Shown: piece after piece, positions 1 through 64,000 of the stretch
How the letters are laid out: every line of letters begins with the position of its first letter
How positions within the stretch are numbered: the first letter of the stretch is position 1
Origin: Candidatus Uhrbacteria bacterium
GTDB taxonomy: Bacteria; Patescibacteriota; Patescibacteriia; UBA9934; GWF2-40-263
Direction: 5' to 3'
Assembly (NCBI GenBank): GCA_016219925.1
Contig: JACRJU010000013.1
Coordinates: 980 to 64,979 of the forward strand
DNA: 64,000 nt
Notes under the pieces: generated by a model
Seen by the model: only the letters and a program-made list of their open reading frames with translations
The model's database searches: none
What the model was told of the DNA's origin: nothing
Position numbers and translations under genes: made by a program

Positions 1-696
1 CCCGGCCTCGGCGAGCATATGCTCCGTTTCGCCGATGACGCGACTGACATACGCGCCTTTTTCACGGACCTTGATGTCCATGATGCTCTTCATGCGCTCG
101 TAATCCTTTGGCTTCAGATACGCGAAGGAGTAGTCTTCAAGCTCGCCCTTGATTTCGCTCATGCCGAGTCGGCCGGCGATGGGCGCATAAATTTCAAGCG
201 ATTCGCGCGCGATGCGTTCTTGTTTATGTTTGGGTTGACCGTAGAGTGTTTGCAGGTTATGAAGGCGATCGGCGAATTTCATGAACACCACGCGCACATC
301 ACTTGCCATCGCCAGAAACATTTTGCGCAAGTTTTCGGCATAGCGTTCTGTTCCGCGGTATTTCACCGTGCGCTTGAGCTTGGTGACACTATCGACAAGC
401 GAAGCAATATCATCACCAAACTCCTCTTTGAGGACATCCAATTCGACAGCGCTATCCTCGATCACATCATGCAGGAGTCCAGCCGCGACCACATTAATAT
501 GAAGTCCCATTTCGGCAAGCGTATAGGCGACTGCGATAGGGTGAGAGATGAATGGTTCACCCGTTAGGCGCACCTCGTCTTTATGAGCTTCTTGTGCAAC
601 CGCAAACGCTCGCCGGAGCAAATCCAAATCCGGGTTGGTATAATGTTTTTGTACTAAAGTTTCAAGCTGGTCGAAGGTGTGAGAAACGTCAGGCAT
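1..696 (-). CDS. RelA/SpoT-family (p)ppGpp synthetase/hydrolase, N-terminal HD domain; the rest of the gene lies beyond the window start
   Basis: Minus-strand translation from ATG at 694-696 gives MPDVSHTFDQLETLVQKHYTNPDLDLLRRAFAVAQEAHKDEVRLTGEPFISHPIAVAYTLAEMGLHINVVAAGLLHDVIEDS... This is the HD hydrolase motif pattern of Rel/SpoT. The ORF is not in the supplied track because it runs off the edge. The plus-strand ORF 19-567 is its antisense shadow. Confidence 0.8.
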   Translation of the reverse strand, partial: MPDVSHTFDQLETLVQKHYTNPDLDLLRRAFAVAQEAHKDEVRLTGEPFISHPIAVAYTLAEMGLHINVVAAGLLHDVIEDSAVELDVLKEEFGDDIASLVDSVTKLKRTVKYRGTERYAENLRKMFLAMASDVRVVFMKFADRLHNLQTLYGQPKHKQERIARESLEIYAPIAGRLGMSEIKGELEDYSFAYLKPKDYERMKSIMDIKVREKGAYVSRVIGETEHMLAEAG

Positions 697-802
697 ATCG
701 CATTGGCTCACAATACCGCTGACAACAGGGTCTGTAAAGATTATTAGATGTTGACGAATGGCTGTTTTTTTGGTAGGCTAAGCGCACATTCATAACATCG
801 GT

Positions 803-1507
803 ATGCCAGAATCACAACCTGATATGAGATCTTCAACTGAAATGCGATCCGCGATCCCAGAGGGAGTTTTGGATGATGCGGCCACGGTGTCTGAAGAGGA
901 ACGCTTGAAACAGCAAGCCGCGTTTGAAGAAGCCAAAATGACGGATGCGGTTAAGTCTGAAGAGGAAGCTCTACGATTGTCTGCGAGTCTGCGCGAGGGA
1001 AATAAGGAAAAGCCGAAAGTCACAGAGATTCGGGTCACACACGAGTCTCCATCAAAAACATGGAGGACAACAAAAGATTTGACGCAACTCGGTGTGACAG
1101 GCGTGGTTCCGTTGGGAGGCAAAATTGTAAAGCAAGGCGGGTATGGGTTGAGCGCTTTTTTTGCAGGAATTGAAAAAGCCGGCCAACAGGCGCTTAAAAA
1201 ATTTGGATGGCTCAAGTGGGTTCCATTTTTAGGTAACTGGTTGACCAAAGAACCAGAAAAAACTTGGAAAGAAAAAGAACAAGACGAAGAGGCCGCGAAG
1301 AAGGCTGAAAAAGAGGCAGAAAAGAAAGCGGCTGAAGCAAAGAGAACGGCAGCGACGAAGAAGCGCGCGAAAGATTTGCAACAGGCTGGACTTTCGGAAG
1401 ATGTCGCCAACGCGATTCTTGGAACCGCAGGAGCCGAAGGGGAGAGTGCTGGAGGTTCTGCAGGACCTAAACCAGAGGATAAAGCAAAAGAAGAGAAGGC
1501 CGCTTAG
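803..1507 (+). CDS. hypothetical protein with a Lys/Glu/Ala-rich low-complexity C-terminus
   Basis: 234-aa ORF in an intergenic-sized gap, convergent with topA. No recognisable domain. Preferred over the antisense ORF 790-1410. Confidence 0.45.
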   Translation: MPESQPDMRSSTEMRSAIPEGVLDDAATVSEEERLKQQAAFEEAKMTDAVKSEEEALRLSASLREGNKEKPKVTEIRVTHESPSKTWRTTKDLTQLGVTGVVPLGGKIVKQGGYGLSAFFAGIEKAGQQALKKFGWLKWVPFLGNWLTKEPEKTWKEKEQDEEAAKKAEKEAEKKAAEAKRTAATKKRAKDLQQAGLSEDVANAILGTAGAEGESAGGSAGPKPEDKAKEEKAA

Positions 1508-3783
1508 GCCTTCTTTTTTCTCCCCCACGATTTTGTCTTCCCCGTGCGTTTTTTTTCGAGAAGTTCGGCGGCTTCGTCAAGGGTCAGCGTGGCGGGGTCG
1601 CGTTTTTTTCCGATCGAGGCGTTTGTTTTTCCATCGGTCACATAAGGACCGAAGCGGCCTTGTTTAATAAGGATGGTTCCTTTACTCACAGGGTCTTCAC
1701 CAAGCTCTGCGAGTGGCTGGGCCATCTGTTTTTTCAGTTCAGCCGACGTGCGCAACAATTCAACCGCTTGTTCATACGTAATCGATATGGGATCGAAGGG
1801 TTCTTTAATAGACGCGCTGACTTCGCCTGCTTTCACATAAGGACCGAACCTCCCGACCGCAACAGCGATGGCATCGCCTTGCGGCGTTTTGCCGAGATCG
1901 CGTGGGAAGGCAAGACAAGCGAGAGCTTGTTCGAGCGTCACGGATTCCGCATTCATGCCTTTGAGAAGCGAGGCGCTTTTTGGTTTTGGCTTTTTGTCTT
2001 TTTTATCTTGTTCCGAGTATTCGCCGACTTGTACAAACGCTCCGAACCGACCCGTTCTAACAATGACCGGTAGGGCGGTTTGTGGATCTGTGCCAAGGGT
2101 CCGATCGGGCATGATATCTTCTCGGTTCAGTTCTTTCGTTTTGCTTTCGAGATTTTGATGAAAGGGTTGATAAAACTGTTCGAGCATCGGGGCCCACTCG
2201 ATGGTTCCTTCTTCCACATCGTCCAGATTTTTTTCCATCTTTGCTGTGAAGGCGTAGTCGACGATGTTTTGAAAATGTTTGACCAAAAGATCCGTGACGA
2301 TAAGAGCGATGTCCATCGGGAAGAGTTTTTTGTTTTCATCACGTTCCACATAGCCGCGTTCGATGATCGTGCTGATGGTTGGAGCATAGGTGGACGGCCG
2401 ACCAATGCCAAATTCTTCGAGCGCTTTGACGAGTGTGGCGTCCGAGTAGCGTGCCGGAGGTTCGGTGAAGTGTTGGTTGGGAACGATCTCTTTTGTGGCA
2501 ACGGCATCGCCTTGATTGAGGGGAGGCAAGAGCTTTTCTTTCGTGGCTTGATAGACTTTCATGAATCCATCGAATACGACTGTGCTTCCGTTGGCTCGGA
2601 AAAGATACAGGTGTGCCAGAAGATCGACGGCGGTGCGCTCCAGCACAGCTGGAGGAAGCTGTGAAGCGAGCGCGCGGCGCCAGATGAGTTCATAAAGTTT
2701 GGCATCGCGAGGTTCCAGCGTGCCTTTCATCTGATCGGGCGTCGCACTCACATCGGTTGGGCGAATGGCTTCATGTGCTTCCTGCGCGCCTTTGCGAGAA
2801 GTTTTGTATCGTTTAGCTCCGGTAGCATAACGTTTCCCGAAAGCTGATCCGATAAAGGTTTGCGCCTCGCTTAAAAATTTTTCGGCGAGGTTTAAGGAGT
2901 CGGTACGCATGTAAGTGATGCGGCCGGTTTCGTAGAGCTTCTGGGCGAGCGCCATCGTTTGCTTGGCAGAAAAACCCAGCTTGGTATTCGCATCAATTTG
3001 CAAACTAGACGTGGTGAACGGCGGTGGTGGCGCTTTGGTCATCTCTTTCTTTTCGACGGCTGTCACCGTAGCCTTTTTGCCGACAAGATCATCCACGATT
3101 TGCTGGGCCTGCGCTTGTGTTTTGATATCTAGCTTGTCCAGTTTTTTGTCACCGATGGCGGCGAGTTTTGCGGGGAAACTCACACCGGACTTATCAAAGA
3201 GCGCATCGATCGTCCAGAATTCATCAATTTTAAACGCTTCGCGTTCACGTTCGCGTTCGACAATGAGTCGCATCGCGACTGACTGCACACGCCCGGCCGA
3301 AAGGCCGTAGCGCACCTTCTGCCACAAAAACGGCGAGAGCTCATACCCCACGAGCCGATCCAACACCCGTCGGGCCTGCTGAGCGTTCACCACGTTCATA
3401 TTGATCTCGCGAGGATGCGCGACGGCTTCTTCAATCGCCGAGCGAGTGATTTCATGAAAGGTGATGCGCTTGGCTTCTTTGGGATCAAGCCCGATGACTT
3501 GCGCAACGTGCCAGGCAATTGCTTCTCCTTCGCGATCTTCATCCGTTGCCAGAAGAATGTCCTCGGATTTTTTCGCGGCGGCCTTGAGTTCGGTGACATG
3601 TTTTTTGCTGTCGGTGGGAATGGTGTAAGTTGGCTCAAATCCATGCTCCACATCCACGCCGATTTTGCTCTTCGGCAAATCGCGCACATGCCCAAACGAA
3701 GAAAGGACAGTAAAATCCTTCCCAAGAAATTTGGAAATGGTTTTGGCTTTTGTAGGAGACTCGACAATGAGAAGTTTGGGCAT
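1504..3783 (-). CDS. topA: DNA topoisomerase I
   Basis: N-terminal TOPRIM (MPKLLIVESPTKAKTISKFLGKDFTVLSSFGHVRDLP). Type IA core with active-site Tyr region (ITYMRTDS). C-terminal repeated GRFGPYV zinc-ribbon-like repeats. 759 aa. Confidence 0.95.
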   Translation of the reverse strand: MPKLLIVESPTKAKTISKFLGKDFTVLSSFGHVRDLPKSKIGVDVEHGFEPTYTIPTDSKKHVTELKAAAKKSEDILLATDEDREGEAIAWHVAQVIGLDPKEAKRITFHEITRSAIEEAVAHPREINMNVVNAQQARRVLDRLVGYELSPFLWQKVRYGLSAGRVQSVAMRLIVEREREREAFKIDEFWTIDALFDKSGVSFPAKLAAIGDKKLDKLDIKTQAQAQQIVDDLVGKKATVTAVEKKEMTKAPPPPFTTSSLQIDANTKLGFSAKQTMALAQKLYETGRITYMRTDSLNLAEKFLSEAQTFIGSAFGKRYATGAKRYKTSRKGAQEAHEAIRPTDVSATPDQMKGTLEPRDAKLYELIWRRALASQLPPAVLERTAVDLLAHLYLFRANGSTVVFDGFMKVYQATKEKLLPPLNQGDAVATKEIVPNQHFTEPPARYSDATLVKALEEFGIGRPSTYAPTISTIIERGYVERDENKKLFPMDIALIVTDLLVKHFQNIVDYAFTAKMEKNLDDVEEGTIEWAPMLEQFYQPFHQNLESKTKELNREDIMPDRTLGTDPQTALPVIVRTGRFGAFVQVGEYSEQDKKDKKPKPKSASLLKGMNAESVTLEQALACLAFPRDLGKTPQGDAIAVAVGRFGPYVKAGEVSASIKEPFDPISITYEQAVELLRTSAELKKQMAQPLAELGEDPVSKGTILIKQGRFGPYVTDGKTNASIGKKRDPATLTLDEAAELLEKKRTGKTKSWGRKKKA

Positions 3784-3803
3784 ATGTTTCTAGCTTCTTA
3801 CTT

Positions 3804-4895
3804 CTATCTTCTAGCGACTTTCCGATAATACTGCCCGCCATCATGCCTGATCATTTCACGCATTTCAAGCATGGTGATTGCGCTGCTGACGTGTGCACTG
3901 GGAAGTTGCGTTTGTCGGATGACTTCATCGATATGATGGGGGACGGTCTCAAGGGCCTGTAAAACGAGACGTTCGTCTTCGTTGCTGGGGATATAACTTG
4001 AGGCCTGTTCAGGCCCGTCTGCTTCCTGTAGGCCGAAGATGTCCGAGGGTTTCGTTACAGGGATCGCTCCCATCTTGATCAGATTATTTGGACCTTCACT
4101 CAAGGGCGAGGTGATTGGTCCGGGCACGGCGTAAACGTCGCGACCGCCTTCCAAAGCGGCGCGCGCGGTGATGAGCGAACCGGATTTGAGCGCGGCTTCA
4201 ATCACAAGGGTGCCATGGCACATGCCCGCGATAATTCGGTTGCGGATAGGGAAGTGATGTTTGAGAGGGCTGGTGCCAAAGGGAAATTCCGAAATCAAGG
4301 CCCCGCCTCTTGCGAGAATGTGCGAGGACAGTGCGCGGTGTTGAGAGGGATAAATACTTTGAGCATCAACGCCGTTTCCAAGGACAGCGACGGTGGTGCC
4401 GCCGGCGTCCAAACAGGTTTGATGCGCGCAGGCGTCGATGCCGTAAGCTAAACCGCTGACGATCACGACCCCTAAACGAGACAAGGGCTCAATGAGCGTT
4501 CGGGCAACGTCTTTTCCATAGCCGCTGGCTTGCCGCGATCCGACCACGGCTAAATGTTTGCGGGTGGGATCGGGGAGTTCACCGCGCACAAACAGGACCG
4601 CCGGCGGATCATAGAGGGTTTTGAGGATCGGCGGGTAGTCTTCGTCTTTCAGAGTGATGGCGCGCGCTCCTTCCGTGTTCAGTCGTTCTAACTCGACTTG
4701 AGGATCAAGATGAATGCGCTCTTGCAGGAATCGGTGAGCCGGTTCCGGTTCAATGCCAGCTTCGAGCAGATCCGTCACCGAAGCTTCGAAGACCGATTTC
4801 ATCGAAGAGAATCGTCGCGACAGTTTAAGCATTCGAACCGGTCCAAAACCGCTAAACCGCGCAAGCGCAAGCCAATATCCGAGATCCTCGCGCAT
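3804..4895 (-). CDS. dprA: DNA processing protein DprA (Smf)
   Basis: Rossmann-like DprA core: AVVGSRQASGYGKDVARTLIEPLSRLGVVIVSGLAYGIDACAH...VAVLGNGVD. Confidence 0.88.
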   Translation of the reverse strand: MREDLGYWLALARFSGFGPVRMLKLSRRFSSMKSVFEASVTDLLEAGIEPEPAHRFLQERIHLDPQVELERLNTEGARAITLKDEDYPPILKTLYDPPAVLFVRGELPDPTRKHLAVVGSRQASGYGKDVARTLIEPLSRLGVVIVSGLAYGIDACAHQTCLDAGGTTVAVLGNGVDAQSIYPSQHRALSSHILARGGALISEFPFGTSPLKHHFPIRNRIIAGMCHGTLVIEAALKSGSLITARAALEGGRDVYAVPGPITSPLSEGPNNLIKMGAIPVTKPSDIFGLQEADGPEQASSYIPSNEDERLVLQALETVPHHIDEVIRQTQLPSAHVSSAITMLEMREMIRHDGGQYYRKVARR

Positions 4896-4897
4896 AG

Positions 4898-5437
4898 CTA
4901 GGACGGCGCGATCAATTGTTCAACGTGCTCTGCCGCTTGATTGACGACGGTCTGAAGCATCCGTTGTTCCGAAGCGTTCCATTTTTGTAGCACAAATTCA
5001 TCTAAAGGCATGTCCGGATGTTCCGGGCGGCCGATGCCTACGCGCACCCGAGCAATCGAGGTGCCGGACGGGAGGGCTTCAATAATAGATTGCATGCCGC
5101 GATGTCCTGCCGAAGAGCCCGCAGGTTTGTGTCGGATGTCACCAAACGGAAGATCAGCATCATCGTACACGATGATCAGGTCATGAGCATTCACGGGATA
5201 CTTGCTCAAGATTTTTTGCACGGTTCGTCCGCTGGCATTCATGAATGTTTCCGGTTTGCCCAACAGCACGCGCCCCTCACCAATTTCTCCTTCGCCGATT
5301 TCCGCTTCCAACGATCGTTTGGCCTTGAGCTCGATGTGATGACGTTTTGCAAGCGCATCCATGACTAAAAATCCCACATTGTGTCGGGTGTGCTCGTAGG
5401 AGGGTCCAGGATTTCCAAGGCCGATGATGACGAACAT
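4898..5437 (-). CDS. pth: peptidyl-tRNA hydrolase
   Basis: MFVIIGLGNPGPSYEHTRHNVGF...HRG motif. The internal ATG at 5435-5437 is chosen. The 279-aa track ORF has a spurious N-terminal extension that overlaps der. The der stop at 5439 abuts this start. Confidence 0.88.
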   Translation of the reverse strand: MFVIIGLGNPGPSYEHTRHNVGFLVMDALAKRHHIELKAKRSLEAEIGEGEIGEGRVLLGKPETFMNASGRTVQKILSKYPVNAHDLIIVYDDADLPFGDIRHKPAGSSAGHRGMQSIIEALPSGTSIARVRVGIGRPEHPDMPLDEFVLQKWNASEQRMLQTVVNQAAEHVEQLIAPS

Positions 5438-5438
5438 A

Positions 5439-6806
5439 CTAAGCAGAGACGGAGCGCGCGATGCGAATGTTAAGGCGAATGGGGTTGCCGTCGAGTTTAA
5501 ACGTTTCGAACAGGCGGTTGTTGAGATACCGAATATAGCTGACGTTGAGCGCATCGGTGCGTTTGGCTTTGATGATGAGATCGAATTCGAGGGGGGCGAT
5601 GCTTGTTTGTTTGATGCCAAGGATTTTTGGAATTTGAGGGCCGAAGCCTTTTTTGGGAGTGTGATGAATGGTGGCCTCGCGGATGAAGGCGGCGAGGGCT
5701 TTTTCATCCAGCCATTGATGACGATTATGATCCACACGATTAATCATCTCATAGATATTTCGGACACGCTGTTTGGTCAGAGCCGAGACAAAAATGACTG
5801 GTGCCATCTGCAAGAAGGGGATGGACGCCGCGATGTATTCGCGATAACGGTTCATGGTCGTGGTCGTTTTATCTTCTATGAGATCCCATTTGTTGGCCAC
5901 AACAATAACCCCAGACTTGGAGTCTTTGAGAAATCCTGCAAGCGTTTTTTCTTGAACGCCGATCGGCTCGGAAGCATCAATCACCAACAGAGTGACGTCC
6001 GCGTTTCTAACGACCACCTCATTGCGTTTCACGGCCTCCGCTTCCAGTCCACCCGCTTTTTTGACTTTGGTATTTTTACGCATCCCCGCGGTGTCGATGA
6101 AAATATAATTGCGGTCATTCACACGAACGAGAATGTCGTTGGGTTCGCGTGTGGTGTGCGCGATGGGACTCGTGATGAAGCGTTCTTCGCCAATGAGCGC
6201 GTTGAGAAGCGTTGATTTGCCGACGTTGGGTTTCCCGATCACCGCCACGCGCGTTGCTTGGATTTTTTCTGAAGTGACCGGTGGGGTGCCGGCCTTTTCG
6301 AGTGCCTCGAAAATAAGTTCAAGCAAATCTCCAATGCCAGAACCTCGCGTTGCAGAAACCGCGATAGGAGCGGGGAGGCCCGAGAGCGGCCAGGATTCGC
6401 CCATGACCGCGTGGCGCTCGGCGGGCTTCTCGGCCTTATTAGCAACCACAATCACCGGACACCCAGATTTTTTTAGCGACATCGAGAGGTTTCTTTCTTG
6501 GGGGAGCGGTCCGGTTTTGGCATCCACCACAAAGAGAATCAACTGGGCCTGTTTGATTGCGAGTTTTGCTTGTTTGACGGTATTGCGTTCGATTTCGTCT
6601 TGTTCGGTGACATCCAACCCGCCGGTATCAACCAGGCGGAAAATTCTTCCTCGCCACAGACATTCGCCCTCGTTACGGTCGCGCGTTGTTCCCGCGATAT
6701 CCGAAACCAGCGCTTTGGGTTTTTCAAGCAAACGGTTGAACAACGTGGATTTTCCGACGTTTGTGCGTCCGATGATCGCAACCGTCGGGATTTTTTGGTC
6801 AGACAT
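5439..6806 (-). CDS. der: ribosome-biogenesis GTPase Der (EngA), tandem GTPase domains
   Basis: Two G-domains (GRTNVGKSTLFN and GKPNVGKSTLLN) plus a KH-like C-terminus. Start is set at ATG 6804-6806 (MSDQKIPTVAIIGR), matching the Der N-terminus. The track ORF extends to 6884. Confidence 0.88.
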   Translation of the reverse strand: MSDQKIPTVAIIGRTNVGKSTLFNRLLEKPKALVSDIAGTTRDRNEGECLWRGRIFRLVDTGGLDVTEQDEIERNTVKQAKLAIKQAQLILFVVDAKTGPLPQERNLSMSLKKSGCPVIVVANKAEKPAERHAVMGESWPLSGLPAPIAVSATRGSGIGDLLELIFEALEKAGTPPVTSEKIQATRVAVIGKPNVGKSTLLNALIGEERFITSPIAHTTREPNDILVRVNDRNYIFIDTAGMRKNTKVKKAGGLEAEAVKRNEVVVRNADVTLLVIDASEPIGVQEKTLAGFLKDSKSGVIVVANKWDLIEDKTTTTMNRYREYIAASIPFLQMAPVIFVSALTKQRVRNIYEMINRVDHNRHQWLDEKALAAFIREATIHHTPKKGFGPQIPKILGIKQTSIAPLEFDLIIKAKRTDALNVSYIRYLNNRLFETFKLDGNPIRLNIRIARSVSA

Positions 6807-6883
6807 GGCGCTATTGTAGCGGGTAATGCGCACAAAGAAAAACATGACCACCCGGGTCATGTCAATCACGGGAAGGTTTTTCA

Positions 6884-8470
6884 TCAGTTTCGCACCAGCG
6901 GCGAAGCGTTCTCTCCCAAGATAATCAAGAAGTCGATATTGGGTTCTGTGGCCAGTTTTTCGTAATCTTCTCCTGTGACAGAAATACCATGCGGAACAAT
7001 ATCGCTACTGACCATCCAACCCGTTGCGGAAAGCGTGACATCGGCTTTGAGGAAGTCACGCAGGGCTTTGAGTTCGGATGATCGTGCACCATTGGTGAGA
7101 TCGTAGATCACGGTGTGGGAATAATCGCGCGAAACCGCATTCCCGACTTTGACGACATCAAAGCCTTGACCATCCAAAAGTTGGGAGGTTTTGAGCGCGA
7201 GACCGCCCAGGTTTGTTCCATTTTGAATTTCAATTTTAACAAACTTCGGACGTTCCTCACTGGCATGAGCCAAACGATTTTGTCCGGACTTTTGATTGAA
7301 CACATTTGCCGCAATATCTTGCAAGGGTTTCCAGTCATCATTTTTTGGCAAGAGGACAAAGGCGCCGTTGAGCGTCGTTGAATAGAGTGGAGAATCTTCC
7401 GACGCATCGATGACGCGGTTGGTGATGCGGTCTTCACCCAGAGTCTTGGCGGCACGCGCGAGACGGAGCATCTCGGGCACATCCATGTTTGTGGCGATAT
7501 TTTTTTGGAGCGTTTCCAAAATACGGTTCAGCCGCGCCGGATTCAGGAATGTCGAAACGGAAAACACCTTATCCTTGACCGCTAACAAAACTTTTTGCTG
7601 ACGCGCACTGCGCGCGAAGTCGGATCCCTCGCCGTTGGTTCCATGACGGGAGCGGACGAATTTGAGCGCCGTTGAACCGTCCATATGCATCCAACCTTCT
7701 TGGAATGTGAGTGTTTCAAATCGGCAGGAATAATTCGGGCCACGCGCCGGAGCGATCGGTGGCGCCTCTTCGATCGTAGGGGATTGTTCAGGGGTCGATT
7801 CTGTCGTCTGTTCTGTTAGACTCACGTTTCCGCAAGTGTCGTATTCCCGGCCGAGGGTTGGGTAGGTCGGATCCGTAAATGCGCGATCAATATACACATC
7901 CGCTCCCCCAATATCATTAATCAGCTGTTCAAAGCCGCTGAAGTCCACTCGGATATAATAAGGAATAGATTGATCCAATATCTGACCAATCACCTTGGAC
8001 GCAAGGGGACCTCCCGTTCCGGCTTTATCCATCTCGCCATACGCGTTTGCGTGGTTGACTTTGCTGTAGCCGTATCCTGGAATAGGGACACTCATGTCGC
8101 GTGGCAAAGACATCATGGCAATGTTTCCGCTGGACGGCTGATAGCTCGCCAAAATGATCGTGTCTGTAAGTTGAGGGCCTTCATGACCTTCTCCGCCGAT
8201 GCCCATAAGCAGAATATTCACGCGATCGCTCGTTTCTCCTTTGAGGGCACTGCCTTCGACAAAATGTCGTAGCGTAGAAAAAAGAGAAAGGTTGGGCATG
8301 ACACCGCGGCTGTTGGCGGAACTGCTTACACGATACGAGAATGCGGCGCCAGCCGTGGCCAGAACAATCAAAACAATCGCAAGGGAGCGACCAAAAAAAA
8401 GCAGGGAGCTTTTTTTGGGGTGGTGCAGTTCGTATTTCTGTTTCAAAAAATCAATCTTCAACTTCTCCAT
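6884..8470 (-). CDS. LytR-CpsA-Psr (LCP) family cell-envelope polymer transferase
   Basis: N-terminal TM. LCP core (NILLMGIGGEGHEGPQLTDTIILASYQP...MMSLPRDMSVPIPGYGYSKVNHANAYG). C-terminal LytR_C-like extension. Confidence 0.85.
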   Translation of the reverse strand: MEKLKIDFLKQKYELHHPKKSSLLFFGRSLAIVLIVLATAGAAFSYRVSSSANSRGVMPNLSLFSTLRHFVEGSALKGETSDRVNILLMGIGGEGHEGPQLTDTIILASYQPSSGNIAMMSLPRDMSVPIPGYGYSKVNHANAYGEMDKAGTGGPLASKVIGQILDQSIPYYIRVDFSGFEQLINDIGGADVYIDRAFTDPTYPTLGREYDTCGNVSLTEQTTESTPEQSPTIEEAPPIAPARGPNYSCRFETLTFQEGWMHMDGSTALKFVRSRHGTNGEGSDFARSARQQKVLLAVKDKVFSVSTFLNPARLNRILETLQKNIATNMDVPEMLRLARAAKTLGEDRITNRVIDASEDSPLYSTTLNGAFVLLPKNDDWKPLQDIAANVFNQKSGQNRLAHASEERPKFVKIEIQNGTNLGGLALKTSQLLDGQGFDVVKVGNAVSRDYSHTVIYDLTNGARSSELKALRDFLKADVTLSATGWMVSSDIVPHGISVTGEDYEKLATEPNIDFLIILGENASPLVRN

Positions 8471-8673
8471 AACAATGGCATTTTAGCGCGTGGTCGCGGA
8501 TGAGACAAGCGCTTGATATTCTCTTAAGAATATGATAGGTTCCTGTGAGTCTGGAGGGAATCTATTAGATCATTCGGACGTTTAGTGCCTTCACCCGATC
8601 ATTCGATCGGGCTCGGGGCTAAACGCCTCGTTCGGAAATGTCTAAGCCTTCGGCTTGTCCATTTCGCTCTCTC

Positions 8674-8750
8674 GGACGTTTAGCTCAGCTGGTTAGAGCG
8701 CTACATTCACACTGTAGAGGTCGGAGGTTCGAGTCCTCCAACGTCCACCA
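8674..8750 (+). tRNA. tRNA-Val (anticodon CAC), with encoded CCA
   Basis: Manual cloverleaf. Acceptor GGACGTT/AACGTCC. D-stem GCTC/GAGC. Anticodon stem CTACA/TGTAG with loop TTCACAC. T-arm GGAGG-TTCGAGT-CCTCC. 77 nt. Confidence 0.85.
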
Positions 8751-8762
8751 TAAAAAAAGAGA

Positions 8763-8785
8763 ACAGGCCAAAGGCCTGTTTTTTG
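8763..8785 (+). terminator. rho-independent terminator after tRNA-Val
   Basis: ACAGGCC-AAA-GGCCTGT hairpin followed by TTTTTT. Confidence 0.6.
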
Positions 8786-8813
8786 CAACGAGTTGTCCTC
8801 CTTTTCGATATAG

Positions 8814-10061
8814 TTGCAAACAGACACCTTTTATTTTATGCCCGAACAAACTCCTTCCTTACCGCCTGTTGTTTTGCATGCGCTTTCAGGCGCAGTGGGC
8901 GCCCTTGTTATTCTGGTCGTGCTTTGGAGCTTGGCCTCCCAGGGCATTTTGCTAATTCCAACAGCATCGCAAAATCCAACCACGTCTAACCCCTCTGCCC
9001 AAGCGCCAAATGTCACCGCGATGGATGTCAGCGATGTCGTTTCCAAAATCAATCCCGCGGTTGTTTCGATTGTCATCACCAAAGACGTCCCCGTGCTCGA
9101 ACAATATTATGAGGATCCGTTCTCTCAATTTTTTGGCGGAAACTCTTCGTTCCATTTCCGTATTCCCAAGTATCGGCAGAATGGGACTCAACAAAAAGAC
9201 GTCGGAGGCGGGTCTGGGTTTTTTATCTCACGAGACGGCTATGTGGTCACCAACGCGCATGTCGTAAGTGACAAAGAAGCCCAGTACACCGTGTTTTCCA
9301 ACGAGGAAAAAAAGTTTGATGCCAAAGTGGTGGCGGTTGATGACGTTCTAGATATCGCTCTTTTGAAAGTGGAAGGAACAGATTTGCCATTCCTTACTTT
9401 CGGTGACTCGGATCAGGTGCGCTTGGGCCAAGCGGTCATTGCGATCGGCAACGCTCTTGGAGAATTTCGCAACACGGTTTCAACAGGAGTCATCTCCGGG
9501 CTTTCGCGATCCATTGTCGCCTCTTCCGGTCTGCAATCGCAAGAAAATTTGGACAATGTGTTTCAGACGGACGCGGCAATCAACCCGGGCAATTCCGGCG
9601 GCCCGCTTGTGAATTTGGCTGGCGAAGTCATCGGAGTCAATGTGGCGATGGCCTCAAATTCGGAAAACATCGGATTTTCTCTTCCGGCCAATGCGGTCAG
9701 ACAATCCGTGGAGTCGATGAAAACAAACGGCCGAGCGATTCGTCCGTATCTTGGAGTGCGTTATGTCCCAGTGACCGACGCGTTGAAAACACAAAATCAT
9801 TTGAGTGTTGATCATGGAGCGTTAGTTTTGAGGGGTCAGAAAAAAGGAGACCTTGCGGTGATTCCTGGTTCTCCCGCGGATAAAGCCAGTGTAGAAGAGA
9901 ATGACATCATTTTACAGATCGATGGAAAGGATATTGATGAAAAATATTCGCTCACCTCGCTCATTCGGGAGAAAAAGGTCGGCGATGAGGTGTCCCTTAA
10001 AATCCTCCATGACGGTGCGGAAAAGACAATTCGCGTGAAACTGGAAGAATCACCGCAGTAG
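8814..10061 (+). CDS. HtrA/DegP-family trypsin-like serine protease with C-terminal PDZ domain
   Basis: N-terminal TM. GGGSGFFISRDGYVVTNAHVV (His), DIALLKV (Asp) and GNSGGPLVN (Ser) motifs. PDZ (GALVLRGQKKGDLAVIPGSPADKASV). Confidence 0.9.
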   Translation: MQTDTFYFMPEQTPSLPPVVLHALSGAVGALVILVVLWSLASQGILLIPTASQNPTTSNPSAQAPNVTAMDVSDVVSKINPAVVSIVITKDVPVLEQYYEDPFSQFFGGNSSFHFRIPKYRQNGTQQKDVGGGSGFFISRDGYVVTNAHVVSDKEAQYTVFSNEEKKFDAKVVAVDDVLDIALLKVEGTDLPFLTFGDSDQVRLGQAVIAIGNALGEFRNTVSTGVISGLSRSIVASSGLQSQENLDNVFQTDAAINPGNSGGPLVNLAGEVIGVNVAMASNSENIGFSLPANAVRQSVESMKTNGRAIRPYLGVRYVPVTDALKTQNHLSVDHGALVLRGQKKGDLAVIPGSPADKASVEENDIILQIDGKDIDEKYSLTSLIREKKVGDEVSLKILHDGAEKTIRVKLEESPQ

Positions 10062-10092
10062 ACGGAATGGGGGAAAGATATCCGGTCAGGGG

Positions 10093-10121
10093 TTGACAAA
10101 ATGGGTTTTTTGCTCTAAACT
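10093..10121 (+). promoter_or_regulatory. sigma70-like promoter candidate (TTGACA, 17-nt spacer, TAAACT)
   Basis: TTGACA at 10093-10098 and TAAACT at 10116-10121, about 35 nt upstream of the small ORF at 10155. Confidence 0.35.
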
Positions 10122-10154
10122 CATCCTCTGCCTGCCAATCGACATGGTGGGTGA

Positions 10155-10436
10155 ATGGAGGAGATTTTGAAGATTTCGATGGACGACGTGGTGGTGAGTC
10201 TGCTCGAACAGCTCCAGCAGGACGTGCGCGCGGCCAAGCGCAACGGCGATGATTCAGAGATGGATCGCTGTCGCGATCAGGCGCTCATTCTCGTCAAAGC
10301 CCTCGAGCAAGGAACGCCCTCGACCGGCCTGAAGGAGCGCATCGAGCGGATCGTGGAGGACGCGGAGCTCCTGCACACTCTGACCGACCATGCTCGCACG
10401 GCCACGTTCCGGGAAATCTACCCCGTGCTCTACTGA
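10155..10436 (+). CDS. hypothetical small helical protein (93 aa) in a GC-rich self-contained cassette
   Basis: The ORF is about 62 % GC against a roughly 50 % GC flank. It has its own promoter-like element upstream and a clean terminator downstream. No recognisable domain. Confidence 0.4.
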   Translation: MEEILKISMDDVVVSLLEQLQQDVRAAKRNGDDSEMDRCRDQALILVKALEQGTPSTGLKERIERIVEDAELLHTLTDHARTATFREIYPVLY

Positions 10437-10438
10437 TC

Positions 10439-10466
10439 CCGACCGCCTGACTGGTCGGTTTTTTTG
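10439..10466 (+). terminator. rho-independent terminator
   Basis: CCGACC-GCCTGACT-GGTCGG hairpin followed by TTTTTTT. Confidence 0.6.
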
Positions 10467-10526
10467 TTCCCTTGCCCTGTTGCCACCCCCCTTTTTTTCT
10501 GTTATGCTGGAAACGATTTTGACTTT

Positions 10527-11129
10527 ATGCCCAATAGCCTGACTGAAGAACAACTCCAGCAGAGATTTGGACCGATCGCGGGCTCTCTCCTTTTTTTCGT
10601 CTTCGAGGTGGTTCAGATTGTTCTTATTTCCGCTGCGATTATTATCCCGATCCGATACTTTTTGATTCAGCCTTTTTATGTGAAAGGGGCGAGCATGGAA
10701 CCGAATTTTTTCGATCATGAGTATTTGATCATTGATGAACTCTCGTATCGTTTTGGGCATCCAGAGCGCGGCGAGATTGTCGTGTTCCGCTATCCGCGCG
10801 ATCCCTCACAGTTTTTTATCAAACGGGTGATCGGTTTGCCCGAAGAGACGGTGGAAGTGGGAGACGGACATGTGGTCGTCTATACGAAAGAACATCCCAA
10901 TGGAGAGGTGCTCGAGGAACCCTATCTGGACGGGGTGCGAACAGGAGGAACGGTCCGTGCCACCCTTGGGGATGATGAATATTATCTGATGGGAGACAAT
11001 CGAGGGGAAAGTCTGGACTCACGCATCTTTGGCTCGGTGAAACGTTCGGCGATCATCGGACGCGTCTGGTTCCGGGGATTACCGCTTTCGCGTATGAGAA
11101 CCTTTCAAGCTCCATCCTATAATCTCTAA
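10527..11129 (+). CDS. lepB: signal peptidase I
   Basis: S26 motifs: GASMEPNF (Ser box), RGEIVVF, and GDNRGESLDSRIFG (box E). Start is at ATG 10527 (MPNSLTEEQ). The 10464 TTG start of the track ORF overlaps the upstream terminator. Confidence 0.88.
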   Translation: MPNSLTEEQLQQRFGPIAGSLLFFVFEVVQIVLISAAIIIPIRYFLIQPFYVKGASMEPNFFDHEYLIIDELSYRFGHPERGEIVVFRYPRDPSQFFIKRVIGLPEETVEVGDGHVVVYTKEHPNGEVLEEPYLDGVRTGGTVRATLGDDEYYLMGDNRGESLDSRIFGSVKRSAIIGRVWFRGLPLSRMRTFQAPSYNL

Positions 11130-11133
11130 ACGT

Positions 11134-12528
11134 ATGAATCCGAAACAACCAGCACTCAAGAAAACAAAGGAGGTGGAGGTCGTAGACGAGGAGGAGGGGA
11201 AAAAATCTAAGAGCGGACCTGAACTCTTGCGCGGTTTCCGCGACATCTTGCCTGAAGAGCAGGGGCGATGGAGTTTTGTGCGCGATACTGTGCGCAGTCT
11301 TGCGCAAGCGTACACATTTGATCGCATTGATTTGCCGATCCTTGAGCGTTCAGATTTATTCCAACGCACCATTGGAAAGGGAACAGACATTATTGAAAAA
11401 GAAATGTATGTCTTTACCGATCCTTCCAATCGCTCCGTTGCTCTGCGTCCAGAGGCAACCGCTTCAGCCGCGCGCGCATACATTGAACATGGTATGTTGG
11501 ATCGACCCCAGCCGGTGAAACTATGGTACCTCGGCCCCATGTTCCGTCATGACCGTCCGCAAGCCGGCCGCTTCCGCCAGTTCTATCAGGCGGGATTTGA
11601 AGTCTTCGGCGGCGAAGAACCGATTATTGATGCGCAGTTGATTCTTATCGGGAAGAAAATTTTTGAGACGTTGGGTATTGATGTGCAAGTACAGATCAAT
11701 TCCATCGGGACTCCCGAATGTCGCCAAGCATACCTTACTGAACTCGTTTCGTACTTCCGTCAATTCCGCAATAAACTTCCAGACGACGATAAACGACGAT
11801 TGCAAAAAAATCCGTTGCGCATTTTGGACAGCAAAGAAGAAGTGACGCTGGGGCTTTTGGAAGGTGCGCCGCAGATTTTGGACTGGTTGGATGAAAAATC
11901 CAAAGAGCACTTCATGAAGACGCTTGAATTTTTGGATGAGGTGGAGGTGCCTTATGTGCTCAATCCGTATCTCGTGCGCGGTCTGGATTATTACACACAC
12001 ACCGTTTTTGAATTTTTGAGTGCGCAAGACGAAGGTGACAAGGCCCAGACCGCGCTTGGCGGCGGCGGCCGTTATGATGGCCTCGTTGGCCTGTTGGGAG
12101 GCCGGCCAACCCCGGCGTGCGGTTTCGCTTTAGGGATCGATCGTATCGCGCGCGCCCTGGCCGATAAAAACATCAACCCTCCGCCATTCCCGCAACCCCA
12201 AGTGTTTTTCGCACAGCTTGGGGACGCCGCGCGACGCGTAGGCTTGCGTTTGTATGAGGAGTTTCGTGTGGCTGGAGTGCCAGTTGCAGAAGCGGCTGGA
12301 AAAAATGCGCTCAAGTCACAGCTCGAAGTTGCGAATAAACTTGGCGTGAAACTCACGCTCATTCTTGGGCAAAAGGAAGTTCTCGATGGCACGATTATCA
12401 TTCGTGATATGGAGTCCGGCGCGCAAGAAACGATTGATTCTAAAAAGATCGTCTCGATCGTTCAACGCAAACTCGGCGGCGATGCCGGAGTGGTCGCGGC
12501 GACCCACTCGCCTGTTGCAGATAGCTAA
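11134..12528 (+). CDS. hisS: histidine--tRNA ligase
   Basis: Class II aaRS motifs. GFRDILPEE, ALRPEATASAARAY, WYLGPMFRHDRPQAGRFRQFYQ. C-terminal anticodon-binding domain. Confidence 0.93.
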   Translation: MNPKQPALKKTKEVEVVDEEEGKKSKSGPELLRGFRDILPEEQGRWSFVRDTVRSLAQAYTFDRIDLPILERSDLFQRTIGKGTDIIEKEMYVFTDPSNRSVALRPEATASAARAYIEHGMLDRPQPVKLWYLGPMFRHDRPQAGRFRQFYQAGFEVFGGEEPIIDAQLILIGKKIFETLGIDVQVQINSIGTPECRQAYLTELVSYFRQFRNKLPDDDKRRLQKNPLRILDSKEEVTLGLLEGAPQILDWLDEKSKEHFMKTLEFLDEVEVPYVLNPYLVRGLDYYTHTVFEFLSAQDEGDKAQTALGGGGRYDGLVGLLGGRPTPACGFALGIDRIARALADKNINPPPFPQPQVFFAQLGDAARRVGLRLYEEFRVAGVPVAEAAGKNALKSQLEVANKLGVKLTLILGQKEVLDGTIIIRDMESGAQETIDSKKIVSIVQRKLGGDAGVVAATHSPVADS

Positions 12529-12598
12529 ACTTGACAAAAGAGGCCTGTTTTGGCACGATGCCATCGCTTAATCCCTAATAATAAGGAGTCGAAAACCT

Positions 12599-12841
12599 GT
12601 GGTAGAAGTGAAACGAAAGAAAACCGAAAGCTTTGAAAGCTTGCTACGCCGATTCAGCCGTCGCTTGCAACAGAGTGGAAACGCTCTTGAAGCGCGCAAG
12701 ATCCGATTCTTCGCGGTTGACCCCAACAAGAATAAACAGCGCGCCAGCGCCCTGCGCCGAAATCAGATTCGCCTCAAGCGCGAATACTTGGAGCGCATCG
12801 GTCAGCTCAAGGATGAGCCCCGCAAAACCGGTCGCCGCTAA
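12599..12841 (+). CDS. rpsU: 30S ribosomal protein S21
   Basis: GTG start with AAGGAG 10 nt upstream. VEVKRKKTESFESLLRRFSRRLQQSG...KREYLE matches the S21 pattern. Confidence 0.88.
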   Translation: MVEVKRKKTESFESLLRRFSRRLQQSGNALEARKIRFFAVDPNKNKQRASALRRNQIRLKREYLERIGQLKDEPRKTGRR

Positions 12842-12850
12842 CGTGTCTGC

Positions 12851-13618
12851 GTGACACGCCCTGATATGTCTCTTGCAAACCGCATCAGCGATGACATGAA
12901 GGAGGCCATGAAAACCAAAAACAGCGCAACGCTTTCCACGTTGCGTTTGTTGCGTTCCGCGATGAAGAACAAACAGATCGATGTTCAACATGAATTGTCT
13001 GATGAGGAAATTTTAGCGGTCATCAAAACATCCGTGAAACAACTGCGCGATAGTATCGAATCTTTTGAGAGCGGCGGTCGGCAAGATTTGGCGCAAAGCG
13101 CGCGTGGGGAAGTGATCGTCCTTGAAGCTTACTTGCCTGCACAGCTTACAGATGAACAGCTTGAAAGGATGGTGAAGGAAGCCATCACACAGACGGGGGC
13201 AACCAGTAAACAAGACATGGGCAAGGTGATGGGAGCGGCCGTCAAGGCGGTTTCTGGCGGGGCAGATGGATCGCGCATCAAACAGATAGTCGAAAAATTT
13301 TTGCCGGTTATCGTTTTGGTCGGACTCACAGGTGTGCTGGTCGTTCATCCGGCACAAGCCGCCATTGATATCTTGCCGGTCCAGCTTTCGCAGTATTCCC
13401 TGTTTGAGACACTTGTGCGGATCTTGCGCGTCTTGCTCTTGTGGTTTGGCGTGCTCGCGATCAACATGATTTTACACGGCGGGTTTCTTTACATGGTGTC
13501 TTCCATGCGCGATGAGAACCATGCCAAAGCGTGGACTAAAATTGCAACAGGATTTTTGACTTCCTTGGCAATCGTCTTTTTGTATGGGATTGCGACAATT
13601 GTGATTGAAGTCATGTAG
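12851..13618 (+). CDS. GatB/YqeY-domain protein fused in-frame to a C-terminal signal-peptide plus two-helix pilin-like (tentatively TrbC/VirB2-like) membrane module
   Basis: Residues 1-150 match the YqeY domain (ANRISDDMKEAMKTKNSATLSTLRLLRSAMKNKQID...). From EKFL|PVIVLVGLTGVLVVHPAQAA onward the sequence is hydrophobic. It contains HGGFLYMVSS...AKAWTKIATGFLTSLAIVFLYGIATIV, homologous to the N-termini of the next two genes. Confidence 0.7.
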   Translation: MTRPDMSLANRISDDMKEAMKTKNSATLSTLRLLRSAMKNKQIDVQHELSDEEILAVIKTSVKQLRDSIESFESGGRQDLAQSARGEVIVLEAYLPAQLTDEQLERMVKEAITQTGATSKQDMGKVMGAAVKAVSGGADGSRIKQIVEKFLPVIVLVGLTGVLVVHPAQAAIDILPVQLSQYSLFETLVRILRVLLLWFGVLAINMILHGGFLYMVSSMRDENHAKAWTKIATGFLTSLAIVFLYGIATIVIEVM

Positions 13619-13646
13619 AGACCTCTGCCAAACTCGCGATCTCGGT

Positions 13647-13683
13647 AGAAAGAAAGAAGAATAAACCTTCTTTCTTTTTTTTC
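13647..13683 (+). terminator. rho-independent terminator
   Basis: GAAAGAAAGAAG-AATAAACC-TTCTTTCTTT hairpin followed by a T-run. Confidence 0.6.
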
Positions 13684-13744
13684 ACTTACGCTATCCACAC
13701 GTCCCTACTCTCGTCACTGCAAATGCGCTAAAATAGGAGCAGAC

Positions 13745-15598
13745 ATGCAGTGCATCCGCATGAAATTCAAAAATCGAGCAGCGGCAGCGTTAGGTGTGCT
13801 GTCTTTTTGCGTTCTCGGATTGATCGTTTTAGGACATCCGGCTTTCGCGCAGGATTTCTTGAGTCAGTCTGCGCAGACCTCTGGACTTCCACAGACAGAT
13901 TTGATCGTTGTGATTGCTCGTCTCATTCGGGCGTTTCTCGGAATTCTCGGGATTATTTTTGTCGTTTTGGTTATTTATGCGGGATACCTGTACATGACTT
14001 CTCAAGGTGATCCCACAAAAACAGCAAAAGCCAAAAAAATTATCAGCCAGGCCGTCATTGGCCTTATCATCATCTTGGCTTCCTTCGCGATCGTTTCTTT
14101 TGTCTTGGACGCTCTGTTAAAAAAGCCGAACGGGCAGATTAAGAGTTCACCGCCGGTGGAAAAGTATTATGAGCCGCTTTCCGGCGCCCTTGGGGCCGGT
14201 ATTGTTGAGAGTCATTACCCGCCACGCAACGCGTACGACATTCCGCGTAACACGAAAGTTTTCATCACTTTTAAGGAACCGATTGATCCGGCGTCCTTAA
14301 TCGATGGGTACAAGAAGGCACTCAGTGAAAAAGATCCGAATCAAGCCAAAGTCCTCAACACGACAAACGTGTGGTTGTATGAGACGGCAAAAGGGAAGGA
14401 CAAAAAATTGGCTTCGGTAGCCGTGAATGTCGCCACTAACGAAAAACACACGATTTTCGTTTTTGACCCCGTGGATCTTTTGGGAGATTCGGCGCAAAAC
14501 ACGAACTACACCTTCTCGCTTCAATCGGGGATTAAAAAGGATGATGGGAAAAATGCCTTTACCGGGGTGTATGCTTCCGGTTATGAGTGGACGTTCCAAG
14601 TCTCGACGAAACTTGATCTCACTCCACCGAAGGTAATTTCGGTTATTCCAAAACAGGACGCCAATGAACCCCGTAATACGACCATCGAAATTCAGTTCAA
14701 TGAAGCGATGGATCCAATTGCTTCTGCCGGTTCTTACCTTATCGGTATCGGTAAAGATCCCTTGTTCACCAACATCGCGGTCCTTGGGGCGGGACCAAAA
14801 AATGTGGAGGGGACGTATGAGATTAGTAGCGGATATCAAACGGTAGGGTTTACCACGACTGACGCGTGTGCGAAGGATCCTTGCGGTGACACGATCTATT
14901 GTCTTCCCGGTAATCAAAAATTTAGTGTCACGGCACGCGCGGCCACGCTTGATCCCTCCAGTCCTCCTCAAGCAAAGTTGGAAGGAGTTTCTTATGATGG
15001 ACTTACGGATGCCGCTGGCAACTCCCTTGACGGAAGTGGCGATGGCATCGCCTGTGGCTCGGATCAAGACAAGATCGCCTGCGCGGGTGGCGCGGCCAAC
15101 GACAATTATGCCTGGGGGTTCACCACAACCGCTGAGGTCAATAGCACGGTTCCGCAAGTGACCACGCTGACCCCCAGCGTGGATGGAGAAAATATCGATC
15201 CTAACAAGCCGATCGAGATTGGAGTGAGCACAGCGGTCAAATCATCGAGTGTGAACAGCAACACCGCGTCGCTTTGGCCGGATCCTCTCTATAAAGATAA
15301 ACAAGGGAAGATGTTTGCCATGTGGTTTGATCCTGACGCGGACAATTCAACCGGAAAAGGTTTGATTTCCATTGGACACCCGGCGTTTATCAGCAATGCC
15401 GAGGGAGGGTATGAGTACTATCCGGTTTTGACGCAGGGGATTAAGAGCGCGTATCAGATTTGTTTGTATCCAGCCACCCAACAGGGCGGGGCTTGCAATG
15501 GCGCGGATTCAACACAGCCCTATTGTTGCAACGGGAAGCCCTCGGCTGGTCCGTGCAAGACGAAAAAGGCTAAGGGGATTTTGCCGGGTAACGAATAA
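13745..15598 (+). CDS. secreted or cell-surface protein. N-terminal signal peptide plus pilin-like two-helix module, then Ig-like (SbsA/Big-type) domains and a Cys-rich C-terminal tail
   Basis: AGGAG RBS 6 nt upstream. Signal peptide ...LGHPAFAQ. LIRAFLGILGIIFVVLVIYAGYLYMTSQGDPTKTAKAKKIISQAVIGLIIILASFAIV module. LTPPKVISVIPKQDANEPRNTTIEIQFNEAMDP Ig-like repeats. Confidence 0.8.
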   Translation: MQCIRMKFKNRAAAALGVLSFCVLGLIVLGHPAFAQDFLSQSAQTSGLPQTDLIVVIARLIRAFLGILGIIFVVLVIYAGYLYMTSQGDPTKTAKAKKIISQAVIGLIIILASFAIVSFVLDALLKKPNGQIKSSPPVEKYYEPLSGALGAGIVESHYPPRNAYDIPRNTKVFITFKEPIDPASLIDGYKKALSEKDPNQAKVLNTTNVWLYETAKGKDKKLASVAVNVATNEKHTIFVFDPVDLLGDSAQNTNYTFSLQSGIKKDDGKNAFTGVYASGYEWTFQVSTKLDLTPPKVISVIPKQDANEPRNTTIEIQFNEAMDPIASAGSYLIGIGKDPLFTNIAVLGAGPKNVEGTYEISSGYQTVGFTTTDACAKDPCGDTIYCLPGNQKFSVTARAATLDPSSPPQAKLEGVSYDGLTDAAGNSLDGSGDGIACGSDQDKIACAGGAANDNYAWGFTTTAEVNSTVPQVTTLTPSVDGENIDPNKPIEIGVSTAVKSSSVNSNTASLWPDPLYKDKQGKMFAMWFDPDADNSTGKGLISIGHPAFISNAEGGYEYYPVLTQGIKSAYQICLYPATQQGGACNGADSTQPYCCNGKPSAGPCKTKKAKGILPGNE

Positions 15599-15725
15599 GA
15601 CCTCTGCAAAACTCGCGATCTTTGCTCTCACGTGCGCCCGTTGACCCCGCTCTCCCTACGTTTCAGTAGGGTTCGCGGGGATCAACAGCCCGTTTGAGCA
15701 AATCTCATCGAGTTTTGCAGAGGTC
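15599..15725. repeat. ~127-nt palindromic, highly structured intergenic element
   Basis: A 17-bp perfect inverted repeat: GACCTCTGCAAAACTCG (15599-15615) pairs with CGAGTTTTGCAGAGGTC (15709-15725). Inside are nested hairpins: TTGCTC/GAGCAA, TTGACCCCGC/GCGGGGATCAA, and CCCTAC-GTTTCA-GTAGGG. The left arm is a copy of the 22-nt motif that follows the stop of the upstream paralog at 13619-13642. Confidence 0.7.
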
Positions 15726-15738
15726 TCAAATACACTGC

Positions 15739-18700
15739 ATGAAGTTTTCTTTTCGATCATTAATTAAAGGATTTCTGCTCGCCCTGGCCGGCGCGGGTGC
15801 GCTCTTGGCGCTTCCCGCTCTTGCTCAGGTTGATCTTGGAGCTCTGAAAGCGTTTGGAGAGGCGGCGGGGTTCAGCACCGGCCCTTCCGTCACGCTTATC
15901 ATCGCCCGACTGATTCGCACCGCGCTTTCGTTCGTCGGGATTGTGGTTGTGATCATGGTTGTTTACGGAGGATTTTTGTACATGACGTCCGGCGGCAATG
16001 CCACACGTCTTGAAAAAGCCAAAAAGATTTTGATTCAAGCGGTCATCGGACTCCTGATCGTCCTTTCCTCGTTTGTGATTGTGCAGTTCATCATTTCTCG
16101 CATGGTGGAAGCAACCGGGGGAGGGGTTTCTTCATCGCAAAGCGGTCCGGGCGACTATCCAGATGGAACCACTCTGACATCGTTTCATCTCTCTTCGGTT
16201 AATACCCAGTGTGCTGCAGCTCTGAATAATTTACAGCTTCAGCTCGTTTTTTCAAAGGACGTAAATCCAGCAACGGTCTCGGCGGCGCTCGGCATCAAAA
16301 AACAAGGGGGCGGACCTGTCGAAGGAACGTTTGTTACAAGCGGCAGTCTCGTAACATTTACCCCATCGACTTCCTGTCCGGCACCGAATCCTCAAGCGAA
16401 ATGTTTTGATCCAAATGCTCAGAGTGCAACTTACAATCTCGTCGTGAATGCCGGTGTCTTGAAATCATCAAGCGGCGCAACGCTGAAGTGTACGACTGAA
16501 TTCCCGTGTTCGTTTACGTTTACCACAGGGACGGGAGTTGATGTGGCGGCTCCGACACTCTTCATGAGCGCTCCGGGCGACGGACAGTCTGTGGCCGCTG
16601 GGACGATTCAAATGTTGCAGGCAAAAACGCAGGATGACACCGGCGTTTCGAGCGTTGATTTTTATGCGGTGAATGACGACAGTCCTCTATTTACGTCTGG
16701 TTTAAATCTCTCGACCGCTGGGACGATTGTTGGTGGCAACCAGAACAATGCGTTTTCCACCGATCCCCAGCTCCAGTGGAATACCGCCGGTTACACCATA
16801 AACAAGAGCTATCCGCTTTGGGCGCGCGCGCTCGATTGCGCGGGTAATGCAACGGTTTCTACCAAAATTTCCGCGATGGTGAGAGGACCTAATTGCGACA
16901 ATGACGTCCAGGACGTTGATTTGGGCGAGACGGGTGTGGATTGTGGAGGCGATCCCGTTTCGGAATTTTATTGCGGAAAGTGTGATGAGCAAACCTGTAC
17001 GCAAAATAATGAGTGCGCTTCGGGTTTGTGTGAAAATGGAGTCTGCGTCAGCAAGCCACGCATTGATCAAGTTTCTCCCGGCGATGGAAAATCGGGGAAC
17101 CTCGTGACGATTTTTGGAGACGGATTTGAGGACGTAGGTGGAACGGTGACGTTTCTTGGAGGCGCGAGCGTGAGCACATCGGCGTATGCGTGCAACGGAA
17201 ATGTTTCTTGGAAAAAGAAGCAGATCGTGGTTCAGGTGCCGGAGGGAGCGCAAGATGGTCCGATTGAAGTAGCGACCGTTGGAGCAAAGAAAAAAACCGA
17301 TCGAACGGATGATGCGTTTGGTCCCCTTTCATCAGATTTTGATATCAACGCCGTTGCCCGTCCTGGATTATGTCTGGTAGATCCCGGCACCGCCAAGCCG
17401 GGAGCGCAGGTCAGCTTTTTCGGGTTAGGTTTTGGGGCCGTTCAGGGAGCTTCGAGCCTCTATTTTAAAGATGTCGTTTCGCCTTCTATTGTTTCTTGGG
17501 CCGATAAGCTCGTCAAAGGGGCTGTTCCAAACATGAATGCCGCTCCGATTACGACGCAGATTTTTTCTGGAACGTATCAGTGTGTGGATGACAAATTGCA
17601 ACAGATCGGCAAAACGTGTCAGCAGGATGAGGAGTGTGGAGAGGGGAACACCTGCGCAAAGAAATGGTGCACGGAAACGCTCGCTTATTGTTCGGACGAT
17701 GTCTCATGCGGGGTGCAAGGAGGCAAATGTCGCAGTGTCCGCGTTGGATCCAATGGTCTCAATTTCGTCGTTGGATCGTCAGCGGGCGACACGGAAAAAC
17801 CGGTGATCACTTATCTGGATTCAGGATGGTCTTCTTGCAACGGTGGGGCCAATAATGGAAAACATTGTGGCACGAAAGCGGATTGTGGTGATGGGGAATG
17901 TAAGGGCGCCCCTAACTGGGGACCTTCCGATCAGTATGTCACCATTTTTGGCACAGGCTTCGGGACGGCTAAGGGTCAAGTTTTCTTTACGAATGCCGCC
18001 GGACAAACCGCTCTTGCCAAAACGAATTTTCCGGAAATCTGTGGCGATGATTTTTGGAAGGATACGAGCGTGACGGTGAAAGTTCCGGACAGTCTTCAGG
18101 CGGGCGGGGCTGTGGACCCGGGAAATTATCAAGTGACGGTCAAAAAAGGGCCGGTCAGTTCCAATGGCGTAGATTTTGTCGTTGTGAAAGATCAACCCGG
18201 CCCGGCGATTTGTCATATTGATCCTCTCTCCGGTCCGGTCACGACGACGAAGGTTCAGGTATTTGGAGAAAATTTGGGAAATGAAAAAGGGGCGATCGCT
18301 TTTTACGATAAACAAAATGCGGATTATCTTTTCTGGAATTCAACGCAAGTGACTGATGCGGTCGTCCCCAAGGAAGCCAAGACCGGTCCTTTGGCCGCTG
18401 TTTCAAAAGTCGGTTATCGGTCCAACCCTGTATCCTTCACCGTTGGAAGTTGTCAGGAAAATGTCTCCTGTCCGGCCAACACGCAGTGCTGCGGGGACGG
18501 TTCCTGCAAAAAATCCTGCAACTTTATCCCGCCTGTTGCCAATTTTGCCTACCGAGTCTCGACAGGTTTGATCCCCAAAGCTCCGCAGATTCTTCCGTTG
18601 TGCAACGATAACGTGAAATCGCCAAGCCCGTGGGAATCGTGGCCAGATTCAAAAACCGTCTGTCGAAATTCGGTTGTTACAGCGACGTTTGATTTGATGA

Positions 18701-21700
18701 TGAATCAGGATTCGCTCAAGAGTCATGTCGCCGTCGAACAGTGCACGGACTTGCAAGCGGATGGATGCAAGGCGTGGCAAGCCGCTGAGGGGAATATGGT
18801 CACAAGTGAGACCACGTTTAACTGGACGCCAAACGTATTGTTTGCGGCCGCGACGCGTTATCGCGTTACAGTTGCCGGGGGAGAGGGCGGTGTGCAGTCG
18901 CACGCGAGTGTCGGCGGGGCGTTTATGGAGGAAGATTACTCGTGGGAGTTTTTAACAGCGCCTGGAGATCAAGTGTGCGATGTGGGTGGGGTGAACGTCA
19001 CGCCTTACACCTTTACGGCTGTCGAGGATGAGCAACAGGTTTCCTATCTGTCTCAACTCGTCGCGTCGGGATATCAGTGCGTGACCATTTCCTGCCAAGG
19101 CCAAAATATCAGTTGGTCATCTAACAAACCGGTTGCGGAAGTGCAACAGCCAAGCGTTGGAGTTGGACAATGCAAAGAGCAGGTGATTGCCCATGAAGAA
19201 ACACAAGGCGATCCGGCCAAAATTAAAGCGACCGTCTTGAATGCGGATCAACAGCCTTTCGATACCGGCGATCTGTTTATCAATTTTACCGATCCGACCG
19301 TTTCGAGTTTCTTCCCGCAATGTGCGACCGCGTGCGTCAATGCCAAACCGTGGGCGCGCTTTGGGGCGAAGATGAATCCAGGGAGTTTTGCTCAAGGAGT
19401 TTTGCTCTATGAGTGTGAAGACGCCATTTGCGGACCAGGTAAAATCAAAGACGCGGGACTCTTAAAGTCAGTGAGTTATGTAGATGACACGCGGACGCTT
19501 TTTGTTGAACTTTCAGGGAAAATGAAACCCGATAAATGGTATCGCGTGGTGTTGAAGGGGACGATATTGAAATCAATTTCTGGGGTTTTTCTGAAAGATT
19601 CGGGTTCTAACTTCGGTTCGGATCAAAACAAATTTTTCCCATCAGATTTTTCCTGGCGTTTTAAGACCAAGGTTTCGGATGTGAGCTGTGGAGTCGATTC
19701 GGTCTCGGTTATTCCCAAGACGACGATTTTGAAAACCATTGGAGCGCGAGAGCAATATCATGCGACGACATACGGCGCACCAGACGACTGTGATGCTTCG
19801 GGACAAGCGCTTCAGGACACGGGGTACACCTGGAAGACTTGGACAGCGGCGGATCTACAACCCGAACTCTTTACGCCAGCCCAAGGAGGCACCTCGCAGG
19901 ATGTGGCGTTCATGCTTAAAAATGGAGCGATTTCTCTTTCAAACAAGATGCCCCTTTGGTGCTCGCCGGTGTGTCTAAACACAGGCAGTCAGATCAATGC
20001 GAAAAAAGCGCTTTGTGGCGATGGGGTCGTCAATGGTCCTGGAAAAATCCCATCGGAAGAGTGTGATGGGGGAGCCTGGTGTTCCAGCAGTTGTTTGCTT
20101 ATCGGGACAAACGCGTGTGCCGCTGGTGTTGCGGCAAGCTGCTGTGGCAATGGGGCGGTAGATCCCGGTGAACAGTGCGACGATGGCGGACATATTCCAG
20201 GCGATGGCTGTTCGGACGTTTGTTTGAATGAAGGTTCGGCTTCGATTGGTTCCGTGTGTGGCGATGGCGTGATCGATTTTGCGCCGGGCACGGGAGGGGA
20301 AGATTGCGACGACGGAAACACGAAAGACGGTGACGGATGCTCATCCAAATGTTTGTTTGAAGGATCGATCGCGAAGGTTGCGGATTTTTCTGTGTGCGGC
20401 AATGGCGGCAATCCCGAAAAAGGAGAAGATTGCGATGATGGAAACAATATCAATGGAGACGGTTGCAGTGCGAGCTGTTTGAATGAAGGAACCGCACAGT
20501 GTGCTTTAGTCTGTTCGGATACGCAGGCAAGTTGTCAAACTAAACTGGACTGCGCAGTTGGAGCGGTTTGTGCTCCGGCGAAAACGCCCTGTTGCGGCAA
20601 TGGCGGCAATCCTGAAAAAGGAGAAGATTGCGACGACGGGAACGCGAAATCCGGTGATGGATGCAAGAGCTCGTGCTTGAAAGAAGGTTCTTCCGTTAAT
20701 TATGTCGTTCCATCTTTCTGTGGGGATGGGAAAAAAGAAACGGGAGAGGAATGTGAAGCGGATGGGAATCTCATTGGTCAAGCCTTTAAGATCGTGGGAT
20801 ATGGAGTCGCACAAGTAGGGAGTAAAGCCGCCAAAGAAGTTTCTCCTGAGGGCTATGCGGTTTCGACGATTACCGCAACCGCAGAGGGGATTCCCGGAAC
20901 AGCGACGCTTCAGGTGGAGTGTTCCTGCAAAACTGACGCTTCGTGCGGTGACACCAGTCTTTATGCCTGTGGCACAAGTGGATGCTGTTATCCGCGTCCG
21001 GATGTGACGGTTTTTGAGCCGTCAGGCAATGGACCTGGGGGTCAGGGATTTTGCCGTAATACCGCCGTACGCGTGAAATTCAATCAACAGATGGATCCGG
21101 TTTCTTTCGGCGCGCTCGATGCCGACGGCAATGGTTCGATTGATCAAAATGAGCTTGCGAATATTCGTTTGGAACTGGTCAGTAACAATGGCAACGACAG
21201 TGAAAATAATGAGAAAAATTGTCCGACCGACTATTTGTTTGCACAAGCGAATTCTTCACAAGAATCTGTGTTGGCGCGATTGTGGCACTGGGTAGAGCGG
21301 ACCGTTCAAGGGTTTTTCGGTCATGAGGCGCAAGCCGGCGATCCGAAAAAATGTGTTGCTCCCATTTCTTATCAAGCGGTCAATGCCAATGACGGACAAT
21401 GGGTGTATCTCACCTTGAATGCCCCTCTGGAAAAAAATTCCACGTATCGCATTCGCGTGGTGGGGGATACGGATCCAAGTGATACCAAGACCCAAGGTGT
21501 GAAAAGCGTGGATGGAGCCGACGCCTGTTTTGGGCCAGGATGTGCGACAGGATACAAGTCAGCCACGTTTAAGACAGGAAACGAAGTATGCTTACTGGAC
21601 GCGGTGACCATCGAAGACGTTGAAAAGATCGGCGCGGCGCCCTATGAGCCTCCAAGTCCAGCCTTCTTCACCAAGCTTAATGAAGAGCATCGATTCCTTT

Positions 21701-24700
21701 CGCAAGCGCAAACGTATCGCGCGGGTTTGGGAACATATGAACCGATCGTACCAACCAACATCTATGGGTGGAGCTGGGAGTGGGGATCCTCTGTCGCAGA
21801 CGATAAAACGAAACCAGAAGACATCGTTGATCTGACCTCACAGAAAAATCCGCCAGATCCAGGAATGGAAGGTCGATTGGCTGCCGTCGGCCATAATGGT
21901 TCTGAACATGTGCTCGCCAGCGCGGTCGTCAATAAAGATACGCTCAATAATCCCACCACGATTGGAACGGAAAAAGGCACCGTGGCCGGTACGCTTGAAG
22001 TCACCGCGCTCACCTGTGAAAATCCGTGGCCGGAACCGGATCCCCTTACTGGTTGGAAGCCTTATCTTGAAAAAACCGATCCGGCCAAGCCGTCTAACTT
22101 CGGTTTCTATTACTGTCGCGACCGAGGCGATCAAGGAACAGGGGATGACCTGCCTCCTTTGGATCCGCCGGTTGATGTGACTTCCATTGCGGTTGGCGGA
22201 CTTTTGCAAGAATTGTTCTTCAAGGTTCAAGGCACGCCAGATGCGATTGGGGTGCGCGTTTTCCAGAACCCGAATTATCTCTCGCCGGCCGCATGGTTTA
22301 AGTCGCAAAAGTTTACTGGAGCGTTTGGGCCGATTCAAATGGACGGTTATGAAGGCATTCAATCCGGCAATACCGCCTATGTGGCCGCGGCCAACGAGCA
22401 TGGGGTTGTTCTCTATCCGAATATTTACGTGATTTCTTACAATCCTAGCGCTGGAAGCGACGCCCGAGCGATTTTTGAAGAAATTTTGAAGAACTGGCGG
22501 TTCAATGCCAACACGAACGAAGTCAGCAATGTGAATCTGTGTCGGATTGGCAACAAATACATCAAGGACGACAGTGAAAATTATGTGGCTTGTTCTTGGG
22601 ATGGAGATTGTGTGGAGGCGCTGGTCGATGGGCAATGCACGGTTTCGCATCTCAAGGAAGAGGCTCTGGCTCTGTGTCCTTTGGCTCCTGAAAAGAAAGC
22701 CCTGTGTGATAGCGATAAGGCCAAGATTCAGCGCGACATGAAGCGCCTCACTGACATCACACAACAAGTCACAACCTTGGACGCCTATGGAGGCAAGAAT
22801 CGCCATTGTTCAGTAACGAAAACGCAATCATGCAGTGTAAACGAGCAGTGTCCGGGAACCGAGAAATGCGTTGCGGGATATCCCACCATTAAACAAGGCA
22901 CGTTCGTTCCTGCGATGAGCGTGAGCAAATGGGGGTCGTGGAACGCATCGTTCAGCAATGAGCTGGGCAGTGCCGTGCCTATTGATCCCCTCAATGTCTT
23001 TTGGCGATCCTGCTCGACCCTTGGTCCAAAGTACGATCCGGCAACCTGTTTTAACAGTATGGAAGGAAAATTTGTCTGTCCGAATCAATCTCATGTTTAT
23101 GCTTACCAAAACAAGGGTGGAGAAGCCTATACCTTGTTTACGCAACTTGAATTTATCGGGGCGCCATGGGTGTTTGATATTGATCCGTTTGAGAACGACG
23201 CCGCAACGATTGTCGCCGAGTACCCAGCCGGCGCAAACGTCCCGGGCCAGATGAAGAAGGGCTTTGCCCCGGCTCCAGTCTTTTGTTCGGATCAAAAAGT
23301 TTGGGGGACTTCCACCTCCTGCGGTGATGGAGTCGTTGGGGCTCAAGAGATCTGTGAGCCCGGACAGATACAGTCGGCTCCATGTACCGTGAGCGTAAAC
23401 GGTCAGCTAAAAAATGGGTTCATCAATGTAGGATGTCGTTCTGATGTGACGAAGCCAAAGGCCTGTCAAGAATATCAAACAGCGGACGAGGCCAAGATCG
23501 CGGGCGCGGTGTGTGTGCCCAACCAGTGCGGCAACGGTATTTTGGAAACAGGAGAACAGTGCGATGACGGAGCGCTCAACGGAACGTACGGACATTGTGG
23601 GAAGAGCTGTACTTTTGCGGGGTCTTTTGTGTGTGGGGATGGTTATTTAGCAGGAGGGGAACAGTGCGATTGCGGAACCCTTATCAATCACGCCGCTGTT
23701 GTAGCCGATCCCACGAGCTGGGCCGCGAAGAACAAAAATCAAAACCAAATCTGTTTCCAAGCGAACGGGCAATATAGTCCACTTCCAAATGGTTCCTGTT
23801 CATTTGATTGCAAAATCCCCGGACCATCCTGTGGAGATAAACTCGTAAACGGTGCCGAACAATGCGATGGCACAATGGAGACGTATGCAGGCAAACTTTG
23901 TCCAGACGGAAAAACCACCTGCGAAACAAATAACGATTGTCCTGGAAATGGAGTGTGCGGAGATCCTGGTCACATCGCGTGTCCTGCCAGTAGTCATGTG
24001 TGTGTTGGAGGAAACAAGGCCGGACAGAGCTGTACTCAAAATCAACAATGTGGAGCAGGAACCTGTTCAACCTTCAGCTACCCACTCACCCGCACGCGTC
24101 TTTGTACCAATGCCTGCACCTGGCCGGGATGGTCTGTTTGTTTGGGAGGAGATCAGATCTGCGGTAATGGGACAAAAGAAGGAACGGAAGAATGCGATGA
24201 CGGAAACCAAAACGATAACGATAGTTGTACCCACACGTGTAAGAAAAATATTTGTGGGGATAGTTATAAATTTGACGGGGTCGAAGCCTGCGACAATGGT
24301 GGGCAAAACGTGTTGCCTGACAGCCAAAACCCCTGTACGGCCCAGTATGGCGGCTCGTGCAATTACTGCAATACCCTGTGTCAATACAAGACCTTTTCTG
24401 GATCCTATTGCGGTGACGGGGTCATCAATGGAACCGAATTTTGCGATGGGAGCGCGATTCCGTATTCTTGTTTGAAAGTTTCCGGGTCGGATCGTTCGAG
24501 AGCAAAGAGCTGTCCGGCGACAGATGCCCTTGCCAAAGGGCCTTGCGATCAGGGCTTTACCTGCCAGCTGACGGGTGTGTGTAATGGCGGAACCCAAAAC
24601 GGTCAGCCTTGTACGCTCAAACCTCCAGCCAAAACAGTGGCCCAGTATACGGCTTCATCCAATCAGGCGGCGTGTGCAGGCGGGGGCGTCTGTGTGGCGC

Positions 24701-25911
24701 CGACTTGCACGAAAGACTGTACGGCGGCGTGTCCGTTTACGCTACAAACCACAAGTGTGCTTGTGCAAAGCGAACTGCCGGATGCTCAGCCACAGGAGAG
24801 CGTTGATCTCTACAGTTATTTCAACAAGGAAAAAAATTCTCCAGACAGCGCATCGCTTTTCTTGCCGGCGTGTAGCGTTGGAACACGCATCAGCGCGGAT
24901 GTTGATGACGCAAACGTCCATGAGCCTGATGTGGATGTGGTTTTCGTAACGGATCTTTCTGGAAGCATGATGGATGCGCCAAACGGCGGCGGGGCTGTGG
25001 TCCCAAACCGTCGCATCGACATTGTTGCGGAATCGACCGCAGAAGCCATTGATACGCTTTTTAATGCGTATGCGGGTTCTGAAGGGAAATTGCGCATTGG
25101 ACTTGTCAGTTTTGGGCAGAAGGATGATCCGGCAACACCGGTAAATGAGGAGATAACCGCGCAGTTAAATTCTGGGCTCCTTGAAAACTCGGGCGCAAAT
25201 AAACAACTTCTAAAATCCATCGCTCTTGGGTATCCAGCAAAAGTGGATGGGTGGACGCCAACTCCCGCTGGAATAAAAAAAGCCATTGAAGTTTTATCAA
25301 CCGAGCCCGACTCCCACGTAAAGGTCGTTGTTCTTCTTTCGGATGGAGATCCGACTTACGCTTTGGATCAAAAAAGTTGTGGCGATAAAAAGAACATCTC
25401 CGTTACGACAGAAGCCGGCCAGAAAACTCTTTCAGGAAGTCATTACTGTGTTGCTGAAGCTCGTTATGGTCCGCCAGGAGGTCCATCGATGATTAAAGGT
25501 CACTCAGAAATTTTCTTCTATTCCGCCGCGATTGCCACCTCAAATGATTTGCGAGCGCAAATGGAGCACATGTCAAGTATGGGATGTGCGGGGAATGATA
25601 TGTCTAGCATAGATGACTGCCAGGATGGCTTGTATGCTTTTGATGCAGACACCAAAGAAGAGATCAAACAGATGTACGATCAAATCATGACGTCTATCTT
25701 AAGTGCAACGACAACGATCACCGCTTCGAAGAATGGTTCGGTGAAATCCGCAACCGGACTCACTCCAGTGGGCAACAATGTGACCATTCCCGTTCCTGAT
25801 ACCTTCCAGTGCCAAAGTCAACCATTCACCATGCCGATGAAAACGAATTTCTATGGAACCGGCACGATGAAATTTAGCAACTTTAGCTTTACGTATTGTC
25901 CGTTGCCTTAG
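15739..25911 (+). CDS. giant (~3,390 aa) cell-surface adhesin-like protein. Pilin-like N-terminal module, multiple IPT/TIG-Ig domains, Myxococcus-type Cys-rich repeats, C-terminal von Willebrand factor A domain
   Basis: First ATG is at 15739 ([30 protein letters not shown]). The track TTG at 15694 lies inside the palindrome. Module: [65 protein letters not shown]-like: [44 protein letters not shown]. Cys repeats: [28 protein letters not shown] (x5-6). vWA MIDAS: [12 protein letters not shown] ... [12 protein letters not shown]. Confidence 0.85.
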
Positions 25912-25916
25912 CCCTT

Positions 25917-26669
25917 ATGGATCTCAATGACTATCAATCCCCCGCGCGTCGGTTTACCCCCAAACAACTTGCTTTGATTGCAGGCGGGGTCATTTTGGCT
26001 GTGGCGATTGTGGTTCTGGTGGTTGTTTGGATCAGGTCGCGCGCCTCAATCAATCGTCCAAGTCTCCTACAACAGTCGCGGGCAACGATCGAACAAACAT
26101 GTACCGATGCCAGCGATCCGGAAGCTTGTCGGATTGAGCAGACCAAACAGGCGGCCGAGCAGAACAGTCAAAGCAAACTCTGTTTGGATTTACCCGATGC
26201 GGATAAAGATGGATGCTATTGGGAGCTTGCCGTCAAGCAACAGGATTTGAAAACGTGTGGGGAGATCAAACAGGAAACGTATCGCGCTCTTTGCACGGAT
26301 GAAGTCGCTCGCGACCAAGCGATAGCCTCAGGGACGCCGTCGCGGTGTGATATGATTAAAGATGTCCAGCAACGCGAGGGTTGTCATCAAGCTCTTGAAC
26401 CAAAAGTCGATAGTGCTTTTGAAGCAAAGGTTTTGGAAGCCAATCAAAAACAAGATCGGAACCTGTGTGATGTTTTTGAAGGAGATCAAAAACAGGATTG
26501 CAAAGAGCGCGTGCTCATTGATGATCCGGATTTTGATGGCCTCGCCACCGAGCAAGAGGTGCAGGTGTACGGAACAGATCCGCGCAAAGCGGACACAGAT
26601 GGCGATGGGTACAATGATGCAGATGAAATTGCCGCGGGGTATAATCCGCGTGGCGAGGGTAAGCTTTAA
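25917..26669 (+). CDS. single-TM membrane protein with a Cys-rich ectodomain and C-terminal TSP3-like Ca-binding repeats (paralog 1 of 3)
   Basis: TM IAGGVILAVAIVVLVVVWI. C-terminus GTDPRKADTDGDGYNDADEIAAGYNPRGEGKL. ATG 25917 is preferred over 25896, which overlaps the end of the giant gene. Confidence 0.65.
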   Translation: MDLNDYQSPARRFTPKQLALIAGGVILAVAIVVLVVVWIRSRASINRPSLLQQSRATIEQTCTDASDPEACRIEQTKQAAEQNSQSKLCLDLPDADKDGCYWELAVKQQDLKTCGEIKQETYRALCTDEVARDQAIASGTPSRCDMIKDVQQREGCHQALEPKVDSAFEAKVLEANQKQDRNLCDVFEGDQKQDCKERVLIDDPDFDGLATEQEVQVYGTDPRKADTDGDGYNDADEIAAGYNPRGEGKL

Positions 26670-26679
26670 TTTTTCGCCT

Positions 26680-27315
26680 ATGTTTGACGATCTCAACAAA
26701 CAGCCCGACGATATTTTTGCAGAGACAGATAAGTCCGCTCCTCAGGTGGCCGTCGTGCCGCCTTCGGAGCCATCGCAACCTGCACCGACAGCTAGTGCCC
26801 CGTCAGGCGTCGAGGCGCGCATGGCTGAAATGGTCACCGGCCGCTCTTCCAGAGGCGGACTTAAAACAGCGGTCATTGTTTTAGCGATCATTGTGATTAT
26901 CGGCGGAGCTTTTTTGATTTCATGGAAAATTTTAACCTCGCAAACGCCGGTGACGCCATCGGCTCCAGAAACGACTTCAAGCAATGCGTCAGAACCTGCC
27001 ACGCAAGAACCAGCCGCGGCTGAACCGACTCCAGCGGTCACTCCCGAACCCGAGCCGACCCCGATTGTTCCGGCCGATATCGATTCCGATCAAGATGGAC
27101 TTCTGGATTCGCAGGAAGCTCAATATGGCACCAATTCCAATAGTCCAGATACCGATGCCGATGGGTTATTTGATCGCGAGGAAATCGAGGTATATCAAAC
27201 CGATCCACTCAATCCAGATACAGACAGCGACACCTATCTCGATGGGGCCGAAGTGAAGTCTGGATATAATCCAAAAGGCTTGGGCAAGTTTTTCGAGGTT
27301 CCAAAAGGGAGCTAG
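26680..27315 (+). CDS. single-TM membrane protein with a Pro/Thr/Glu-rich linker and TSP3-like DxDxDG repeats (paralog 2)
   Basis: ATG 26680 (MFDDLNKQPDD). TM AVIVLAIIVIIGGAFLISW. DIDSDQDGLLD, DTDADGLFD, DTDSDTYLDGAEVKSGYNPKGLGKF. The track ORF from 26362 starts inside the previous gene. Confidence 0.65.
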   Translation: MFDDLNKQPDDIFAETDKSAPQVAVVPPSEPSQPAPTASAPSGVEARMAEMVTGRSSRGGLKTAVIVLAIIVIIGGAFLISWKILTSQTPVTPSAPETTSSNASEPATQEPAAAEPTPAVTPEPEPTPIVPADIDSDQDGLLDSQEAQYGTNSNSPDTDADGLFDREEIEVYQTDPLNPDTDSDTYLDGAEVKSGYNPKGLGKFFEVPKGS

Positions 27316-27320
27316 AGATT

Positions 27321-28313
27321 ATGGCGAATCCTTCGTCTTCACCTTCAACGCAAACTCCTTCTGCAAGTTCGTCCTCCGGCGCGCGTATTTTTACGATGCC
27401 GACGCCTTATCGAGGAGGGAAGGATGTGAAGATGGTTGAGCCGGAAAAAACACGATCTGTGGCCACGCCCGTGGTCGCATCGGTGCCAACCCCAGCGCCC
27501 GCGGTGCACGCGGCTCCTAAGATCCCGACCAAAAAACGCACGCATCAGGCCTTGTTTATTTCGATCGGTGTCGTCGCGGTCGCTTTGTTGATCGGAGGAT
27601 ATTTGATTTGGCGTAGTGCACAAAAACAAACCCCCACACAAACTCCAACCCCGACCCCTGTGACCGAGCCGCGCCCCGCCGTACAAACACCGGAGCCAAC
27701 CTCAACTCCGACTCCAACGCCAGAATCACAACCTGAAACTCCGTTTCCCACACAAATTGTTGCTGGGACAGATTCTGATTCAGATGGTCTGACAGATGTT
27801 GAAGAGACGGCGATTTATCACACGAATCCCAGTTTGCCAGATACGGATAGCGATGGATTTTTGGATGGCAATGAGGTCTTTCATCGGTATAACCCCGCGG
27901 GTTTGGCTCCCGGAACGCTTTTAGAAGCGGGCGTGGTCAACGAATTTACTGTCCCCGGAGTTTTCGTGATCGCCTATCCATTAACATGGACGACGACCCC
28001 TCCTCCGGATCTTGCGTTTACTTCACAAACTGGAGAGTCTATCCATGTCACCCCAGTGATTGCAACAGATGAGGCTTCGGGCAAAACCCAAGTCAACGAA
28101 TGGATCACCGCTCATGGCGGACAAGAAAAAGTGTTGTCGACCATTTCGAAGAGCGGTTATCAAACGTATATCACCCAGGATAAATTGAGCGCCCTCCTTC
28201 TGGTTGGCCAGACGCTTGTTGAATTTAAGTATGATCTCGCCACAAAGACAACGATTGATTTTCTTCAAACCTTTCAGATGATGCTCAACAGCGTACGCAC
28301 GCCCGGCGTATGA
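27321..28313 (+). CDS. single-TM membrane protein with a PT-rich linker, TSP3-like repeats and an extra C-terminal ~130-aa domain (paralog 3)
   Basis: TM ALFISIGVVAVALLIGGYLIW. TDSDSDGLTDVEETAIYHTNPSLPDTDSDGFLDGNEVFHRYNPAGLAPG. Confidence 0.65.
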   Translation: MANPSSSPSTQTPSASSSSGARIFTMPTPYRGGKDVKMVEPEKTRSVATPVVASVPTPAPAVHAAPKIPTKKRTHQALFISIGVVAVALLIGGYLIWRSAQKQTPTQTPTPTPVTEPRPAVQTPEPTSTPTPTPESQPETPFPTQIVAGTDSDSDGLTDVEETAIYHTNPSLPDTDSDGFLDGNEVFHRYNPAGLAPGTLLEAGVVNEFTVPGVFVIAYPLTWTTTPPPDLAFTSQTGESIHVTPVIATDEASGKTQVNEWITAHGGQEKVLSTISKSGYQTYITQDKLSALLLVGQTLVEFKYDLATKTTIDFLQTFQMMLNSVRTPGV

Positions 28314-28738
28314 TCCAAGCCGAGATGAACCAAGCCCTCCTGCGAGGGGGTCAGCATTATCCAGCGAGCCGGTTGCGCCAGGCGCTTCGCTTCGTTGAGC
28401 GAGTCGTTGGGAAGCGGACGTATGCGGTTTCGATTGCCTTTGTGAGTCCAAGCGCCATGCGTCAGGCGAATCGTCGGTATCGGAAAAAGGATCGTGTGAC
28501 GGACGTGCTTTCCTTTTCGCTCTCGGATCATCTTGGAGAATTGTTGATCTGTTATTCGCAAGCCAAGCGGCAAGCGCGTGAGATGGGGCATAGCATTCGC
28601 GACGAGATCACGTTTTTGTTGGTTCACGGATTGCTCCATTTATTTGGCCATGACCACGAGCGTTCCACGCAGGCCAAGCGCATGTTTAACCTTCAAGAGA
28701 AAATTCTACAGGCTCTGCGTGTGGATTCACGTCTTTAA
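28310..28738 (+). CDS. ybeY: rRNA maturation endoribonuclease YbeY
   Basis: H3xH5xH metal site HGLLHLFGHDHE. 4-nt ATGA overlap with the upstream gene. Confidence 0.88.
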   Translation: MIQAEMNQALLRGGQHYPASRLRQALRFVERVVGKRTYAVSIAFVSPSAMRQANRRYRKKDRVTDVLSFSLSDHLGELLICYSQAKRQAREMGHSIRDEITFLLVHGLLHLFGHDHERSTQAKRMFNLQEKILQALRVDSRL

Positions 28739-28741
28739 AAT

Positions 28742-29125
28742 ATGATGAGCGTCCGGCAATTTTTTCGCAGTCTTTCGTATGCCCTTCGTGGCGTGCGCGT
28801 GGTTTTTCAAACCGAGCAGAGTTTCCGTATTCAATCGAGTGTTGCCATTGTGGTCATTCTTGCGGCCATTTTTTTTCACGTCAGATGGTTCGAATGGGTG
28901 ATTCTGCTTATCCTGATTGCGTCCGTCCTTTCGCTTGAACTCATCAATAGCATCATCGAGCGGCTTGTCGATGCTTTCAAACCAAGGCTTCATCCGGTCG
29001 TTCATGATGTAAAGGATATGATGGCTGGGGCGGTGTTGCTTGTGTCTTTTGTTGCGCTCATTATCGGAGGAATCATCTTTTGGCCCTACGTGACTCCTAT
29101 CGTTTGGGTGCTTGTTGGTGGATAA
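28742..29125 (+). CDS. dgkA: diacylglycerol/undecaprenol kinase family membrane protein
   Basis: Three TM helices and the ELINSIIERLVD motif of the prokaryotic DgkA family. Conserved ybeY-dgkA pairing. Confidence 0.8.
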   Translation: MMSVRQFFRSLSYALRGVRVVFQTEQSFRIQSSVAIVVILAAIFFHVRWFEWVILLILIASVLSLELINSIIERLVDAFKPRLHPVVHDVKDMMAGAVLLVSFVALIIGGIIFWPYVTPIVWVLVGG

Positions 29126-29151
29126 AAACAAGGTTATACTAGGCAACAGTT

Positions 29152-30414
29152 ATGACTGAAGAGATTTTCACTGGATTGGATGTTGGTTCCCAAGCCGTCC
29201 GCGTCGCGGTCGGAAAGTTGGTGCCTTCGAGCAACGGTAAGGAGCAGATGCATATCATCGGCGCGGTTGAGATCCCTTCAAGTGGGATCAATAAAGGGAC
29301 GATCACCAACCTGGAAGACGCCGTGTCTTGTATTTCTCGCGCGCTTGAGCAAGCCGAGCGCATTACGGGGGTGCCGATCAATTCGGCTTGGGTGGGAATC
29401 AGTGGCGGGCATATCATTTCGCAGGAGTCTCGCGGCGTCATCGGGGTCGGAAGAAGTGATGGCGAGATTCGCGAAGAAGATGTCGAACGGGCCATTGAAG
29501 CGGCACGAACCGTAGCCACACCGACCAACTATGAAATTATCCATGTGATTCCTAAGAGTTTTATTGTTGATGGACAACGCGATGTGAAAGACCCGGTCGG
29601 CATGCACGGGATTCGGCTCGAGGTTGATGCGCTTATCATTCAAGGACTGGGATCACAGATTAAAAATCTCACCAAAGCGGTTTATCGCACTGGTCTGAAT
29701 ATTGAAGATTTGGTGTTTTCTATTCTTGCGACGGCTGAAGCGGTGGTTTCTGAACGACAAAAGGAGCTCGGGGTGTGCGTGGTGAACATTGGCGCATCCA
29801 CGACATCGCTTGTGGTCTATGAAGAAGGGGATGTGTTGCATACCGCCGTATTGCCGATGGGTTCGGATCATGTGACATCAGATATCGCGATCGGGCTTCG
29901 AACTTCCATTGATGTTGCCGAACAAGTGAAACTCCGGTTTGCAACGTGCGTTCCAGAAGAAATCACAAAGAAGGAAGAGTTAAATCTTGCGGAACTTGGA
30001 GCACCCGAAGATGAAATTGTCGGTCGGCGTTTTGTGGCTGATATTACAGAAGCCCGCGTACAAGAGATTTTCGAGCATGTTGATAAAGAACTTCAGAAAG
30101 TTGAGCGATCGGGAATGCTCCCCGCGGGAGTCATTTTGACCGGAGCCGGCGCCAAACTTTCGGGGATTTTGGAAGCGGCAAAGTCGACACTTCGGTTGCC
30201 GGTTTCGCTGGGGAGTGCCATCGGAGTGACTTCCGTGATTGATCGGGCCACGGATCCAGGTTTGAGTACGGCGATCGGTCTGGTGCTTTGGGGACATCAC
30301 ATCCGCGGGGCGGCTCATGGAGGGAGTATTGGCAAGGTTTTTCAGTCATTTGGCGGTGGAATGGAAAAAGTGACATCCGGTTTGAAAAAATTGTTGCGGT
30401 CGATCAAGCCGTAG
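29152..30414 (+). CDS. ftsA: cell division protein FtsA
   Basis: Actin-like ATPase. GLDVGSQAVRVAVGKL, IIGAVEIPSSGINKGTITN, NIGASTTSLVVYEEG. Immediately upstream of ftsZ. Confidence 0.9.
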   Translation: MTEEIFTGLDVGSQAVRVAVGKLVPSSNGKEQMHIIGAVEIPSSGINKGTITNLEDAVSCISRALEQAERITGVPINSAWVGISGGHIISQESRGVIGVGRSDGEIREEDVERAIEAARTVATPTNYEIIHVIPKSFIVDGQRDVKDPVGMHGIRLEVDALIIQGLGSQIKNLTKAVYRTGLNIEDLVFSILATAEAVVSERQKELGVCVVNIGASTTSLVVYEEGDVLHTAVLPMGSDHVTSDIAIGLRTSIDVAEQVKLRFATCVPEEITKKEELNLAELGAPEDEIVGRRFVADITEARVQEIFEHVDKELQKVERSGMLPAGVILTGAGAKLSGILEAAKSTLRLPVSLGSAIGVTSVIDRATDPGLSTAIGLVLWGHHIRGAAHGGSIGKVFQSFGGGMEKVTSGLKKLLRSIKP

Positions 30415-30438
30415 TGATTCAAAGATGCGTTTCATGAT

Positions 30439-30470
30439 GGGTGAGGCAGTTATGCACACCCTTTTTTTAT
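30439..30470 (+). terminator. rho-independent terminator after ftsA
   Basis: GGGTG-AGGCAGTTATG-CACCC hairpin followed by TTTTTTTATTTT. Confidence 0.5.
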
Positions 30471-30474
30471 TTTC

Positions 30475-30502
30475 TTGACATTCCTTTTCGCGGTGTTAAA
30501 GT
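30475..30502 (+). promoter_or_regulatory. sigma70-like promoter candidate upstream of ftsZ
   Basis: TTGACA at 30475-30480, a 16-nt spacer, then TAAAGT. Confidence 0.3.
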
Positions 30503-30563
30503 GTCACTGAATTTTTGTGCTCAAGATAGCAAAAATTGAATACATAAAGTGTTCAACAAATAT

Positions 30564-31820
30564 ATGGCGCAGGTGAAACCCGACATTGAAACATTTGCGA
30601 AGATCAAAGTTGTTGGTATTGGAGGAGGCGGAAGCGCGGCGATCAATCGCATGATCAGCGATAACATCAAAGGGGTGGAATTTATCGTCGTCAACACAGA
30701 TGTCCAAGCGCTCAATCAAAGTCTTTCGTCCAAAAAGATCGCGATTGGCAAAACCATTACGCGCGGACTGGGTGCAGGAATGAACCCGGAGGTTGGATCG
30801 CGCGCCGCTGAAGAAAATGCGAATGAAATCCGTGATGCGCTCAACGGCTCGGATATGGTTTTTCTCACCTGTGGGCTCGGAGGAGGAACGGGCACGGGCG
30901 CGATTCCCGAAGTCGCCAAACTGGCTAAAGATATCGGGGCGCTCACCGTGGCTGTGGTCACCAAACCATTCACGTTCGAAGGCGCACAACGTCGTCGCAT
31001 CGCAGACGAAGGGTTTGAACGACTCCTGCATCATGTGGATGCTATCATCACCATTCCCAATGACCGCGTGCTCCAGATTATTGATAAGAAGACATCGCTC
31101 ATGGAGGCTTTTAAGGTGGTTGACGACGTTTTGCGCCAGGGTGTGCAAGGGATTGCCGAGCTTATTACTGTTCCGGGACTCATCAACGTCGACTATGCGG
31201 ACGTCAAAGCCATCATGGAATCTTCGGGTTCGGCATTGATGGGGATCGGTCGAGCCACGGGGGAAAATCGCGCGATTGAAGCGGCAAAACAGGCTATCGC
31301 CAGTCCACTTCTCGAGCTTTCGATCGATGGGGCTAAAGGGATTCTTTTTACCATTTCTGGTGGCAGTGATTTGGGGATGCATGAAGTCGCTGAAGCGGCA
31401 AAAGTGATCACCAGTTCCGCCGATGAAGATGCGAAGGTTATTTTTGGAGCCAACATTGATGAAGACATGAATGAAGAAATTCGCATTACTGTTGTCGCCA
31501 CCGGTTTTGATTCGCGCGATCGGCGTGTGGCTTCTCCGGGTGCGGTTGAGGTCCAAGCGCAGGGAACCTGGGCGCCACATACCTTTTTGCGCGTGCGCGA
31601 GCGTGAAGAACAGCCAAGCTATCAATCCAAGCGGGCAACCTCTTTTTCTGCACCTCGAGCCACCACTCCTGAACCCACTCGCACCGAGACCGTTGTTCAT
31701 CGTCCTGAACCGAAACCAGAATCCAAACCGCCAATTAAAATGCCAACGAGTGTGAAGCCGCAAGTGACAGAAGAAGATGAGATCGAAATTCCCGCGTTTA
31801 TTCGAAAGAAGATGATGTAA
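30564..31820 (+). CDS. ftsZ: cell division protein FtsZ
   Basis: AKIKVVGIGGGGSAAINRM, GGGTGTGA tubulin signature. Pro-rich C-terminal linker and conserved C-terminal peptide (DEIEIPAFIRKK). ATG 30564 (MAQVKP) is preferred over the GTG at 30549. Confidence 0.92.
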   Translation: MAQVKPDIETFAKIKVVGIGGGGSAAINRMISDNIKGVEFIVVNTDVQALNQSLSSKKIAIGKTITRGLGAGMNPEVGSRAAEENANEIRDALNGSDMVFLTCGLGGGTGTGAIPEVAKLAKDIGALTVAVVTKPFTFEGAQRRRIADEGFERLLHHVDAIITIPNDRVLQIIDKKTSLMEAFKVVDDVLRQGVQGIAELITVPGLINVDYADVKAIMESSGSALMGIGRATGENRAIEAAKQAIASPLLELSIDGAKGILFTISGGSDLGMHEVAEAAKVITSSADEDAKVIFGANIDEDMNEEIRITVVATGFDSRDRRVASPGAVEVQAQGTWAPHTFLRVREREEQPSYQSKRATSFSAPRATTPEPTRTETVVHRPEPKPESKPPIKMPTSVKPQVTEEDEIEIPAFIRKKMM

Positions 31821-31835
31821 AGTCTGTGAGGCAAA

Positions 31836-31870
31836 AAGGAAGCGGATCGCTTTCTTTTTTCGTTTTTTTT
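31836..31870 (+). terminator. rho-independent terminator after ftsZ
   Basis: AAGGAAGCG-GAT-CGCTTTCTT hairpin followed by a long T-run. Confidence 0.5.
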
Positions 31871-31910
31871 CGCTACACTGCAACCATTATGATCGCTGGC
31901 CGATTTTTCT

Positions 31911-32411
31911 ATGCACTGTGCTGTTTGTAATCATCGTGATACCAAAGTGATTGATTCCCGTATCTCAAGCGATGGGGTGAGTGTTCGCCGTCGCCGAGAA
32001 TGCGAAAAATGTGAGTTTCGATTTTCAACGCTTGAGGAAATCGAACTGCTTGATCTTACGGTCGTCAAACGGGACGGCCGCCGGGAGAATTATTCTCGTG
32101 AGAAGCTTGTCCGCGGACTTGAGAAGGCCCTTGAAAAACGACCATACACGGATAACAGTTTTCAAAAATTGGTTCACAAAATCGAACGCGACATTCAAAA
32201 GAAGCGTCGCGGCCAGCTCACCTCGGCCGAATTGGGAGAGATCGTGATGAAACATCTGCGAGCGTTCGATAAGGTTGCCTATATCCGATTTGCGTCTGTC
32301 TATCGGTCGTTCGATGATGTGAAGACTTTTGAGGATGAACTGAAAAAATTGCTCGGTTCAAACAGCAAGGGTTCATCACCCTCGCACAAAACCAGAAAAA
32401 ATACTCTATGA
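31911..32411 (+). CDS. nrdR: transcriptional repressor NrdR
   Basis: N-terminal zinc ribbon (MHCAVCNHRDTKVIDSR...RRRECEKCEFRFSTLE) plus an ATP-cone. Confidence 0.9.
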   Translation: MHCAVCNHRDTKVIDSRISSDGVSVRRRRECEKCEFRFSTLEEIELLDLTVVKRDGRRENYSREKLVRGLEKALEKRPYTDNSFQKLVHKIERDIQKKRRGQLTSAELGEIVMKHLRAFDKVAYIRFASVYRSFDDVKTFEDELKKLLGSNSKGSSPSHKTRKNTL

Positions 32412-33568
32412 ATGAAGAGCGCCTTCAGACGCTATTTGTGGTCGGGCTTGCGCTTTCCGCGTTGGTTGGAGCTATCGCGGGAGCTTTTGCGGTCATGGTA
32501 TTTTCCCACGCTCCGTTTTTCAGCAATTCGCTCTCGTCAGCCAGTGATAAACGACTCGTTTCTTTGGTGGAAGAAGAAAGTGCGACGATTGATGTGGTAA
32601 ATCGTGTGGCGCCGGCCGTGGTCAGTATTGTCGTAAAACAAGAACGGGGGAAAGTGCGTTTTGAATCACTCCTTTTTGGATCATCGCCGGATGTTCATGA
32701 ACTTATAGAGGTCTCGAGTGGATCTGGATTCTTTGTGAGCGCGGACGGATATGTTCTCACCAATCGACATGTGGTTTCGGAAAAAGATGCAACTTTCTTT
32801 GTCGTGACCAACGACGGTAAAGAATTTCCCGCAACCCTCGTAGACACGGATCCTTTTTTGGATGTGGCGGTCCTGCATGTAGATGGCAACGAGTTTCCTA
32901 CAGCTGACTTAGGGGAGTCTAACGACGTGCGCATCGGCCAGACCGTAATCGCAATCGGGAATACGCTTTCAGAATTTCACAACACCGTGACCAAAGGGGT
33001 GATTTCGGGCATTAATCGTCGAGTAACAGCGGGTTCGGCCAATGCCGCAGATGTAATCGAACAAGCGATTCAAACAGACGCCGCTATCAACCCCGGGAAT
33101 TCCGGTGGGCCGCTCATCAATTTGCACGGGGAGATCATCGGCATCAATACGGCGGTGAGTGTGGAAGGAGAAGCCATCGCGTTTGCCATCCCGATCGATC
33201 AAGCTAAACGGGCAGTTGATGATGTGCGTGCTTTTGGCCGCATTGTTCGGCCGTGGCTCGGAGTGCGTTATGTTTTAGTGCAAGACGAAGAGGCTCAAGA
33301 CAAACGGCGGTATGATTTTGGCGCACTCATTGTGGCTGGCACGCGACCCAGCGAGCCCGGCGTTGTCCCCGGAAGTCCGGCACAGAAATCGGGCCTGAAA
33401 GAAAAAGATATCATTACCAAAATCGATGGGACTTCCATCAGCCAGGATCATTCACTTTCCGAATTGATCGCGAGCAAGCGGCCAGGCGATCACGTCGAAC
33501 TGGAATTGTTGCGTGATGGGGTCATTCAGCAAATTTCTGTTACCCTTGAAGAGTACGCCGCGCTTTAA
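32408..33568 (+). CDS. HtrA/DegP-family serine protease with PDZ domain (second copy)
   Basis: GSGFFVSADGYVLTNRHVV, DVAVLHV, GNSGGPLINLHGEIIGINTAV. PDZ GALIVAGTRPSEPGVVPGSPAQKSGL. 4-nt overlap with nrdR. Confidence 0.9.
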   Translation: MNEERLQTLFVVGLALSALVGAIAGAFAVMVFSHAPFFSNSLSSASDKRLVSLVEEESATIDVVNRVAPAVVSIVVKQERGKVRFESLLFGSSPDVHELIEVSSGSGFFVSADGYVLTNRHVVSEKDATFFVVTNDGKEFPATLVDTDPFLDVAVLHVDGNEFPTADLGESNDVRIGQTVIAIGNTLSEFHNTVTKGVISGINRRVTAGSANAADVIEQAIQTDAAINPGNSGGPLINLHGEIIGINTAVSVEGEAIAFAIPIDQAKRAVDDVRAFGRIVRPWLGVRYVLVQDEEAQDKRRYDFGALIVAGTRPSEPGVVPGSPAQKSGLKEKDIITKIDGTSISQDHSLSELIASKRPGDHVELELLRDGVIQQISVTLEEYAAL

Positions 33569-33577
33569 CCTTTCTTT

Positions 33578-34981
33578 ATGAGACGAACAAAAATCGTGTG
33601 CACGATTGGTCCTGCCAGTGCTTCACCGACAAAATTACACGCCTTGATGCGTGCTGGCATGGACGTTGCTCGATTGAATTTATCTCACGGCACACATCGA
33701 GACCATCACCGCATCCTGAAAACCATTCGCCAAACCGCGCGCGAGCTTGGCAAGCCAGTCGCCATCGTCGGAGATCTTCAAGGTCCAAAAATTCGTTTAG
33801 GCGAACTTCCTGCCGCTGGGGTTGCTTTGAAAGCCCACAGTTCCGTTGTCATCAATAGTGCCGCCACCACTTTTCAGAAAGGGGAGCTTCCGGTGACCTA
33901 TGCGAATTTGTTTAAAGATGTGAACGTAGGGGAGCGTTTGTTGATTGATGATGGTCTGCTTGAGCTCAAGATTACACGCGTTGCCAAAAAAAAAATTTAT
34001 GCAACGGTCGTGAACGGGGGAACGGTGACCTCGCATAAGGGCATGAACTTTCCCGACTCGCAACTTTCCCTCAGCTCGCTGACGAGCAAAGATCGGGAAG
34101 ATGTTGTGTTTGCCGTGGGACAAGGAGTGGATTGGGTGGCGTTGTCGTTTGTGAAATCTGTGGCGGATGTGAAGCTTTTGCGCCGGCTCATTGCGAAAGC
34201 AAGCAAACCTGGAATGATAAAACCTCTCATCATCGTGAAAATCGAAAAGCATGAGGCGGTCGCAAATTTTGATGCGATTTTGGAAGAGGCCGATGGGGTG
34301 ATGGTTGCGCGCGGTGACTTGGGCATCGAGGTGCCTGCCCAAGAAGTTCCCGTGATTCAAAAGACATTCGTGGAGAAATGTCGCAAAGCCGGCAAACCGG
34401 TTATCGTGGCAACCCAGATGCTTGATTCCATGATCCGCAATCCGCGTCCGACGCGTGCGGAAGTTTCCGATGTGGCCAATGCGGTTTTTGATCACACCGA
34501 TGCGGTGATGCTCTCCGGCGAGACGGCTTCGGGAAAGTATCCGGTGCAGGCGGTAAAAATGATGGCCTCCATTGTGCAGGAAGCCGAGCGCTCCGTATTT
34601 GATGACGTGACTTTTTTTGAGTCCTCAACAACTGATGCGGTTGCGGCACTATCCCAACAACTGAAACTCGCGGCCGTTCAGGGGTCCATCGAGGCGGTTG
34701 TGGCTTCTTTGGAATTGGCCTCTTGGGCACCGACGATTCATCGAGAGCATCCGGAGATCCCCTTGTTTCTCGCGTGCTCTTCACAAGAGGAGGCGCGGCA
34801 AAATGTTTTGCGATGGGGCGTCCAACCGTTAGTTCTCAAAAACGCTCGCGAGCAAACGTTTGCTCGACGAGCGTTCTCATGGCTCCTGAAGGAGCATCTG
34901 TTAAAGTCACACGCACACGTCGCTCTCGTGTTGGGCGGCAGACATGGCAAAGCGTTTGATGTCGTGGAGGCTAAGGGTTGA
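33578..34981 (+). CDS. pyk: pyruvate kinase
   Basis: MRRTKIVCTIGPAS...ARLNLSHGTH...MVARGDLGIEVP signature motifs. 467 aa. Confidence 0.92.
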   Translation: MRRTKIVCTIGPASASPTKLHALMRAGMDVARLNLSHGTHRDHHRILKTIRQTARELGKPVAIVGDLQGPKIRLGELPAAGVALKAHSSVVINSAATTFQKGELPVTYANLFKDVNVGERLLIDDGLLELKITRVAKKKIYATVVNGGTVTSHKGMNFPDSQLSLSSLTSKDREDVVFAVGQGVDWVALSFVKSVADVKLLRRLIAKASKPGMIKPLIIVKIEKHEAVANFDAILEEADGVMVARGDLGIEVPAQEVPVIQKTFVEKCRKAGKPVIVATQMLDSMIRNPRPTRAEVSDVANAVFDHTDAVMLSGETASGKYPVQAVKMMASIVQEAERSVFDDVTFFESSTTDAVAALSQQLKLAAVQGSIEAVVASLELASWAPTIHREHPEIPLFLACSSQEEARQNVLRWGVQPLVLKNAREQTFARRAFSWLLKEHLLKSHAHVALVLGGRHGKAFDVVEAKG

Positions 34982-35690
34982 GAAGTTTGGCAAAAAGACG
35001 CCTGGACGTAACCCTCTGGACGAGCGTCATGATTATTTCGTCAGATTTTGGGACGTGGACGACACGTTCGATAATAAACGTGTTTTTTTCGTCAGCGCTA
35101 TAGAGGCTGTTGTCCGATTTGATGAGACTCACATCGTTTAGGATGATGCTGTTTTGCCAGTCTTCAACTTCAGTAGCTTTTTTTAATTCAGCCGCGGTGT
35201 CGACGATCTGCCAGAAGGGTTTATCGGTTCGATAAGTTGTTTCTTCACTTGGCATAAGCCACGTTCGACAAGGTTGATCCAAGCAGGCCTGCACGGTCAT
35301 GGTGTATTTTGTGTCGGACTTCAGATCGGAAAGATCGAGACTTGTTCGATCATGTTCACCGGATTCTATGCGCGTCCATCTCGTGCGAGGGTCGGTGATT
35401 GTGATGAGGAAGTGGTGATACGTTTGAGTCGGGGGTTGCCAGGTGAGGCGGATGTAGGTTGAGGATCCATGCGTTTCCCCAGCGATGTCCGTTGGGTTAA
35501 ATGGGCCGCTTATGAGCTGGCCGTCCCAGATACTTGTGGCGTCGCGATAGAGCGCGGTATGGATTTTATCTGCGAGCAAGGCCGACTGTTTTTCCGCGGT
35601 GCGTTTTGCGTTGAGTACGACAACGGTTGTTGTTAAAGCTCCGGCCAGCAGGACCATGGTGGCGATCAAGATGAAGGTTTTGTAGGTCAT
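34971..35690 (-). CDS. membrane-anchored hypothetical protein with an FN3-like ectodomain
   Basis: ATG at 35688-35690 (MTYKTFILIATMVLLAGAL). The track ORF is extended upstream across the tRNA region. LTWQPPTQTYHHFLITITD...TKYTMTVQAC is fibronectin-III-like. Overlaps the pyk 3' end by 11 nt. Confidence 0.6.
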   Translation of the reverse strand: MTYKTFILIATMVLLAGALTTTVVVLNAKRTAEKQSALLADKIHTALYRDATSIWDGQLISGPFNPTDIAGETHGSSTYIRLTWQPPTQTYHHFLITITDPRTRWTRIESGEHDRTSLDLSDLKSDTKYTMTVQACLDQPCRTWLMPSEETTYRTDKPFWQIVDTAAELKKATEVEDWQNSIILNDVSLIKSDNSLYSADEKNTFIIERVVHVPKSDEIIMTLVQRVTSRRLFAKLLNP

Positions 35691-35864
35691 AGCACCCAAA
35701 TGGTAGCAAACCCTGGGATGGTTGCAAGTCAAAAAAGGGTATGTTAATATTCCGGCGTTCTCTGGATATGGCCGTACAGAAGAACGAGTGGTCATATCCT
35801 GTTCGTTCGCTCGGGAATGGATCAAACCCCGAAGGGGTTGACCCATTCCACTCATTTCACTCAC

Positions 35865-35942
35865 GGATCGGTGGTGTAGCCCGGTTAACACGTCTCCCTG
35901 TCACGGAGAAGATCGCGGGTTCGAATCCCGTCCGGTCCGCCA
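35865..35942 (+). tRNA. tRNA-Asp (anticodon GTC), with encoded CCA
   Basis: Manual cloverleaf. Acceptor GGATCGG/CCGGTCC with one G-U. D-stem GTGT/ACAC. Anticodon stem TCTCC/GGAGA with loop CTGTCAC. T-arm GCGGG-TTCGAAT-CCCGT. Confidence 0.85.
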
Positions 35943-35948
35943 GAAAGT

Positions 35949-35980
35949 CGCTTCTGCAGACGCAGAGGCGTTTTTCTTTT
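35949..35980 (+). terminator. rho-independent terminator after tRNA-Asp
   Basis: CGCTTCTGC-AGAC-GCAGAGGCG stem followed by TTTTTCTTTT. Confidence 0.55.
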
Positions 35981-36017
35981 TATCTTCGCCGAATTCTGGA
36001 GTTCCAACTGATTTTCA

Positions 36018-36707
36018 TTAAAGAAACCTCTTTAATTCATCTTTTACCTCTTTTGAATACGAAGAATAGTTTTTGAAGTAATCGATTTGTGAATAGAGAT
36101 ATTCTAAAGGATCGCCGCAATCAAGATAATGCCCATCTAGAATTATAGTTGCCAGAAGACCAGTGTCCTCCTTCATAATATTTATGATGTCTGTAAGCCA
36201 AAGTTCACCATGTAGTCCTGGGACTGTTTTATCAAGTGCATCGAATACAGATGGCAACAGAACATAAGCACCATGTGTAGCAAAAGATGACGGCTCTTCA
36301 CCGAACTTTGGTTTTTCGACAATGCGAACGATCTCCTTTACGTTTTCTTCTCCGTTTATATCCTTAAATTCTGCCATTCCGTACCTGCTACGTTTTGTAG
36401 GATCTTTAATTTCTATAGCAGAAATAACTGGTTTTTTATATTTTTCAAATGTCTCTAAGCATTGCTGAATTCGAGGTTTATATTTTGAGATGATAATTTC
36501 GTCAGACCAGACAAGAACGAACGGCTCATCGGAAACGAGATGTCTCGCTGCTTCAAGCGCTCCTCCATTTCCATACGGTGGTTTAGTGTACACAAAACTA
36601 AAATTCGCCATCTCTGTAATACGCTTCAACTCAGTAACCTGGTCTTTTTTTCCAAGCTTCAGAAAGTAATCCTCAAGAATTTCATTTGGGGAGAAAAAAC
36701 TTTCTGC
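36018..36707 (-). pseudogene. 5'-truncated UTP-glucose-1-phosphate uridylyltransferase-like (GalU-type sugar nucleotidyltransferase) gene remnant
   Basis: Open frame ...ILEDYFLKLGKKDQVTELKRITEMANFSFVYTKPPYGNGGALEAARHLVSDEPFVLVWSDEII...IVEKPKFGEEPSSFATHGAYVL matches the central and C-terminal GalU motifs. The N-terminal GxGTRxLPxTK nucleotide-binding segment is absent. The frame is closed by a TGA at 36708-36710. Confidence 0.6.
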
Positions 36708-37120
36708 TCAGGAACAAAATGATGGATATTATATTTTTGAGCAAGTTCCCCATTTTTTTCTTGAAATTTAGGATCTGATCCGTCAAGAAAATAAATATCT
36801 TTCTTAGGATAATCTAAAGAGAAAAGACAAATAAATGTTGCTTCAAGGACACCGAGCGGTTCATTGCGTGCTGGCACTAAAACCGTGACATCGGGCAAGT
36901 TTTTTGTATCAAGTTTTACGCGTCGATAACGATTTGCATTTGGCTTTCCTAGTCGAATAATGCTAGTCAAAAATCCAAATGACTGTAGAATTGCGTGTCC
37001 TTCAGCAAAAAGTAGTAACAACCCAAAAAATACGTTTAAGATGCCTATGCTTTGTGAAGCATAGGTGTAAACACGAAATCCAAAATAGACTATTAGACTT
37101 CCTAACGCTAAACTCGCCAA
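36659..37120 (-). pseudogene. 3'-truncated family-2 glycosyltransferase (cellulose-synthase-like) N-terminal fragment
   Basis: Two or three N-terminal TM helices, then VTVLVPARNEPLGVLEATFICLFSLDYPKKDIYFLDGSDPKF (GT2 start). It stops after 153 aa, before the DxD and QxxRW motifs. It is one frame away from the galU-like fragment at an A6 run (36694-36699). Confidence 0.55.
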
Positions 37121-37304
37121 GTGTGTGTGTGTTGTCTCACATTCAACAATTCTATTGTGAAATTATATCATAAACGTGCGTCATTGGCTTTAGGTTTAAG
37201 TGATTTTCCCGGGGTTGGCGACGCAACAAAACTTAAATCTAAACCACCTCGTTGGGCTTTTCTACTCTGAAATAGGTTCCGACCCCTTCCACAACGTCCC
37301 GCCA

Positions 37305-37337
37305 GAAAAACAACCTGATTTCATCAGGTTGTTTTTT
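37305..37337 (-). terminator. bidirectional rho-independent terminator, serving the minus-strand gene 37435-37866
   Basis: AAAAA-CAACCTGAT-TTC-ATCAGGTTG-TTTTTTT: a perfect 9-bp stem flanked by an A-run and a T-run. Confidence 0.6.
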
Positions 37338-37434
37338 TACCCACGAATGCAAGGACGGAGTTCGAACTCCAGAGAGTTCGGAGGGTCGTTCCCCAAACTT
37401 TTAGGACGGAGGGGGAACCGCAAGAACAAAAATT

Positions 37435-37866
37435 TTAAAAATTCGGTTTTGATCTCATTTCTTTTTGTCGCTGTTGTAAACGTGAGAAACGTTCTTGAGC
37501 TTCCTGAACATTTTTCGTATTCATAAATTCTTTTGGAACACCAAATGCATCACAAATTCTTTGCCCGAATTTTGGTCCTTTATCCATCGTCCAATTTTCT
37601 ATTCCCTGTTTTACAACTTCCTCTATATCTCTGTTTGGAACGCGAAATAAATCTCTTATTTTGATTGCGGTTTCAAAATTATCACTTGAACGAGAGTCAA
37701 GAAGATGTTGTGTAATCCCACCGATAGCGGCATCTCTGACCTCATTATTATCCAGAATTTCAGACGGAATTGGACCGTCTCCAAGAGTTTTTAGGACTTC
37801 TTCCAAAAAACCGAATCGTAAATCTTCAACGATATCGTTGACCAATTTTTGAGTTTGTGGGTTCAT
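37435..37866 (-). CDS. hypothetical protein (143 aa) in an AT-rich island
   Basis: Clean ORF with a downstream terminator. No recognisable domain. The region is about 38 % GC against a roughly 50 % flank. Confidence 0.5.
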   Translation of the reverse strand: MNPQTQKLVNDIVEDLRFGFLEEVLKTLGDGPIPSEILDNNEVRDAAIGGITQHLLDSRSSDNFETAIKIRDLFRVPNRDIEEVVKQGIENWTMDKGPKFGQRICDAFGVPKEFMNTKNVQEAQERFSRLQQRQKEMRSKPNF

Positions 37867-37890
37867 AAATTTACGTTCGCTCCTTATTTT

Positions 37891-38607
37891 TTACACAGGT
37901 ATCCCCACCGCCTTTTTTAGTTCGTTCACTTCGGAATCGGTGAGAGAGCGCCATTTGCCGGCAGGATAGGTGGAGGGCATTTTGAGCGTGAGAATGCGCG
38001 TGCGTTTGAGTGAGACCACGCGGTATCCGAGAGCTTCGCACATGCGGCGAATCTGACGGTTGCGTCCTTCGCGCAAGATAATCGCGAAGCGTTTGGTATC
38101 CATCTGCCGCACCTTGGCCGGAAGCGTCATGCCGTCCTTAAGCCCCATGCCGTTTTGCCACTGCTTGATATCTTTTGATAGAAGCGACCGATCTACTTCG
38201 ACCACATACTCTTTATCGTGCTCATAACGCGGGTGCATGAGTCGGTTTGAAAGGGTCCCATCGTTGGTCAACAAGAGAAGCCCTTCGCTTTGGACATCCA
38301 ATCGGCCAACGGGGAAAACTCGTTCTTCCAGATCGATCAGATCCATCACGTTGTCTTTTTTGTGCCGGTCCGAAGTGACGATCACCCCGACCGGCTTGTT
38401 GAGCAAGAGGTAAATTTTTTTGGGTTGGATCTTTTTGGCGCGGCCTTCCACGCGCACCGTATCGCTCTCGCTAACCTTGTCACCAAGCTTGGCGCGTTTG
38501 TCATTGATAAAAACCCGCCCGGACTCAATGAGTCGGTCGGCTTCTCGTCGTGAACAATAACCTTGTTCAGAGAGATACTTGTTGATGCGGACAGGAAGAT
38601 TTTTCAT
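37891..38607 (-). CDS. pseudouridine synthase, RsuA/RluB family (S4 plus catalytic domain)
   Basis: S4 RNA-binding N-terminus (RINKYLSEQGYCSRREADRLIESGRVFIN). Catalytic-Asp motif FPVGRLDVQSEGLLLLTNDG. Confidence 0.88.
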   Translation of the reverse strand: MKNLPVRINKYLSEQGYCSRREADRLIESGRVFINDKRAKLGDKVSESDTVRVEGRAKKIQPKKIYLLLNKPVGVIVTSDRHKKDNVMDLIDLEERVFPVGRLDVQSEGLLLLTNDGTLSNRLMHPRYEHDKEYVVEVDRSLLSKDIKQWQNGMGLKDGMTLPAKVRQMDTKRFAIILREGRNRQIRRMCEALGYRVVSLKRTRILTLKMPSTYPAGKWRSLTDSEVNELKKAVGIPV

Positions 38608-38823
38608 AAGTCACTTTTAGAATATCCAAAACCGGCTATCCGCACAAGAATCAGAAAAGAAAAAGAGACGGCCGACTGGAGAACCAGTGCGACCGTCTTG
38701 AAGCCGTAGAAGCCAACTACGGCGAGGGGAGGCGGCAAGGGCTTTCCCATTCCAGCCACCATCCTCCAGGAACGGAGCCTCCACCGGTGCCCGCTGGCAA
38801 AGCGGACTTTTTGCCCGATGGAG

Positions 38824-39723
38824 TTACTGAGGATTTGAGCCACCCCCTGTGCTGGCCGCGGGCGCGGGCGTTGTGACCGTTGTGTTGCCGGCTGTGCAGT
38901 TGTTGCTACAGGTCGGGTTCACGACAGCCGCGTTGCTGATGCCACCCGCGGGGATCGCGGAGGCACTGCTCGCAGCCGCGCCTGCCGGAATCGGCGAGGC
39001 GTTGCCCGTGTGGAAAGTCCCGATTCCCGTCGTGACCATCCACCACAGGCCGAACAGGAGGGCCAGTAGGATGATGATCGGCGCGGCGAAGGCGAGCGCC
39101 GAGAGGCCGCGGTCGGCCCAAGTGCGCCAGCGCGGCGGAGCCGGAGGGGCCGGTGGGGCAACCGGGCCGCCAGGTGCAGGCGGGGCACCGGGAGCCGGTC
39201 CCAGCACGATGTGCATCGGGATCGGCGGCGGCGGTGCGATGTGCACCGGCACGGGCACAACCGCCACGGCTGGGGCACCAAGCGCCGGAGGGGCCGGAGG
39301 CGCAGGCGGTGCTCCGGGTGCGATGGGCGGGGGCGCGACCGGCGGGAGAGCCGGAGGCGCAGGGGGTGCGCCAGGAACGGGCGGAGGCGCAGGCAGCGGC
39401 GGCGGTGCGGCCGCGAGAGCGACCACGTCCACGTCCTGCCCAGCCACCTCGGTCAGTAGGTCCGTTGTGCGGACCACGCCGAGATGGTAGTGGCCGGGCG
39501 CCTGGAAGCCCCGCGTGCTCCTGAAGGTCAGGTTCGAGGGGTGTCCGGCACCCACCGCACCGACGCGCGCGGTGTCGCGATCAATGACGATCGGGGCACC
39601 GGCCGGCGTGACGAGGAGCCGAAACTCCGCGCCTGGGGGGTTGTCCGGAGGAGTGACCTCCAACCGGACGGCGAGAGCCGAGCCCTCGACGATGTTGGGG
39701 GGCGCGTGAAGCGTAAACGCCAT
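38824..39723 (-). CDS. GC-rich Pro/Ala-rich membrane protein (N-terminal globular domain, PAPP-repeat linker, C-proximal TM)
   Basis: ATG at 39721-39723 with a perfect AGGAGG SD upstream. About 70 % GC. Long (PAPPx)n tract. TM LSALAFAAPIIILLALLFGLWWMV. Long antisense ORFs here are GC artefacts. Confidence 0.6.
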   Translation of the reverse strand: MAFTLHAPPNIVEGSALAVRLEVTPPDNPPGAEFRLLVTPAGAPIVIDRDTARVGAVGAGHPSNLTFRSTRGFQAPGHYHLGVVRTTDLLTEVAGQDVDVVALAAAPPPLPAPPPVPGAPPAPPALPPVAPPPIAPGAPPAPPAPPALGAPAVAVVPVPVHIAPPPPIPMHIVLGPAPGAPPAPGGPVAPPAPPAPPRWRTWADRGLSALAFAAPIIILLALLFGLWWMVTTGIGTFHTGNASPIPAGAAASSASAIPAGGISNAAVVNPTCSNNCTAGNTTVTTPAPAASTGGGSNPQ

Positions 39724-39867
39724 GGTTTCCTCCTGAATGGGTTTTTGTGACTCCTTACCAACGTGATAAAGAGCGTCCGAAACCGTTTCGGAACCCGAAA
39801 AAATAACACAAAAAAACGATTTTGTCAATCGTTTATACAAAAAACCCGCGATTTTCGCGGGTTTTTT

Positions 39868-40212
39868 CTAACGGATTTTCTCAACGACTTTTTTGAAAAC
39901 TTCTGGGTGATCCTTGGCAAGTGTTGAGAGGATCTTGCGATCAAGTGCGACATTGGCCTTCTTAAGTCCATCAATAAATCGGCTGTAGTTCATCTCAAGC
40001 GGACGAAGCGCGGCGTTCAATCGGATCTGCCAGAGGCGGCGCATGGTGCGTTTTTTGTTGCGGCGATCGCGGTAGGCATAAACGCCGGCTTTTAAAGCCG
40101 CTGGGCGAGCGACGCGGATTTTCGACTTGCGCCCCCACATCATGCCTTTGGTTTTTTCCAGCAAGCTTTTGCGTCGCTTGACGTGTTGGGTTCCTCGTTT
40201 AACTCGTGGCAT
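39868..40212 (-). CDS. rplT: 50S ribosomal protein L20
   Basis: MPRVKRGTQHVKRRKSLLEKTKGMMWGRKSKIRVARPAALKAGVYAYRDRRNKKR... Confidence 0.92.
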   Translation of the reverse strand: MPRVKRGTQHVKRRKSLLEKTKGMMWGRKSKIRVARPAALKAGVYAYRDRRNKKRTMRRLWQIRLNAALRPLEMNYSRFIDGLKKANVALDRKILSTLAKDHPEVFKKVVEKIR

Positions 40213-40220
40213 AAGTTTTT

Positions 40221-40409
40221 TTATTCCCCCATCAATGTCTTAACCGCTTTGCTGTACGACGCAAATGTTTTATCGCGGCGCTTCTTGCGGGTGATTTTTC
40301 CGGGATCGCGGCTATTGAAGTGATCCTGTCCGGCGGCTCGCTTGAGCACCTTGCCGGTTTTGGTGATGGTGAACCGTTTGGAAACGGCTTTATGGGTTTT
40401 CAATTTCAT
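40221..40409 (-). CDS. rpmI: 50S ribosomal protein L35
   Basis: MKLKTHKAVSKRFTITKTGKVLKRAAGQDHFNSRDPGKITRKKRR. Internal ATG at 40407-40409 chosen. Canonical infC-rpmI-rplT order. Confidence 0.8.
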   Translation of the reverse strand: MKLKTHKAVSKRFTITKTGKVLKRAAGQDHFNSRDPGKITRKKRRDKTFASYSKAVKTLMGE

Positions 40410-40465
40410 AGCGGATATTTTCAAAGACGTGCGAAGTATAGGGAAGTGACGCGTCCCTGTCAAGA

Positions 40466-41017
40466 TTAGCTCTTGGCAATAATGGTTGAGAAGCGGCCGC
40501 CCAGATATTTGATTTCTTGCTCAACGCGCAGTTGATAGTCGGCGCGCAGACCTTCGACAAAGGTATTGATCACTTCTTCGGCCACATCCTTGTGGGCTTT
40601 TTCGCGGCCACGCATAGGGAGTTCAATCTTGACCTTGTCGCCACGATCTAAAAATTTAGCCGCTTGTTTTTGTCTGACCCCGGCATCATGCGCACCAATA
40701 CGCACCGAAAGCCGAATCGCTTTTATTTCAACTTCTTTTGCCTGCGCTTTTTGTTTGCGCGCTTCTTTTTCTTTTTGGTATTTGAATTGTCCGTAGTCCA
40801 AAATTTTGCAAACAGGCGGTTCGGCCTTGGGGGAAACTTCAACCAAGTCAAGCTCTTTGCTTTGAGCAAGCTCGATGGCCTTGGTGGTTGGCATCACCCC
40901 AAGGGCCTGTCCGTTTTCATCAATGACACGAACCTGCTCGGCACGAATGCGCTCATTGGCCCAGTATTTTTGGACGTTGAGCGATGAGTGGTGCAGGCGA
41001 TGACGGTGAATACGCAT
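40466..41017 (-). CDS. infC: translation initiation factor IF-3
   Basis: NERIRAEQVRVIDENGQALGVM...LDLVEVSPKAEPPVCKILDYGQFKYQ... The exact start is uncertain because infC often uses a non-canonical start. The ATG at 41015-41017 gives a His-rich N-terminus. Confidence 0.85.
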   Translation of the reverse strand: MRIHRHRLHHSSLNVQKYWANERIRAEQVRVIDENGQALGVMPTTKAIELAQSKELDLVEVSPKAEPPVCKILDYGQFKYQKEKEARKQKAQAKEVEIKAIRLSVRIGAHDAGVRQKQAAKFLDRGDKVKIELPMRGREKAHKDVAEEVINTFVEGLRADYQLRVEQEIKYLGGRFSTIIAKS

Positions 41018-41082
41018 AGAGATGGAAAAAGTTTATGGGAAAGAGTGGAAAAAATCAAGTAATGAGGTAGAGTAGGGAGGAA

Positions 41083-41529
41083 ATGAAACAGGTCGCTTAT
41101 AATAAACGGGCCGGGTTTGACTTTGAACTTCTGGATAAACAGGAAGCGGGTTTGGTGTTAACCGGACCGGAAGTTAAAGCGGTTAAGGCCGGCCTGGTGC
41201 AATTTAAGGGAGCGTTTTTGGATATTCGGAAAGGGGAGTTGTGGCTCAAGAATGCGCATATCACTCCGTATGGTCCGGCCGCATCAGCCCAGCAGGGATA
41301 TGAACCAACGCGCGACCGTAAAGTGCTGGTTCATAAGCGGGAACTCAAGCGTTTGATTGGCAAGAAGCAAGCTGAAGGATTGACGCTGGTGCCCGTGAGT
41401 TTGTATATCAAGAACAATTTGGTGAAGCTTGAGTTTGCTGTGGCTCGTGGCAAAAAAAAATATGAGAAGCGCGAGGCGATCAAGAAGCGGGATGTGCAAA
41501 AGCAGATTCGTGAACGTTTGCGTGAATGA
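41083..41529 (+). CDS. smpB: SsrA-binding protein SmpB
   Basis: MKQVAYNKRAGFDFELLDKQEAGLVLTGPEVKAVKAG...KNAHITPY...VLVHKRE. Confidence 0.9.
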   Translation: MKQVAYNKRAGFDFELLDKQEAGLVLTGPEVKAVKAGLVQFKGAFLDIRKGELWLKNAHITPYGPAASAQQGYEPTRDRKVLVHKRELKRLIGKKQAEGLTLVPVSLYIKNNLVKLEFAVARGKKKYEKREAIKKRDVQKQIRERLRE

Positions 41530-41617
41530 TTTTTTCTCTCCTTTTCTTTCTCTTCTAAATCAAGCGAACAGGACAATGCCTGGTCGTTCTTATAACCTTT
41601 CTCTTTAACGTACAAAC

Positions 41618-41700
41618 GTCTTTTTGCGGTTTATGCCATGTCGGAGGGAACAGCGGCGAGGAGTCCGCTGGCCCGGAGACATGGCATAAACCGCAAGACA
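41618..41700. repeat. long perfect stem-loop, possibly an island-boundary element
   Basis: An 18-bp perfect inverted repeat: TGCGGTTTATGCCATGTC with GACATGGCATAAACCGCA. An inner CAGCGG/CCGCTG hairpin sits inside. It lies between smpB and the GC-rich gene. Confidence 0.6.
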
Positions 41701-41881
41701 ATACCGCCAACGATTGAAGAGATCGTTAGGGGACACTTTTGTCGACGTGTAGTCTGTGTTGAGGCGACAAAAGTTTGTCCCATCGATCTCGCTCACACCA
41801 GACGATAGGAGACAAAATGGAATGATAAATGAAGAGAGAAGGAGATAAAAAAATGAACCGCGGTGAAACGGTTCGGAGGGA

Positions 41882-42940
41882 TCAGCGGCTGAAGGGCCAG
41901 TGGCCGGCCGGTTTCTTGTCTTCGGTCTTGGCCATTGGTTTGTCTTTGACTTTGCCTTTCGGCTTGCCGGGCTTGTCTGTCTTGCCCGGCTTGCTCGGCG
42001 CAGTCGGCGGAGTCGCGTCGGCGGAAGGCTTGGTCTTGCCGTTGAATAAATCGACGAGCGAGATGTTCTGGACGGTGCGGTTGGGATCGTAGGCGCTGTG
42101 CTGGCCTTCGATGGCCTTCGCTCCGCCCTTTGGCATCTGTTCGTACAGGAACAGCGCGACCCCCTTGTAGTAGGGAGCGGCCGCCTGCAGGAAGCGCGTG
42201 ATCTGCGTCGCGCTCACCGATTTGCCGTAGGTCATGCCCACCGGGACGAGCGTGCACTCGTGTCCGGGGTGGTAGGCGCGCAGGGCATCGAACTGCCCCT
42301 GCGTGTAGGCGAGTGCGTTCTGCGGCGACATGTCGCGGAACAGCTTCCAGTAGCTCTGCGGCAGGAAGAAGTCCGCGTACTTGAGCGCGACGGCCCAAGG
42401 AACGTCTTTCCACTGCATGAGGTGCGGGAAGCTGGAGAAGGCGAGGATCGTCCACGGACGGGCATCCACCTGTTTGCGCAGTTGCGCGAATAGACGCTCC
42501 CAACGAGCTTTGGACTTGCCAAACAGCCCGAGGTCGTCGACGACGACGCCGTCAGCGCCCATCTCGAGCGTCCGAACGGCGAGCTGGATGGATTCGTCCA
42601 CGCTCGTGTCCGTCTTGAGCCGCGCAGTGAAGTACGAGTACACGCGCATCCCCTCCCCGTGGAATGCCGCAATGAGATCGCGCGAGATCGCCTCACGCCA
42701 CGTGCGACCCACGCGTGTGCCCCAGCTTCCGCCGTCGTGCGATTTCACGATGACGAAGTGGTAGCCAGCGTCGTGCACCGCCTTGGCGTAGGCCTTCGCC
42801 TGTTCGCCCTCGGTGTTGCCGACACTGCTCTTGTAGGTGAAGACTCCCAGGCCGCTCATGTGCGGCGGCAGGGTCTTTGGCTCGGCTTGCGCAGGAAGTG
42901 CGAGCGTGGCGAGCAGGACGAGGACGAAGGTGCGAACCAT
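41882..42940 (-). CDS. GC-rich secreted TIM-barrel glycoside-hydrolase-like protein (GH114/GHL-type) with a Lys/Pro-rich C-terminal tail
   Basis: Signal peptide MVRTFVLVLLATLALPAQA. TLEMGADGVVVDDLGLFG resembles the GH114/GHL motif. About 62 % GC. Located immediately downstream of the ssrA 3' end. Confidence 0.55.
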   Translation of the reverse strand: MVRTFVLVLLATLALPAQAEPKTLPPHMSGLGVFTYKSSVGNTEGEQAKAYAKAVHDAGYHFVIVKSHDGGSWGTRVGRTWREAISRDLIAAFHGEGMRVYSYFTARLKTDTSVDESIQLAVRTLEMGADGVVVDDLGLFGKSKARWERLFAQLRKQVDARPWTILAFSSFPHLMQWKDVPWAVALKYADFFLPQSYWKLFRDMSPQNALAYTQGQFDALRAYHPGHECTLVPVGMTYGKSVSATQITRFLQAAAPYYKGVALFLYEQMPKGGAKAIEGQHSAYDPNRTVQNISLVDLFNGKTKPSADATPPTAPSKPGKTDKPGKPKGKVKDKPMAKTEDKKPAGHWPFSR

Positions 42941-43059
42941 TGAAAGACCCCCTTAACCTGCGGAGAAACGTTCCGCAAGGGCTGTAACGTATATCAAAAA
43001 ATCGTTTTTGTCAATTAAGACTAAACAAAAATCACCGACGTTGTGTCGGTGATTTTTGT

Positions 43060-43450
43060 TGGTGGAGCTGGGGGGAATCGAACCCCCGTGTGGTAAGGCA
43101 TGGCCGTACGATGGTTCCAAGCTCATTCCCGCTTTGATCATCGCGCGCTTGAAGCGGGACAAAATGCGCGCGAGGGTGCCGGTCGCAACATCTTGACCGC
43201 GCGAGATCGGCGACCGCGCAGTCCAGCTCGAAGATATGACATTCGTGTTGAGCTATCGAGCTTCGCTCAGACGAACGGCTCTACAAACCCTTAGGCGAGA
43301 GCTGGGGCAAAAGAAGGAACGCGCAAAGCGTCCTTGATTTTCGCCATGACGTTGTTGGCAAGTATCGTCTTGCATGGAGAGATTTACGAGGTCCCATACG
43401 GCCTCGGCTTGATCACACGGTCAGGGACTCCCATCGAAACCGATCAGCCC
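43060..43450 (-). ncRNA. ssrA: tmRNA (transfer-messenger RNA)
   Basis: 5' GGGGCUGAUCGGUUUCGAUGGGAGU... and 3' ...CGGGGGUUCGAUUCCCCCCAGCUCCACCA (T-arm plus acceptor plus CCA), read on the minus strand. Predicted tag ORF GCC AAC AAC GUC AUG GCG AAA AUC AAG GAC GCU UUG CGC GUU CCU UCU UUU GCC CCA GCU CUC GCC UAA gives ANNVMAKIKDALRVPSFAPALA. A terminator hairpin follows at 43030-43059. Confidence 0.85.
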
Positions 43451-43562
43451 CAGGCGTCTCACTCTACGCATTTTTTTTCTTTCTGTCAATCAAACTGCCG
43501 CGCTTGTTCACACCCGCGCGTGATCAATTTTTGAAAATCCTGTATTATAACTATAACGTTCT

Positions 43563-44576
43563 ATGTCTTCCGAACACACGATCAGCATTTCGACCGGTAC
43601 CTTTTTTAAAGCCGTTCTCATCATTTTAGGGTTGTGGTTTTTGTGGTACATCCGCGACATCGTCGCGATGTTCGTGGTGGCGATCATGCTTTCCTCTTTG
43701 ATTGATCCGTTCGCGGATTGGTTTTCGAAGCACCGCATTCCACGCGGTCTTGCCGTTTTGATTGTTTATACCGTTCTGCTCGCGCTGGCGAGCGTCCTGA
43801 TTATTGTGATGATTCCGGTGGTCGTTCAGCAGTCGGGACAGCTTGTTGAAAATCTCTCCTCCAACTCAACCAACCTCGTAAATACCTTCGTGCAGTTTCA
43901 GCAGAGGCATCAATTTTTAGAAAGTTTTACCAGCGGGCTTCAATCGTTTCAGCAAAGTTTGAACACATCAGCCAATTCGGTCTTTTCTACGGTGAAAGGA
44001 TTTTTCGGTGGCGTGGCGGCCGTCCTGATTGTATTAGTTCTTACCTTTTATATGGTGGTTGAGGAGGATAGCATGCGTCGTTATTTCAAAACGCTCGCTC
44101 CGGAAGAATATCAGCCGTATCTCATGCAACTCATGAAAAAAATGCAGGACAAAATTGGAGCGTGGTTGCGCGGTCAGCTTATTTTAGGATTTTTTGTGGG
44201 CTTAGCGGTTTATATTGGTCTGAAGTTTTTAGGGGTTCCTTATGCGCTTCTTCTGGCTCTGATCGCGGGAGTGCTTGAGATCGTTCCATATGTTGGCCCG
44301 ATCATCTCTTTGATTCCGGCGGGGTTGATCGGATTTGCTCAATCGCCCGTTCTTGGTTTAGCCGTAGTGGTTTTGTACCTCGTCATTCAGCAGATTGAAA
44401 ATAATGTGCTCGTACCGAAAATCATGCAGACGGTGACCGGATTGAATCCTATCTTGAGCATCGCCGCTTTGCTCGTGGGGGTACAGGTGGGGGGATTTGT
44501 TGGCGCGCTTCTGGCTATTCCACTTGCCACCATGGTTGCCGTTGTGGCTGAAGATGTTTTTAAAGGATTGGTATGA
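43563..44576 (+). CDS. AI-2E family transporter (PerM/YdiK-type, UPF0118)
   Basis: Seven or eight TM helices. Topology and motifs typical of AI-2E (e.g. FVVAIMLSSLIDPFADWF..., LALIAGVLEIVPYVGPIISLIPAGLIGFAQS). Confidence 0.8.
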   Translation: MSSEHTISISTGTFFKAVLIILGLWFLWYIRDIVAMFVVAIMLSSLIDPFADWFSKHRIPRGLAVLIVYTVLLALASVLIIVMIPVVVQQSGQLVENLSSNSTNLVNTFVQFQQRHQFLESFTSGLQSFQQSLNTSANSVFSTVKGFFGGVAAVLIVLVLTFYMVVEEDSMRRYFKTLAPEEYQPYLMQLMKKMQDKIGAWLRGQLILGFFVGLAVYIGLKFLGVPYALLLALIAGVLEIVPYVGPIISLIPAGLIGFAQSPVLGLAVVVLYLVIQQIENNVLVPKIMQTVTGLNPILSIAALLVGVQVGGFVGALLAIPLATMVAVVAEDVFKGLV

Positions 44577-44977
44577 TGTTTCACAAGCGGACTTCATTTT
44601 TTCCCCTCGTCCTTGCTTTGCTCACGCTCGCACTAGTCGTTTTAATGATTTTTGCCTTTGCGAGCCGCGGGTCGGTTTCCAAAACGCCCGTCCCAGCATC
44701 ATCAAAACCGGTTTCCGCTGAACAATATGATCAGGAGCTGAGCGCGTTGACGACAGAATTTACCGCGGTGTATCAAGCGGCTGTTGACTCGCAGACCAAA
44801 CTTTCGCTTGTGCAAAAAACGCTCGCGCAATTATTGGCCATGACGGTTCCAGCCGCAGAAAAAGAAAAACACTTGGCGCTCGCGGTGGAACTGAGTCAGA
44901 TGCAACAAGCGCTGACGAATCAAACCGGCGAAGAGGCCGCGGCGTTTGAGCGCTTCCGCCAGTATGTCTCGGATTGA
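44573..44977 (+). CDS. hypothetical membrane-anchored protein
   Basis: N-terminal TM FFPLVLALLTLALVVLMIFAF followed by a helical region. 4-nt overlap with the upstream gene. Confidence 0.5.
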   Translation: MMFHKRTSFFPLVLALLTLALVVLMIFAFASRGSVSKTPVPASSKPVSAEQYDQELSALTTEFTAVYQAAVDSQTKLSLVQKTLAQLLAMTVPAAEKEKHLALAVELSQMQQALTNQTGEEAAAFERFRQYVSD

Positions 44978-45722
44978 AAAGGGTCAAGATTCCAAAGAAG
45001 GAATGCAGCAGCTTAAAGGGGAGGTGATTAAGGAGATCCGTTCGCAGAATCGCGGACGGCCTTGGATCACCTGTTCGCTGCTGTTTTTGGTTATCATTTT
45101 TGGACTCTTGAGCGCTGGCGCTTGGGCGGTGGCGGCTACAGGTCTTGTGAACGTTCCGGGATTTACCTCGTGGGCGTATCATCCCCCAGTGCCAGAGCGC
45201 ACGGTTCTGCCTGGCGTACCGATGGAGCGCGTGGTGGATGAACGGGTGAAGAGTTTGATCGCTCAACGTTTGCAAGATGGGCAGGGCAAGCTTTCGCAAA
45301 CCGCGATCTCCCTTGAGATCAGCGAGCAATCGCTCACCGCCTCTTTGCGTAGTGCGCTTGGAAAGCAAATGGATGATACGCTCGACAGCGCCACCGCACA
45401 GGTCCGCATTGATCCCGATACCGGTTTCACTTTTTTCGTCCTCTTCAAAAATTCTCCCCGCGCAAGCGCTCTGCAGTTTTCCGTTTATGCGAGCGCCCAT
45501 GACGGCACGGTCGAACTCAAACCGGAACGGTTTATCGTGGGTTCGCTTCCGATTCCTAACGCGCTCACCGCCTTCTTCCTTCAACCATTTATTCAGAGTA
45601 AGTTGAATGATTTCAACGCCTTATTGGGATCGTATGTGCAGATGAAGTCGATTGATTATCAAGCAGGGGTTGTGATCATCAACGGGGATTTGGCTGTTCA
45701 AATCAAGGAAGGACAACCTTAG
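44946..45722 (+). CDS. hypothetical membrane-anchored protein
   Basis: Short basic N-terminus, one TM (ITCSLLFLVIIFGLLSAGAWAVAATG), then an extracytoplasmic domain. Start is uncertain (44946 or 44964). Confidence 0.5.
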   Translation: MSASASMSRIEKGQDSKEGMQQLKGEVIKEIRSQNRGRPWITCSLLFLVIIFGLLSAGAWAVAATGLVNVPGFTSWAYHPPVPERTVLPGVPMERVVDERVKSLIAQRLQDGQGKLSQTAISLEISEQSLTASLRSALGKQMDDTLDSATAQVRIDPDTGFTFFVLFKNSPRASALQFSVYASAHDGTVELKPERFIVGSLPIPNALTAFFLQPFIQSKLNDFNALLGSYVQMKSIDYQAGVVIINGDLAVQIKEGQP

Positions 45723-45730
45723 CGAGAAGT

Positions 45731-46495
45731 ATGATTCTGATTCATCGTGTAACGCCATTTGCGATTGGAGCCATTGGGGCTCTGGGGTTTGCTTCGCTTT
45801 TGGAGCATTGGATGGCGCCGCAGACGAGTGTGCTGTTCACGCTCGTATTGATGGCGTTGTTGTTTGCTCGCCTGCTTGTTTGGCGCGTGCGTACCTTTGC
45901 CTTCTGGCATTTTTTCGCCACGCCGTTGTTGTATCTGCTCGCCGCGTTCAGCATGCTTTTTTTGTTTGAAGGTCGAATGCTTTCCCTCATTCTATCTGTG
46001 GTGAGTGTTATCTTGCTCGTGCTGTTCGCGGAATATCTTTTTCAATTCACGCATCTTCCCAGTCAATACCAGCCGTACTCGATTGAATATCTCACTCTGC
46101 TCTTAAACATCCTGACTATTTTTTCCCTCTCCTCTTTTGCTTACGGAGCCCATCTGCTTATTCAGTTTCCTTTGTGGATTCTTGCCACAGGTTTTTTCTT
46201 GTTCTTTTGGTTCGTTCTTTATGGAACACTCTGGGTGAGCAAAGCGGAAGACTCGGGATCGCGTCCGTATGCTCTCGCCGGAGCCATTTTAACGACAGAG
46301 TTTTTTGTCACGCTTTCTTTCTTGCCGAGCGGACTTTACACGAACGCTTCCTTCATCACTCTGTTTTTTTATTTGTTCCTTGGGTTGACGCGCGCGCAAG
46401 TGCGCCATAAGCTTTCATCCACGGTGGTCAAGCGTTATCTGATTGTGGCAGCGATTTTGTTTGCGGCCGTTTTAGTGAGTTCTGATTGGTCTTAA
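45731..46495 (+). CDS. hypothetical polytopic integral membrane protein
   Basis: About 8 predicted TM helices. No recognisable catalytic motif. Confidence 0.55.
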   Translation: MILIHRVTPFAIGAIGALGFASLLEHWMAPQTSVLFTLVLMALLFARLLVWRVRTFAFWHFFATPLLYLLAAFSMLFLFEGRMLSLILSVVSVILLVLFAEYLFQFTHLPSQYQPYSIEYLTLLLNILTIFSLSSFAYGAHLLIQFPLWILATGFFLFFWFVLYGTLWVSKAEDSGSRPYALAGAILTTEFFVTLSFLPSGLYTNASFITLFFYLFLGLTRAQVRHKLSSTVVKRYLIVAAILFAAVLVSSDWS

Positions 46496-46502
46496 AAGAG
46501 GT

Positions 46503-47582
46503 ATGAAAAAAATCGATTGGCGGCTGATGATCTATCCGATTCTGATTTCTCTCGTCCTTGGATTGGGCGCGGGCATTTTGGGCACCGCATGGACATCGTC
46601 ATATCTTTCAGATTACGCCGTTCAATTAAATGAACTGACCGCGCCTCTTCGCCTTTCTGCGCAGAAGCCTCGTAACTTTCCGTCTTCCTATAAAGAGGCT
46701 GTTGATGATTTTGTATCGCAGACTTTGCCAAGCGTGGTTCAGGTGTATCGTGACGCGTCGGGTGCGCTGGGATATCGGCAGGATGAGGCGGATCGTGTGG
46801 GCATGGTGCTCACCACGGACGGATGGGTGGGAATTGAAAGTGGACGAACAGCTCCGGCGTCGCTGATGGAGTCGCGTATTCACGTCAATAATCAATGGCT
46901 TTCCGTGCAGGCACAAAAGTTCGATCCGGTGACAGGGATCATTTTTGTGAAAGTAGAGGCAGATCATTTGCCGGTGGTGTCTTTGGGGAAGGGGCGGGAA
47001 GCCCATCGAGGCGAGCAGGTTTTCGTTGTTGAAGATGCCGCGGGATTTGTCGTGGCTTCCGTCAAAGGGGAAGAGTGGGCGCAAGACGGATCGGTCAGCT
47101 CTGATGAACCCAACCGTTTGCTCACGCTCGATCGCGATGTTCAACCTGGAAGTTTGGTTTTTAATTTGAGCGGAGAGGTGATTGGACTGGTGCGCACGGA
47201 TCACGCGGTCTTGCCCATCGAAGCCATGACACCATCGTTCAAATCTTTGCTTGAGCATCAAACCATTTCACGCCCGACACTCGGGGTGATGGCCGTGGAT
47301 CTTTCCCATGGGCTTGATATATCTGCGACGCTGACTTCCGGGCACACGACCGGCGCCCTGCTATACGGATCGGGATCGCTTGTGCGTTCCGGTGCGGCGC
47401 GTCAAGCCGGTCTCAAACCTTCCGACATCATCCTTTCCGTGAACGATGAATCCGTGGACGCTTCACACACCCTTGATGAACTCATCGAACAATATCGTCC
47501 GGGCGATCAAGTGCGTCTGCAAGTTGAACGCGCCAAAGTGGGGCAGACCATCACGGTCACATTGGGCGAGCGCGCGCCTTGA
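46503..47582 (+). CDS. HtrA-like protein with C-terminal PDZ, apparently catalytically degenerate
   Basis: N-terminal TM. Trypsin-like fold remnants. A PGSLVFNLSGEVIGL segment occupies the position of GNSGGPLVNLAGEVIG. No His in the (VLTTDGWVG) region that aligns to the TNAHVV motif. PDZ: GALLYGSGSLVRSGAARQAGLKPSDIILSVND. Confidence 0.6.
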   Translation: MKKIDWRLMIYPILISLVLGLGAGILGTAWTSSYLSDYAVQLNELTAPLRLSAQKPRNFPSSYKEAVDDFVSQTLPSVVQVYRDASGALGYRQDEADRVGMVLTTDGWVGIESGRTAPASLMESRIHVNNQWLSVQAQKFDPVTGIIFVKVEADHLPVVSLGKGREAHRGEQVFVVEDAAGFVVASVKGEEWAQDGSVSSDEPNRLLTLDRDVQPGSLVFNLSGEVIGLVRTDHAVLPIEAMTPSFKSLLEHQTISRPTLGVMAVDLSHGLDISATLTSGHTTGALLYGSGSLVRSGAARQAGLKPSDIILSVNDESVDASHTLDELIEQYRPGDQVRLQVERAKVGQTITVTLGERAP

Positions 47583-47713
47583 GGTATAATAAAGACGTAG
47601 TGAACACTTTTACCCCTCGAGCCGTGTTTACCCCCCGAGCCTGTCGAGGGGGTATGGACTGCACCGCATTGCGAGCACAGCCTTCGATAGGCTCAGGCGA
47701 TAAGAGATCCCAT

Positions 47714-48346
47714 ATGTCCGCGAATCATCTCAAAACACTATCCGCAGGTTGGCAAACGATTTTGATGTTTGGTTTGTTGGGACTCGTGTTTGCGCTTATC
47801 GTCTCTTTTGTTCAGCCGCTTCAGTATGGTTCAACGGCGCGCCTCTTGATTTTGCAAGACGTGGGTTCTTCGGTGGATGCGTATACGGCTTCGCGCTCCG
47901 AGGAGCGTATCGCGGAAAATCTTTCCACGATTATTTACACGAGTACTTTTTTGGATCAGGTGCTCTCGGCCGGGTTTGATATTCGCGCGAATACGTTTCC
48001 TACGGATTCGGCCAATCGCCGTCGGGCTTGGCATAAGGCTGTGACCGCAACGGTTTCGCGCGGTTCGGGATTGCTTACGATTTCCGCCTATGACCAGGAT
48101 GTGAGGCAGGCCGAGCAGGTCGTTCGGGCTGTGGCTTTTGTTTTGACCGGACGGGTGGGGGAGTTTACTTCTGGGGGAAATGTGCAAGTTCGATTGATTG
48201 ATGCTCCGCTCAATTCGCGCTGGCCGGTCCGGCCAAATATTTTTGCAAATACCCTGACCGGATTGATTTTGGGAGGATTTGTTGGGATAGCCGTTGTCTT
48301 GGTTCAAACGGAAAAGATTCGTCGGAGGCATCAACTGCACGGATAA
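47714..48346 (+). CDS. Wzz/YveK-like polysaccharide chain-length-determinant family protein (short form)
   Basis: ATG 47714 (MSANHLKTLSAGWQTILMFGLLGLVFALIVSFVQPLQYGSTARLLI). C-terminal TM. The track ORF from 47579 overlaps the upstream gene. Confidence 0.6.
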   Translation: MSANHLKTLSAGWQTILMFGLLGLVFALIVSFVQPLQYGSTARLLILQDVGSSVDAYTASRSEERIAENLSTIIYTSTFLDQVLSAGFDIRANTFPTDSANRRRAWHKAVTATVSRGSGLLTISAYDQDVRQAEQVVRAVAFVLTGRVGEFTSGGNVQVRLIDAPLNSRWPVRPNIFANTLTGLILGGFVGIAVVLVQTEKIRRRHQLHG

Positions 48347-48416
48347 TCAGTCTCATAAAAAGCCATTTTTTGACATAAAAAGCCTAAAAAGGTCTTTTTT
48401 TGTCTGTTCCCGTCTC

Positions 48417-48445
48417 TTGACATTTTTGTCTGATTATGCTACATT
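48417..48445 (+). promoter_or_regulatory. sigma70-like promoter (TTGACA, 17 nt, TACATT) driving the R1 leader
   Basis: TTGACA at 48417-48422 and TACATT at 48440-48445. AT-rich, immediately upstream of the structured leader. Confidence 0.45.
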
Positions 48446-48594
48446 GCCACGTTCAATGCTCCTTATGTGACCCGCGTTTTGAAGCGGTTTGATGTCCAGC
48501 CGGAATGCCTCCTCCTCATTCTGCGCCGGATATCAGACCACTTCAGACCGTATGGTCTGGTGTGTCCCTTAAAACATCACCAAGAACATATTTG

Positions 48595-48850
48595 GACAGA
48601 TTGGTTTCTCTCTGCACCTACGGCTTTACTTCTCTTAAGGAGATCCTTCGTCGGCCTCTGGCCTCCTCAGGATGACAAATAAAATGTTGTGTCATCCTGA
48701 AGGAGCTTGAATCGACTGAAGGATCTTACAGAATGTAAAACCGCGAGTGCAGAGAGACAACCATCCCTCCGGGGTGGCTCTGTGGCATACAGCTGAGACG
48801 GGATTTCCCCCGCTTCGGTATCGTGTGTCAGATATCCCCCGGAGGGGGAG
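48595..48850 (+). promoter_or_regulatory. structured 5' leader / repeat element R1 with an SD-sequestering stem
   Basis: Long-range inverted repeat TCTCTCTGCAC (48607-48617) with GTGCAGAGAGA (48747-48757). Nested hairpins AGATCCTTC/GAAGGATCT and CTCAGGATGACA/TGTCATCCTGAAG. CCCTCCGGGG (48765-48774) pairs with CCCCGGAGGG (48837-48846), which contains the SD GGAGGGGG 6 nt before ATG 48854. The 105-nt core 48746-48850 is repeated at 52086-52190 with one mismatch. Confidence 0.65.
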
Positions 48851-48853
48851 ACA

Positions 48854-50341
48854 ATGGAGGAAGCCATGAAGACGTTGTGCCAGTTCGTTTTCGCCGTGAG
48901 TCTGCTCGTCGGCGCCACCGCCGCGTTCGCGGCCCCCCCCAAGCCCACGGCCGACTGCGGCCTGGACAAGGACGGCGACGGTTGGTGCGTGCCGGATCCG
49001 AGCCGCACCATGCCCGACCCGGCCGACCCCAGCAAGAGCAAGCCGTTTCATCTCGGCAAGCTCGACTGCAACGACGCCGACCCGGCCGTTCACCCCGGCG
49101 CCAAGGAAATCGTCGGCAACGGGATCGACGAGGACTGTGACGGTGAAGACGCCGAAGCCCCGGCCTACGCGAAGAACTTCGGGTGCGACCCGAAGAACGC
49201 GAAGTGTTTGGCGGTCTTGGCCAAGGAGATCAAGGCGTGCGACGGCAAGACCGGCTGTGCCGTGAACTACACGGCCGGCAAGTTCGTCACCGGCTTCGGC
49301 TTCTACTTCATCGACACCGACTGCGACGGCGTGCGCGAGCTTGTCAATCAGGCCGGGAAGGACAAGCACGACGCCGAGATCGCGGCCGGGAAGCACTGCG
49401 TGCGACCCGCCGGGACGACGCATCGCCCGCACCACAAGGGGAAGGCCAAGCCGAAGTACGCCGTCGCTCCTCTCCCCGTCGATCCCACCCGGGTCGACGC
49501 GCTCGAGAAGGGAGCCGGCGAGCTCCGAGATGACGTCGACGGTCTCGATGACCGGCTCGACGACGTCGAAGAGCTCGCGGCCGACGGGGCCAAGCGCCTC
49601 GATGACCTCAACGGAGCCCTCAAGGCCGAAGCCAAGGCCCGTGAGGCCGCGGACAAGGCAGAGGCCGAGGCCCGCAAGGCCGCCGACAGCGCTCTGGGCG
49701 ACCAGATCGCGATCGTCAAGGGCCAGGCCGCGACGGCTCACCGGGTCGCCGTGGCCGCGGGCACCCGCGCCGAAGACGCCGCCTCCGCCGCCGCCGTCGC
49801 CAACAGCGCCGGCGTCAACGCGGGGTTCAACGTCGGCGTGGCTCTCAAGGGCCAGGCCGACATCCACCTGAAAAGTGGAGTGGCGCGGGGAGGCTTCGCT
49901 CCCATGCTCCTCGTCGGCGGTCACGTCGGCGCGGAGCTCCCGTCCGGGATCTACCGCCTCCTCGGCGCCGTCGGCCTCCCCTTCGAGGAAGGTCCAAGCG
50001 GCAACACCGAGCGCGGGATGTTCTGGACGGTCGGTGGCGAGACGCTCTTCAAGCTCGCCCCCGGCTCCGCGCACGCGCTCGGGCTCATCGTCCGGTACGT
50101 CGACCACGAAAGTGGTGGTGACGTCCTGGGCGTCAACGCTCGGTCGCGCGGCGGCGGAGGCGGCGTCGCGTACGAGTACGCGTCCGGCTCGGGATGGTTG
50201 CGCACCCCAGTGCACGTCAGCCTCGAAGGGGGCGGCGAGCAGTTGGGCTCCCAGGGCAGTCAGTTTCGTGCCCTGGGCAACGCCGCCTTCGCCATGCTGA
50301 CCCTCACGGTCGGTGGCGGAACCGGTGCGCTCACCCGCTAG
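48854..50341 (+). CDS. GC-rich secreted protein. Signal peptide, MopE-like Cys/Asp metal-binding-type repeat, coiled-coil, Gly-rich C-terminal domain
   Basis: Signal peptide MEEAMKTLCQFVFAVSLLVGATAAFAAP. CNDADPAVHPGAKEIVGNGIDEDCDG motif. About 68 % GC. The long antisense ORF 48692-50215 is treated as a GC artefact. Confidence 0.7.
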   Translation: MEEAMKTLCQFVFAVSLLVGATAAFAAPPKPTADCGLDKDGDGWCVPDPSRTMPDPADPSKSKPFHLGKLDCNDADPAVHPGAKEIVGNGIDEDCDGEDAEAPAYAKNFGCDPKNAKCLAVLAKEIKACDGKTGCAVNYTAGKFVTGFGFYFIDTDCDGVRELVNQAGKDKHDAEIAAGKHCVRPAGTTHRPHHKGKAKPKYAVAPLPVDPTRVDALEKGAGELRDDVDGLDDRLDDVEELAADGAKRLDDLNGALKAEAKAREAADKAEAEARKAADSALGDQIAIVKGQAATAHRVAVAAGTRAEDAASAAAVANSAGVNAGFNVGVALKGQADIHLKSGVARGGFAPMLLVGGHVGAELPSGIYRLLGAVGLPFEEGPSGNTERGMFWTVGGETLFKLAPGSAHALGLIVRYVDHESGGDVLGVNARSRGGGGGVAYEYASGSGWLRTPVHVSLEGGGEQLGSQGSQFRALGNAAFAMLTLTVGGGTGALTR

Positions 50342-50869
50342 GCCTCTGCGCGGCGCGGCTCGCCTCCTCCCGAGTGCGCGCCGTCATCACGCCGGTTGTC
50401 CCCCGACCGGCACTGGGTGACCCCGCCTCCCGCGCAGTTCGACTTCGGTCGGCTGTGCGGGGGCGGGGAAACCTGGACCTCTCATCAGCTTTTGCTGATC
50501 CTGGCTCCACACACCTACTCGTGTGGAGACCTCGTACGAGAAGTTGAGTCATTTATTGCCCGAGCTTGTCGAGGGCTGTAGATGGATCATTCGACTTCTG
50601 ATATGAGGAGAACGAACATCTTTGCCATACTGTCCTGTCATCCTGAGCGAAGCGAAGGATCTCGCGTTTCTAGAGATTCTTCAGTCACTGCTGATGGAGT
50701 TATATCGACCGAAGGATCCCAAGGTGTAAAGCTGGGGAAAGCAGGATGATTGATCGCCACCCGCTGGTGTTCAGCCATCCTGTTTTCCCCGGACCCTGAC
50801 CCATGGTGGGTTCGGGGGCGGATTGGACAGAGAGAAGTCCACGGGGAGGCCCGTGGCAGGAGGAGATCC

Positions 50870-51757
50870 ATGAACCGTACCACCACCACGTCGTTCGTCT
50901 TCGCCGTACTCGCGGCCTTCGCCCTCACCGCCTGCGGAGGCGTCCAGGCCGATTGGGACCAGCCCGACGGCACCTCGGCCGATGCGGGCGCCAAGCCCGA
51001 CAGCGAGTCCAGCGGCGGCGAGGTCTCGACCACCGCGACGTGCAACCCGGCGATCCAGGACTGCGACGGCGACGGACGCATCGGCCAGGCCGACTGCGGC
51101 CCGTACGACCCGAGCGTCTACGCCGGTGCCCCCGAGCTGTGCGACGGCAAGGACAACAACTGCGACGGTCACACCGACGAGGGATGCCCTGCCAAGCCGG
51201 CCGCAGCGGCCGACTCCGACGGGGACGGCTACCCGGACGGGCCGCAGGACTGCGCTCCGTCCAACCCATCGGTGCACCCGGGCGCGACCGAGATCTGCGA
51301 CGGCGTCGACAACAACTGCGACGGCGTCACCGACGAGGGATGCTCGGCGGCCACAATCCCGCCCGGCAACGAGGCGAAGCTCTCGTGTACGTTCACCTTC
51401 ACGACGGACCGGCAACGGACCGTCAACGTGCAGGCGTACGACACCAAGGCCGACCTCGGCAAGTGGTGGGACTCGAGCCAGACCGGCTCGGGCAAGTCCA
51501 TCACGGTCGAGCTCCCGCAGGTGCCCAAGGACATCTGCGGGTTCCGCCTCAACACGGCGGAAGGCAACCCGCCGACCGACTGGTTCTGCGAGGGCAACGG
51601 CTCCACAGCCAACCTCGACCCGTCGACCAGCGTGAGCTGTGTCTTCGACGGGAAGTCCGCGACGAAGTCCGGGCTCAAGACTTGGTCGGCCCCCGGCGGA
51701 ACCAACGCCGGCTGCAGCGCCGTCTGGGTCGTGACCCCCAGCGCCAACTGCTGGTAG
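50870..51757 (+). CDS. GC-rich lipoprotein with two MopE-like repeats and a C-terminal beta-rich domain (paralog)
   Basis: AGGAGA RBS. Lipobox MNRTTTTSFVFAVLAAFALTAC. DCGPYDPSVYAGAPELCDGKDNNCDGHTDEGC and DCAPSNPSVHPGATEICDGVDNNCDGVTDEGC. C-terminal LGKWW...WSAPGG motif shared with 52207-53205. Confidence 0.7.
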   Translation: MNRTTTTSFVFAVLAAFALTACGGVQADWDQPDGTSADAGAKPDSESSGGEVSTTATCNPAIQDCDGDGRIGQADCGPYDPSVYAGAPELCDGKDNNCDGHTDEGCPAKPAAAADSDGDGYPDGPQDCAPSNPSVHPGATEICDGVDNNCDGVTDEGCSAATIPPGNEAKLSCTFTFTTDRQRTVNVQAYDTKADLGKWWDSSQTGSGKSITVELPQVPKDICGFRLNTAEGNPPTDWFCEGNGSTANLDPSTSVSCVFDGKSATKSGLKTWSAPGGTNAGCSAVWVVTPSANCW

Positions 51758-51877
51758 GTCACAACGATCCCTTCTGCCCACTGCGTCTTCCAACCGGTGG
51801 GCGCTTTTTTTTGTCAGACATTTGTGACTTTTAGTCAAAAATTGCCGTTTTTATTACAAAATACGCGTTTGGATGGC

Positions 51878-51906
51878 TTGACAAATCGGCTATTTTATGA
51901 TATATT
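51878..51906 (+). promoter_or_regulatory. strong sigma70-like promoter (TTGACA, 17 nt, TATATT) driving the R2 leader
   Basis: TTGACA at 51878-51883, a 17-nt spacer, and TATATT at 51901-51906. An AT-rich block inside the GC-rich island. Confidence 0.55.
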
Positions 51907-51934
51907 AATCTGTTCCCAAAATGAGGGAATGGAT

Positions 51935-52195
51935 CCGGTTTCTCTCTGCACTAAGTTCTTAAACTCGTTACTTTGTCATGTTGTGTCTTTGCGAGGAGGC
52001 CGGTCGAATGACCGGACGACGAAGCAAACTCGAGATTGCTTCGGTCGCTTGAACCTCCCTCGCAATGACAACAGTTTGAGACTTGAGTGCAGAGAGACAA
52101 CCATCCCTCCGGGGTGGCTCTGTGGCATACAGCTGAGACGGGATTTCCCCCGCTTCGGTACCGTGTGTCAGATATCCCCCGGAGGGGGAGTAGTT
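51935..52195 (+). promoter_or_regulatory. structured 5' leader / repeat element R2, a copy of R1
   Basis: TCTCTCTGCAC (51941-51951) pairs with GTGCAGAGAGA (52093-52103). The core 52086-52190 is 104/105 identical to 48746-48850. Here an additional AGGAGG SD lies 8 nt upstream of ATG 52207. Confidence 0.65.
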
Positions 52196-52206
52196 AGGAG
52201 GAAAAG

Positions 52207-53205
52207 ATGAAGAAGCTCCTGTCCGCTTTCGCCGCGAGCCTTCTGCTCGTCGGCGCAACCGTCGTGCTGAACGCCTGTGAGGGCGTTTCGGCCACCTACA
52301 CCACGCCCGAGCCGACCATCGAGTCGGTCGACGCGGGACCGTCGTCCGTCGACGCGGCCAGCGCCGACAAGGGTTCGTCCGTCGACGCCGCTCCGGCGCC
52401 CGACGCGGTCACGTCGACGCACCCGTGCGTCGACAACGACCACGACGGGTACTGCGTCGTCAACGCCAAGGGCGAGCCAGTCGACTGCAACGACTCGCCG
52501 CTCGACAAGGACGGCGACGGGATTGTGGACGGATTCCCGATCCACCCCGGCGCCGCCGAGATCTGCAACATGATCGACGACAACTGCGACGGCCACACCG
52601 ACGAGGGCCTCGAGAAGGTCCTCAACTACGTGGACGGCGACAACGACGGCTACGGCGACATCAACGACCCGGGTGCGGAGACCTGCCTCGCGCAGGGATT
52701 CGTCACCGACAACGGGGACTGCGACGACAACGCCGCCAACATTCACCCCGGCGCCCCGGACAAGCCCAACGACGGCATCGACTCCGACTGCGACGACGAG
52801 TCGCAGAAGGAGAATGCTCCGCCCACGGAGACGGCCGTCCATGGCGTCCTGACCGTGCAGGTCCCCAACAAGGCGGCACTGGTGCTCTCGTACCAGTTCG
52901 CCAAGTCGGAAGATCTGCTCGGCAAGTGGTGGGAGCCGGACGTCGCCAAGGCAGAGAACGGCGATGAGGTAGGCACGTCGTTCGTGATGTCCAAGGACAT
53001 CGCGTTCGTGCGCCTCAACGTCACGATCGGCACCGGCGACGCGGCCACCTGGCTGTGCTCCGGCTCGGGCAACGACGCGGCGCTCCTCAAGGACGCCAAG
53101 GTGAAGCTCGAGTTCGGCGGCGGCGCGCTCGTCGGCGAACCCTACCTGTGGTCCGCCCCAGAAGGCGGCTGCAGCGTCGTCTTCCCGATCGCCTACCTCG
53201 AGTAG
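52207..53205 (+). CDS. GC-rich lipoprotein with MopE-like repeats and the shared C-terminal domain (paralog)
   Basis: Lipobox MKKLLSAFAASLLLVGATVVLNAC. CNDSPLDKDGDGIVDGFPIHPGAAEICNMIDDNCDGHTDEG. C-terminus LLGKWWEPD...LWSAPEGGCSVVF. Confidence 0.72.
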   Translation: MKKLLSAFAASLLLVGATVVLNACEGVSATYTTPEPTIESVDAGPSSVDAASADKGSSVDAAPAPDAVTSTHPCVDNDHDGYCVVNAKGEPVDCNDSPLDKDGDGIVDGFPIHPGAAEICNMIDDNCDGHTDEGLEKVLNYVDGDNDGYGDINDPGAETCLAQGFVTDNGDCDDNAANIHPGAPDKPNDGIDSDCDDESQKENAPPTETAVHGVLTVQVPNKAALVLSYQFAKSEDLLGKWWEPDVAKAENGDEVGTSFVMSKDIAFVRLNVTIGTGDAATWLCSGSGNDAALLKDAKVKLEFGGGALVGEPYLWSAPEGGCSVVFPIAYLE

Positions 53206-53298
53206 GCTTCCTCGGGCGCTCTACACGCCCCCTGACCCCGGCGCCCACCTGCCCCATCGCTCTAGATGGAACGCAGGTGGGTGTCCGGGGTCTTGTTA

Positions 53299-53327
53299 TT
53301 GACAAAATCTTCGTTTCCTGATAAAAA
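53299..53327 (+). promoter_or_regulatory. sigma70-like promoter candidate (TTGACA, 17 nt, TAAAAA)
   Basis: TTGACA at 53299-53304 and TAAAAA at 53322-53327. Followed by a GCCCTCG ... CGAGGGC inverted repeat in the leader. Confidence 0.4.
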
Positions 53328-53490
53328 AAGCCCTCGCTCATTATCAACAGACCTCTATGCTTTTGGTCTTGATTCGGCTTGTTTTGCCTAAAATCGAGGG
53401 CAGTTGCGTGGAGATCTAGGCGGCCAAGCAGGGAAAGTCCCTGCCTGTGTTGCCAAGAAGAGTCCCCAAGCAGGGGGCAAGGAGTTCGTG

Positions 53491-55176
53491 ATGTTTTCGC
53501 CTCGTCCTCTCATCATGGCGGCGGTCCTCGCGACCGCGTGCCAGTCCAACCCGTTCGGCTCGCTCGAAGCGAGCTACGACGCATCGGCGGACACGTCGTC
53601 CCAGGCCGAGGCATCGCCTGCCACCATCGACAAGGACAATGACGGCGTTCCTGCCTCGCAGGACTGCGACGACAACGACCCCAAGGTCGGCAAGGCGCAG
53701 ACCTGGTACTTCGACAACGATGGCGACGGCTGGGGCAACACCTCGGCCACGTTCGTCTCGTGCACGAAGCCGGCGAGCTACGTCGACGTCTCCCACGCAG
53801 GCGACTGCGCGGATGCCGACAAGTCGTCCTATCCCGGCGCGCCCGAGCTGTGCGACGGCAAGGACAACGACTGCGATGGCAAGATCGACAACGCGACTGG
53901 CAACGTCTGGTACTTCGATGCCGACGGCGATCAGCGCGGCGATCCAGGCGCGATCGTCACGGGCGGCTGCAAGGCGCCCAACGCCAAGCTCGTCGGGAAC
54001 GCCGACGACTGCGACGACCTCAACCCGAAGGTCTACAAGAACGCGCCCGAACTGTGCGACGGCGTCGACAACAACTGCAACGGGCAGATCGACGAAGGGG
54101 TGAAGATTCCCATCTGGGTCGATGCCGACGGCGACGGTTTCGGCGACAAGTCCAAGCCGACCTTCGCCTGCAAGGTGGAACCCGGGTTCGCCGGGAACGC
54201 CGACGACTGCGATGACAAGAACATCAAGGTCAATCCCAAGGCCGCCGAAGTCTGCAACAACGTCGACGACAACTGCAACGGGCAGACCGACGAAGGTACG
54301 ACGACGACCTTCTACGCGGACGAGGATGGCGACAGCTTCGGCAATGCGGCCAAGCCTGTCCAGGCCTGTTCGCTCGGGCCCGGGCTCGTGACGGCGCCCT
54401 TCGCGACCGACTGCAGCGATACGAACGCCAAGGTGAACCCCAAGGCGGACGAGCTGTGCGACGGCATCGACAACAATTGCGACGGCAAGACCGACGAGCC
54501 GAGCGCCAAGGACGCCCAGGTCTACTACCTCGACGAAGACGGTGACGGCTTCGGTCTGGAGAGCACGGCTGTCAAGAGCTGTGCCAAGCCTTCGTCCAAG
54601 CACGTCCTGATTACGGCGGACTGCAACGACGATCCGAAGGTCGGCAAGGCCGCCCATCCCGGCGCAACCGAGATCTGCGACGGCCTCGACAACGACTGCG
54701 ACGGCAAGACCGACGAGGGCACAGCCCAGGAGCTATGCGACGACGGCCTGCCGTACACCACCGACGCTTGCTCGGGCAAGGCGGGGTGCGTCAACCTGCC
54801 GCTCCCGGTCACGCTCACCTGCAAGGTGCCGTCCGATGCCGAGTTCAAGTTCAACCCGGCGGAGGACAGCTGCTCGGCGGCTGTCTTCTACTCCAAGGTC
54901 GCGGGTGGCGAGGTGAGCTACAGCGCGCTCTCGATCAAGGAGGGCACGCTCACGCCTTCGCCCGCCGATCTGTGCGCCATGTTCAAGGACGGCTGGAACC
55001 TCCACGTGGAGGATCTGGTTTCGACCATGAGTGGTGTCTCCGGGTGGGTCGGTGGCGAGTACGTCACCGTCAAGGTCGACGGCAAGCCGGTGAAGGGAAC
55101 GCCGGGGAGCGTCACCATCCTCCCCCCCGGCCTCGACTTCATCTACACGGCCAAGGACTTCGGGTTCTGCCCGTAG
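53491..55176 (+). CDS. GC-rich lipoprotein with about 7 tandem MopE-like repeats plus a C-terminal domain
   Basis: AAGGAG RBS. Lipobox MFSPRPLIMAAVLATAC. Repeats of the form DCDDxDPKVxxxAxExCDGxDNxCxGxxDEG, alternating with WYFDxDGDGxG segments. Confidence 0.72.
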   Translation: MFSPRPLIMAAVLATACQSNPFGSLEASYDASADTSSQAEASPATIDKDNDGVPASQDCDDNDPKVGKAQTWYFDNDGDGWGNTSATFVSCTKPASYVDVSHAGDCADADKSSYPGAPELCDGKDNDCDGKIDNATGNVWYFDADGDQRGDPGAIVTGGCKAPNAKLVGNADDCDDLNPKVYKNAPELCDGVDNNCNGQIDEGVKIPIWVDADGDGFGDKSKPTFACKVEPGFAGNADDCDDKNIKVNPKAAEVCNNVDDNCNGQTDEGTTTTFYADEDGDSFGNAAKPVQACSLGPGLVTAPFATDCSDTNAKVNPKADELCDGIDNNCDGKTDEPSAKDAQVYYLDEDGDGFGLESTAVKSCAKPSSKHVLITADCNDDPKVGKAAHPGATEICDGLDNDCDGKTDEGTAQELCDDGLPYTTDACSGKAGCVNLPLPVTLTCKVPSDAEFKFNPAEDSCSAAVFYSKVAGGEVSYSALSIKEGTLTPSPADLCAMFKDGWNLHVEDLVSTMSGVSGWVGGEYVTVKVDGKPVKGTPGSVTILPPGLDFIYTAKDFGFCP

Positions 55177-55403
55177 CCTCGGCCTCACTAGACTCGGTGC
55201 GGACACAGCGGTATTATCCGCTTCGTCGTCCGCACCGAGTCGCTCTTTTTCCTCTTAGTCTAAACAAAGCGATCAGAATCGACACGATACGTTGTTATTA
55301 AAGAACGCATCATGTCGGGGTTGATCGGTTTCAACAACGACCGGTTCACGGGCGGTCACCCGTGTCACTGCCGTCCATGAGTATGGGTGGCTGGGAGGTG
55401 GCC

Positions 55404-57536
55404 ATGTCGGCCCGCATCACGCATCTGTTCGCGAGCCTCGTGCTCGCGGTTTCTCTCGTGTCCGTCGGCTGCGTCGTGGACGACGGAGGCCATCGCGTCG
55501 CCGACGGCGGCGCGATCAGCAGTTCGCCCGACGCGGCGAACTACGCCACCAAGGCCTTCCCGCTCAAGGACCTGACCACGGGCCTCGCGGCCGCGTGTAC
55601 GCCGGTCACCGGCGACGACAACTGCAACGCCGAAGGGCCGGGCGGCCAGAAGCTTTTCTGTGCCGCAGATCACCTGTGCTACTTCGCCAAGGCCGACGGC
55701 GGGTGCACGTACCCGCAGCTCGGCGGAGGAACGAAGACCTGCGTCTACACCGCCTGCGCCAAGGACGCCGACTGCGCTCTCGCGAATCCCGACCCGGATC
55801 ACCTGACCGGTACCTGCATCTTCACGGTGCAGTCCAGCGTCAGCGACGAGGGAGGAGAATGCGGGTTCTTCTACAAGGACTGTTCGGCCGCGGCAGGGAC
55901 GCCCTGCCAGGTCGACGGCTTCTTGACCTGCGCCAACAACGTCTGCACCTGTTCGGTGTCGTCCGACCTCTCCAAGGCGGTCACCGAGGTCTGCGACAAC
56001 GTCGACAACAACTGCAACGGGCAGACCGACGAGACGTTCAGCCTTGGTGCGGCCTGCGACGGCGCGGACGCCGACCAGTGCAAGCATGGCACCCTTCAGT
56101 GCAGTCAAGACGGCCTCTCGACCGTCTGCACAAACGAGACCGTCCAGAACATCGCCGAGACCTGCAACGGCGTTGACGACGACTGCGACAACGCGATCGA
56201 CGAGGACTTCCCGACGCTCGGGCAGGCCTGCGACGGCGCGGACGCCGACCAGTGCAAGAACGGCGTGCTCGTATGCAGCAATGACGGCAAGGGCGTCGCC
56301 TGCGAGGAAGTCGGCAAGAACGTCGAGGAAGCCTGCAACGGCGTCGACGACGACTGCGACGGGCAGACCGACGAGGGCTGCGACGATGACAAGGACGGCT
56401 ACTGCGACGCCTCGATGGCGTTCGCCTCCGGCGCGGCCTGCCAGAAGGGCGACTGCAATGACGCCGACAAGACCATCCACCCGGGCGCCACCGAGATGTG
56501 CAACGGCGTGGATGACGACTGCAACGCGCAGACCGACGAGATCTTCCCGCTTGGGCAGACCTGCTCGGACGGCCTGGGCGTCTGCAAGGTCAGCGGCACC
56601 TACAACGCCTGCGCGCAGGACGGCCTCTCGGCCAAGTGTTCGGTCACGGCCGACCTTTCCAAGGCGGCCACCGAGATCTGTGACGGCGTCGACAACAACT
56701 GCGACGGCAAGACCGACGAGGGCTGCGACGACGACAACGATGGCTGGTGTGATGCCTCGATGGCGTTCGCCTCCGGCGCGGCCTGCCAGAAGGGCGACTG
56801 CAACGACGCCAGCGTCGGCATCAACGGAGCGGCCACCGAGATCTGCGACGGCGTCGACAACAACTGCGACGGCAAGACCGACGAGGGTTGCGACGACGAC
56901 GCAGACGGCTACTGCGACGCCACGATGCTCGTCGGCACGGGTGCGGCCTGCAAAGGAAGCGCCGGCAAGGGCACGGACTGCGACGACACCAAGGCCGACG
57001 TTCATCCCGACCAGGAGGAGGTCTGCTCGACCTCCTACGACGACAACTGCGACGGCCTCATCGACCTCAAGGCCGATGGCAAGACGCCCGTGTGCAACGC
57101 GTGCTTCTCGGCCGTGACGATCGCCTGCGGCGACGTCGTCGAAATCGACATGGCGAAGAACGCGAACGCGTTCAACGCCATCAACTCCTACGCGTGCTGG
57201 TCTCAGCTCGGAACGCCCAAGACCCTCAAGAGCGTCTTCGACGCCCCAGAGGTCGTGGTCGTTCCGGACGCCCCCGCCGGCACCAAGTTCTCGCTGAAGA
57301 TCGTGTCGAGCGACAAGCCCGTGCTCGCGACGATGCTTCACGGCTCGTGCCAGGCGGACGCGGGAACCAAGGCCGTGACGCCCTACAACGCGGGCGCGGG
57401 CCTCACCGGCACCTGCGCCGACTACACCATCGGCGGTGCGGTCAGCGGTGGCGTCGTGGGCCAGGACTTCGCGGCTCTGGACGCCCTGTCCGCGACCAAG
57501 GTGAAGGTTCGCTTCACCTGCGTCACCACGCCCTAG
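55404..57536 (+). CDS. GC-rich secreted Cys-rich protein with at least 12 MopE-like/EGF-like repeats and a C-terminal ~180-aa domain
   Basis: GGGAGG SD 5 nt upstream of ATG 55404 (MSARITHLFASLVLAVSLVSVGC). Repeats EVCDNVDNNCNGQTDE..., GDCNDADKTIHPGATEMCNGVDDDCNAQTDE. The antisense ORF 55365-57341 is rejected. Confidence 0.7.
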   Translation: MSARITHLFASLVLAVSLVSVGCVVDDGGHRVADGGAISSSPDAANYATKAFPLKDLTTGLAAACTPVTGDDNCNAEGPGGQKLFCAADHLCYFAKADGGCTYPQLGGGTKTCVYTACAKDADCALANPDPDHLTGTCIFTVQSSVSDEGGECGFFYKDCSAAAGTPCQVDGFLTCANNVCTCSVSSDLSKAVTEVCDNVDNNCNGQTDETFSLGAACDGADADQCKHGTLQCSQDGLSTVCTNETVQNIAETCNGVDDDCDNAIDEDFPTLGQACDGADADQCKNGVLVCSNDGKGVACEEVGKNVEEACNGVDDDCDGQTDEGCDDDKDGYCDASMAFASGAACQKGDCNDADKTIHPGATEMCNGVDDDCNAQTDEIFPLGQTCSDGLGVCKVSGTYNACAQDGLSAKCSVTADLSKAATEICDGVDNNCDGKTDEGCDDDNDGWCDASMAFASGAACQKGDCNDASVGINGAATEICDGVDNNCDGKTDEGCDDDADGYCDATMLVGTGAACKGSAGKGTDCDDTKADVHPDQEEVCSTSYDDNCDGLIDLKADGKTPVCNACFSAVTIACGDVVEIDMAKNANAFNAINSYACWSQLGTPKTLKSVFDAPEVVVVPDAPAGTKFSLKIVSSDKPVLATMLHGSCQADAGTKAVTPYNAGAGLTGTCADYTIGGAVSGGVVGQDFAALDALSATKVKVRFTCVTTP

Positions 57537-57554
57537 CGGCGCAACACTTCCCGG

Positions 57555-57588
57555 TCGGTCAGCTCTGCTGATCGGCCGATTTTTTTTG
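57555..57588 (+). terminator. rho-independent terminator at the right edge of the GC-rich island
   Basis: TCGGTCAGC-TCT-GCTGATCGG stem (with two G-U pairs) followed by T8. Confidence 0.45.
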
Positions 57589-57636
57589 CGTGTTCTTATT
57601 CAGCCTCCTTAGCCCTTTTCATGATACAATTCTTTC

Positions 57637-59187
57637 ATGATCAACTTGCAGGCCGTTTATTTTCAATCAGAAGTCACGGCGCGACGATCTCTCTTCGCCC
57701 TTTTGGGTTTTTTGATTGTGCTTCTTATTATCGAGTCGGTCGTGTCGCCTTGGGTTGCTCTTGGGGTTCTCATTGCGGCCATCATGGTCGTTGGAGCGTT
57801 CATTTCACCCACCCTCGTTTTAGGATTTCTTGCAATCTATTTGCCCTTCGAGCCGCTCGTGCTGAAGTTTGTTCCAGACGCTCTGTATGTTTTTTCCCGA
57901 TTTTTTTCCGAAGGAGCAATTTATTTATTGGTTGTGGTCGTGGCGTGGCGATGGATTTCCGGACGCCTCACGTCTGAGCGCACGTCTTTGAATCTCCCCT
58001 TTGGTCTGTTCATTCTGGCTCTCTTGTCCGCCGCGGCCGTTCACGCCGTTCCGCTTTCGATCACCGCGCTTGGCTTGCGGCAGATTCTGCGTTTTCCGAT
58101 CATCTTTTTTTTGGTTGTGGCTCTGCGCCCGTCCAAGGCTTTCATTCAAAAACTCACGTTCGCGCTGTTTATCATTTTGCTTATTCAATCCGCGTTAGGC
58201 ATCGCCCAGTATTTTATCGGACAAAGGCTCGACTCGCTTCTTATTGCATCGGACACACGTTCCTTTGGTGAACTCACCCTCACAAGCGGCGTCGAGCAGT
58301 TTTGGGATCCGGGTTCGCGGGTGTTTGCCACGCTTGGGCGCTATGATCGTTTGGGAAATTTTCTTTATCTCGTTTTATTGATCGCTTCCGGCTTTCTTTT
58401 TACTTTTGAAAAAAAATCTCCTCACATGCATCGTCTCTTGTGGTGGGTATTTGCTCTGGGGATCCCCACACTTGTGCTGACGTATTCGCGGTCGTCGTGG
58501 TTTGCTTTTTTGATTGGGTTTTTATTTATCGGACTTATCATCAAGCGTGATAAAAAAGTTTTTGCGGGTCTGCTCGCGTCGGTGCTTATTATTCTTGGTT
58601 ATCTTGCCGCTTCAGGTATCACGGTGGATTTACTCGCAGAAGCGCCAGGACAAACTGTGACAGAACGATTTTTTGAGGCGTTTAGTTATACCCGATGGCG
58701 GGGAGAATATTTCGGTCTCGGTCGGGTCTTTTGGTATGTACAAACCCCAGCCACGGTTATTGTGGCTTCGCCGATCTTGGGGTGGGGAGCCGGGCAATTT
58801 GGCGGTGGCGCCGTCGCCGCGCTTCACAACACGCGTGTGTACGATGAACTCGATCTCCCGTTTGGCATTTTTGGAACGGAAGGACATATCGATAACAACT
58901 GGTTTTCGCTATGGGGTGAAGCCGGCACGCTCGGGCTCGTTTTCTTTATTTGGATGGGGATGGCCCTTTGGCGCGAGGCTTTGCGAACCTATTACACTTC
59001 TTCCGATCCTTATGTTAAAGGATTAGCTATTGGCCTGTGTGCAATCTTGCTTGCGGTATCGTTTAACGGGTTTACTTCGACGATTTTTGAAATTCGCACG
59101 GTCGGGTTTTATGTGTGGATGTATGGAGGGATGGTGTGGGTGTTGAGGGAAAATGGGAAAAGGAGTTATGGGGAACAACGGCGATGA
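57637..59187 (+). CDS. O-antigen ligase / Wzy-like polymerase family integral membrane protein
   Basis: About 11 TM helices. A large periplasmic loop carries the (TYSRSSWFAFLIGFLFIG) motif region typical of the O-antigen ligase/Wzy_C family. Confidence 0.7.
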   Translation: MINLQAVYFQSEVTARRSLFALLGFLIVLLIIESVVSPWVALGVLIAAIMVVGAFISPTLVLGFLAIYLPFEPLVLKFVPDALYVFSRFFSEGAIYLLVVVVAWRWISGRLTSERTSLNLPFGLFILALLSAAAVHAVPLSITALGLRQILRFPIIFFLVVALRPSKAFIQKLTFALFIILLIQSALGIAQYFIGQRLDSLLIASDTRSFGELTLTSGVEQFWDPGSRVFATLGRYDRLGNFLYLVLLIASGFLFTFEKKSPHMHRLLWWVFALGIPTLVLTYSRSSWFAFLIGFLFIGLIIKRDKKVFAGLLASVLIILGYLAASGITVDLLAEAPGQTVTERFFEAFSYTRWRGEYFGLGRVFWYVQTPATVIVASPILGWGAGQFGGGAVAALHNTRVYDELDLPFGIFGTEGHIDNNWFSLWGEAGTLGLVFFIWMGMALWREALRTYYTSSDPYVKGLAIGLCAILLAVSFNGFTSTIFEIRTVGFYVWMYGGMVWVLRENGKRSYGEQRR

Positions 59188-59194
59188 GTCCGTT

Positions 59195-60421
59195 ATGCGT
59201 ATCATTCTCGCGAACAAGTTTTACTATCCCCGTGGAGGGGCAGAGACCTATCTGCTTTCGCTTTCGTATTGGCTTAGCGCGCATGGCCACGAGGTGATTC
59301 CGTTTGCAATGCAACATCCGGAAAATTTGCAGACGCCTTTTGCAAAATACTTCGTCAGCCAAATCAACACGGACGCGCATCAGCCCCTTTCGTGGCTGGA
59401 GCGTTTGCACACGTTTGGTCGCATGATGTATTCGCTTGAGGCCCGTCGCAACATGGCCACACTCATTTTTCACGAGCATCCAGACCTCTGTCACATCCAC
59501 AACATTTATACGCAAATTTCTCCATCCATTTTGGATACCTTGTCCGATCAGCGCGTGCCTGTGGTGATGACCGTTCATGATCATCATCTCATTTCGCCCC
59601 AGTACAATATCTGGGCGGCTGGATGTGGTCCGGACAGGCGCAAGGTCGGTCTGGTGCGTGGCACGCTATCTCGATTTCATCAACACTCGTATGCCGCATC
59701 ATTCGCACAGGTGGCGGCGTATAAACTCCATCGCGCTCTCAAGCTCTATGCACGCGGAGTGAAATTATTTATCACGCCCAGCGCCTATCTCAAACGTCAG
59801 CTTGTGGCGGGGGGATTTCCGTCGGAGCATATTCACGTGAATCCGTATGGGATCGATACCCGTACGATTGCTCCGCACTACGAGCACGACGGATCGTTTT
59901 TGTATGTGGGGCGTTTGAGCGAAGAAAAGGGAGTCGAGCTTATTGTCACCATTGCCAAATTGTTGCCTGACCTTCGATTCAAGATTGTTGGCCGCGGGCC
60001 GCACATGGAATTTTTGCACCGGTTGGCGATCGGTGTGGACAATGTGGAGTTTTTAGGATTCCGATCCGGCGAAGAGCTCAATATGTTATATCGCAACGCT
60101 TGCGCGCTATTGGTTCCCTCGCGCGTACACGAAGTGTTTCCGCTCACGATTCTTGAAGCCATGGCTTATGGCAAGCCGGTCATCGCGAGCCATGTTGGCG
60201 GGATTCCCGAGATCGTGCAGGATCGTTCAAACGGGTTTCTCGTCTCGCCGACGGACGTGTATGGGTGGACAGAGGCGATTTTACGCTTGGCTTATGATCA
60301 AACTCTGCAACAAAATTTTTCCCGATCCGCCCGTGCTTCTGTTGAAGAACAGTTTCGTTTGGATGATCATTACCGCCGACTCCTCACCATCTATCAAGAA
60401 GTGATGCCCAGGCAGGGATAG
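59195..60421 (+). CDS. family-4 glycosyltransferase (GT4)
   Basis: ATG 59195 (MRIILANKFYYPRGGAETYL). C-terminal EX7E-type motif region (FPLTILEAMAYGKPVIASHVGGIPEIV). Confidence 0.85.
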   Translation: MRIILANKFYYPRGGAETYLLSLSYWLSAHGHEVIPFAMQHPENLQTPFAKYFVSQINTDAHQPLSWLERLHTFGRMMYSLEARRNMATLIFHEHPDLCHIHNIYTQISPSILDTLSDQRVPVVMTVHDHHLISPQYNIWAAGCGPDRRKVGLVRGTLSRFHQHSYAASFAQVAAYKLHRALKLYARGVKLFITPSAYLKRQLVAGGFPSEHIHVNPYGIDTRTIAPHYEHDGSFLYVGRLSEEKGVELIVTIAKLLPDLRFKIVGRGPHMEFLHRLAIGVDNVEFLGFRSGEELNMLYRNACALLVPSRVHEVFPLTILEAMAYGKPVIASHVGGIPEIVQDRSNGFLVSPTDVYGWTEAILRLAYDQTLQQNFSRSARASVEEQFRLDDHYRRLLTIYQEVMPRQG

Positions 60422-60451
60422 CAAAAACACCCGTCTGGGTAGGCGGGTGTT

Positions 60452-61606
60452 TTACGCCGCGACGTCTTTGAGTTGCGGCTCGAGCTGGATCAACTCATAA
60501 AGATATTCCGTTGTTTCGGCGATGTCTTTCCAGTCGTAGGTTTTGGAGATGTGTGCGCGGGCGCGTTTTCCAATCTCTCGGACATCCTCGGGATTTTCTA
60601 ACAGTTCAATCATTTTCGCTTTAAGATCTGTGATGGATCCGCGGCGGAAGGACAGACCGTAGTTTTCAGTCAGTTCAAGGTTTTCAGGAATGTCAGAGGA
60701 GAGCACGCACTTGCCATAGCTCATCGCTTCAAGCACCGCAATCGGAAGACCTTCAGATTCGGAAGGATGCACGCAGGCATAGCTGTTGAGGAACAACGCA
60801 TGGAGTGTTGAACCCGTTTGCGTGCCCGTGAGCACGATGGAATCGTCGCCTTGAGCCATGCGGCGCAGTTTTTTCACATAATCATCCGTAAAGGCACTGC
60901 CGCCGACGATCGCAAGCTTCAGCCCGCGGGTGAGATCCGGACGCTCGCGCACGAGACGTTTCCAAGCATCAATAAGCAAGTGGGCGCCTTTGTGTTTCAC
61001 CAGTCGTGAACACATCATCAGATACTTGCCCGGCTCAAGACCAAATCCCTGGACCACGGCCGGATCGGCATCGGCTTGCGGAATTTGTGTTCCGTTTGGA
61101 ATGTATTTGGCATTGGTGCCGTAGGACATGCGGCAGTAGGTTTCCAGCGTTTTAGAAACCGCGATGGTTGCATCCGGAAAAGTCACGGCAGAGCGTTCGC
61201 CAAGCGCGAGCATGGTGCGTGCGAACCATCCCCATTTTTGGTGGTGACGATCAATACAGTGAAAGGTGACGATCACCTTTGCCGACGGGCGCAAGAGTTT
61301 CGGAAGCCAGGCAAGCAAGGCCGGGCCAACACCATGAATGTGAAAGACATCCACTTTTTCGTAAGCGGCTCGAACGATCGACGTAAACGTATGAATGATC
61401 GCGTCCAAGTGTTTAGTGGCGATGGTTGGGGTTTTGATACAACGAACGCCCCGATGATTGCGAATCGGCCACACATACCACGAACGACAAAACACGAGGA
61501 CTTCATGTCCCCGCGCGGCAAGCTCGGCGGAAAGCTCTTCCACGTGGCGTTCGATACCGCCCGCTCGAGCTGGAATCCCTTTTTGACCGATCATGGCGAT
61601 CTTCAT
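60452..61606 (-). CDS. family-4 glycosyltransferase (GT4), second copy
   Basis: MKIAMIGQKGIPARAGGIERHVEELSAELAARGHEV. C-terminal GLPIAVLEAMSYGKCVLSSDIPEN. Confidence 0.85.
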   Translation of the reverse strand: MKIAMIGQKGIPARAGGIERHVEELSAELAARGHEVLVFCRSWYVWPIRNHRGVRCIKTPTIATKHLDAIIHTFTSIVRAAYEKVDVFHIHGVGPALLAWLPKLLRPSAKVIVTFHCIDRHHQKWGWFARTMLALGERSAVTFPDATIAVSKTLETYCRMSYGTNAKYIPNGTQIPQADADPAVVQGFGLEPGKYLMMCSRLVKHKGAHLLIDAWKRLVRERPDLTRGLKLAIVGGSAFTDDYVKKLRRMAQGDDSIVLTGTQTGSTLHALFLNSYACVHPSESEGLPIAVLEAMSYGKCVLSSDIPENLELTENYGLSFRRGSITDLKAKMIELLENPEDVREIGKRARAHISKTYDWKDIAETTEYLYELIQLEPQLKDVAA

Positions 61607-61708
61607 AGGCGTTCATTTGAACGGGAAATATTACCATAAAACCCCCTTTTTGTCAATCAATTCTATCAAAAAAGCCCGCTTTATCAACTGGCTTTTTTTA
61701 GGCTGATT

Positions 61709-63502
61709 TTACTCACGTTTTAGCAAGGCTTTGGCAGTCGGGGCGCTGGAGAACACGGGTTCTCTGGTCCAGCCGTCTGTTGCCGTCAGGCGGATATCTT
61801 TGAGCAATATGGGCGCGGAGGAGCTTGCGACTTGCGGGGTGATGCCAAGTTCGAAGGCGATTCCGACTATTTTGCTGATGGGGGAGAGGGTTGGGTCAAT
61901 TCGAGAAGACGTCCAGCTTAGTGTTCGCGTGTCCGGATCGAATGAGACCGAGCTATTTTGCGAAACGGTTTGTCGACCGGTAAAGCGTACCCCCGGCGGA
62001 AGGGTGCCTTCGATGCGCACATCGTTCAGTTCATTTGTGGTCGAACCAATATGCCAGAACACCCAGTAGGTTGTTTCTTTGCCCGCTTGCGGAGGCACGG
62101 GTCCGCGACCGATTTGATCGCCGCCGGGCGTGAGGTATCGCACGAACGATTCAAAACGGATTGGCGTGGACAGCGGGGAAGTGAGAGGAGCGCTCTTGGA
62201 GATCACCTGTTGCTCCGTGCCATCGCCCATTTGATAGGTTGCAGTTGCGAGCGTGTTTCCGATCAGATGTTCGTAGGCGGAAAGTTCGCTGGTCCCAACC
62301 GTTGTGCGAACCACGGCTTTTACCTCGACCGTGCCTTCTTGGCCGGGTTGGAGGGTATCGATTTTTTCTGTCGCTGAAATTTTTACAAAAGGTGAATCCG
62401 ATTCAAGTCCGAGCTCAACGTTGCTTACCGGAAAAGCGGCCGTGTTTTTATAGTGAATCGAGAACGGAGTTTCTGCTCCCGGATGGAGGGTGTGATCGGG
62501 AGTGTCGATGGTGAGCGTCACAGGCAGAGGAACGATTGGAGCTGTATGTGTCAGCGTTTCTTGCCGATAGCGCTCATCTCCAAAGGTAAATGACGGATGA
62601 AAAACAAAGGTGACTTGTTCTGGGTTCGATTGAAGTGTTCCCTTGAAGTGGAGAACTCCTTGCCCCCCGGCTTTTACTTGTGGAATTTCAAATTGTCCTG
62701 CGCGCAGGGGGACATCCGCACTTTTGAACACAAAGCCCTCAGGCCACTGTGGCAAAATACTGACCGTCGGGAAATCGACGCCACTGGTATTTTCGTAGCG
62801 GACGGTTCCTTCAATCGGTTGATAACTGATAAGACGTTCGGGCAGTTCAAGAGAAAGCGTCAGAGCCGATTTAACTGGTGAAAAAATCTGCCAATCAATT
62901 TTTTCTCCTGGCTCATCTCGGTCTTTGCCATGAACGAACGTGAGTTTCGTTTCAAAAGCTTGTTCTCCGCCAACATCGCCAAAGAGGGTGCCTTTCATGT
63001 GGATGGTTCCCGTGGTGGATGGGGGGATCGTGCCAAGCGAGATGCGGTTTTCTTCGATCAACTCGCCTTGTTCAGACGAGAGTTGATCGAGGAGAAAATG
63101 TTTGGGGAAGGTGATTTCCAATTCCGCGTTACGCAGATTTTCGTCCGTGCCGTTGGTGTAATGAATAACAAGGGTGGAAGAGGCACCGGTGGTCACTTCG
63201 CGCGGAGCGATGGAAGCGTCAAAAGCGATCCGGCTGACGAAGACGCCGGGGAGGAAAAAGGTCGCGTAAATCGCTACGCTCGCTAATGCCAGGACAATCC
63301 CAACGAGCGCTACGTCAATTCCAAAGATGATGCGAGAAAATCGATAGCGATTCTTATAATGAAATTCAAACCAGTGGTGCAGGGGATAGAGCACCATTTT
63401 TCCCGGATGCACCGACAAGCAAATCGCTCGGCCGATGGCCGAATCCGGCTTGCCAACCGAGTCGCACGCGATGCCTTTTTTTATGTTGTCGTAAAGAGAC
63501 AT
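61709..63502 (-). CDS. membrane-anchored large extracytoplasmic beta-rich protein (hypothetical) in the polysaccharide/cell-surface locus
   Basis: N-terminal TM (IIFGIDVALVGIVLALASVAIYATFF) followed by about 520 aa of repetitive beta-strand-like sequence. No enzymatic motif recognised. Confidence 0.6.
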   Translation of the reverse strand: MSLYDNIKKGIACDSVGKPDSAIGRAICLSVHPGKMVLYPLHHWFEFHYKNRYRFSRIIFGIDVALVGIVLALASVAIYATFFLPGVFVSRIAFDASIAPREVTTGASSTLVIHYTNGTDENLRNAELEITFPKHFLLDQLSSEQGELIEENRISLGTIPPSTTGTIHMKGTLFGDVGGEQAFETKLTFVHGKDRDEPGEKIDWQIFSPVKSALTLSLELPERLISYQPIEGTVRYENTSGVDFPTVSILPQWPEGFVFKSADVPLRAGQFEIPQVKAGGQGVLHFKGTLQSNPEQVTFVFHPSFTFGDERYRQETLTHTAPIVPLPVTLTIDTPDHTLHPGAETPFSIHYKNTAAFPVSNVELGLESDSPFVKISATEKIDTLQPGQEGTVEVKAVVRTTVGTSELSAYEHLIGNTLATATYQMGDGTEQQVISKSAPLTSPLSTPIRFESFVRYLTPGGDQIGRGPVPPQAGKETTYWVFWHIGSTTNELNDVRIEGTLPPGVRFTGRQTVSQNSSVSFDPDTRTLSWTSSRIDPTLSPISKIVGIAFELGITPQVASSSAPILLKDIRLTATDGWTREPVFSSAPTAKALLKRE

Positions 63503-63516
63503 ATCTAGAAGATATC

Positions 63517-64000
63517 TTACGGCCCAAATCCACTTAACGTAAATACATCGGTTGTGAGTCCGATCACCTCCGCTTTGCCATCGTGATCCAAATCCGCCGC
63601 GACGATTTCGAGTCCGCGCTTCTGTTTTTTATCGTACGCGTAAAATTCTGCCTTCTTTTTTCCGTCCCGATCATAAATGCGCGCAAGAGGCGGCCCGCCG
63701 AGTCCGGGGCCGGTGATGACCTCATCAACGCCGTCTCCATCCACATCGGCCGATGCGACATTCACGCCGCCTCGGAAATTTGGGTCATAGGCGAAAAATC
63801 CTGGGTTGATGAGCGTGCCATCTTTTTTATACACGCGGATATGTGGTCCGCCGCCATATCCGGCTCCGGCGATGATTTCTTTGATGCCATCTCCGTTGAG
63901 ATCACCAACCGCCACGTTCACCCCGCCGCGAAAATTTTTCGCATACGCGAAAAATCCCGGATTGATTAACACGCCATCTTTATTAAACACTCGAATGTGC
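63517..64000 (-). CDS. FG-GAP/VCBS-repeat protein, 5'-partial; the gene continues beyond the window end
   Basis: Repeats GDLNGDGIKEIIAGAGYGGGPHIRVYKKDG, ADVDGDGVDEVITGPGLGGPP, ADLDHDGKAEVI. The reading frame stays open through position 64000 (...HIRVFNKDG). Confidence 0.7.
   Translation of the reverse strand, partial: HIRVFNKDGVLINPGFFAYAKNFRGGVNVAVGDLNGDGIKEIIAGAGYGGGPHIRVYKKDGTLINPGFFAYDPNFRGGVNVASADVDGDGVDEVITGPGLGGPPLARIYDRDGKKKAEFYAYDKKQKRGLEIVAADLDHDGKAEVIGLTTDVFTLSGFGP

What the first reader, a model, noticed from the sequence alone, without database searches (positions are those of the whole stretch)
48590..57600. About 9 kb high-GC island encoding five paralogous MopE-repeat secreted proteins, inserted into a surface-polysaccharide locus
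GC content jumps from roughly 50 % to about 65-70 % between the wzz-like gene (ends 48346) and the wzy-like/GT4 genes (from 57637).

The island encodes five plus-strand genes: 48854, 50870, 52207, 53491 and 55404.
- Four have lipobox-like signal peptides (LTAC, LNAC, LATAC, SVGC) and all five have strong AGGAG-type SDs.
- All are built from a ~35-aa Cys/Asp motif DCDDxDPxxxPGAxExCDGxDNDCDGxxDEG, which resembles the 'putative metal-binding motif' of MopE (PF11617) common in Myxococcota.
- Lipobox-like signals and MopE-type repeats at this GC content suggest a Myxococcota-like donor, although the island's promoters are AT-rich and host-like.
- Three share a C-terminal beta-rich domain (LGKWW…WSAPxGG).

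No integrase or transposase is present. The giant CPR-style adhesin at 15.7 kb also carries Myxococcus-type Cys repeats, hinting at repeated acquisition of extracellular Cys-rich modules.
Basis: partly seen in the sequence, partly recalled or inferred. Interest (0 to 1): 0.75.

Follow-up and report, generated by a model that had tools for sequence, protein, structure and literature searches.

The report
Conserved GC-rich surface-protein cassette, Uhrbacteria
The GC-rich 9 kb block is real, but it is not a recently inserted foreign island: it is an old five-gene cell-surface protein cassette shared by a clade of the tiny, probably symbiotic bacteria called Uhrbacteria, and it keeps an abnormal GC-rich codon usage that inheritance alone seems unable to explain.

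Summary
Observation confirmed. Five plus-strand genes at 48.87-57.54 kb have GC3 of 0.88-0.93, against 0.43-0.62 for the rest of the window. All five pass the PF11617 cut-off. Four have lipobox-type signal peptides.

The interpretation as a recent insertion from a Myxococcota-like donor is not supported.
- The host is Candidatus Uhrbacteria (CPR).
- The same five genes lie in the same order between the same wzz-like and wzy/GT4 genes in at least three other assemblies, and partly in three more contigs. Flanking proteins in those assemblies are only 40-84% identical.
- In every locus the five genes have GC3 0.2-0.4 above their neighbours, although fourfold sites are close to saturation.
- The rise stops at the ORF ends. 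Spacers have host-like GC.
- Generic MopE-repeat genes elsewhere match their own genomes.

New points:
- All 27 spacers fold far better than shuffles (z -3.7 to -18).
- The leaders of genes 1 and 3 share a long-range helix with compensatory changes.

Best reading: separately expressed envelope or attachment proteins, with GC3 held up by selection linked to mRNA or translation. That last step is inferred.

The parts
48417..48445 (+). Promoter of gene M1 (TTGACA, 17 nt spacer, TACATT, with TG before the -10)
   Evidence: Consensus scan gives 10 of 12 matches. Five sites were found against 0.9 expected. The block is conserved in L002.
48452..48865 (+). M1 leader of about 410 nt, strongly structured
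   Evidence: Minimum free energy -196.7 kcal/mol against -127.7 for shuffles, z -10.6. The whole spacer gives z -13.4. No Rfam family matched.
48603..48618 (+). 5' arm of long-range helix P1 (GGTTTCTCTCTGCACC). It pairs with 48746-48761.
   Evidence: Partner found in every leader that carries element A. 8 of 16 pairs show compensatory double changes and 88.8% of cells are paired. Covariation score is 0.537 against 0.178 in shuffles, with 0 of 500 shuffles reaching it.
48745..48850 (+). Leader element A, copy 1. It contains the 3' arm of P1 (GTGCAGAGAGACAACC), a CCCUCCGGGG / CCCCGGAGGG helix and an inner hairpin, and ends just before the Shine-Dalgarno sequence.
   Evidence: 106 nt, 99% identical to 52085-52190 (family D8). 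The covariance model R1 hits only upstream of M1 and M3, in the window, L002, L003 and L047.
48866..50341 (+). M1. Sec signal (AFA|A), Cys-rich head with one MopE repeat, a helix of about 94 residues, and a C-terminal 8-stranded OMP-like beta-barrel. An alternative upstream ATG lies at 48854.
50421..50468 (+). GC-rich hairpin after M1 (CCCCGCCTCCCGCGCAG...CTGTGCGGGGGCGGGG), with no U tract
   Evidence: Read from the sequence. Conserved position in L003.
50505..50528 (+). Conserved hairpin in the M1-M2 spacer (CTCCACAC...GTGTGGAG), followed by the invariant block TGATATGAGGAGAA at 50599-50612
   Evidence: Identical blocks in the window, L002 and L003, although the proteins are only 54-65% identical. 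The spacer gives z -7.3.
50870..51757 (+). M2. Lipoprotein (LTAC) with two MopE repeats and a C-terminal beta-sandwich.
51777..51812 (+). Intrinsic terminator after M2 (GCCCAC...GTGGGC followed by a T run)
   Evidence: Read from the sequence. Conserved in L002 and L003.
51878..51906 (+). Promoter of M3 (TTGACA, 17 nt spacer, TATATT, with TG)
   Evidence: 11 of 12 matches, the best site in the region. The promoter and the first transcribed bases are conserved in L002 and L003.
51913..52206 (+). M3 leader. A hairpin lies at the predicted 5' end, P1 joins 51937-51952 with 52086-52101, and element A copy 2 occupies 52085-52190.
   Evidence: Minimum free energy -142.4 against -97.1 kcal/mol for shuffles, z -9.8.
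52207..53205 (+). M3. Lipoprotein (LNAC), a paralogue of M2 with MopE repeats and the same C-terminal beta-sandwich.
   Evidence: PF11617 at 53 bits. Aligns with the M2 family through the WSAPxGG...GCS motif. GC3 0.92.
53299..53327 (+). Probable promoter of M4 (TTGACA, 17 nt spacer, TAAAAA)
   Evidence: Read from the sequence. It fails the scan's requirement for T at position 6, so it is inferred only.
53491..55176 (+). M4. Lipobox-like signal (ATAC), at least five MopE repeats alternating with DxDGDGxG units, and a C-terminal domain of its own.
   Evidence: PF11617 at 173 bits in 5 stretches. The lipobox Cys is conserved in three of the four orthologues; the L002 gene call begins inside the protein, so its signal peptide was not seen. 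The C-terminus is unrelated to that of M2/M3. GC3 0.89.
55192..55250 (+). Terminator after M4 (ACTCGGTGCGGAC...GTCCGCACCGAGT followed by a T run)
   Evidence: Read from the sequence.
55404..57536 (+). M5. Lipobox-like signal (SVGC), a Cys-rich N-terminal domain, six MopE repeats and a C-terminal domain of its own. 8.6% Cys.
   Evidence: PF11617 at 113 bits in 6 stretches. Orthologues are 57-60% identical. The lipobox Cys is conserved. GC3 0.91.
57552..57588 (+). Strong intrinsic terminator that closes the cassette
   Evidence: 12-pair stem with 8 GC pairs, followed by eight T.
47579..48346 (+). Upstream flank: wzz-like chain-length determinant with host composition
   Evidence: Wzz and GNVR domains, both just below their cut-offs. 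GC3 0.53. 66-80% identical to the orthologues in L002, L046, L047 and L048, which sit in the same place.
57637..59187 (+). Downstream flank: wzy-like O-antigen ligase or polymerase, followed by GT4 at 59153-60421, with host composition
   Evidence: Wzy_C at 40.7 bits. GT4 domains. GC3 0.52 and 0.58. Same position in L002, L046 and the JGI 502 kb contig.

Best explanation
The block is a vertically inherited, clade-specific cassette of five envelope-protein genes in Candidatus Uhrbacteria (CPR/Patescibacteria). It is embedded in the surface-polysaccharide (wzz ... wzy/GT4) locus.

**Expression signals.** Genes 1, 3 and probably 4 have their own near-consensus sigma-70 promoters. Every gene is preceded by a spacer of 200-500 nt (up to about 830 nt in relatives) that is packed with stable hairpins, and has a strong ribosome-binding site. 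Most genes are followed by a hairpin or terminator.

**Products.** All five are exported Asp/Cys-rich repeat proteins. The repeats are probably stabilised by Ca2+ and disulfide bonds.
- M2-M5 are held on the membrane by an N-terminal lipid.
- M1 has a Cys-rich head, a long helical stalk and a C-terminal OmpA/NspA-like 8-stranded beta-barrel.

**Function.** Together they most likely build or decorate the cell surface, along with the polysaccharide made by the neighbouring genes, and mediate attachment.

**Composition.** The GC-rich codon usage is not a fresh foreign signature. It is kept up in every lineage by a force acting on the ORFs only. The most likely force is selection linked to expression, either mRNA stability (GC-rich coding RNA plus hairpin-rich leaders) or decoding.

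**Shown and inferred.** Shown: synteny, age, the ORF-exact persistent offset, structured spacers, export signals and predicted folds. Inferred: surface or attachment function, Ca2+ binding, high expression and the nature of the force.
For: **Host and identity.** Window protein M2 is 100% identical to an NCBI Candidatus Uhrbacteria protein on a 282 kb contig. The rest of the window is ordinary chromosome: TopA, DprA, Der, LCP, LepB, HisRS, FtsA/Z, pyruvate kinase, L20/L35/IF3, tmRNA.

**Synteny and age.** The gene order is the same in L002, L046 and the JGI 502 kb contig; L047 and L048 show the upstream junction, L050 shows M1 beside the wzz-like gene, and L003 holds the cassette genes only. 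Flank identity is 40-84% and M orthologues are 33-65% identical.

**Persistent offset.**
- GC3 of M genes against flanks is 0.88-0.93 v 0.52-0.58 in the window, 0.64-0.77 v 0.27-0.39 in L002, 0.63-0.71 v 0.29-0.45 in L046, 0.64-0.75 v 0.46-0.55 in L047 and 0.66-0.80 v 0.40-0.56 in L048.
- At conserved amino acids, fourfold-site identity between loci is only 0.02-0.07 above the level expected from composition. Host genes show the same range, 0.01-0.09.
- The preference holds in every locus for NNC over NNT (0.69-0.90 v 0.27-0.38) and NNG over NNA (0.68-0.89 v 0.20-0.47).
- My estimate: a neutral relic of an ancestral transfer would keep about 10-30% of the original offset, that is 0.2 or less. 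Offsets of about 0.3-0.4 are observed in the three loci with well-sampled flanks (0.2-0.3 in L047 and L048).

**Not intrinsic to the repeat.** 33 generic MopE genes have the GC of their own contigs, with a median difference of -0.003.

**ORF-exact.** Spacers are at 0.37-0.54 GC.

**Expression architecture.**
- Promoters match 11 of 12 and 10 of 12 positions.
- All 27 spacers give z -3.7 to -18.2, against +0.8 to -3.4 for five control intergenic regions and +1.2 to -2.7 for coding controls.
- Helix P1 covaries.
- Spacers keep identical blocks of 18-24 nt between genomes whose proteins are about 50% identical.

**Proteins.** Cysteine-rich extracellular proteins proposed to act in attachment are already described for CPR bacteria (PMC4736985).
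Against: - There are no expression data. The only other probably well-expressed genes in the window (L20, L35, IF3, SmpB) have host-like GC3 of 0.55. In L046, IF3 and SmpB are at 0.34-0.36. A general codon bias of highly expressed genes is therefore not seen.
- The canonical signature of translational selection is a C bias in two-fold codons but a U bias in four-fold codons (PMC7374057). Here U is depleted in four-fold boxes.
- Coding segments are not more structured than shuffles of the same composition, with z +0.3 to -2.7. Any stability effect would come from GC content alone.
- The saturation estimate is crude and rests on 160-580 sites per comparison.
- Both protein structures are predictions from shallow alignments of 18 and 26 sequences.
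- A transmembrane beta-barrel has no obvious home in a cell thought to have one membrane. M1 also lacks a terminal aromatic residue, which is typical of substrates of the BAM barrel-assembly machinery.
Confidence: 0.6

Rival explanations
1. The block is a recently acquired genomic island from a GC-rich, Myxococcota-like donor, inserted between wzz and wzy, and its GC content is an un-ameliorated foreign signature.
For: - Codon usage is far from the host's and looks like that of a GC-rich bacterium.
- PF11617 repeats are common in GC-rich genomes. 27 of 33 sampled MopE genes lie in contigs of GC 0.6 or higher.
- Myxococcota proteins are among the repeat-only hits.
Against: - The cassette is at the same site in three other divergent Uhrbacteria assemblies, and partly in three more contigs.
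- Orthologues are only 33-65% identical, and the relationships roughly follow those of the flanks.
- The non-repeat domain of M1 is found only in this family, with 30 hits in 1.84 billion proteins.
- Full-length relatives of M2 are the Uhrbacteria-type orthologues. Hits from other phyla cover only the repeats, 24-43% of the query.
- Spacers, promoters and leaders have host composition and are conserved within the clade.
- There are no mobility genes and no direct repeats at the borders.
Confidence: 0.03
2. The cassette, or its repeat module, entered the ancestor of this Uhrbacteria clade by ancient horizontal transfer from a GC-rich donor. Today's offset is only the slowly decaying remnant of that event, with no ongoing force.
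For: - The MopE motif's main home appears to be GC-rich genomes.
- The offset is smaller in most relatives (GC3 0.63-0.80) than in the window (0.88-0.93), as partial amelioration would give.
- M genes show slightly more residual fourfold identity than host genes in some pairs, for example 0.05 against 0.01 for window v L046.
Against: - Fourfold sites are near saturation. From, at most about 10-30% of an ancestral offset should survive, which is 0.2 or less even from GC3 near 1.0. The three loci with well-sampled flanks keep about 0.3-0.4 and the two short contigs 0.2-0.3, and the window lineage sits at 0.90, near the ceiling.
- The GC3 of the cassette stays within 0.63-0.80 whether the host is at 0.3 or 0.5. 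That looks like a set-point, not a decay.
- A second clade-specific secreted gene (41882-42940) shows the same kind of offset in three genomes.
Confidence: 0.2
3. GC-biased gene conversion. The cassette is a recombination hot spot, either between paralogous repeats or between strains at a variable surface locus, and biased repair of heteroduplexes drives GC upward.
For: - Concerted evolution is visible. The 106 nt leader segment of M1 and M3 is 99% identical within the window, and within-genome copies are more alike than orthologous copies.
- The genes are full of repeats at 60-86% identity.
- Surface loci are often recombination-prone. This last point is general knowledge.
Against: - Conversion tracts do not respect ORF boundaries, yet the rise stops at start and stop codons, and the spacers and the immediately adjacent wzz and wzy genes are host-like.
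- The non-repetitive parts are as GC3-rich as the repeats. M1 has a single repeat and GC3 of 0.88.
- The shift favours C over G on the coding strand (0.58 v 0.31 at fourfold sites in the window), whereas biased conversion should be strand-symmetric.
- Effects reported in bacteria are a few percent, not 30-40 points. This last point is general knowledge.
Confidence: 0.08
4. A copper or other metal acquisition system like MopE/CorA of methanotrophs, in which the repeats capture metal ions for uptake.
For: - Pfam names PF11617 'Cu-binding_MopE' and all five proteins hit it.
- The best sequence match of the M1 profile in the PDB is MopE* (2vov_A, E 2e-6).
Against: - The match covers only residues 14-56 of MopE*. 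The Cu(I) site of MopE* is His132, His203 and kynurenine-130 (PMC3423442).
- No transporter or copper enzyme lies beside the cassette. The neighbours are polysaccharide genes.
Confidence: 0.05
5. An assembly or binning chimera that joins a GC-rich organism's contig to a CPR contig.
For: The compositional steps at 48.85 and 57.55 kb are sharp. A repeated 106 nt segment lies inside the block.
Against: - Both junctions recur in independent assemblies from NCBI and JGI (L002, L046, the JGI 502 kb contig), and the upstream junction also in JGI and Logan contigs from other samples.
- Composition switches back to host level four times inside the block, exactly at the spacers.
Confidence: 0.01

Closest known systems
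Cysteine-rich extracellular proteins of CPR bacteria (described for Peribacteria, PMC4736985)
   Same: They are exported, Cys-rich proteins of a CPR genome that also invests heavily in surface polymers. They are proposed to serve rigidity or attachment, and they show weak similarity to Myxococcus-type Cys repeats.
   Different: - Those proteins are large (about 1,650 aa) and scattered. Here a fixed five-gene cassette of 295-710 aa proteins holds a conserved position.
- Here four of the five have lipoboxes.
- Here there is a gene-specific GC3 offset and structured leaders, neither of which that paper reports.
MopE/CorA copper-binding surface proteins of methanotrophs (PF11617; PDB 2VOV)
   Same: They share the roughly 30-residue Asp/Cys motif (C.DG.DNDCDG..DE) and an extracellular location.
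   Different: Only the short motif matches, at MopE* residues 14-56. The His/His/kynurenine copper site and the rest of the MopE fold are not matched, and there is no methane or copper context.
8-stranded outer-membrane beta-barrels (NspA, OmpA N-domain, OmpW, OmpX/Ail, Thermus TtoA)
   Different: - No sequence similarity: Pfam finds nothing and the PDB profile search has no barrel hit.
- The barrel is at the C-terminus, behind a helix of about 94 residues and a Cys-rich head.
- The organism belongs to a lineage described as monoderm (PMC8871954).
- There is no terminal aromatic residue.
Coiled-coil plus barrel envelope tethers and adhesins (OmpM/SlpA-type tethers, trimeric autotransporter adhesins)
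   Same: The order head, long coiled-coil stalk, C-terminal membrane barrel is the same. The M1 stalk gives weak profile matches to the stalks of trimeric autotransporters (EibD, UspA1, NadA) and to other coiled coils.
   Different: - The barrel has 8 strands per chain. It is not the 4-strand-per-chain trimeric anchor or the very large barrel of SlpA/OmpM.
- The head is a Cys/Asp-rich module, not an SLH (S-layer homology) domain or a beta-roll.
- Homology is not shown. This is a resemblance in architecture only.
Long stabilising 5' leaders of abundant envelope-protein mRNAs (E. coli ompA, S-layer genes)
   Same: The features in common are a strong promoter, a long 5' untranslated region with a hairpin at or near the 5' end, a strong Shine-Dalgarno sequence and a strong terminator. 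The comparison with ompA and S-layer leaders is from general knowledge.
   Different: - The leaders here are longer, up to about 830 nt in relatives.
- They carry a covarying long-range helix around a variable insert.
- They match no Rfam family.
- The stabilising function is inferred, not measured.

Membership tests
Genomic island (recent horizontal acquisition) | Absent from the same site in related genomes | tested here: not met
   Present at the same site between wzz-like and wzy-like genes in L002, L046 and the JGI 502 kb contig. L047 and L048 show the upstream junction, and L050 shows M1 beside the wzz-like gene.
Genomic island (recent horizontal acquisition) | Atypical composition relative to the host | tested here: met
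   GC3 0.88-0.93 against 0.43-0.62. However, the rise is confined to the ORFs and persists in all relatives.
Genomic island (recent horizontal acquisition) | Mobility genes, tRNA target or flanking direct repeats | tested here: not met
   No direct repeats at the borders and no tRNA at the borders. The five proteins match only PF11617. The other long ORFs in the block, which overlap the five genes, were not searched.
Genomic island (recent horizontal acquisition) | Closest homologues lie in a different lineage (the donor) | tested here: not met
   Full-length relatives of M2 and M1 are the clade's own orthologues. Hits from other phyla cover the repeats only.
PF11617 (Cu-binding_MopE motif) containing proteins | Pfam profile score above the gathering cut-off of 27 bits | tested here: met
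   42, 76.9, 53.2, 173.2 and 112.8 bits.
MopE/CorA copper-binding proteins | Homology beyond the short motif, including the His/His/kynurenine Cu(I) site | tested here: not met
   The profile matches MopE* only at residues 14-56. The Cu site is His132, His203 and Kyn130 (PMC3423442). The profile is stated to be non-specific (PMC6189053).
MopE/CorA copper-binding proteins | Copper binding | not testable with these tools
   Needs metal analysis of purified protein.
Bacterial lipoproteins | Signal peptide ending in a lipobox with an invariant Cys at +1 | tested here: met
   - M2 has LTAC and M3 has LNAC. The Cys is invariant in 18 family members.
- In M4 and M5 the Cys is conserved in the orthologues although positions -3 and -2 are non-canonical.
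- M1 is not a lipoprotein.
Bacterial lipoproteins | Lipoprotein maturation enzymes Lgt and LspA in the genome, and actual lipidation | not tested
   Neither gene is among the window genes searched. The rest of the genome could not be read.
Small (8-stranded) outer-membrane beta-barrels | Closed 8-stranded antiparallel barrel with long strands | tested here: met
Small (8-stranded) outer-membrane beta-barrels | Sequence-family membership (OmpA-like, OMP_b-brl and similar) | tested here: not met
   No Pfam hit even at E of 10. No barrel hit in the PDB profile search.
Small (8-stranded) outer-membrane beta-barrels | Residence in an outer membrane, with the BAM barrel-assembly machinery present | not testable with these tools
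   CPR bacteria described so far are monoderm (PMC8871954). The genome beyond the window was not available.
Cis-regulatory RNA or riboswitch (any Rfam family) | Match to a curated covariance model | tested here: not met
   No hit in the spacers at gathering scores. At E of 5 or less the hits are below their cut-offs and are to unrelated eukaryotic or viral families, so they are taken as chance.
Conserved structured leader RNA (new, unnamed) | Conserved secondary structure supported by compensatory changes | tested here: met
   Helix P1 has 8 of 16 pairs with double changes, and 0 of 500 shuffles reach the observed covariation score. Slid controls give 36-59% paired against 88.8%. There are only 5 sequences, and the partner arm was located by a reverse-complement search, so the support is moderate.

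The most novel reading that the evidence does not exclude
Two unusual things may be linked.
1. A CPR lineage thought to have a single membrane keeps a conserved protein with an OmpA/NspA-type transmembrane beta-barrel behind a stalk of about 14 nm and a Ca/Cys-rich head. That would mean one of two things. Either these Uhrbacteria have an outer lipid layer, or M1 is a grappling hook whose barrel inserts into the outer membrane of a Gram-negative host cell while lipoproteins M2-M5 hold the symbiont side.
2. The cassette's codon usage is held at a GC-rich set-point, independent of the genome's own drift, by a gene-specific selective mechanism that has not been described for bacterial chromosomal genes.
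Probability: 0.12. Interest if true: 0.9.

Novelty: new variant of a known kind. Interest (0 to 1): 0.66.

Why it matters
**For genome scanning.** This is a cautionary case. An ORF-exact GC and codon anomaly that looks like a textbook foreign island is in fact old, vertically inherited and actively maintained. Composition-based island callers would mislabel it in every genome of the clade.

**For molecular evolution.** A GC3 offset of 20-40 points that survives near-saturation of synonymous sites, and is confined to a handful of exported-protein genes, needs a gene-specific force. Candidate forces are selection on mRNA stability or decoding, or something unknown. The clade offers replicated natural experiments at host GC3 values from 0.3 to 0.55.

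**For CPR biology.** The cassette is a concrete candidate for the envelope or attachment apparatus of Uhrbacteria, whose hosts and cell biology are unknown. The predicted outer-membrane-type barrel on a stalk gives a directly testable hypothesis about how these cells are built, or how they hold on to a partner.

**For RNA biology.** The leaders add an uncatalogued structured RNA.

Tried and rejected
- **Exact-sequence look-ups.** Window proteins M2 and the PDZ protease were not on record.
- **Metagenome scan.** The scan with the M1 alignment picked patterns from the MopE repeat only and returned 40 generic MopE genes but no orthologues. I reused these as a control set for composition.
- **Amino-acid composition as the cause of high GC.** Rejected, because the excess is at third positions.
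- **Highly-expressed-gene codon bias shared with translation genes.** Not seen in L20, L35, IF3 or SmpB.
- **The MopE repeat itself forcing GC-rich coding.** Rejected by the control set.
- **Rfam.** No family matched the leaders.
- **Element A as a universal leader of the cassette.** Rejected. The covariance model finds it only before M1 and M3, and only in the sub-clade nearest the window, not in L046 or L048.
- **A shared C-terminal domain in M4 and M5.** Rejected by profile comparison.
- **NCBIfam.** No model matched any of the five proteins.
- **AlphaFold database fold search.** The library was not available.
- **The 352 aa GC-rich gene at 41882-42940 as a window-specific insertion.** Rejected. 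It is syntenic in other Uhrbacteria.

Full report

Yes. In 1 kb windows GC is 0.63-0.69 from 49 to 57 kb, against about 0.47-0.56 in almost all the rest of the window. At 200 nt resolution the rise starts at 48.8 kb and ends at 57.6 kb.

Five plus-strand ORFs fill the block:
- 48854 or 48866 to 50341
- 50870 to 51757
- 52207 to 53205
- 53491 to 55176
- 55404 to 57536

Their GC3 is 0.88-0.93, and the other genes of the window have 0.43-0.62. Synonymous choice is drastically different: AAG 98% against 32%, TAC 98% against 29%, TTC 96% against 33% and GAC 89% against 33%. Amino-acid composition therefore cannot be the cause.

All five products pass the Pfam cut-off for PF11617, with 1, 2, 2, 5 and 6 repeats.

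Three details need correction.
- GC falls back to 0.37-0.53 in each internal spacer, so the rise follows the ORFs.
- Only genes 2 and 3 share the LGKWW...WSAPxGG domain.
- The giant protein at 15.7 kb has a different Cys repeat (DUF4215, just below its cut-off) and host-like GC3.

**2. Whose genome is it?**

Gene 2 is 100% identical to an NCBI protein of 'Candidatus Uhrbacteria bacterium' on a 282 kb contig. The neighbouring 352 aa gene is identical to locus HZA85_02675 of the same taxon.

The rest of the window is plain chromosome: topoisomerase I, DprA, Pth, Der, an LCP-family enzyme, HtrA-like proteases, signal peptidase I, HisRS, FtsA, FtsZ, pyruvate kinase, L20/L35/IF3, SmpB, tmRNA, two tRNAs, and T4SS-pilin-type proteins typical of CPR.

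**3. Is it an inserted island?**

No. Exact-protein look-ups of relatives returned independent assemblies with the same gene order: AI-2E transporter, three small genes, PDZ protease, wzz-like, five MopE genes, wzy-like, GT4.
- L002 (GCA_016188475.1)
- L046 (GCA_041294325.1)
- a 502 kb JGI contig, for which no DNA was available
- L047 and L048, which cover part of the order
- L050, which shows M1 beside the wzz-like gene
- L003, which holds the cassette only

Between these loci the flanking proteins are 40-84% identical and the positional MopE orthologues 33-65%, and the relationships are roughly congruent. The cassette therefore predates a deep split within the clade. The junctions, recovered by different assemblers from different samples, are not chimeric.

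An exhaustive search with the 325 C-terminal residues of gene 1 found only 30 relatives among 1.84 billion representatives. Nearly all are 480-550 aa and every match lies in the C-terminal part. Full-length relatives of gene 2 are likewise the clade's own orthologues. Proteins from Zixibacteria, Bacteroidota, Myxococcota, Cyanobacteria and archaea match only through the repeats. No donor is visible. Within the block the five proteins match only PF11617, the other long ORFs overlap the five genes and were not searched, and there are no border repeats.

**4. The composition anomaly is persistent**

In every locus with DNA, the five genes are 0.2-0.4 higher in GC3 than their neighbours.

| Locus | GC3 of the five genes | GC3 of flanking genes |
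|---|---|---|
| window | 0.88-0.93 | 0.52-0.58 |
| L002 | 0.64-0.77 | 0.27-0.39 |
| L046 | 0.63-0.71 | 0.29-0.45 |
| L047 | 0.64-0.75 | 0.46-0.55 |
| L048 | 0.66-0.80 | 0.40-0.56 |

Spacers are at host level everywhere.

At conserved amino acids with fourfold codons, third-base identity between loci is 0.32-0.43, against 0.26-0.36 expected from composition alone. That excess of 0.02-0.07 is no larger than in the flanking genes, which show 0.01-0.09. Synonymous sites have therefore been almost fully rewritten since divergence.

Yet each lineage shows the same preferences:
- C over T at two-fold pyrimidine-ending codons, 0.69-0.90 against 0.27-0.38
- G over A for Lys, Gln and Glu, 0.68-0.89 against 0.20-0.47
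- C at fourfold sites at 1.6-2.3 times the flank level

From the residual identities I estimate that a neutral relic of an ancestral transfer would keep roughly 10-30% of its original offset, that is 0.2 or less. About 0.3-0.4 is observed in the three loci with well-sampled flanks and 0.2-0.3 in the two short contigs, and the window lineage is at the ceiling. This estimate is my own rough calculation.

The effect is not a property of the repeat. In 33 generic MopE-repeat genes from metagenomes, the gene's GC equals that of its contig, with a median difference of -0.003. There are two exceptions in lower-GC contigs. One of them, L006, is a MopE/PKD/Golvesin protein of at least 1300 aa next to polysaccharide genes.

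Translation-related genes in the window (L20, L35, IF3, SmpB) have host-like GC3.

A second clade-specific secreted gene, 41882-42940 on the minus strand, shows the same kind of offset. Its GC3 is 0.83 in the window. In L049 and L050 it is 0.59 and 0.57, against neighbours mostly at 0.35-0.50, with single genes up to 0.60.

**5. The spacers**

Two near-consensus promoters with an extended -10 lie before genes 1 and 3, matching 10 of 12 and 11 of 12 positions. A TTGACA-17-TAAAAA site lies before gene 4. Hairpins or terminators follow genes 1, 2, 4 and 5.

The leaders are long and fold far better than dinucleotide shuffles: z -10.6 for gene 1 and -9.8 for gene 3. Across six loci, all 27 spacers of the cassette give z between -3.7 and -18.2. 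Five control intergenic regions give +0.8 to -3.4, and the lowest of those contains a tRNA. Coding controls give +1.2 to -2.7.

Blocks of 18-24 nt are identical between genomes whose proteins are about 50% identical.

A 106 nt segment directly before the ribosome-binding sites of genes 1 and 3 is 99% identical within the window. A covariance model of its 5' half finds it only before genes 1 and 3, in the window, L002, L003 and L047. Copies within a genome resemble each other more than orthologous copies do, which indicates concerted evolution.

Its GCAGAGA core pairs with an upstream segment 76-152 nt away, around a variable hairpin insert. The flanking bases covary:
- window: GGTTTCTCTCTGCAC / GTGCAGAGAGACAACC
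- L002, gene 1 leader: AATCGATCTCTGCGAC / GTCGCAGAGATCGAAT
- L047: GGATGTTTTCTGCTT / AAGCAGAGAACATCC

Overall, 8 of 16 pairs show double changes and 88.8% of cells are paired, against 36-59% when the partner is slid. None of 500 shuffles reaches the observed covariation score.

The same core can also pair locally with the downstream CTCTGTGGC, so alternative structures are possible. No Rfam family matches.

There are caveats. Only five sequences are available. The partner arm was located by a reverse-complement search. Part of the hairpin content comes from palindromic repeat elements such as GTCATCCTGAGCGAAGCGAAGGATC.

**6. The proteins**

M4 and M5 have more repeats, their own terminal domains and conserved lipobox-type Cys residues.

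There is no sequence-level hit for the barrel. The protein does not end in an aromatic residue.

CPR bacteria that have been described are monoderm (PMC8871954), so this prediction is unexpected and needs experimental testing.

The only PDB sequence match outside coiled coils is MopE* residues 14-56. That lies outside its copper site of His132, His203 and kynurenine-130 (PMC3423442). The Pfam profile is acknowledged to be non-specific (PMC6189053). A copper role is therefore not supported.

**7. Most likely explanation**

The block is a conserved, clade-specific envelope cassette. It encodes exported Asp/Cys-repeat proteins, probably stabilised by Ca2+ and disulfide bonds. Four are lipid-anchored and one has a stalk and a barrel. 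They are encoded inside the surface-polysaccharide locus and expressed from strong promoters through hairpin-rich leaders.

This fits what is known of CPR genomes, which encode many Cys-rich extracellular proteins proposed to act in attachment (PMC4736985).

The ORF-exact, lineage-independent GC3 set-point points to selection acting on the coding RNA or on its decoding. The hairpin-rich leaders and terminators suggest that long-lived mRNAs are the common theme. That is an inference. The pattern is not the canonical signature of translational selection, because U is depleted in fourfold boxes (PMC7374057). No expression data exist.

Rivals:
- A pure relic of an ancient transfer is possible but falls short quantitatively.
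- GC-biased gene conversion is contradicted by the ORF-exact borders and the C over G asymmetry.
- A recent island is contradicted.
- A chimera is contradicted.
- Copper uptake is unsupported.

**8. Novelty and verdict**

The gene content is a new variant of a known kind, namely Cys-rich surface proteins of CPR. Three features were not found in the held literature:
- the persistent gene-specific GC3 offset
- the structured, covarying leaders
- the predicted outer-membrane-type barrel on a stalk in a CPR lineage

Noticed in passing
window 41882-42940 (- strand): A 352 aa secreted protein with no Pfam or NCBIfam match has GC3 of 0.83 in a 0.54 background. Its family is named only from Uhrbacteria (19 hits). 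It lies between SmpB and tmRNA/AI-2E, and also does so in L049 and L050, where its GC3 is 0.59 and 0.57 against neighbours mostly at 0.35-0.50, with single genes up to 0.60. It is absent at this site in L046 and in the JGI 502 kb contig. This is a second, milder case of the same gene-specific offset.
   Followed up: yes
window 38824-39840 (- strand): A Pro/Ala-rich membrane protein with a PPAP-type low-complexity region has GC 0.69 and GC3 0.73. A similar Pro-rich protein sits beside L20 in L050 with GC3 of 0.46, so much of the excess in the window may come from amino-acid composition.
   Followed up: partly
window 35865-37900: tRNA-Asp (35865-35942) is followed at once by about 1.8 kb of low-GC DNA (0.34-0.41 against about 0.51). 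It holds an apparently truncated NTP_transferase ORF (36018-36629, GC3 0.31). This looks more like a genuine recent insertion at a tRNA than the finding does.
   Followed up: no
window 43060-43451 (- strand): A tmRNA gene (Rfam 117.7 bits) lies directly upstream of the GC-rich 352 aa gene on the same strand.
   Followed up: no
window 15694-25911: A giant 3405 aa protein has an N-terminal T4SS-pilin domain, Big_5, VWA and sub-threshold DUF4215 (Myxococcus Cys-rich repeat) hits. Its GC3 is host-like at 0.51, so Cys-rich repeats as such do not carry the GC anomaly.
   Followed up: partly
L006 6101-10000: In an unrelated metagenome contig of GC 0.46, a protein of at least 1300 aa with 8 MopE repeats plus Golvesin_C and PKD domains has GC 0.60-0.65. 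It lies next to polysaccharide genes (flippase, DegT aminotransferase). This is the same offset and the same kind of neighbourhood in another locus. L007 shows +0.10. The organisms were not identified.
   Followed up: partly
window 48660-48700, 50630-50660; L003 1900-1960 and 3420-3480; L002 spacers: Palindromic repeat elements of the type (C)TGTCATCCTGA...GCGAAGCGAAGGATC...TCAGGATGACA(G) recur in several spacers of the cassette and in relatives. Within L002 a 63 nt unit is shared by four spacers at 89% identity. They contribute to the extreme folding energies and may be small mobile hairpin elements.
   Followed up: partly
window 48745-48850 and 52085-52190: The leaders of genes 1 and 3 share 106 nt at 99% identity. 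In L002 the two copies also resemble each other more than they resemble their orthologues. This indicates gene conversion between leaders within a genome.
   Followed up: yes
L002 9730-10000: The public gene call for the M2 orthologue in L002 (10001-10627, 208 aa) starts too late. An in-frame upstream ATG gives MKRFLVLAALAAALCLTAAGCGG..., which has the expected lipoprotein signal.
   Followed up: partly
window 48692-50215 and 55365-57341 (- strand): Long antisense ORFs of 507 and 658 aa run opposite genes 1 and 5. This is the usual by-product of very high GC3 and is not evidence of genes.
   Followed up: no
window 6884-8470 (- strand): An LCP (LytR-CpsA-Psr) family protein is present. This is the enzyme family that attaches glycopolymers to peptidoglycan in Gram-positive-type walls. 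It is relevant to how the polysaccharide and the cassette proteins might be anchored.
   Followed up: no

What the first reader, a model, noticed from the sequence alone, without database searches (positions are those of the whole stretch)
48746..48853. Duplicated ~105-nt structured leader in which an upstream anti-SD (CCCUCCGGGG) pairs with the ribosome-binding site: candidate riboswitch or RNA thermometer
The identical core occurs before two island genes: GAGUGCAGAGAGACAACCAUCCCUCCGGGGUGGCUCUGUGGCAUACAGCUGAGACGGGAUUUCCCCCGCUUCGGUA[U/C]CGUGUGUCAGAUAUCCCCCGGAGGGGGAG at 48746-48850 and 52086-52190, with 104/105 identity.

Its structure has three levels.
- A 10-bp perfect pairing between CCCUCCGGGG and CCCCGGAGGG. 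In copy 1 this contains the only SD (GGAGGGGG, 6 nt before ATG 48854).
- Four short hairpins between the two arms (CUGU…ACAG, GGG-AUUU-CCC, CCG-CUU-CGG, UAUC…GAUA).
- An outer 11-bp helix, UCUCUCUGCAC with GUGCAGAGAGA, enclosing a further nested hairpin in the 5' part.

Both copies lie downstream of good sigma70-like promoters (48417-48445 and 51878-51906), so they are transcribed as ~400-nt 5' UTRs. SD sequestration by a distant anti-SD is the standard architecture of translational riboswitches and RNA thermometers. I do not recognise it as a known class.
Basis: seen in the sequence. Interest (0 to 1): 0.7.

Follow-up and report, generated by a model that had tools for sequence, protein, structure and literature searches.

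The report
Conserved structured mRNA leader in Uhrbacteria
The duplicated segment is a real, evolutionarily conserved folded RNA leader placed just before the ribosome-binding sites of secreted cysteine-rich surface-protein genes in an uncultured 'Candidatus Uhrbacteria' bacterium, but it does not hide the ribosome-binding site as proposed, so it is a new but probably ordinary kind of leader element of unknown function.

Summary
The repeat is real: 48745-48850 and 52085-52190 are 105/106 identical, and a 15-nt upstream strand is also shared. It folds as a long hairpin (P1) followed by a GC-clamped stem-loop (P2, CCCUCCGGGG:CCCCGGAGGG). There is no Rfam, phage or plasmid match.

The window is from Candidatus Uhrbacteria (candidate phyla radiation). 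About nine other lineages have orthologous leaders, in front of the same ~490-aa secreted MopE-motif protein and its paralogs. These carry a domain of the same design at the same place: C-run/G-run arms whose central pairs covary (1 of 20,000 arm permutations reaches the observed pairing), with G·U pairs that fit only the + strand RNA.

The proposed mechanism fails.
- Both window copies, and every homolog with sequence up to the start codon, have a canonical SD (GGAGGA-N4-ATG here) downstream of P2.
- Gene 1 most likely starts at ATG 48866, not 48854.
- P2 is predicted to stay folded from 10 to 75 °C.
- No unpaired nucleotides are conserved across lineages.

Best reading (about 0.4): a cis-acting leader module that shapes mRNA processing or stability and keeps the RBS exposed. 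A factor-responsive switch remains possible. In passing, a strongly covarying upstream hairpin (48477-48547) carries a CUCCUCCU anti-SD-like loop core invariant in all leaders found.

The parts
48417..48445 (+). Promoter of leader 1 (TTGACA-17-TACATT, with TG extended -10)
   Evidence: The same TTGACA...TG.TA..T promoter is present in all 12 leaders long enough to include it.
48477..48547 (+). H1: conserved hairpin at the 5' end of leader 1, with a 9-nt loop CCUCCUCCU (48508-48516) whose 8-nt core CUCCUCCU is invariant. Absent from leader 2.
   Evidence: RNAalifold on 11 leaders gives 31 pairs, 17 of them with compensatory changes, and an invariant loop core. blastn shows about 74% identity to relatives.
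48603..48762 (+). P1 of copy 1: a long hairpin. The base helix is GGUUUCUCUCUGCAC (48603-48617) with GUGCAGAGAGACAACC (48747-48762). The interior is an unrelated palindromic insert.
   Evidence: (I2).
48745..48850 (+). Repeat copy 1 (P1 3' strand plus the whole P2 domain)
   Evidence: (family D16).
48765..48846 (+). P2 domain of copy 1. The closing helix is 48765-48774 with 48837-48846. The internal irregular hairpin P4 spans about 48783-48830.
   Evidence: The arms covary across lineages.
48856..48868 (+). True RBS of gene 1: SD GGAGGA 48856-48861, 4-nt spacer, ATG 48866
   Evidence: Alignment with copy 2. Homologs start MK... after their own SD. Predicted about 0.9 unpaired in the P1-P2-RBS fragment.
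51878..51906 (+). Promoter of leader 2 (TTGACA-17-TATATT, with TG)
51937..52102 (+). P1 of copy 2. It has the same base helix (51937-51951 with 52087-52102) and a different palindromic interior.
   Evidence: (I5).
52085..52190 (+). Repeat copy 2
   Evidence: D16.
52105..52186 (+). P2 domain of copy 2 (arms 52105-52114 and 52177-52186)
52197..52209 (+). RBS of gene 2: GGAGGA 52197-52202, 4-nt spacer, ATG 52207

Best explanation
The duplicated segment is the 3' module of a conserved, transcribed 5' leader of secreted MopE-motif (cell-surface type) protein genes in Candidatus Uhrbacteria. The module has two parts. P1 is a long hairpin whose apex tolerates unrelated palindromic inserts. P2 is a very stable GC-clamped stem-loop that ends 9-10 nt (1-33 nt in relatives) upstream of an exposed canonical SD.

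I propose that it acts in cis and largely constitutively.
- P2 locks a C-rich (anti-SD-like) strand and a G-rich (SD-like) strand against each other, so that neither can interfere with the real RBS.
- P2 also forms a stable 5'-proximal structure that protects the mRNA from decay.
- P1 may be an RNase III-type processing site that would leave P2 at the mature 5' end.

The near-identity of the two window copies reflects recent leader-specific gene conversion between paralogous leaders, not a recent whole-gene duplication.

Shown: the repeat, the structure, the promoters, the true RBS, conservation, covariation and thermal stability in silico. Inferred: stabilisation or insulation, processing and gene conversion.
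For: Structure:
- Both copies fold far better than shuffles (z = -8.6 and -7.2).
- P2 forms in the MFE of 13 of 16 homologous leaders.

Conservation:
- The gene order AI-2E transporter, PDZ protease, Wzz/GNVR, long leader, ~490-aa MopE protein, MopE paralog is kept in relatives at 38-48% protein identity.
- Each relative has a strong TTGACA/TG-TAnnnT promoter and a 184-515-nt leader.
- Each has a domain with arms C3-6-x-G4 ... C3-5-x'-G3-6 just before the SD.

Covariation:
- The central arm pairs vary as UCC:GGA, UC:GA, GUC:GAC, GGUC:GACC, AGUC:GACU and UUGA:UUGA.
- Matched arms give 39 pairs against 24.8 for permuted partners; 1 of 20,000 permutations reaches the observed value.
- RNAalifold on six relatives finds 9 of 25 pairs with compensatory changes.
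- G·U pairs in L028 fit only the + strand RNA.

RBS: the true SD lies outside P2, and in copy 1 it is predicted open in the P1-P2-RBS fragment.

Concerted evolution:
- The two proteins share only MopE motifs, yet their leaders are 99% identical.
- A second genome (L049) has its own pair of copies, 93% identical over 112 nt and 2.9 kb apart.
- Further P2-like copies precede paralogs in L006 and L082.

Specificity: the descriptor hits only these two sites (plus one hit inside a coding region) in the 64-kb window, and about 2.7 per 128 kb in 1.1 Mb of control loci.
Against: - No transcript ends, half-lives or expression data exist, so stabilisation, insulation and RNase III processing are all inference by analogy.
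- The four C and G runs are almost invariant while the central pairs vary freely. This hints at a constraint beyond helix stability, such as alternative local hairpins or a sequence-specific partner.
- The flanks of the 5' arm can pair in most lineages (for example CCGUCU:AGACGG, GCGUCA:UGACGU, CCACAG:CUGUGG). The local-hairpin form lies within ±11 kcal/mol of the closed form and is favoured in 5 of 16 leaders. That would fit a switch.
- A covariance model built from one subfamily does not detect the window copies. Equivalence of the window domain with the more distant ones therefore rests on position, design and the bridging relative L028, not on a significant model score.
- In whole-leader folds, SD accessibility differs between homologs and no pairing partner is consistent. 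The copy 1 SD, for example, is then mostly paired with a CUCCUU near the 5' end.
Confidence: 0.4

Rival explanations
1. A regulated switch. The P2 domain would alternate between the closed arm:arm helix and two local hairpins, with the 5'-arm hairpin extended by its flanks. A protein, small RNA or ligand would drive the change and so control translation or decay of the surface-protein mRNAs.
For: - Each arm is self-complementary (C-run, x, G-run), and the runs are nearly invariant.
- Flank pairing is present in most lineages with different sequences. There is one compensatory change between the close relatives L093 and L094. Fisher combination of per-lineage shuffle tests gives roughly p = 0.04 to 0.001, depending on which representative is used (my calculation).
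- The two forms are near-isoenergetic in the L003-type leaders, with ddG of -0.6 to -1.9 kcal/mol.
- Paralogous leaders within a genome are homogenised in at least two genomes, the window's and L049's. This would suit a shared trans-acting factor.
Against: - In the window copies the closed form is favoured by about 11 kcal/mol, because the 5' flank is held in the very stable P1.
- No unpaired nucleotides are conserved across lineages, and the interior varies from 33 to 65 nt.
- There is no consistent link between either form and SD pairing.
- No terminator follows the domain.
- The flank segments were chosen by eye, so the statistics are soft.
Confidence: 0.25
2. One reading: an SD-sequestering translational riboswitch or RNA thermometer, in which CCCUCCGGGG masks the SD GGAGGGGG.
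For: - The G-rich arm contains GGAGG 8 nt upstream of an in-frame ATG at 48854.
- That arm is about 90% paired.
Against: - A canonical GGAGGA-N4-ATG lies downstream in both copies.
- Copy 2 has no ATG at the position matching 48854.
- Every homolog with sequence up to its start codon has its SD after the 3' arm, and the proteins start MK.
- P2 is predicted to stay folded up to 75 °C.
- No Rfam match.
Confidence: 0.03
3. A non-functional, recently duplicated segment or a MITE-like mobile repeat.
For: - The copies are 99% identical with sharp boundaries.
- P1 resembles terminal inverted repeats, and its interior carries palindromic repeat fragments also seen elsewhere.
- Public short-read contigs break inside the repeat.
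Against: - There are only two copies in 64 kb, both at the same position relative to a promoter and an RBS.
- Equivalent domains occur at the orthologous position in about nine other lineages, with covariation.
- No match in phages, plasmids or viral contigs.
Confidence: 0.05
4. A DNA-level element: two inverted copies of a protein-binding site (CCCC-x-GGGG) acting as operators downstream of the promoter.
For: - The arms are GC-rich near-palindromes about 60-80 bp apart.
- The descriptor matches on both strands.
Against: - L028 keeps pairing only through G·U (UUGA with UUGA). That is not an inverted repeat at the DNA level and would give A·C mismatches on the other strand.
- The central bases change freely as long as complementarity is kept.
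- The interior also forms a covarying hairpin.
Confidence: 0.05

Closest known systems
mRNA-stabilising structured 5' leaders of abundant envelope or secreted proteins (E. coli ompA 5' UTR, Lactobacillus slpA leader, B. thuringiensis cryIIIA STAB-SD, B. subtilis hbs leader; the first three from my own knowledge, hbs from PMC5737220)
   Same: - A long leader behind a strong promoter.
- Very stable stem-loops upstream of a strong SD predicted open in the P1-P2-RBS fragment of copy 1.
- Downstream genes that encode secreted or surface proteins.
- An SD-like G-rich tract upstream of the real SD.
   Different: - No sequence or structural homology.
- The 5' end is unmapped, and P2 is not at the primary 5' end unless P1 is processed.
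- The SD-like tract is base-paired rather than free as in STAB-SD.
- The host is a candidate-phyla-radiation bacterium with no experimental system.
SD-sequestering translational riboswitches built from GC-rich hairpins (for example guanidine-II/mini-ykkC, preQ1-II/III, SAM-II)
   Same: - A 5' UTR location next to the RBS.
- C-rich and G-rich strands that pair.
- Possible alternative hairpins.
   Different: - The real SD is outside the structure.
- There are no conserved loop or junction nucleotides, such as the ACGR loops of guanidine-II.
- No Rfam hit even at E<=10.
RNA thermometers (ROSE, fourU)
   Same: A hairpin in a 5' UTR that contains a GGAGG-like sequence.
   Different: Thermometers use short, imperfect helices that hold the true SD and melt at 30-42 °C. 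Here the helix is 10 bp (9 G-C pairs and one U-A) plus an extension, is predicted intact at 75 °C, and excludes the true SD.
Distant anti-SD elements such as the UCCCC motif of the S. aureus icaR 3' UTR that pairs with the SD (PMC3868564)
   Same: The upstream hairpin H1 displays an invariant CUCCUCCU loop core complementary to the GGAGGA/GAGGAG SDs, 300-500 nt downstream.
   Different: This concerns H1, not the reported segment. The pairing is untested, and H1 is absent from leader 2.
RNase III-processed leader hairpins (phage lambda N leader, T7 R1.1, rnc and pnp leaders; own knowledge)
   Same: P1 is a long, nearly perfect double-stranded hairpin directly 5' of a stable stem-loop.
   Different: No cleavage data exist, and the presence of rnc in this genome was not checked.

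Membership tests
Any Rfam family (release 15) | Covariance-model score at or above the family's gathering threshold | tested here: not met
   The only gathering-level hits in the window are one tmRNA and two tRNAs. At E<=10 over 48300-52300 there are only weak, unrelated matches.
Translational (SD-sequestering) riboswitch | The functional SD or start codon is part of the regulated helix | tested here: not met
   The true SD GGAGGA-N4-ATG lies 9-10 nt 3' of the helix in both window copies. It also lies after the helix in every homolog with sequence up to the start codon.
Translational (SD-sequestering) riboswitch | A conserved aptamer core: invariant unpaired nucleotides in junctions or loops across lineages | tested here: not met
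   Across lineages only the C and G runs of the arms are conserved. The interior varies in sequence and in length (33-65 nt).
Translational (SD-sequestering) riboswitch | Ligand binding with a change of structure | not testable with these tools
   Needs in-line probing or ITC.
RNA thermometer (ROSE/fourU type) | A helix holding the SD that melts in the physiological temperature range | tested here: not met
   The mean probability of the ten arm pairs is 0.90-1.00 from 10 to 75 °C. Accessibility of the true SD is essentially flat with temperature.
Conserved structured cis-leader RNA (generic) | Same position relative to promoter and orthologous gene in several lineages | tested here: met
   Conserved gene order, promoter and leader in L003-L007, L028, L049, L082, L087, L089 and L090-L094.
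Conserved structured cis-leader RNA (generic) | Base pairs supported by compensatory change | tested here: met
   Arm permutation test: 1 of 20,000. RNAalifold: 9 of 25 pairs and 4 of 25 pairs with changes on both sides.
Conserved structured cis-leader RNA (generic) | Window copies recovered by a covariance model built from relatives only | tested here: not met
   Model R1, built from six L003, L090 and L093-type sequences, gives no full-length hit on the window copies. The model is narrow, with an effective 2.2 sequences.
mRNA 5' stabiliser (ompA / slpA / STAB-SD type) | A stable stem-loop at or near the 5' end of the mature transcript that prolongs its half-life | not testable with these tools
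   No 5'-end or half-life data. Only the stability of P1 and P2 and the predicted open SD of copy 1 in the P1-P2-RBS fragment are shown.
MITE / REP-like mobile repeat | Many copies at unrelated loci, with terminal inverted repeats and target-site duplications | tested here: inconclusive
   Two copies in 64 kb, both in leaders. No hits in phages, plasmids or viral contigs. The rest of the 282-kb contig and the genome could not be read.
Diversity-generating retroelement TR/VR pair (considered because a bAvd-like gene sits next to the leader in relatives) | Repeat pair differing at adenines, with VR inside a target gene and a nearby reverse transcriptase | tested here: not met
   The single difference is T/C, and both copies are non-coding leaders. 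The bAvd-like gene is absent from the window. A reverse transcriptase was not searched for.

The most novel reading that the evidence does not exclude
The whole leader could be a previously undescribed regulatory RNA specific to candidate-phyla-radiation bacteria. In this reading, a covarying 5' hairpin presents an invariant anti-SD mimic (CUCCUCCU) to the distant RBS. The GC-clamped P2 domain toggles between closed and local-hairpin forms in response to a ligand or protein. Together they would set production of the cell-surface MopE-motif proteins, making this a new riboswitch-like class in organisms where almost no RNA regulation is known.
Probability: 0.12. Interest if true: 0.7.

Novelty: new member of a known kind. 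Interest (0 to 1): 0.38.

Why it matters
Candidate-phyla-radiation bacteria are uncultured, and I know of almost no described RNA-level gene control in them. My one full-text search found no paper that mentions both Uhrbacteria and riboswitches. This leader is a conserved, covarying RNA structure in front of what look like major secreted or surface proteins, in a locus that also holds Wzz-like, Wzy-like and glycosyltransferase genes. If it controls mRNA life or translation, it would be an entry point for studying how these episymbiont-type cells regulate their surface. As it stands it is a narrowly distributed leader motif of unknown function, with about 20 instances found. The attractive SD-sequestration mechanism does not hold.

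Tried and rejected
- Rfam at gathering thresholds and at E<=10: nothing relevant.
- Exact 21-mer from the core in viral contigs and in GTDB representative genomes: no hit. The window's own genome is apparently not among the representatives.
- blastn of the core against relatives' leaders: no significant match. Only the upstream hairpin H1 is recognisably conserved in sequence.
- H1-based degenerate pattern in genomes: 79 hits. Most are in Alphaproteobacteria MAGs and look unrelated; I did not examine them beyond using them as control loci. Three Uhrbacteria MAGs and one unclassified MAG were kept.
- A stricter H1 pattern in metagenomes: only 3 loci.
- MAFFT alignment of all 16 P2 domains was structurally poor, so I compared the arms by hand and with a permutation test.
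- Covariance model R1 from one subfamily did not recover the window copies, with filters on or off.
- Whole-leader folding to find a consistent partner for the SD: the partners differ between homologs, so nothing can be concluded.
- Flank pairing (the alternative hairpin) is individually weak, with p = 0.008-0.9 per sequence.
- DGR, MITE, DNA-operator and thermometer readings were considered and rejected for the reasons given under rival explanations and the membership tests.
- NCBIfam gives no name for any of the five MopE-motif proteins.
- Phage and plasmid collections: no match.

Full report
**Observation**

The window contains a 106-nt direct repeat at 48745-48850 and 52085-52190 with one T/C difference (family D16). 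A 31-nt probe from it occurs exactly twice, against zero expected by chance.

A further 15-nt strand, GGTTTCTCTCTGCAC, is shared at 48603 and 51937. It pairs with GTGCAGAGAGACAACC at the start of the repeat. The roughly 130 nt between these two strands is unrelated in the two copies.

Folding gives the same picture for both copies:
- P1 is a long hairpin.
- P2 is a second domain closed by CCCUCCGGGG:CCCCGGAGGG.
- The folds have z-scores of -8.6 and -7.2 against dinucleotide shuffles.

**The ribosome-binding site**

Aligning the two leaders shows that the repeat ends at ...GGGGGAG. After 5-6 unrelated bases, both copies read GGAGGA-N4-ATGAAGA (coordinates).
- In copy 1 this is SD 48856-48861 with ATG 48866.
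- In copy 2 it is SD 52197-52202 with ATG 52207.

From 48866 the product starts MKTLCQFVFAVSLLVGATAAFA, which looks like a normal signal peptide. Homologous proteins likewise start MK... directly after their own SD. The ATG at 48854 has no counterpart in copy 2. So the G-rich arm of P2 is not 'the only SD', and most likely it is not the SD at all.

**Source and context**

The 495-aa product is identical to an NCBI protein of 'Candidatus Uhrbacteria bacterium' on a 282-kb contig. The downstream genes all carry the PF11617 'putative metal-binding (MopE)' cysteine-rich motif. They lie between Wzz/GNVR-like, Wzy-like and glycosyltransferase genes.

The GC-rich 'island' is not a recent arrival. The same gene order (AI-2E transporter, PDZ protease, Wzz/GNVR, long intergenic leader, ~490-aa MopE protein, MopE paralog) recurs in relatives whose proteins are 38-48% identical.

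**Related leaders**

I collected leaders from contigs that encode homologs and from a pattern search for the conserved upstream hairpin.

All 12 leaders long enough to include the promoter have a near-consensus TTGACA/TG-TAnnnT promoter. Their leaders are 184-515 nt long.

Each leader ends with a domain of the same design as the finding's P2: a 5' arm C3-6-x-G4, an interior hairpin of 33-65 nt, and a 3' arm C3-5-x'-G3-6. In every leader with sequence up to the start codon, a canonical SD and start follow; where the scan placed the SD, it begins 1-33 nt after the 3' arm.

After I had defined this descriptor, it found three further instances in front of additional paralogs in L006, L049 and L082. 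In the window it hits only the two reported sites plus one hit inside a coding region. In 1.1 Mb of unrelated control loci it hits about 2.7 times per 128 kb.

**Evidence that the structure is real RNA**

The central arm bases covary across lineages: UCC:GGA, UC:GA, GUC:GAC, GGUC:GACC, AG(G)UC:GACU and UUGA:UUGA.
- Pairing each 5' arm with its own 3' arm gives 39 central pairs.
- Pairing with permuted partners gives 24.8 on average.
- Only 1 of 20,000 permutations reaches the observed value.

Other support:
- RNAalifold on six relatives predicts the arm helix plus the interior hairpin, with 9 of 25 pairs showing compensatory change.
- L028 keeps two arm pairs only as G·U. This fits the + strand RNA and not a DNA inverted repeat.
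- P2 forms in the unconstrained MFE of 13 of 16 leaders.

One negative result should be stated. A covariance model built only from the L003, L090 and L093-type sequences does not recover the window copies. Equivalence of the most distant variants therefore rests on position, design and bridging sequences, not on a model score.

**Tests of the proposed mechanism**

- *Thermometer:* the arm helix is predicted to remain formed (probability 0.90-1.00) from 10 to 75 °C. In the P1-P2-RBS fragment of copy 1 the true SD stays about 90% unpaired and GGAGGGGG stays about 90% paired throughout. The copy 2 SD is about 35% unpaired, also without a temperature trend.
- *Riboswitch:* there is no Rfam hit. 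Only the C and G runs are conserved between lineages, so no conserved pocket is apparent.
- *SD sequestration:* the SD is outside the helix in both window copies and in every homolog with sequence up to the start codon.

**Duplication**

The two downstream proteins share only short MopE-motif matches, while the leaders are 99% identical with sharp boundaries. This points to leader-specific homogenisation (gene conversion) rather than recent gene duplication.

The same pattern occurs independently in another Uhrbacteria genome (L049). There, two consecutive genes carry copies of the P1 3' strand plus P2 plus SD that are 93% identical over 112 nt. Each copy has its own promoter and its own P1 5' strand.

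The P1 interiors share 15-19-nt exact matches with repeat-like sequences in relatives' loci. By eye, they resemble palindromic repeats such as GTCATCCTGA... and GTCATTGCGAGG...CCTCGCAATGAC that sit in hairpin loops of relatives' leaders. Hairpin apices therefore seem to tolerate such inserts.

**Interpretation**

I commit to a cis-acting, largely constitutive leader module. P2 pairs an anti-SD-like C-rich strand with an SD-like G-rich strand. This leaves the real RBS free and provides a very stable structure next to it. P1 may be a processing site. This is inference by analogy with the stabilising leaders of ompA, slpA, cryIIIA and hbs (PMC5737220 for hbs; the others from my own knowledge). 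Confidence is about 0.4.

The main rival is a factor-responsive switch (about 0.25).
- The C and G runs are nearly invariant.
- Each arm can fold on itself.
- The flanks of the 5' arm can pair in most lineages with different sequences (combined p roughly 0.04-0.001, from hand-chosen segments).
- The two forms lie within ±11 kcal/mol of each other.
- In the window copies, however, the closed form wins by about 11 kcal/mol.

**In passing**

The best-conserved part of leader 1 is not the reported segment. It is a hairpin at about 48477-48547 with 31 consensus pairs, 17 of which show compensatory changes. Its loop core CUCCUCCU is invariant in all leaders found and is a perfect anti-SD mimic. Leader 2 lacks it. 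Whether it pairs with the SD 300-500 nt downstream cannot be tested here.

**Verdict**

This is a genuine, previously undescribed but narrowly distributed structured leader. The SD-sequestration, thermometer and classical riboswitch readings are not supported. Novelty: a new member of a known kind. Interest: moderate.

Noticed in passing
window 48477-48547 (loop 48508-48516): Hairpin H1 at the 5' end of leader 1. It has 31 consensus pairs, 17 with compensatory changes across 11 leaders. The 8-nt loop core CUCCUCCU is invariant in all leaders found and is complementary to the GGAGGA/GAGGAG SDs downstream. Leader 2 lacks it. It is not in Rfam.
   Followed up: partly
window 48854 vs 48866: The longest ORF of gene 1 starts at ATG 48854 (MEEAMKTL...), and the public protein record uses this 495-aa form. 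Alignment with copy 2 and with homologs indicates the real start is ATG 48866 (MKTL...), 4 nt after GGAGGA.
   Followed up: yes
window 50787-50818 and 50859-50873: The next MopE gene has its own GC-clamped leader hairpin, CCCCGGACCCUGACCCAUGGUGGGUUCGGGGG. The same hairpin occurs in the second-gene leaders of L090, L093 and L094. Its likely start is ATG 50871, after AGGAGGAG, not the longer ORFs listed from 50750 or 50803.
   Followed up: partly
window 48640-48730, 50630-50720, 51990-52075; L003, L005, L007, L028, L073, L090, L094: Short palindromic repeat elements sit inside hairpin loops of these leaders and differ between genomes. Their ends are TGTCATCCTGA.../...TCAGGATGACA and GTCATTGCGAGG.../...CCTCGCAATGAC. 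They look like small mobile palindromic inserts.
   Followed up: partly
L049 (reverse-complement coordinates about 2650-3090 and 5540-5990): A second Uhrbacteria genome has its own pair of near-identical leader 3' modules (93% over 112 nt) in front of two consecutive genes. This mirrors the window and suggests recurrent homogenisation of paralogous leaders.
   Followed up: partly
L003 5147-5515, L092 53-427 (called genes); uncalled ORF-like stretches in L005 about 2100-2460 and L089: In some relatives a small four-helix-bundle gene (Pfam 23S_rRNA_IVP, with a weak bAvd hit) flanked by inverted repeats sits between the Wzz/GNVR gene and the leader. The L005 and L089 cases I recognised by eye from the sequence only. 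The window has no such gene. No link to a diversity-generating retroelement was seen.
   Followed up: no
L087, L089, L006 and L092, upstream of the leader promoter: Terminator-like hairpins whose loops read GAGGAGGAG, the complement of the H1 loop, lie just upstream of the promoter in several relatives. The window does not have one.
   Followed up: no
L001 and L002 (Logan contigs of SRR12113407): Public short-read contigs that carry the two genes both begin inside the 106-nt repeat. The repeat therefore breaks assemblies, and copies could be under-represented in MAGs.
   Followed up: no
window 38824-39840 (-) and 41882-42940 (-): Two further GC-rich ORFs (63-65% GC in a genome of about 51% GC) with no Pfam hit flank the infC, smpB and tmRNA region. 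The tmRNA is at 43060-43451 (-).
   Followed up: no
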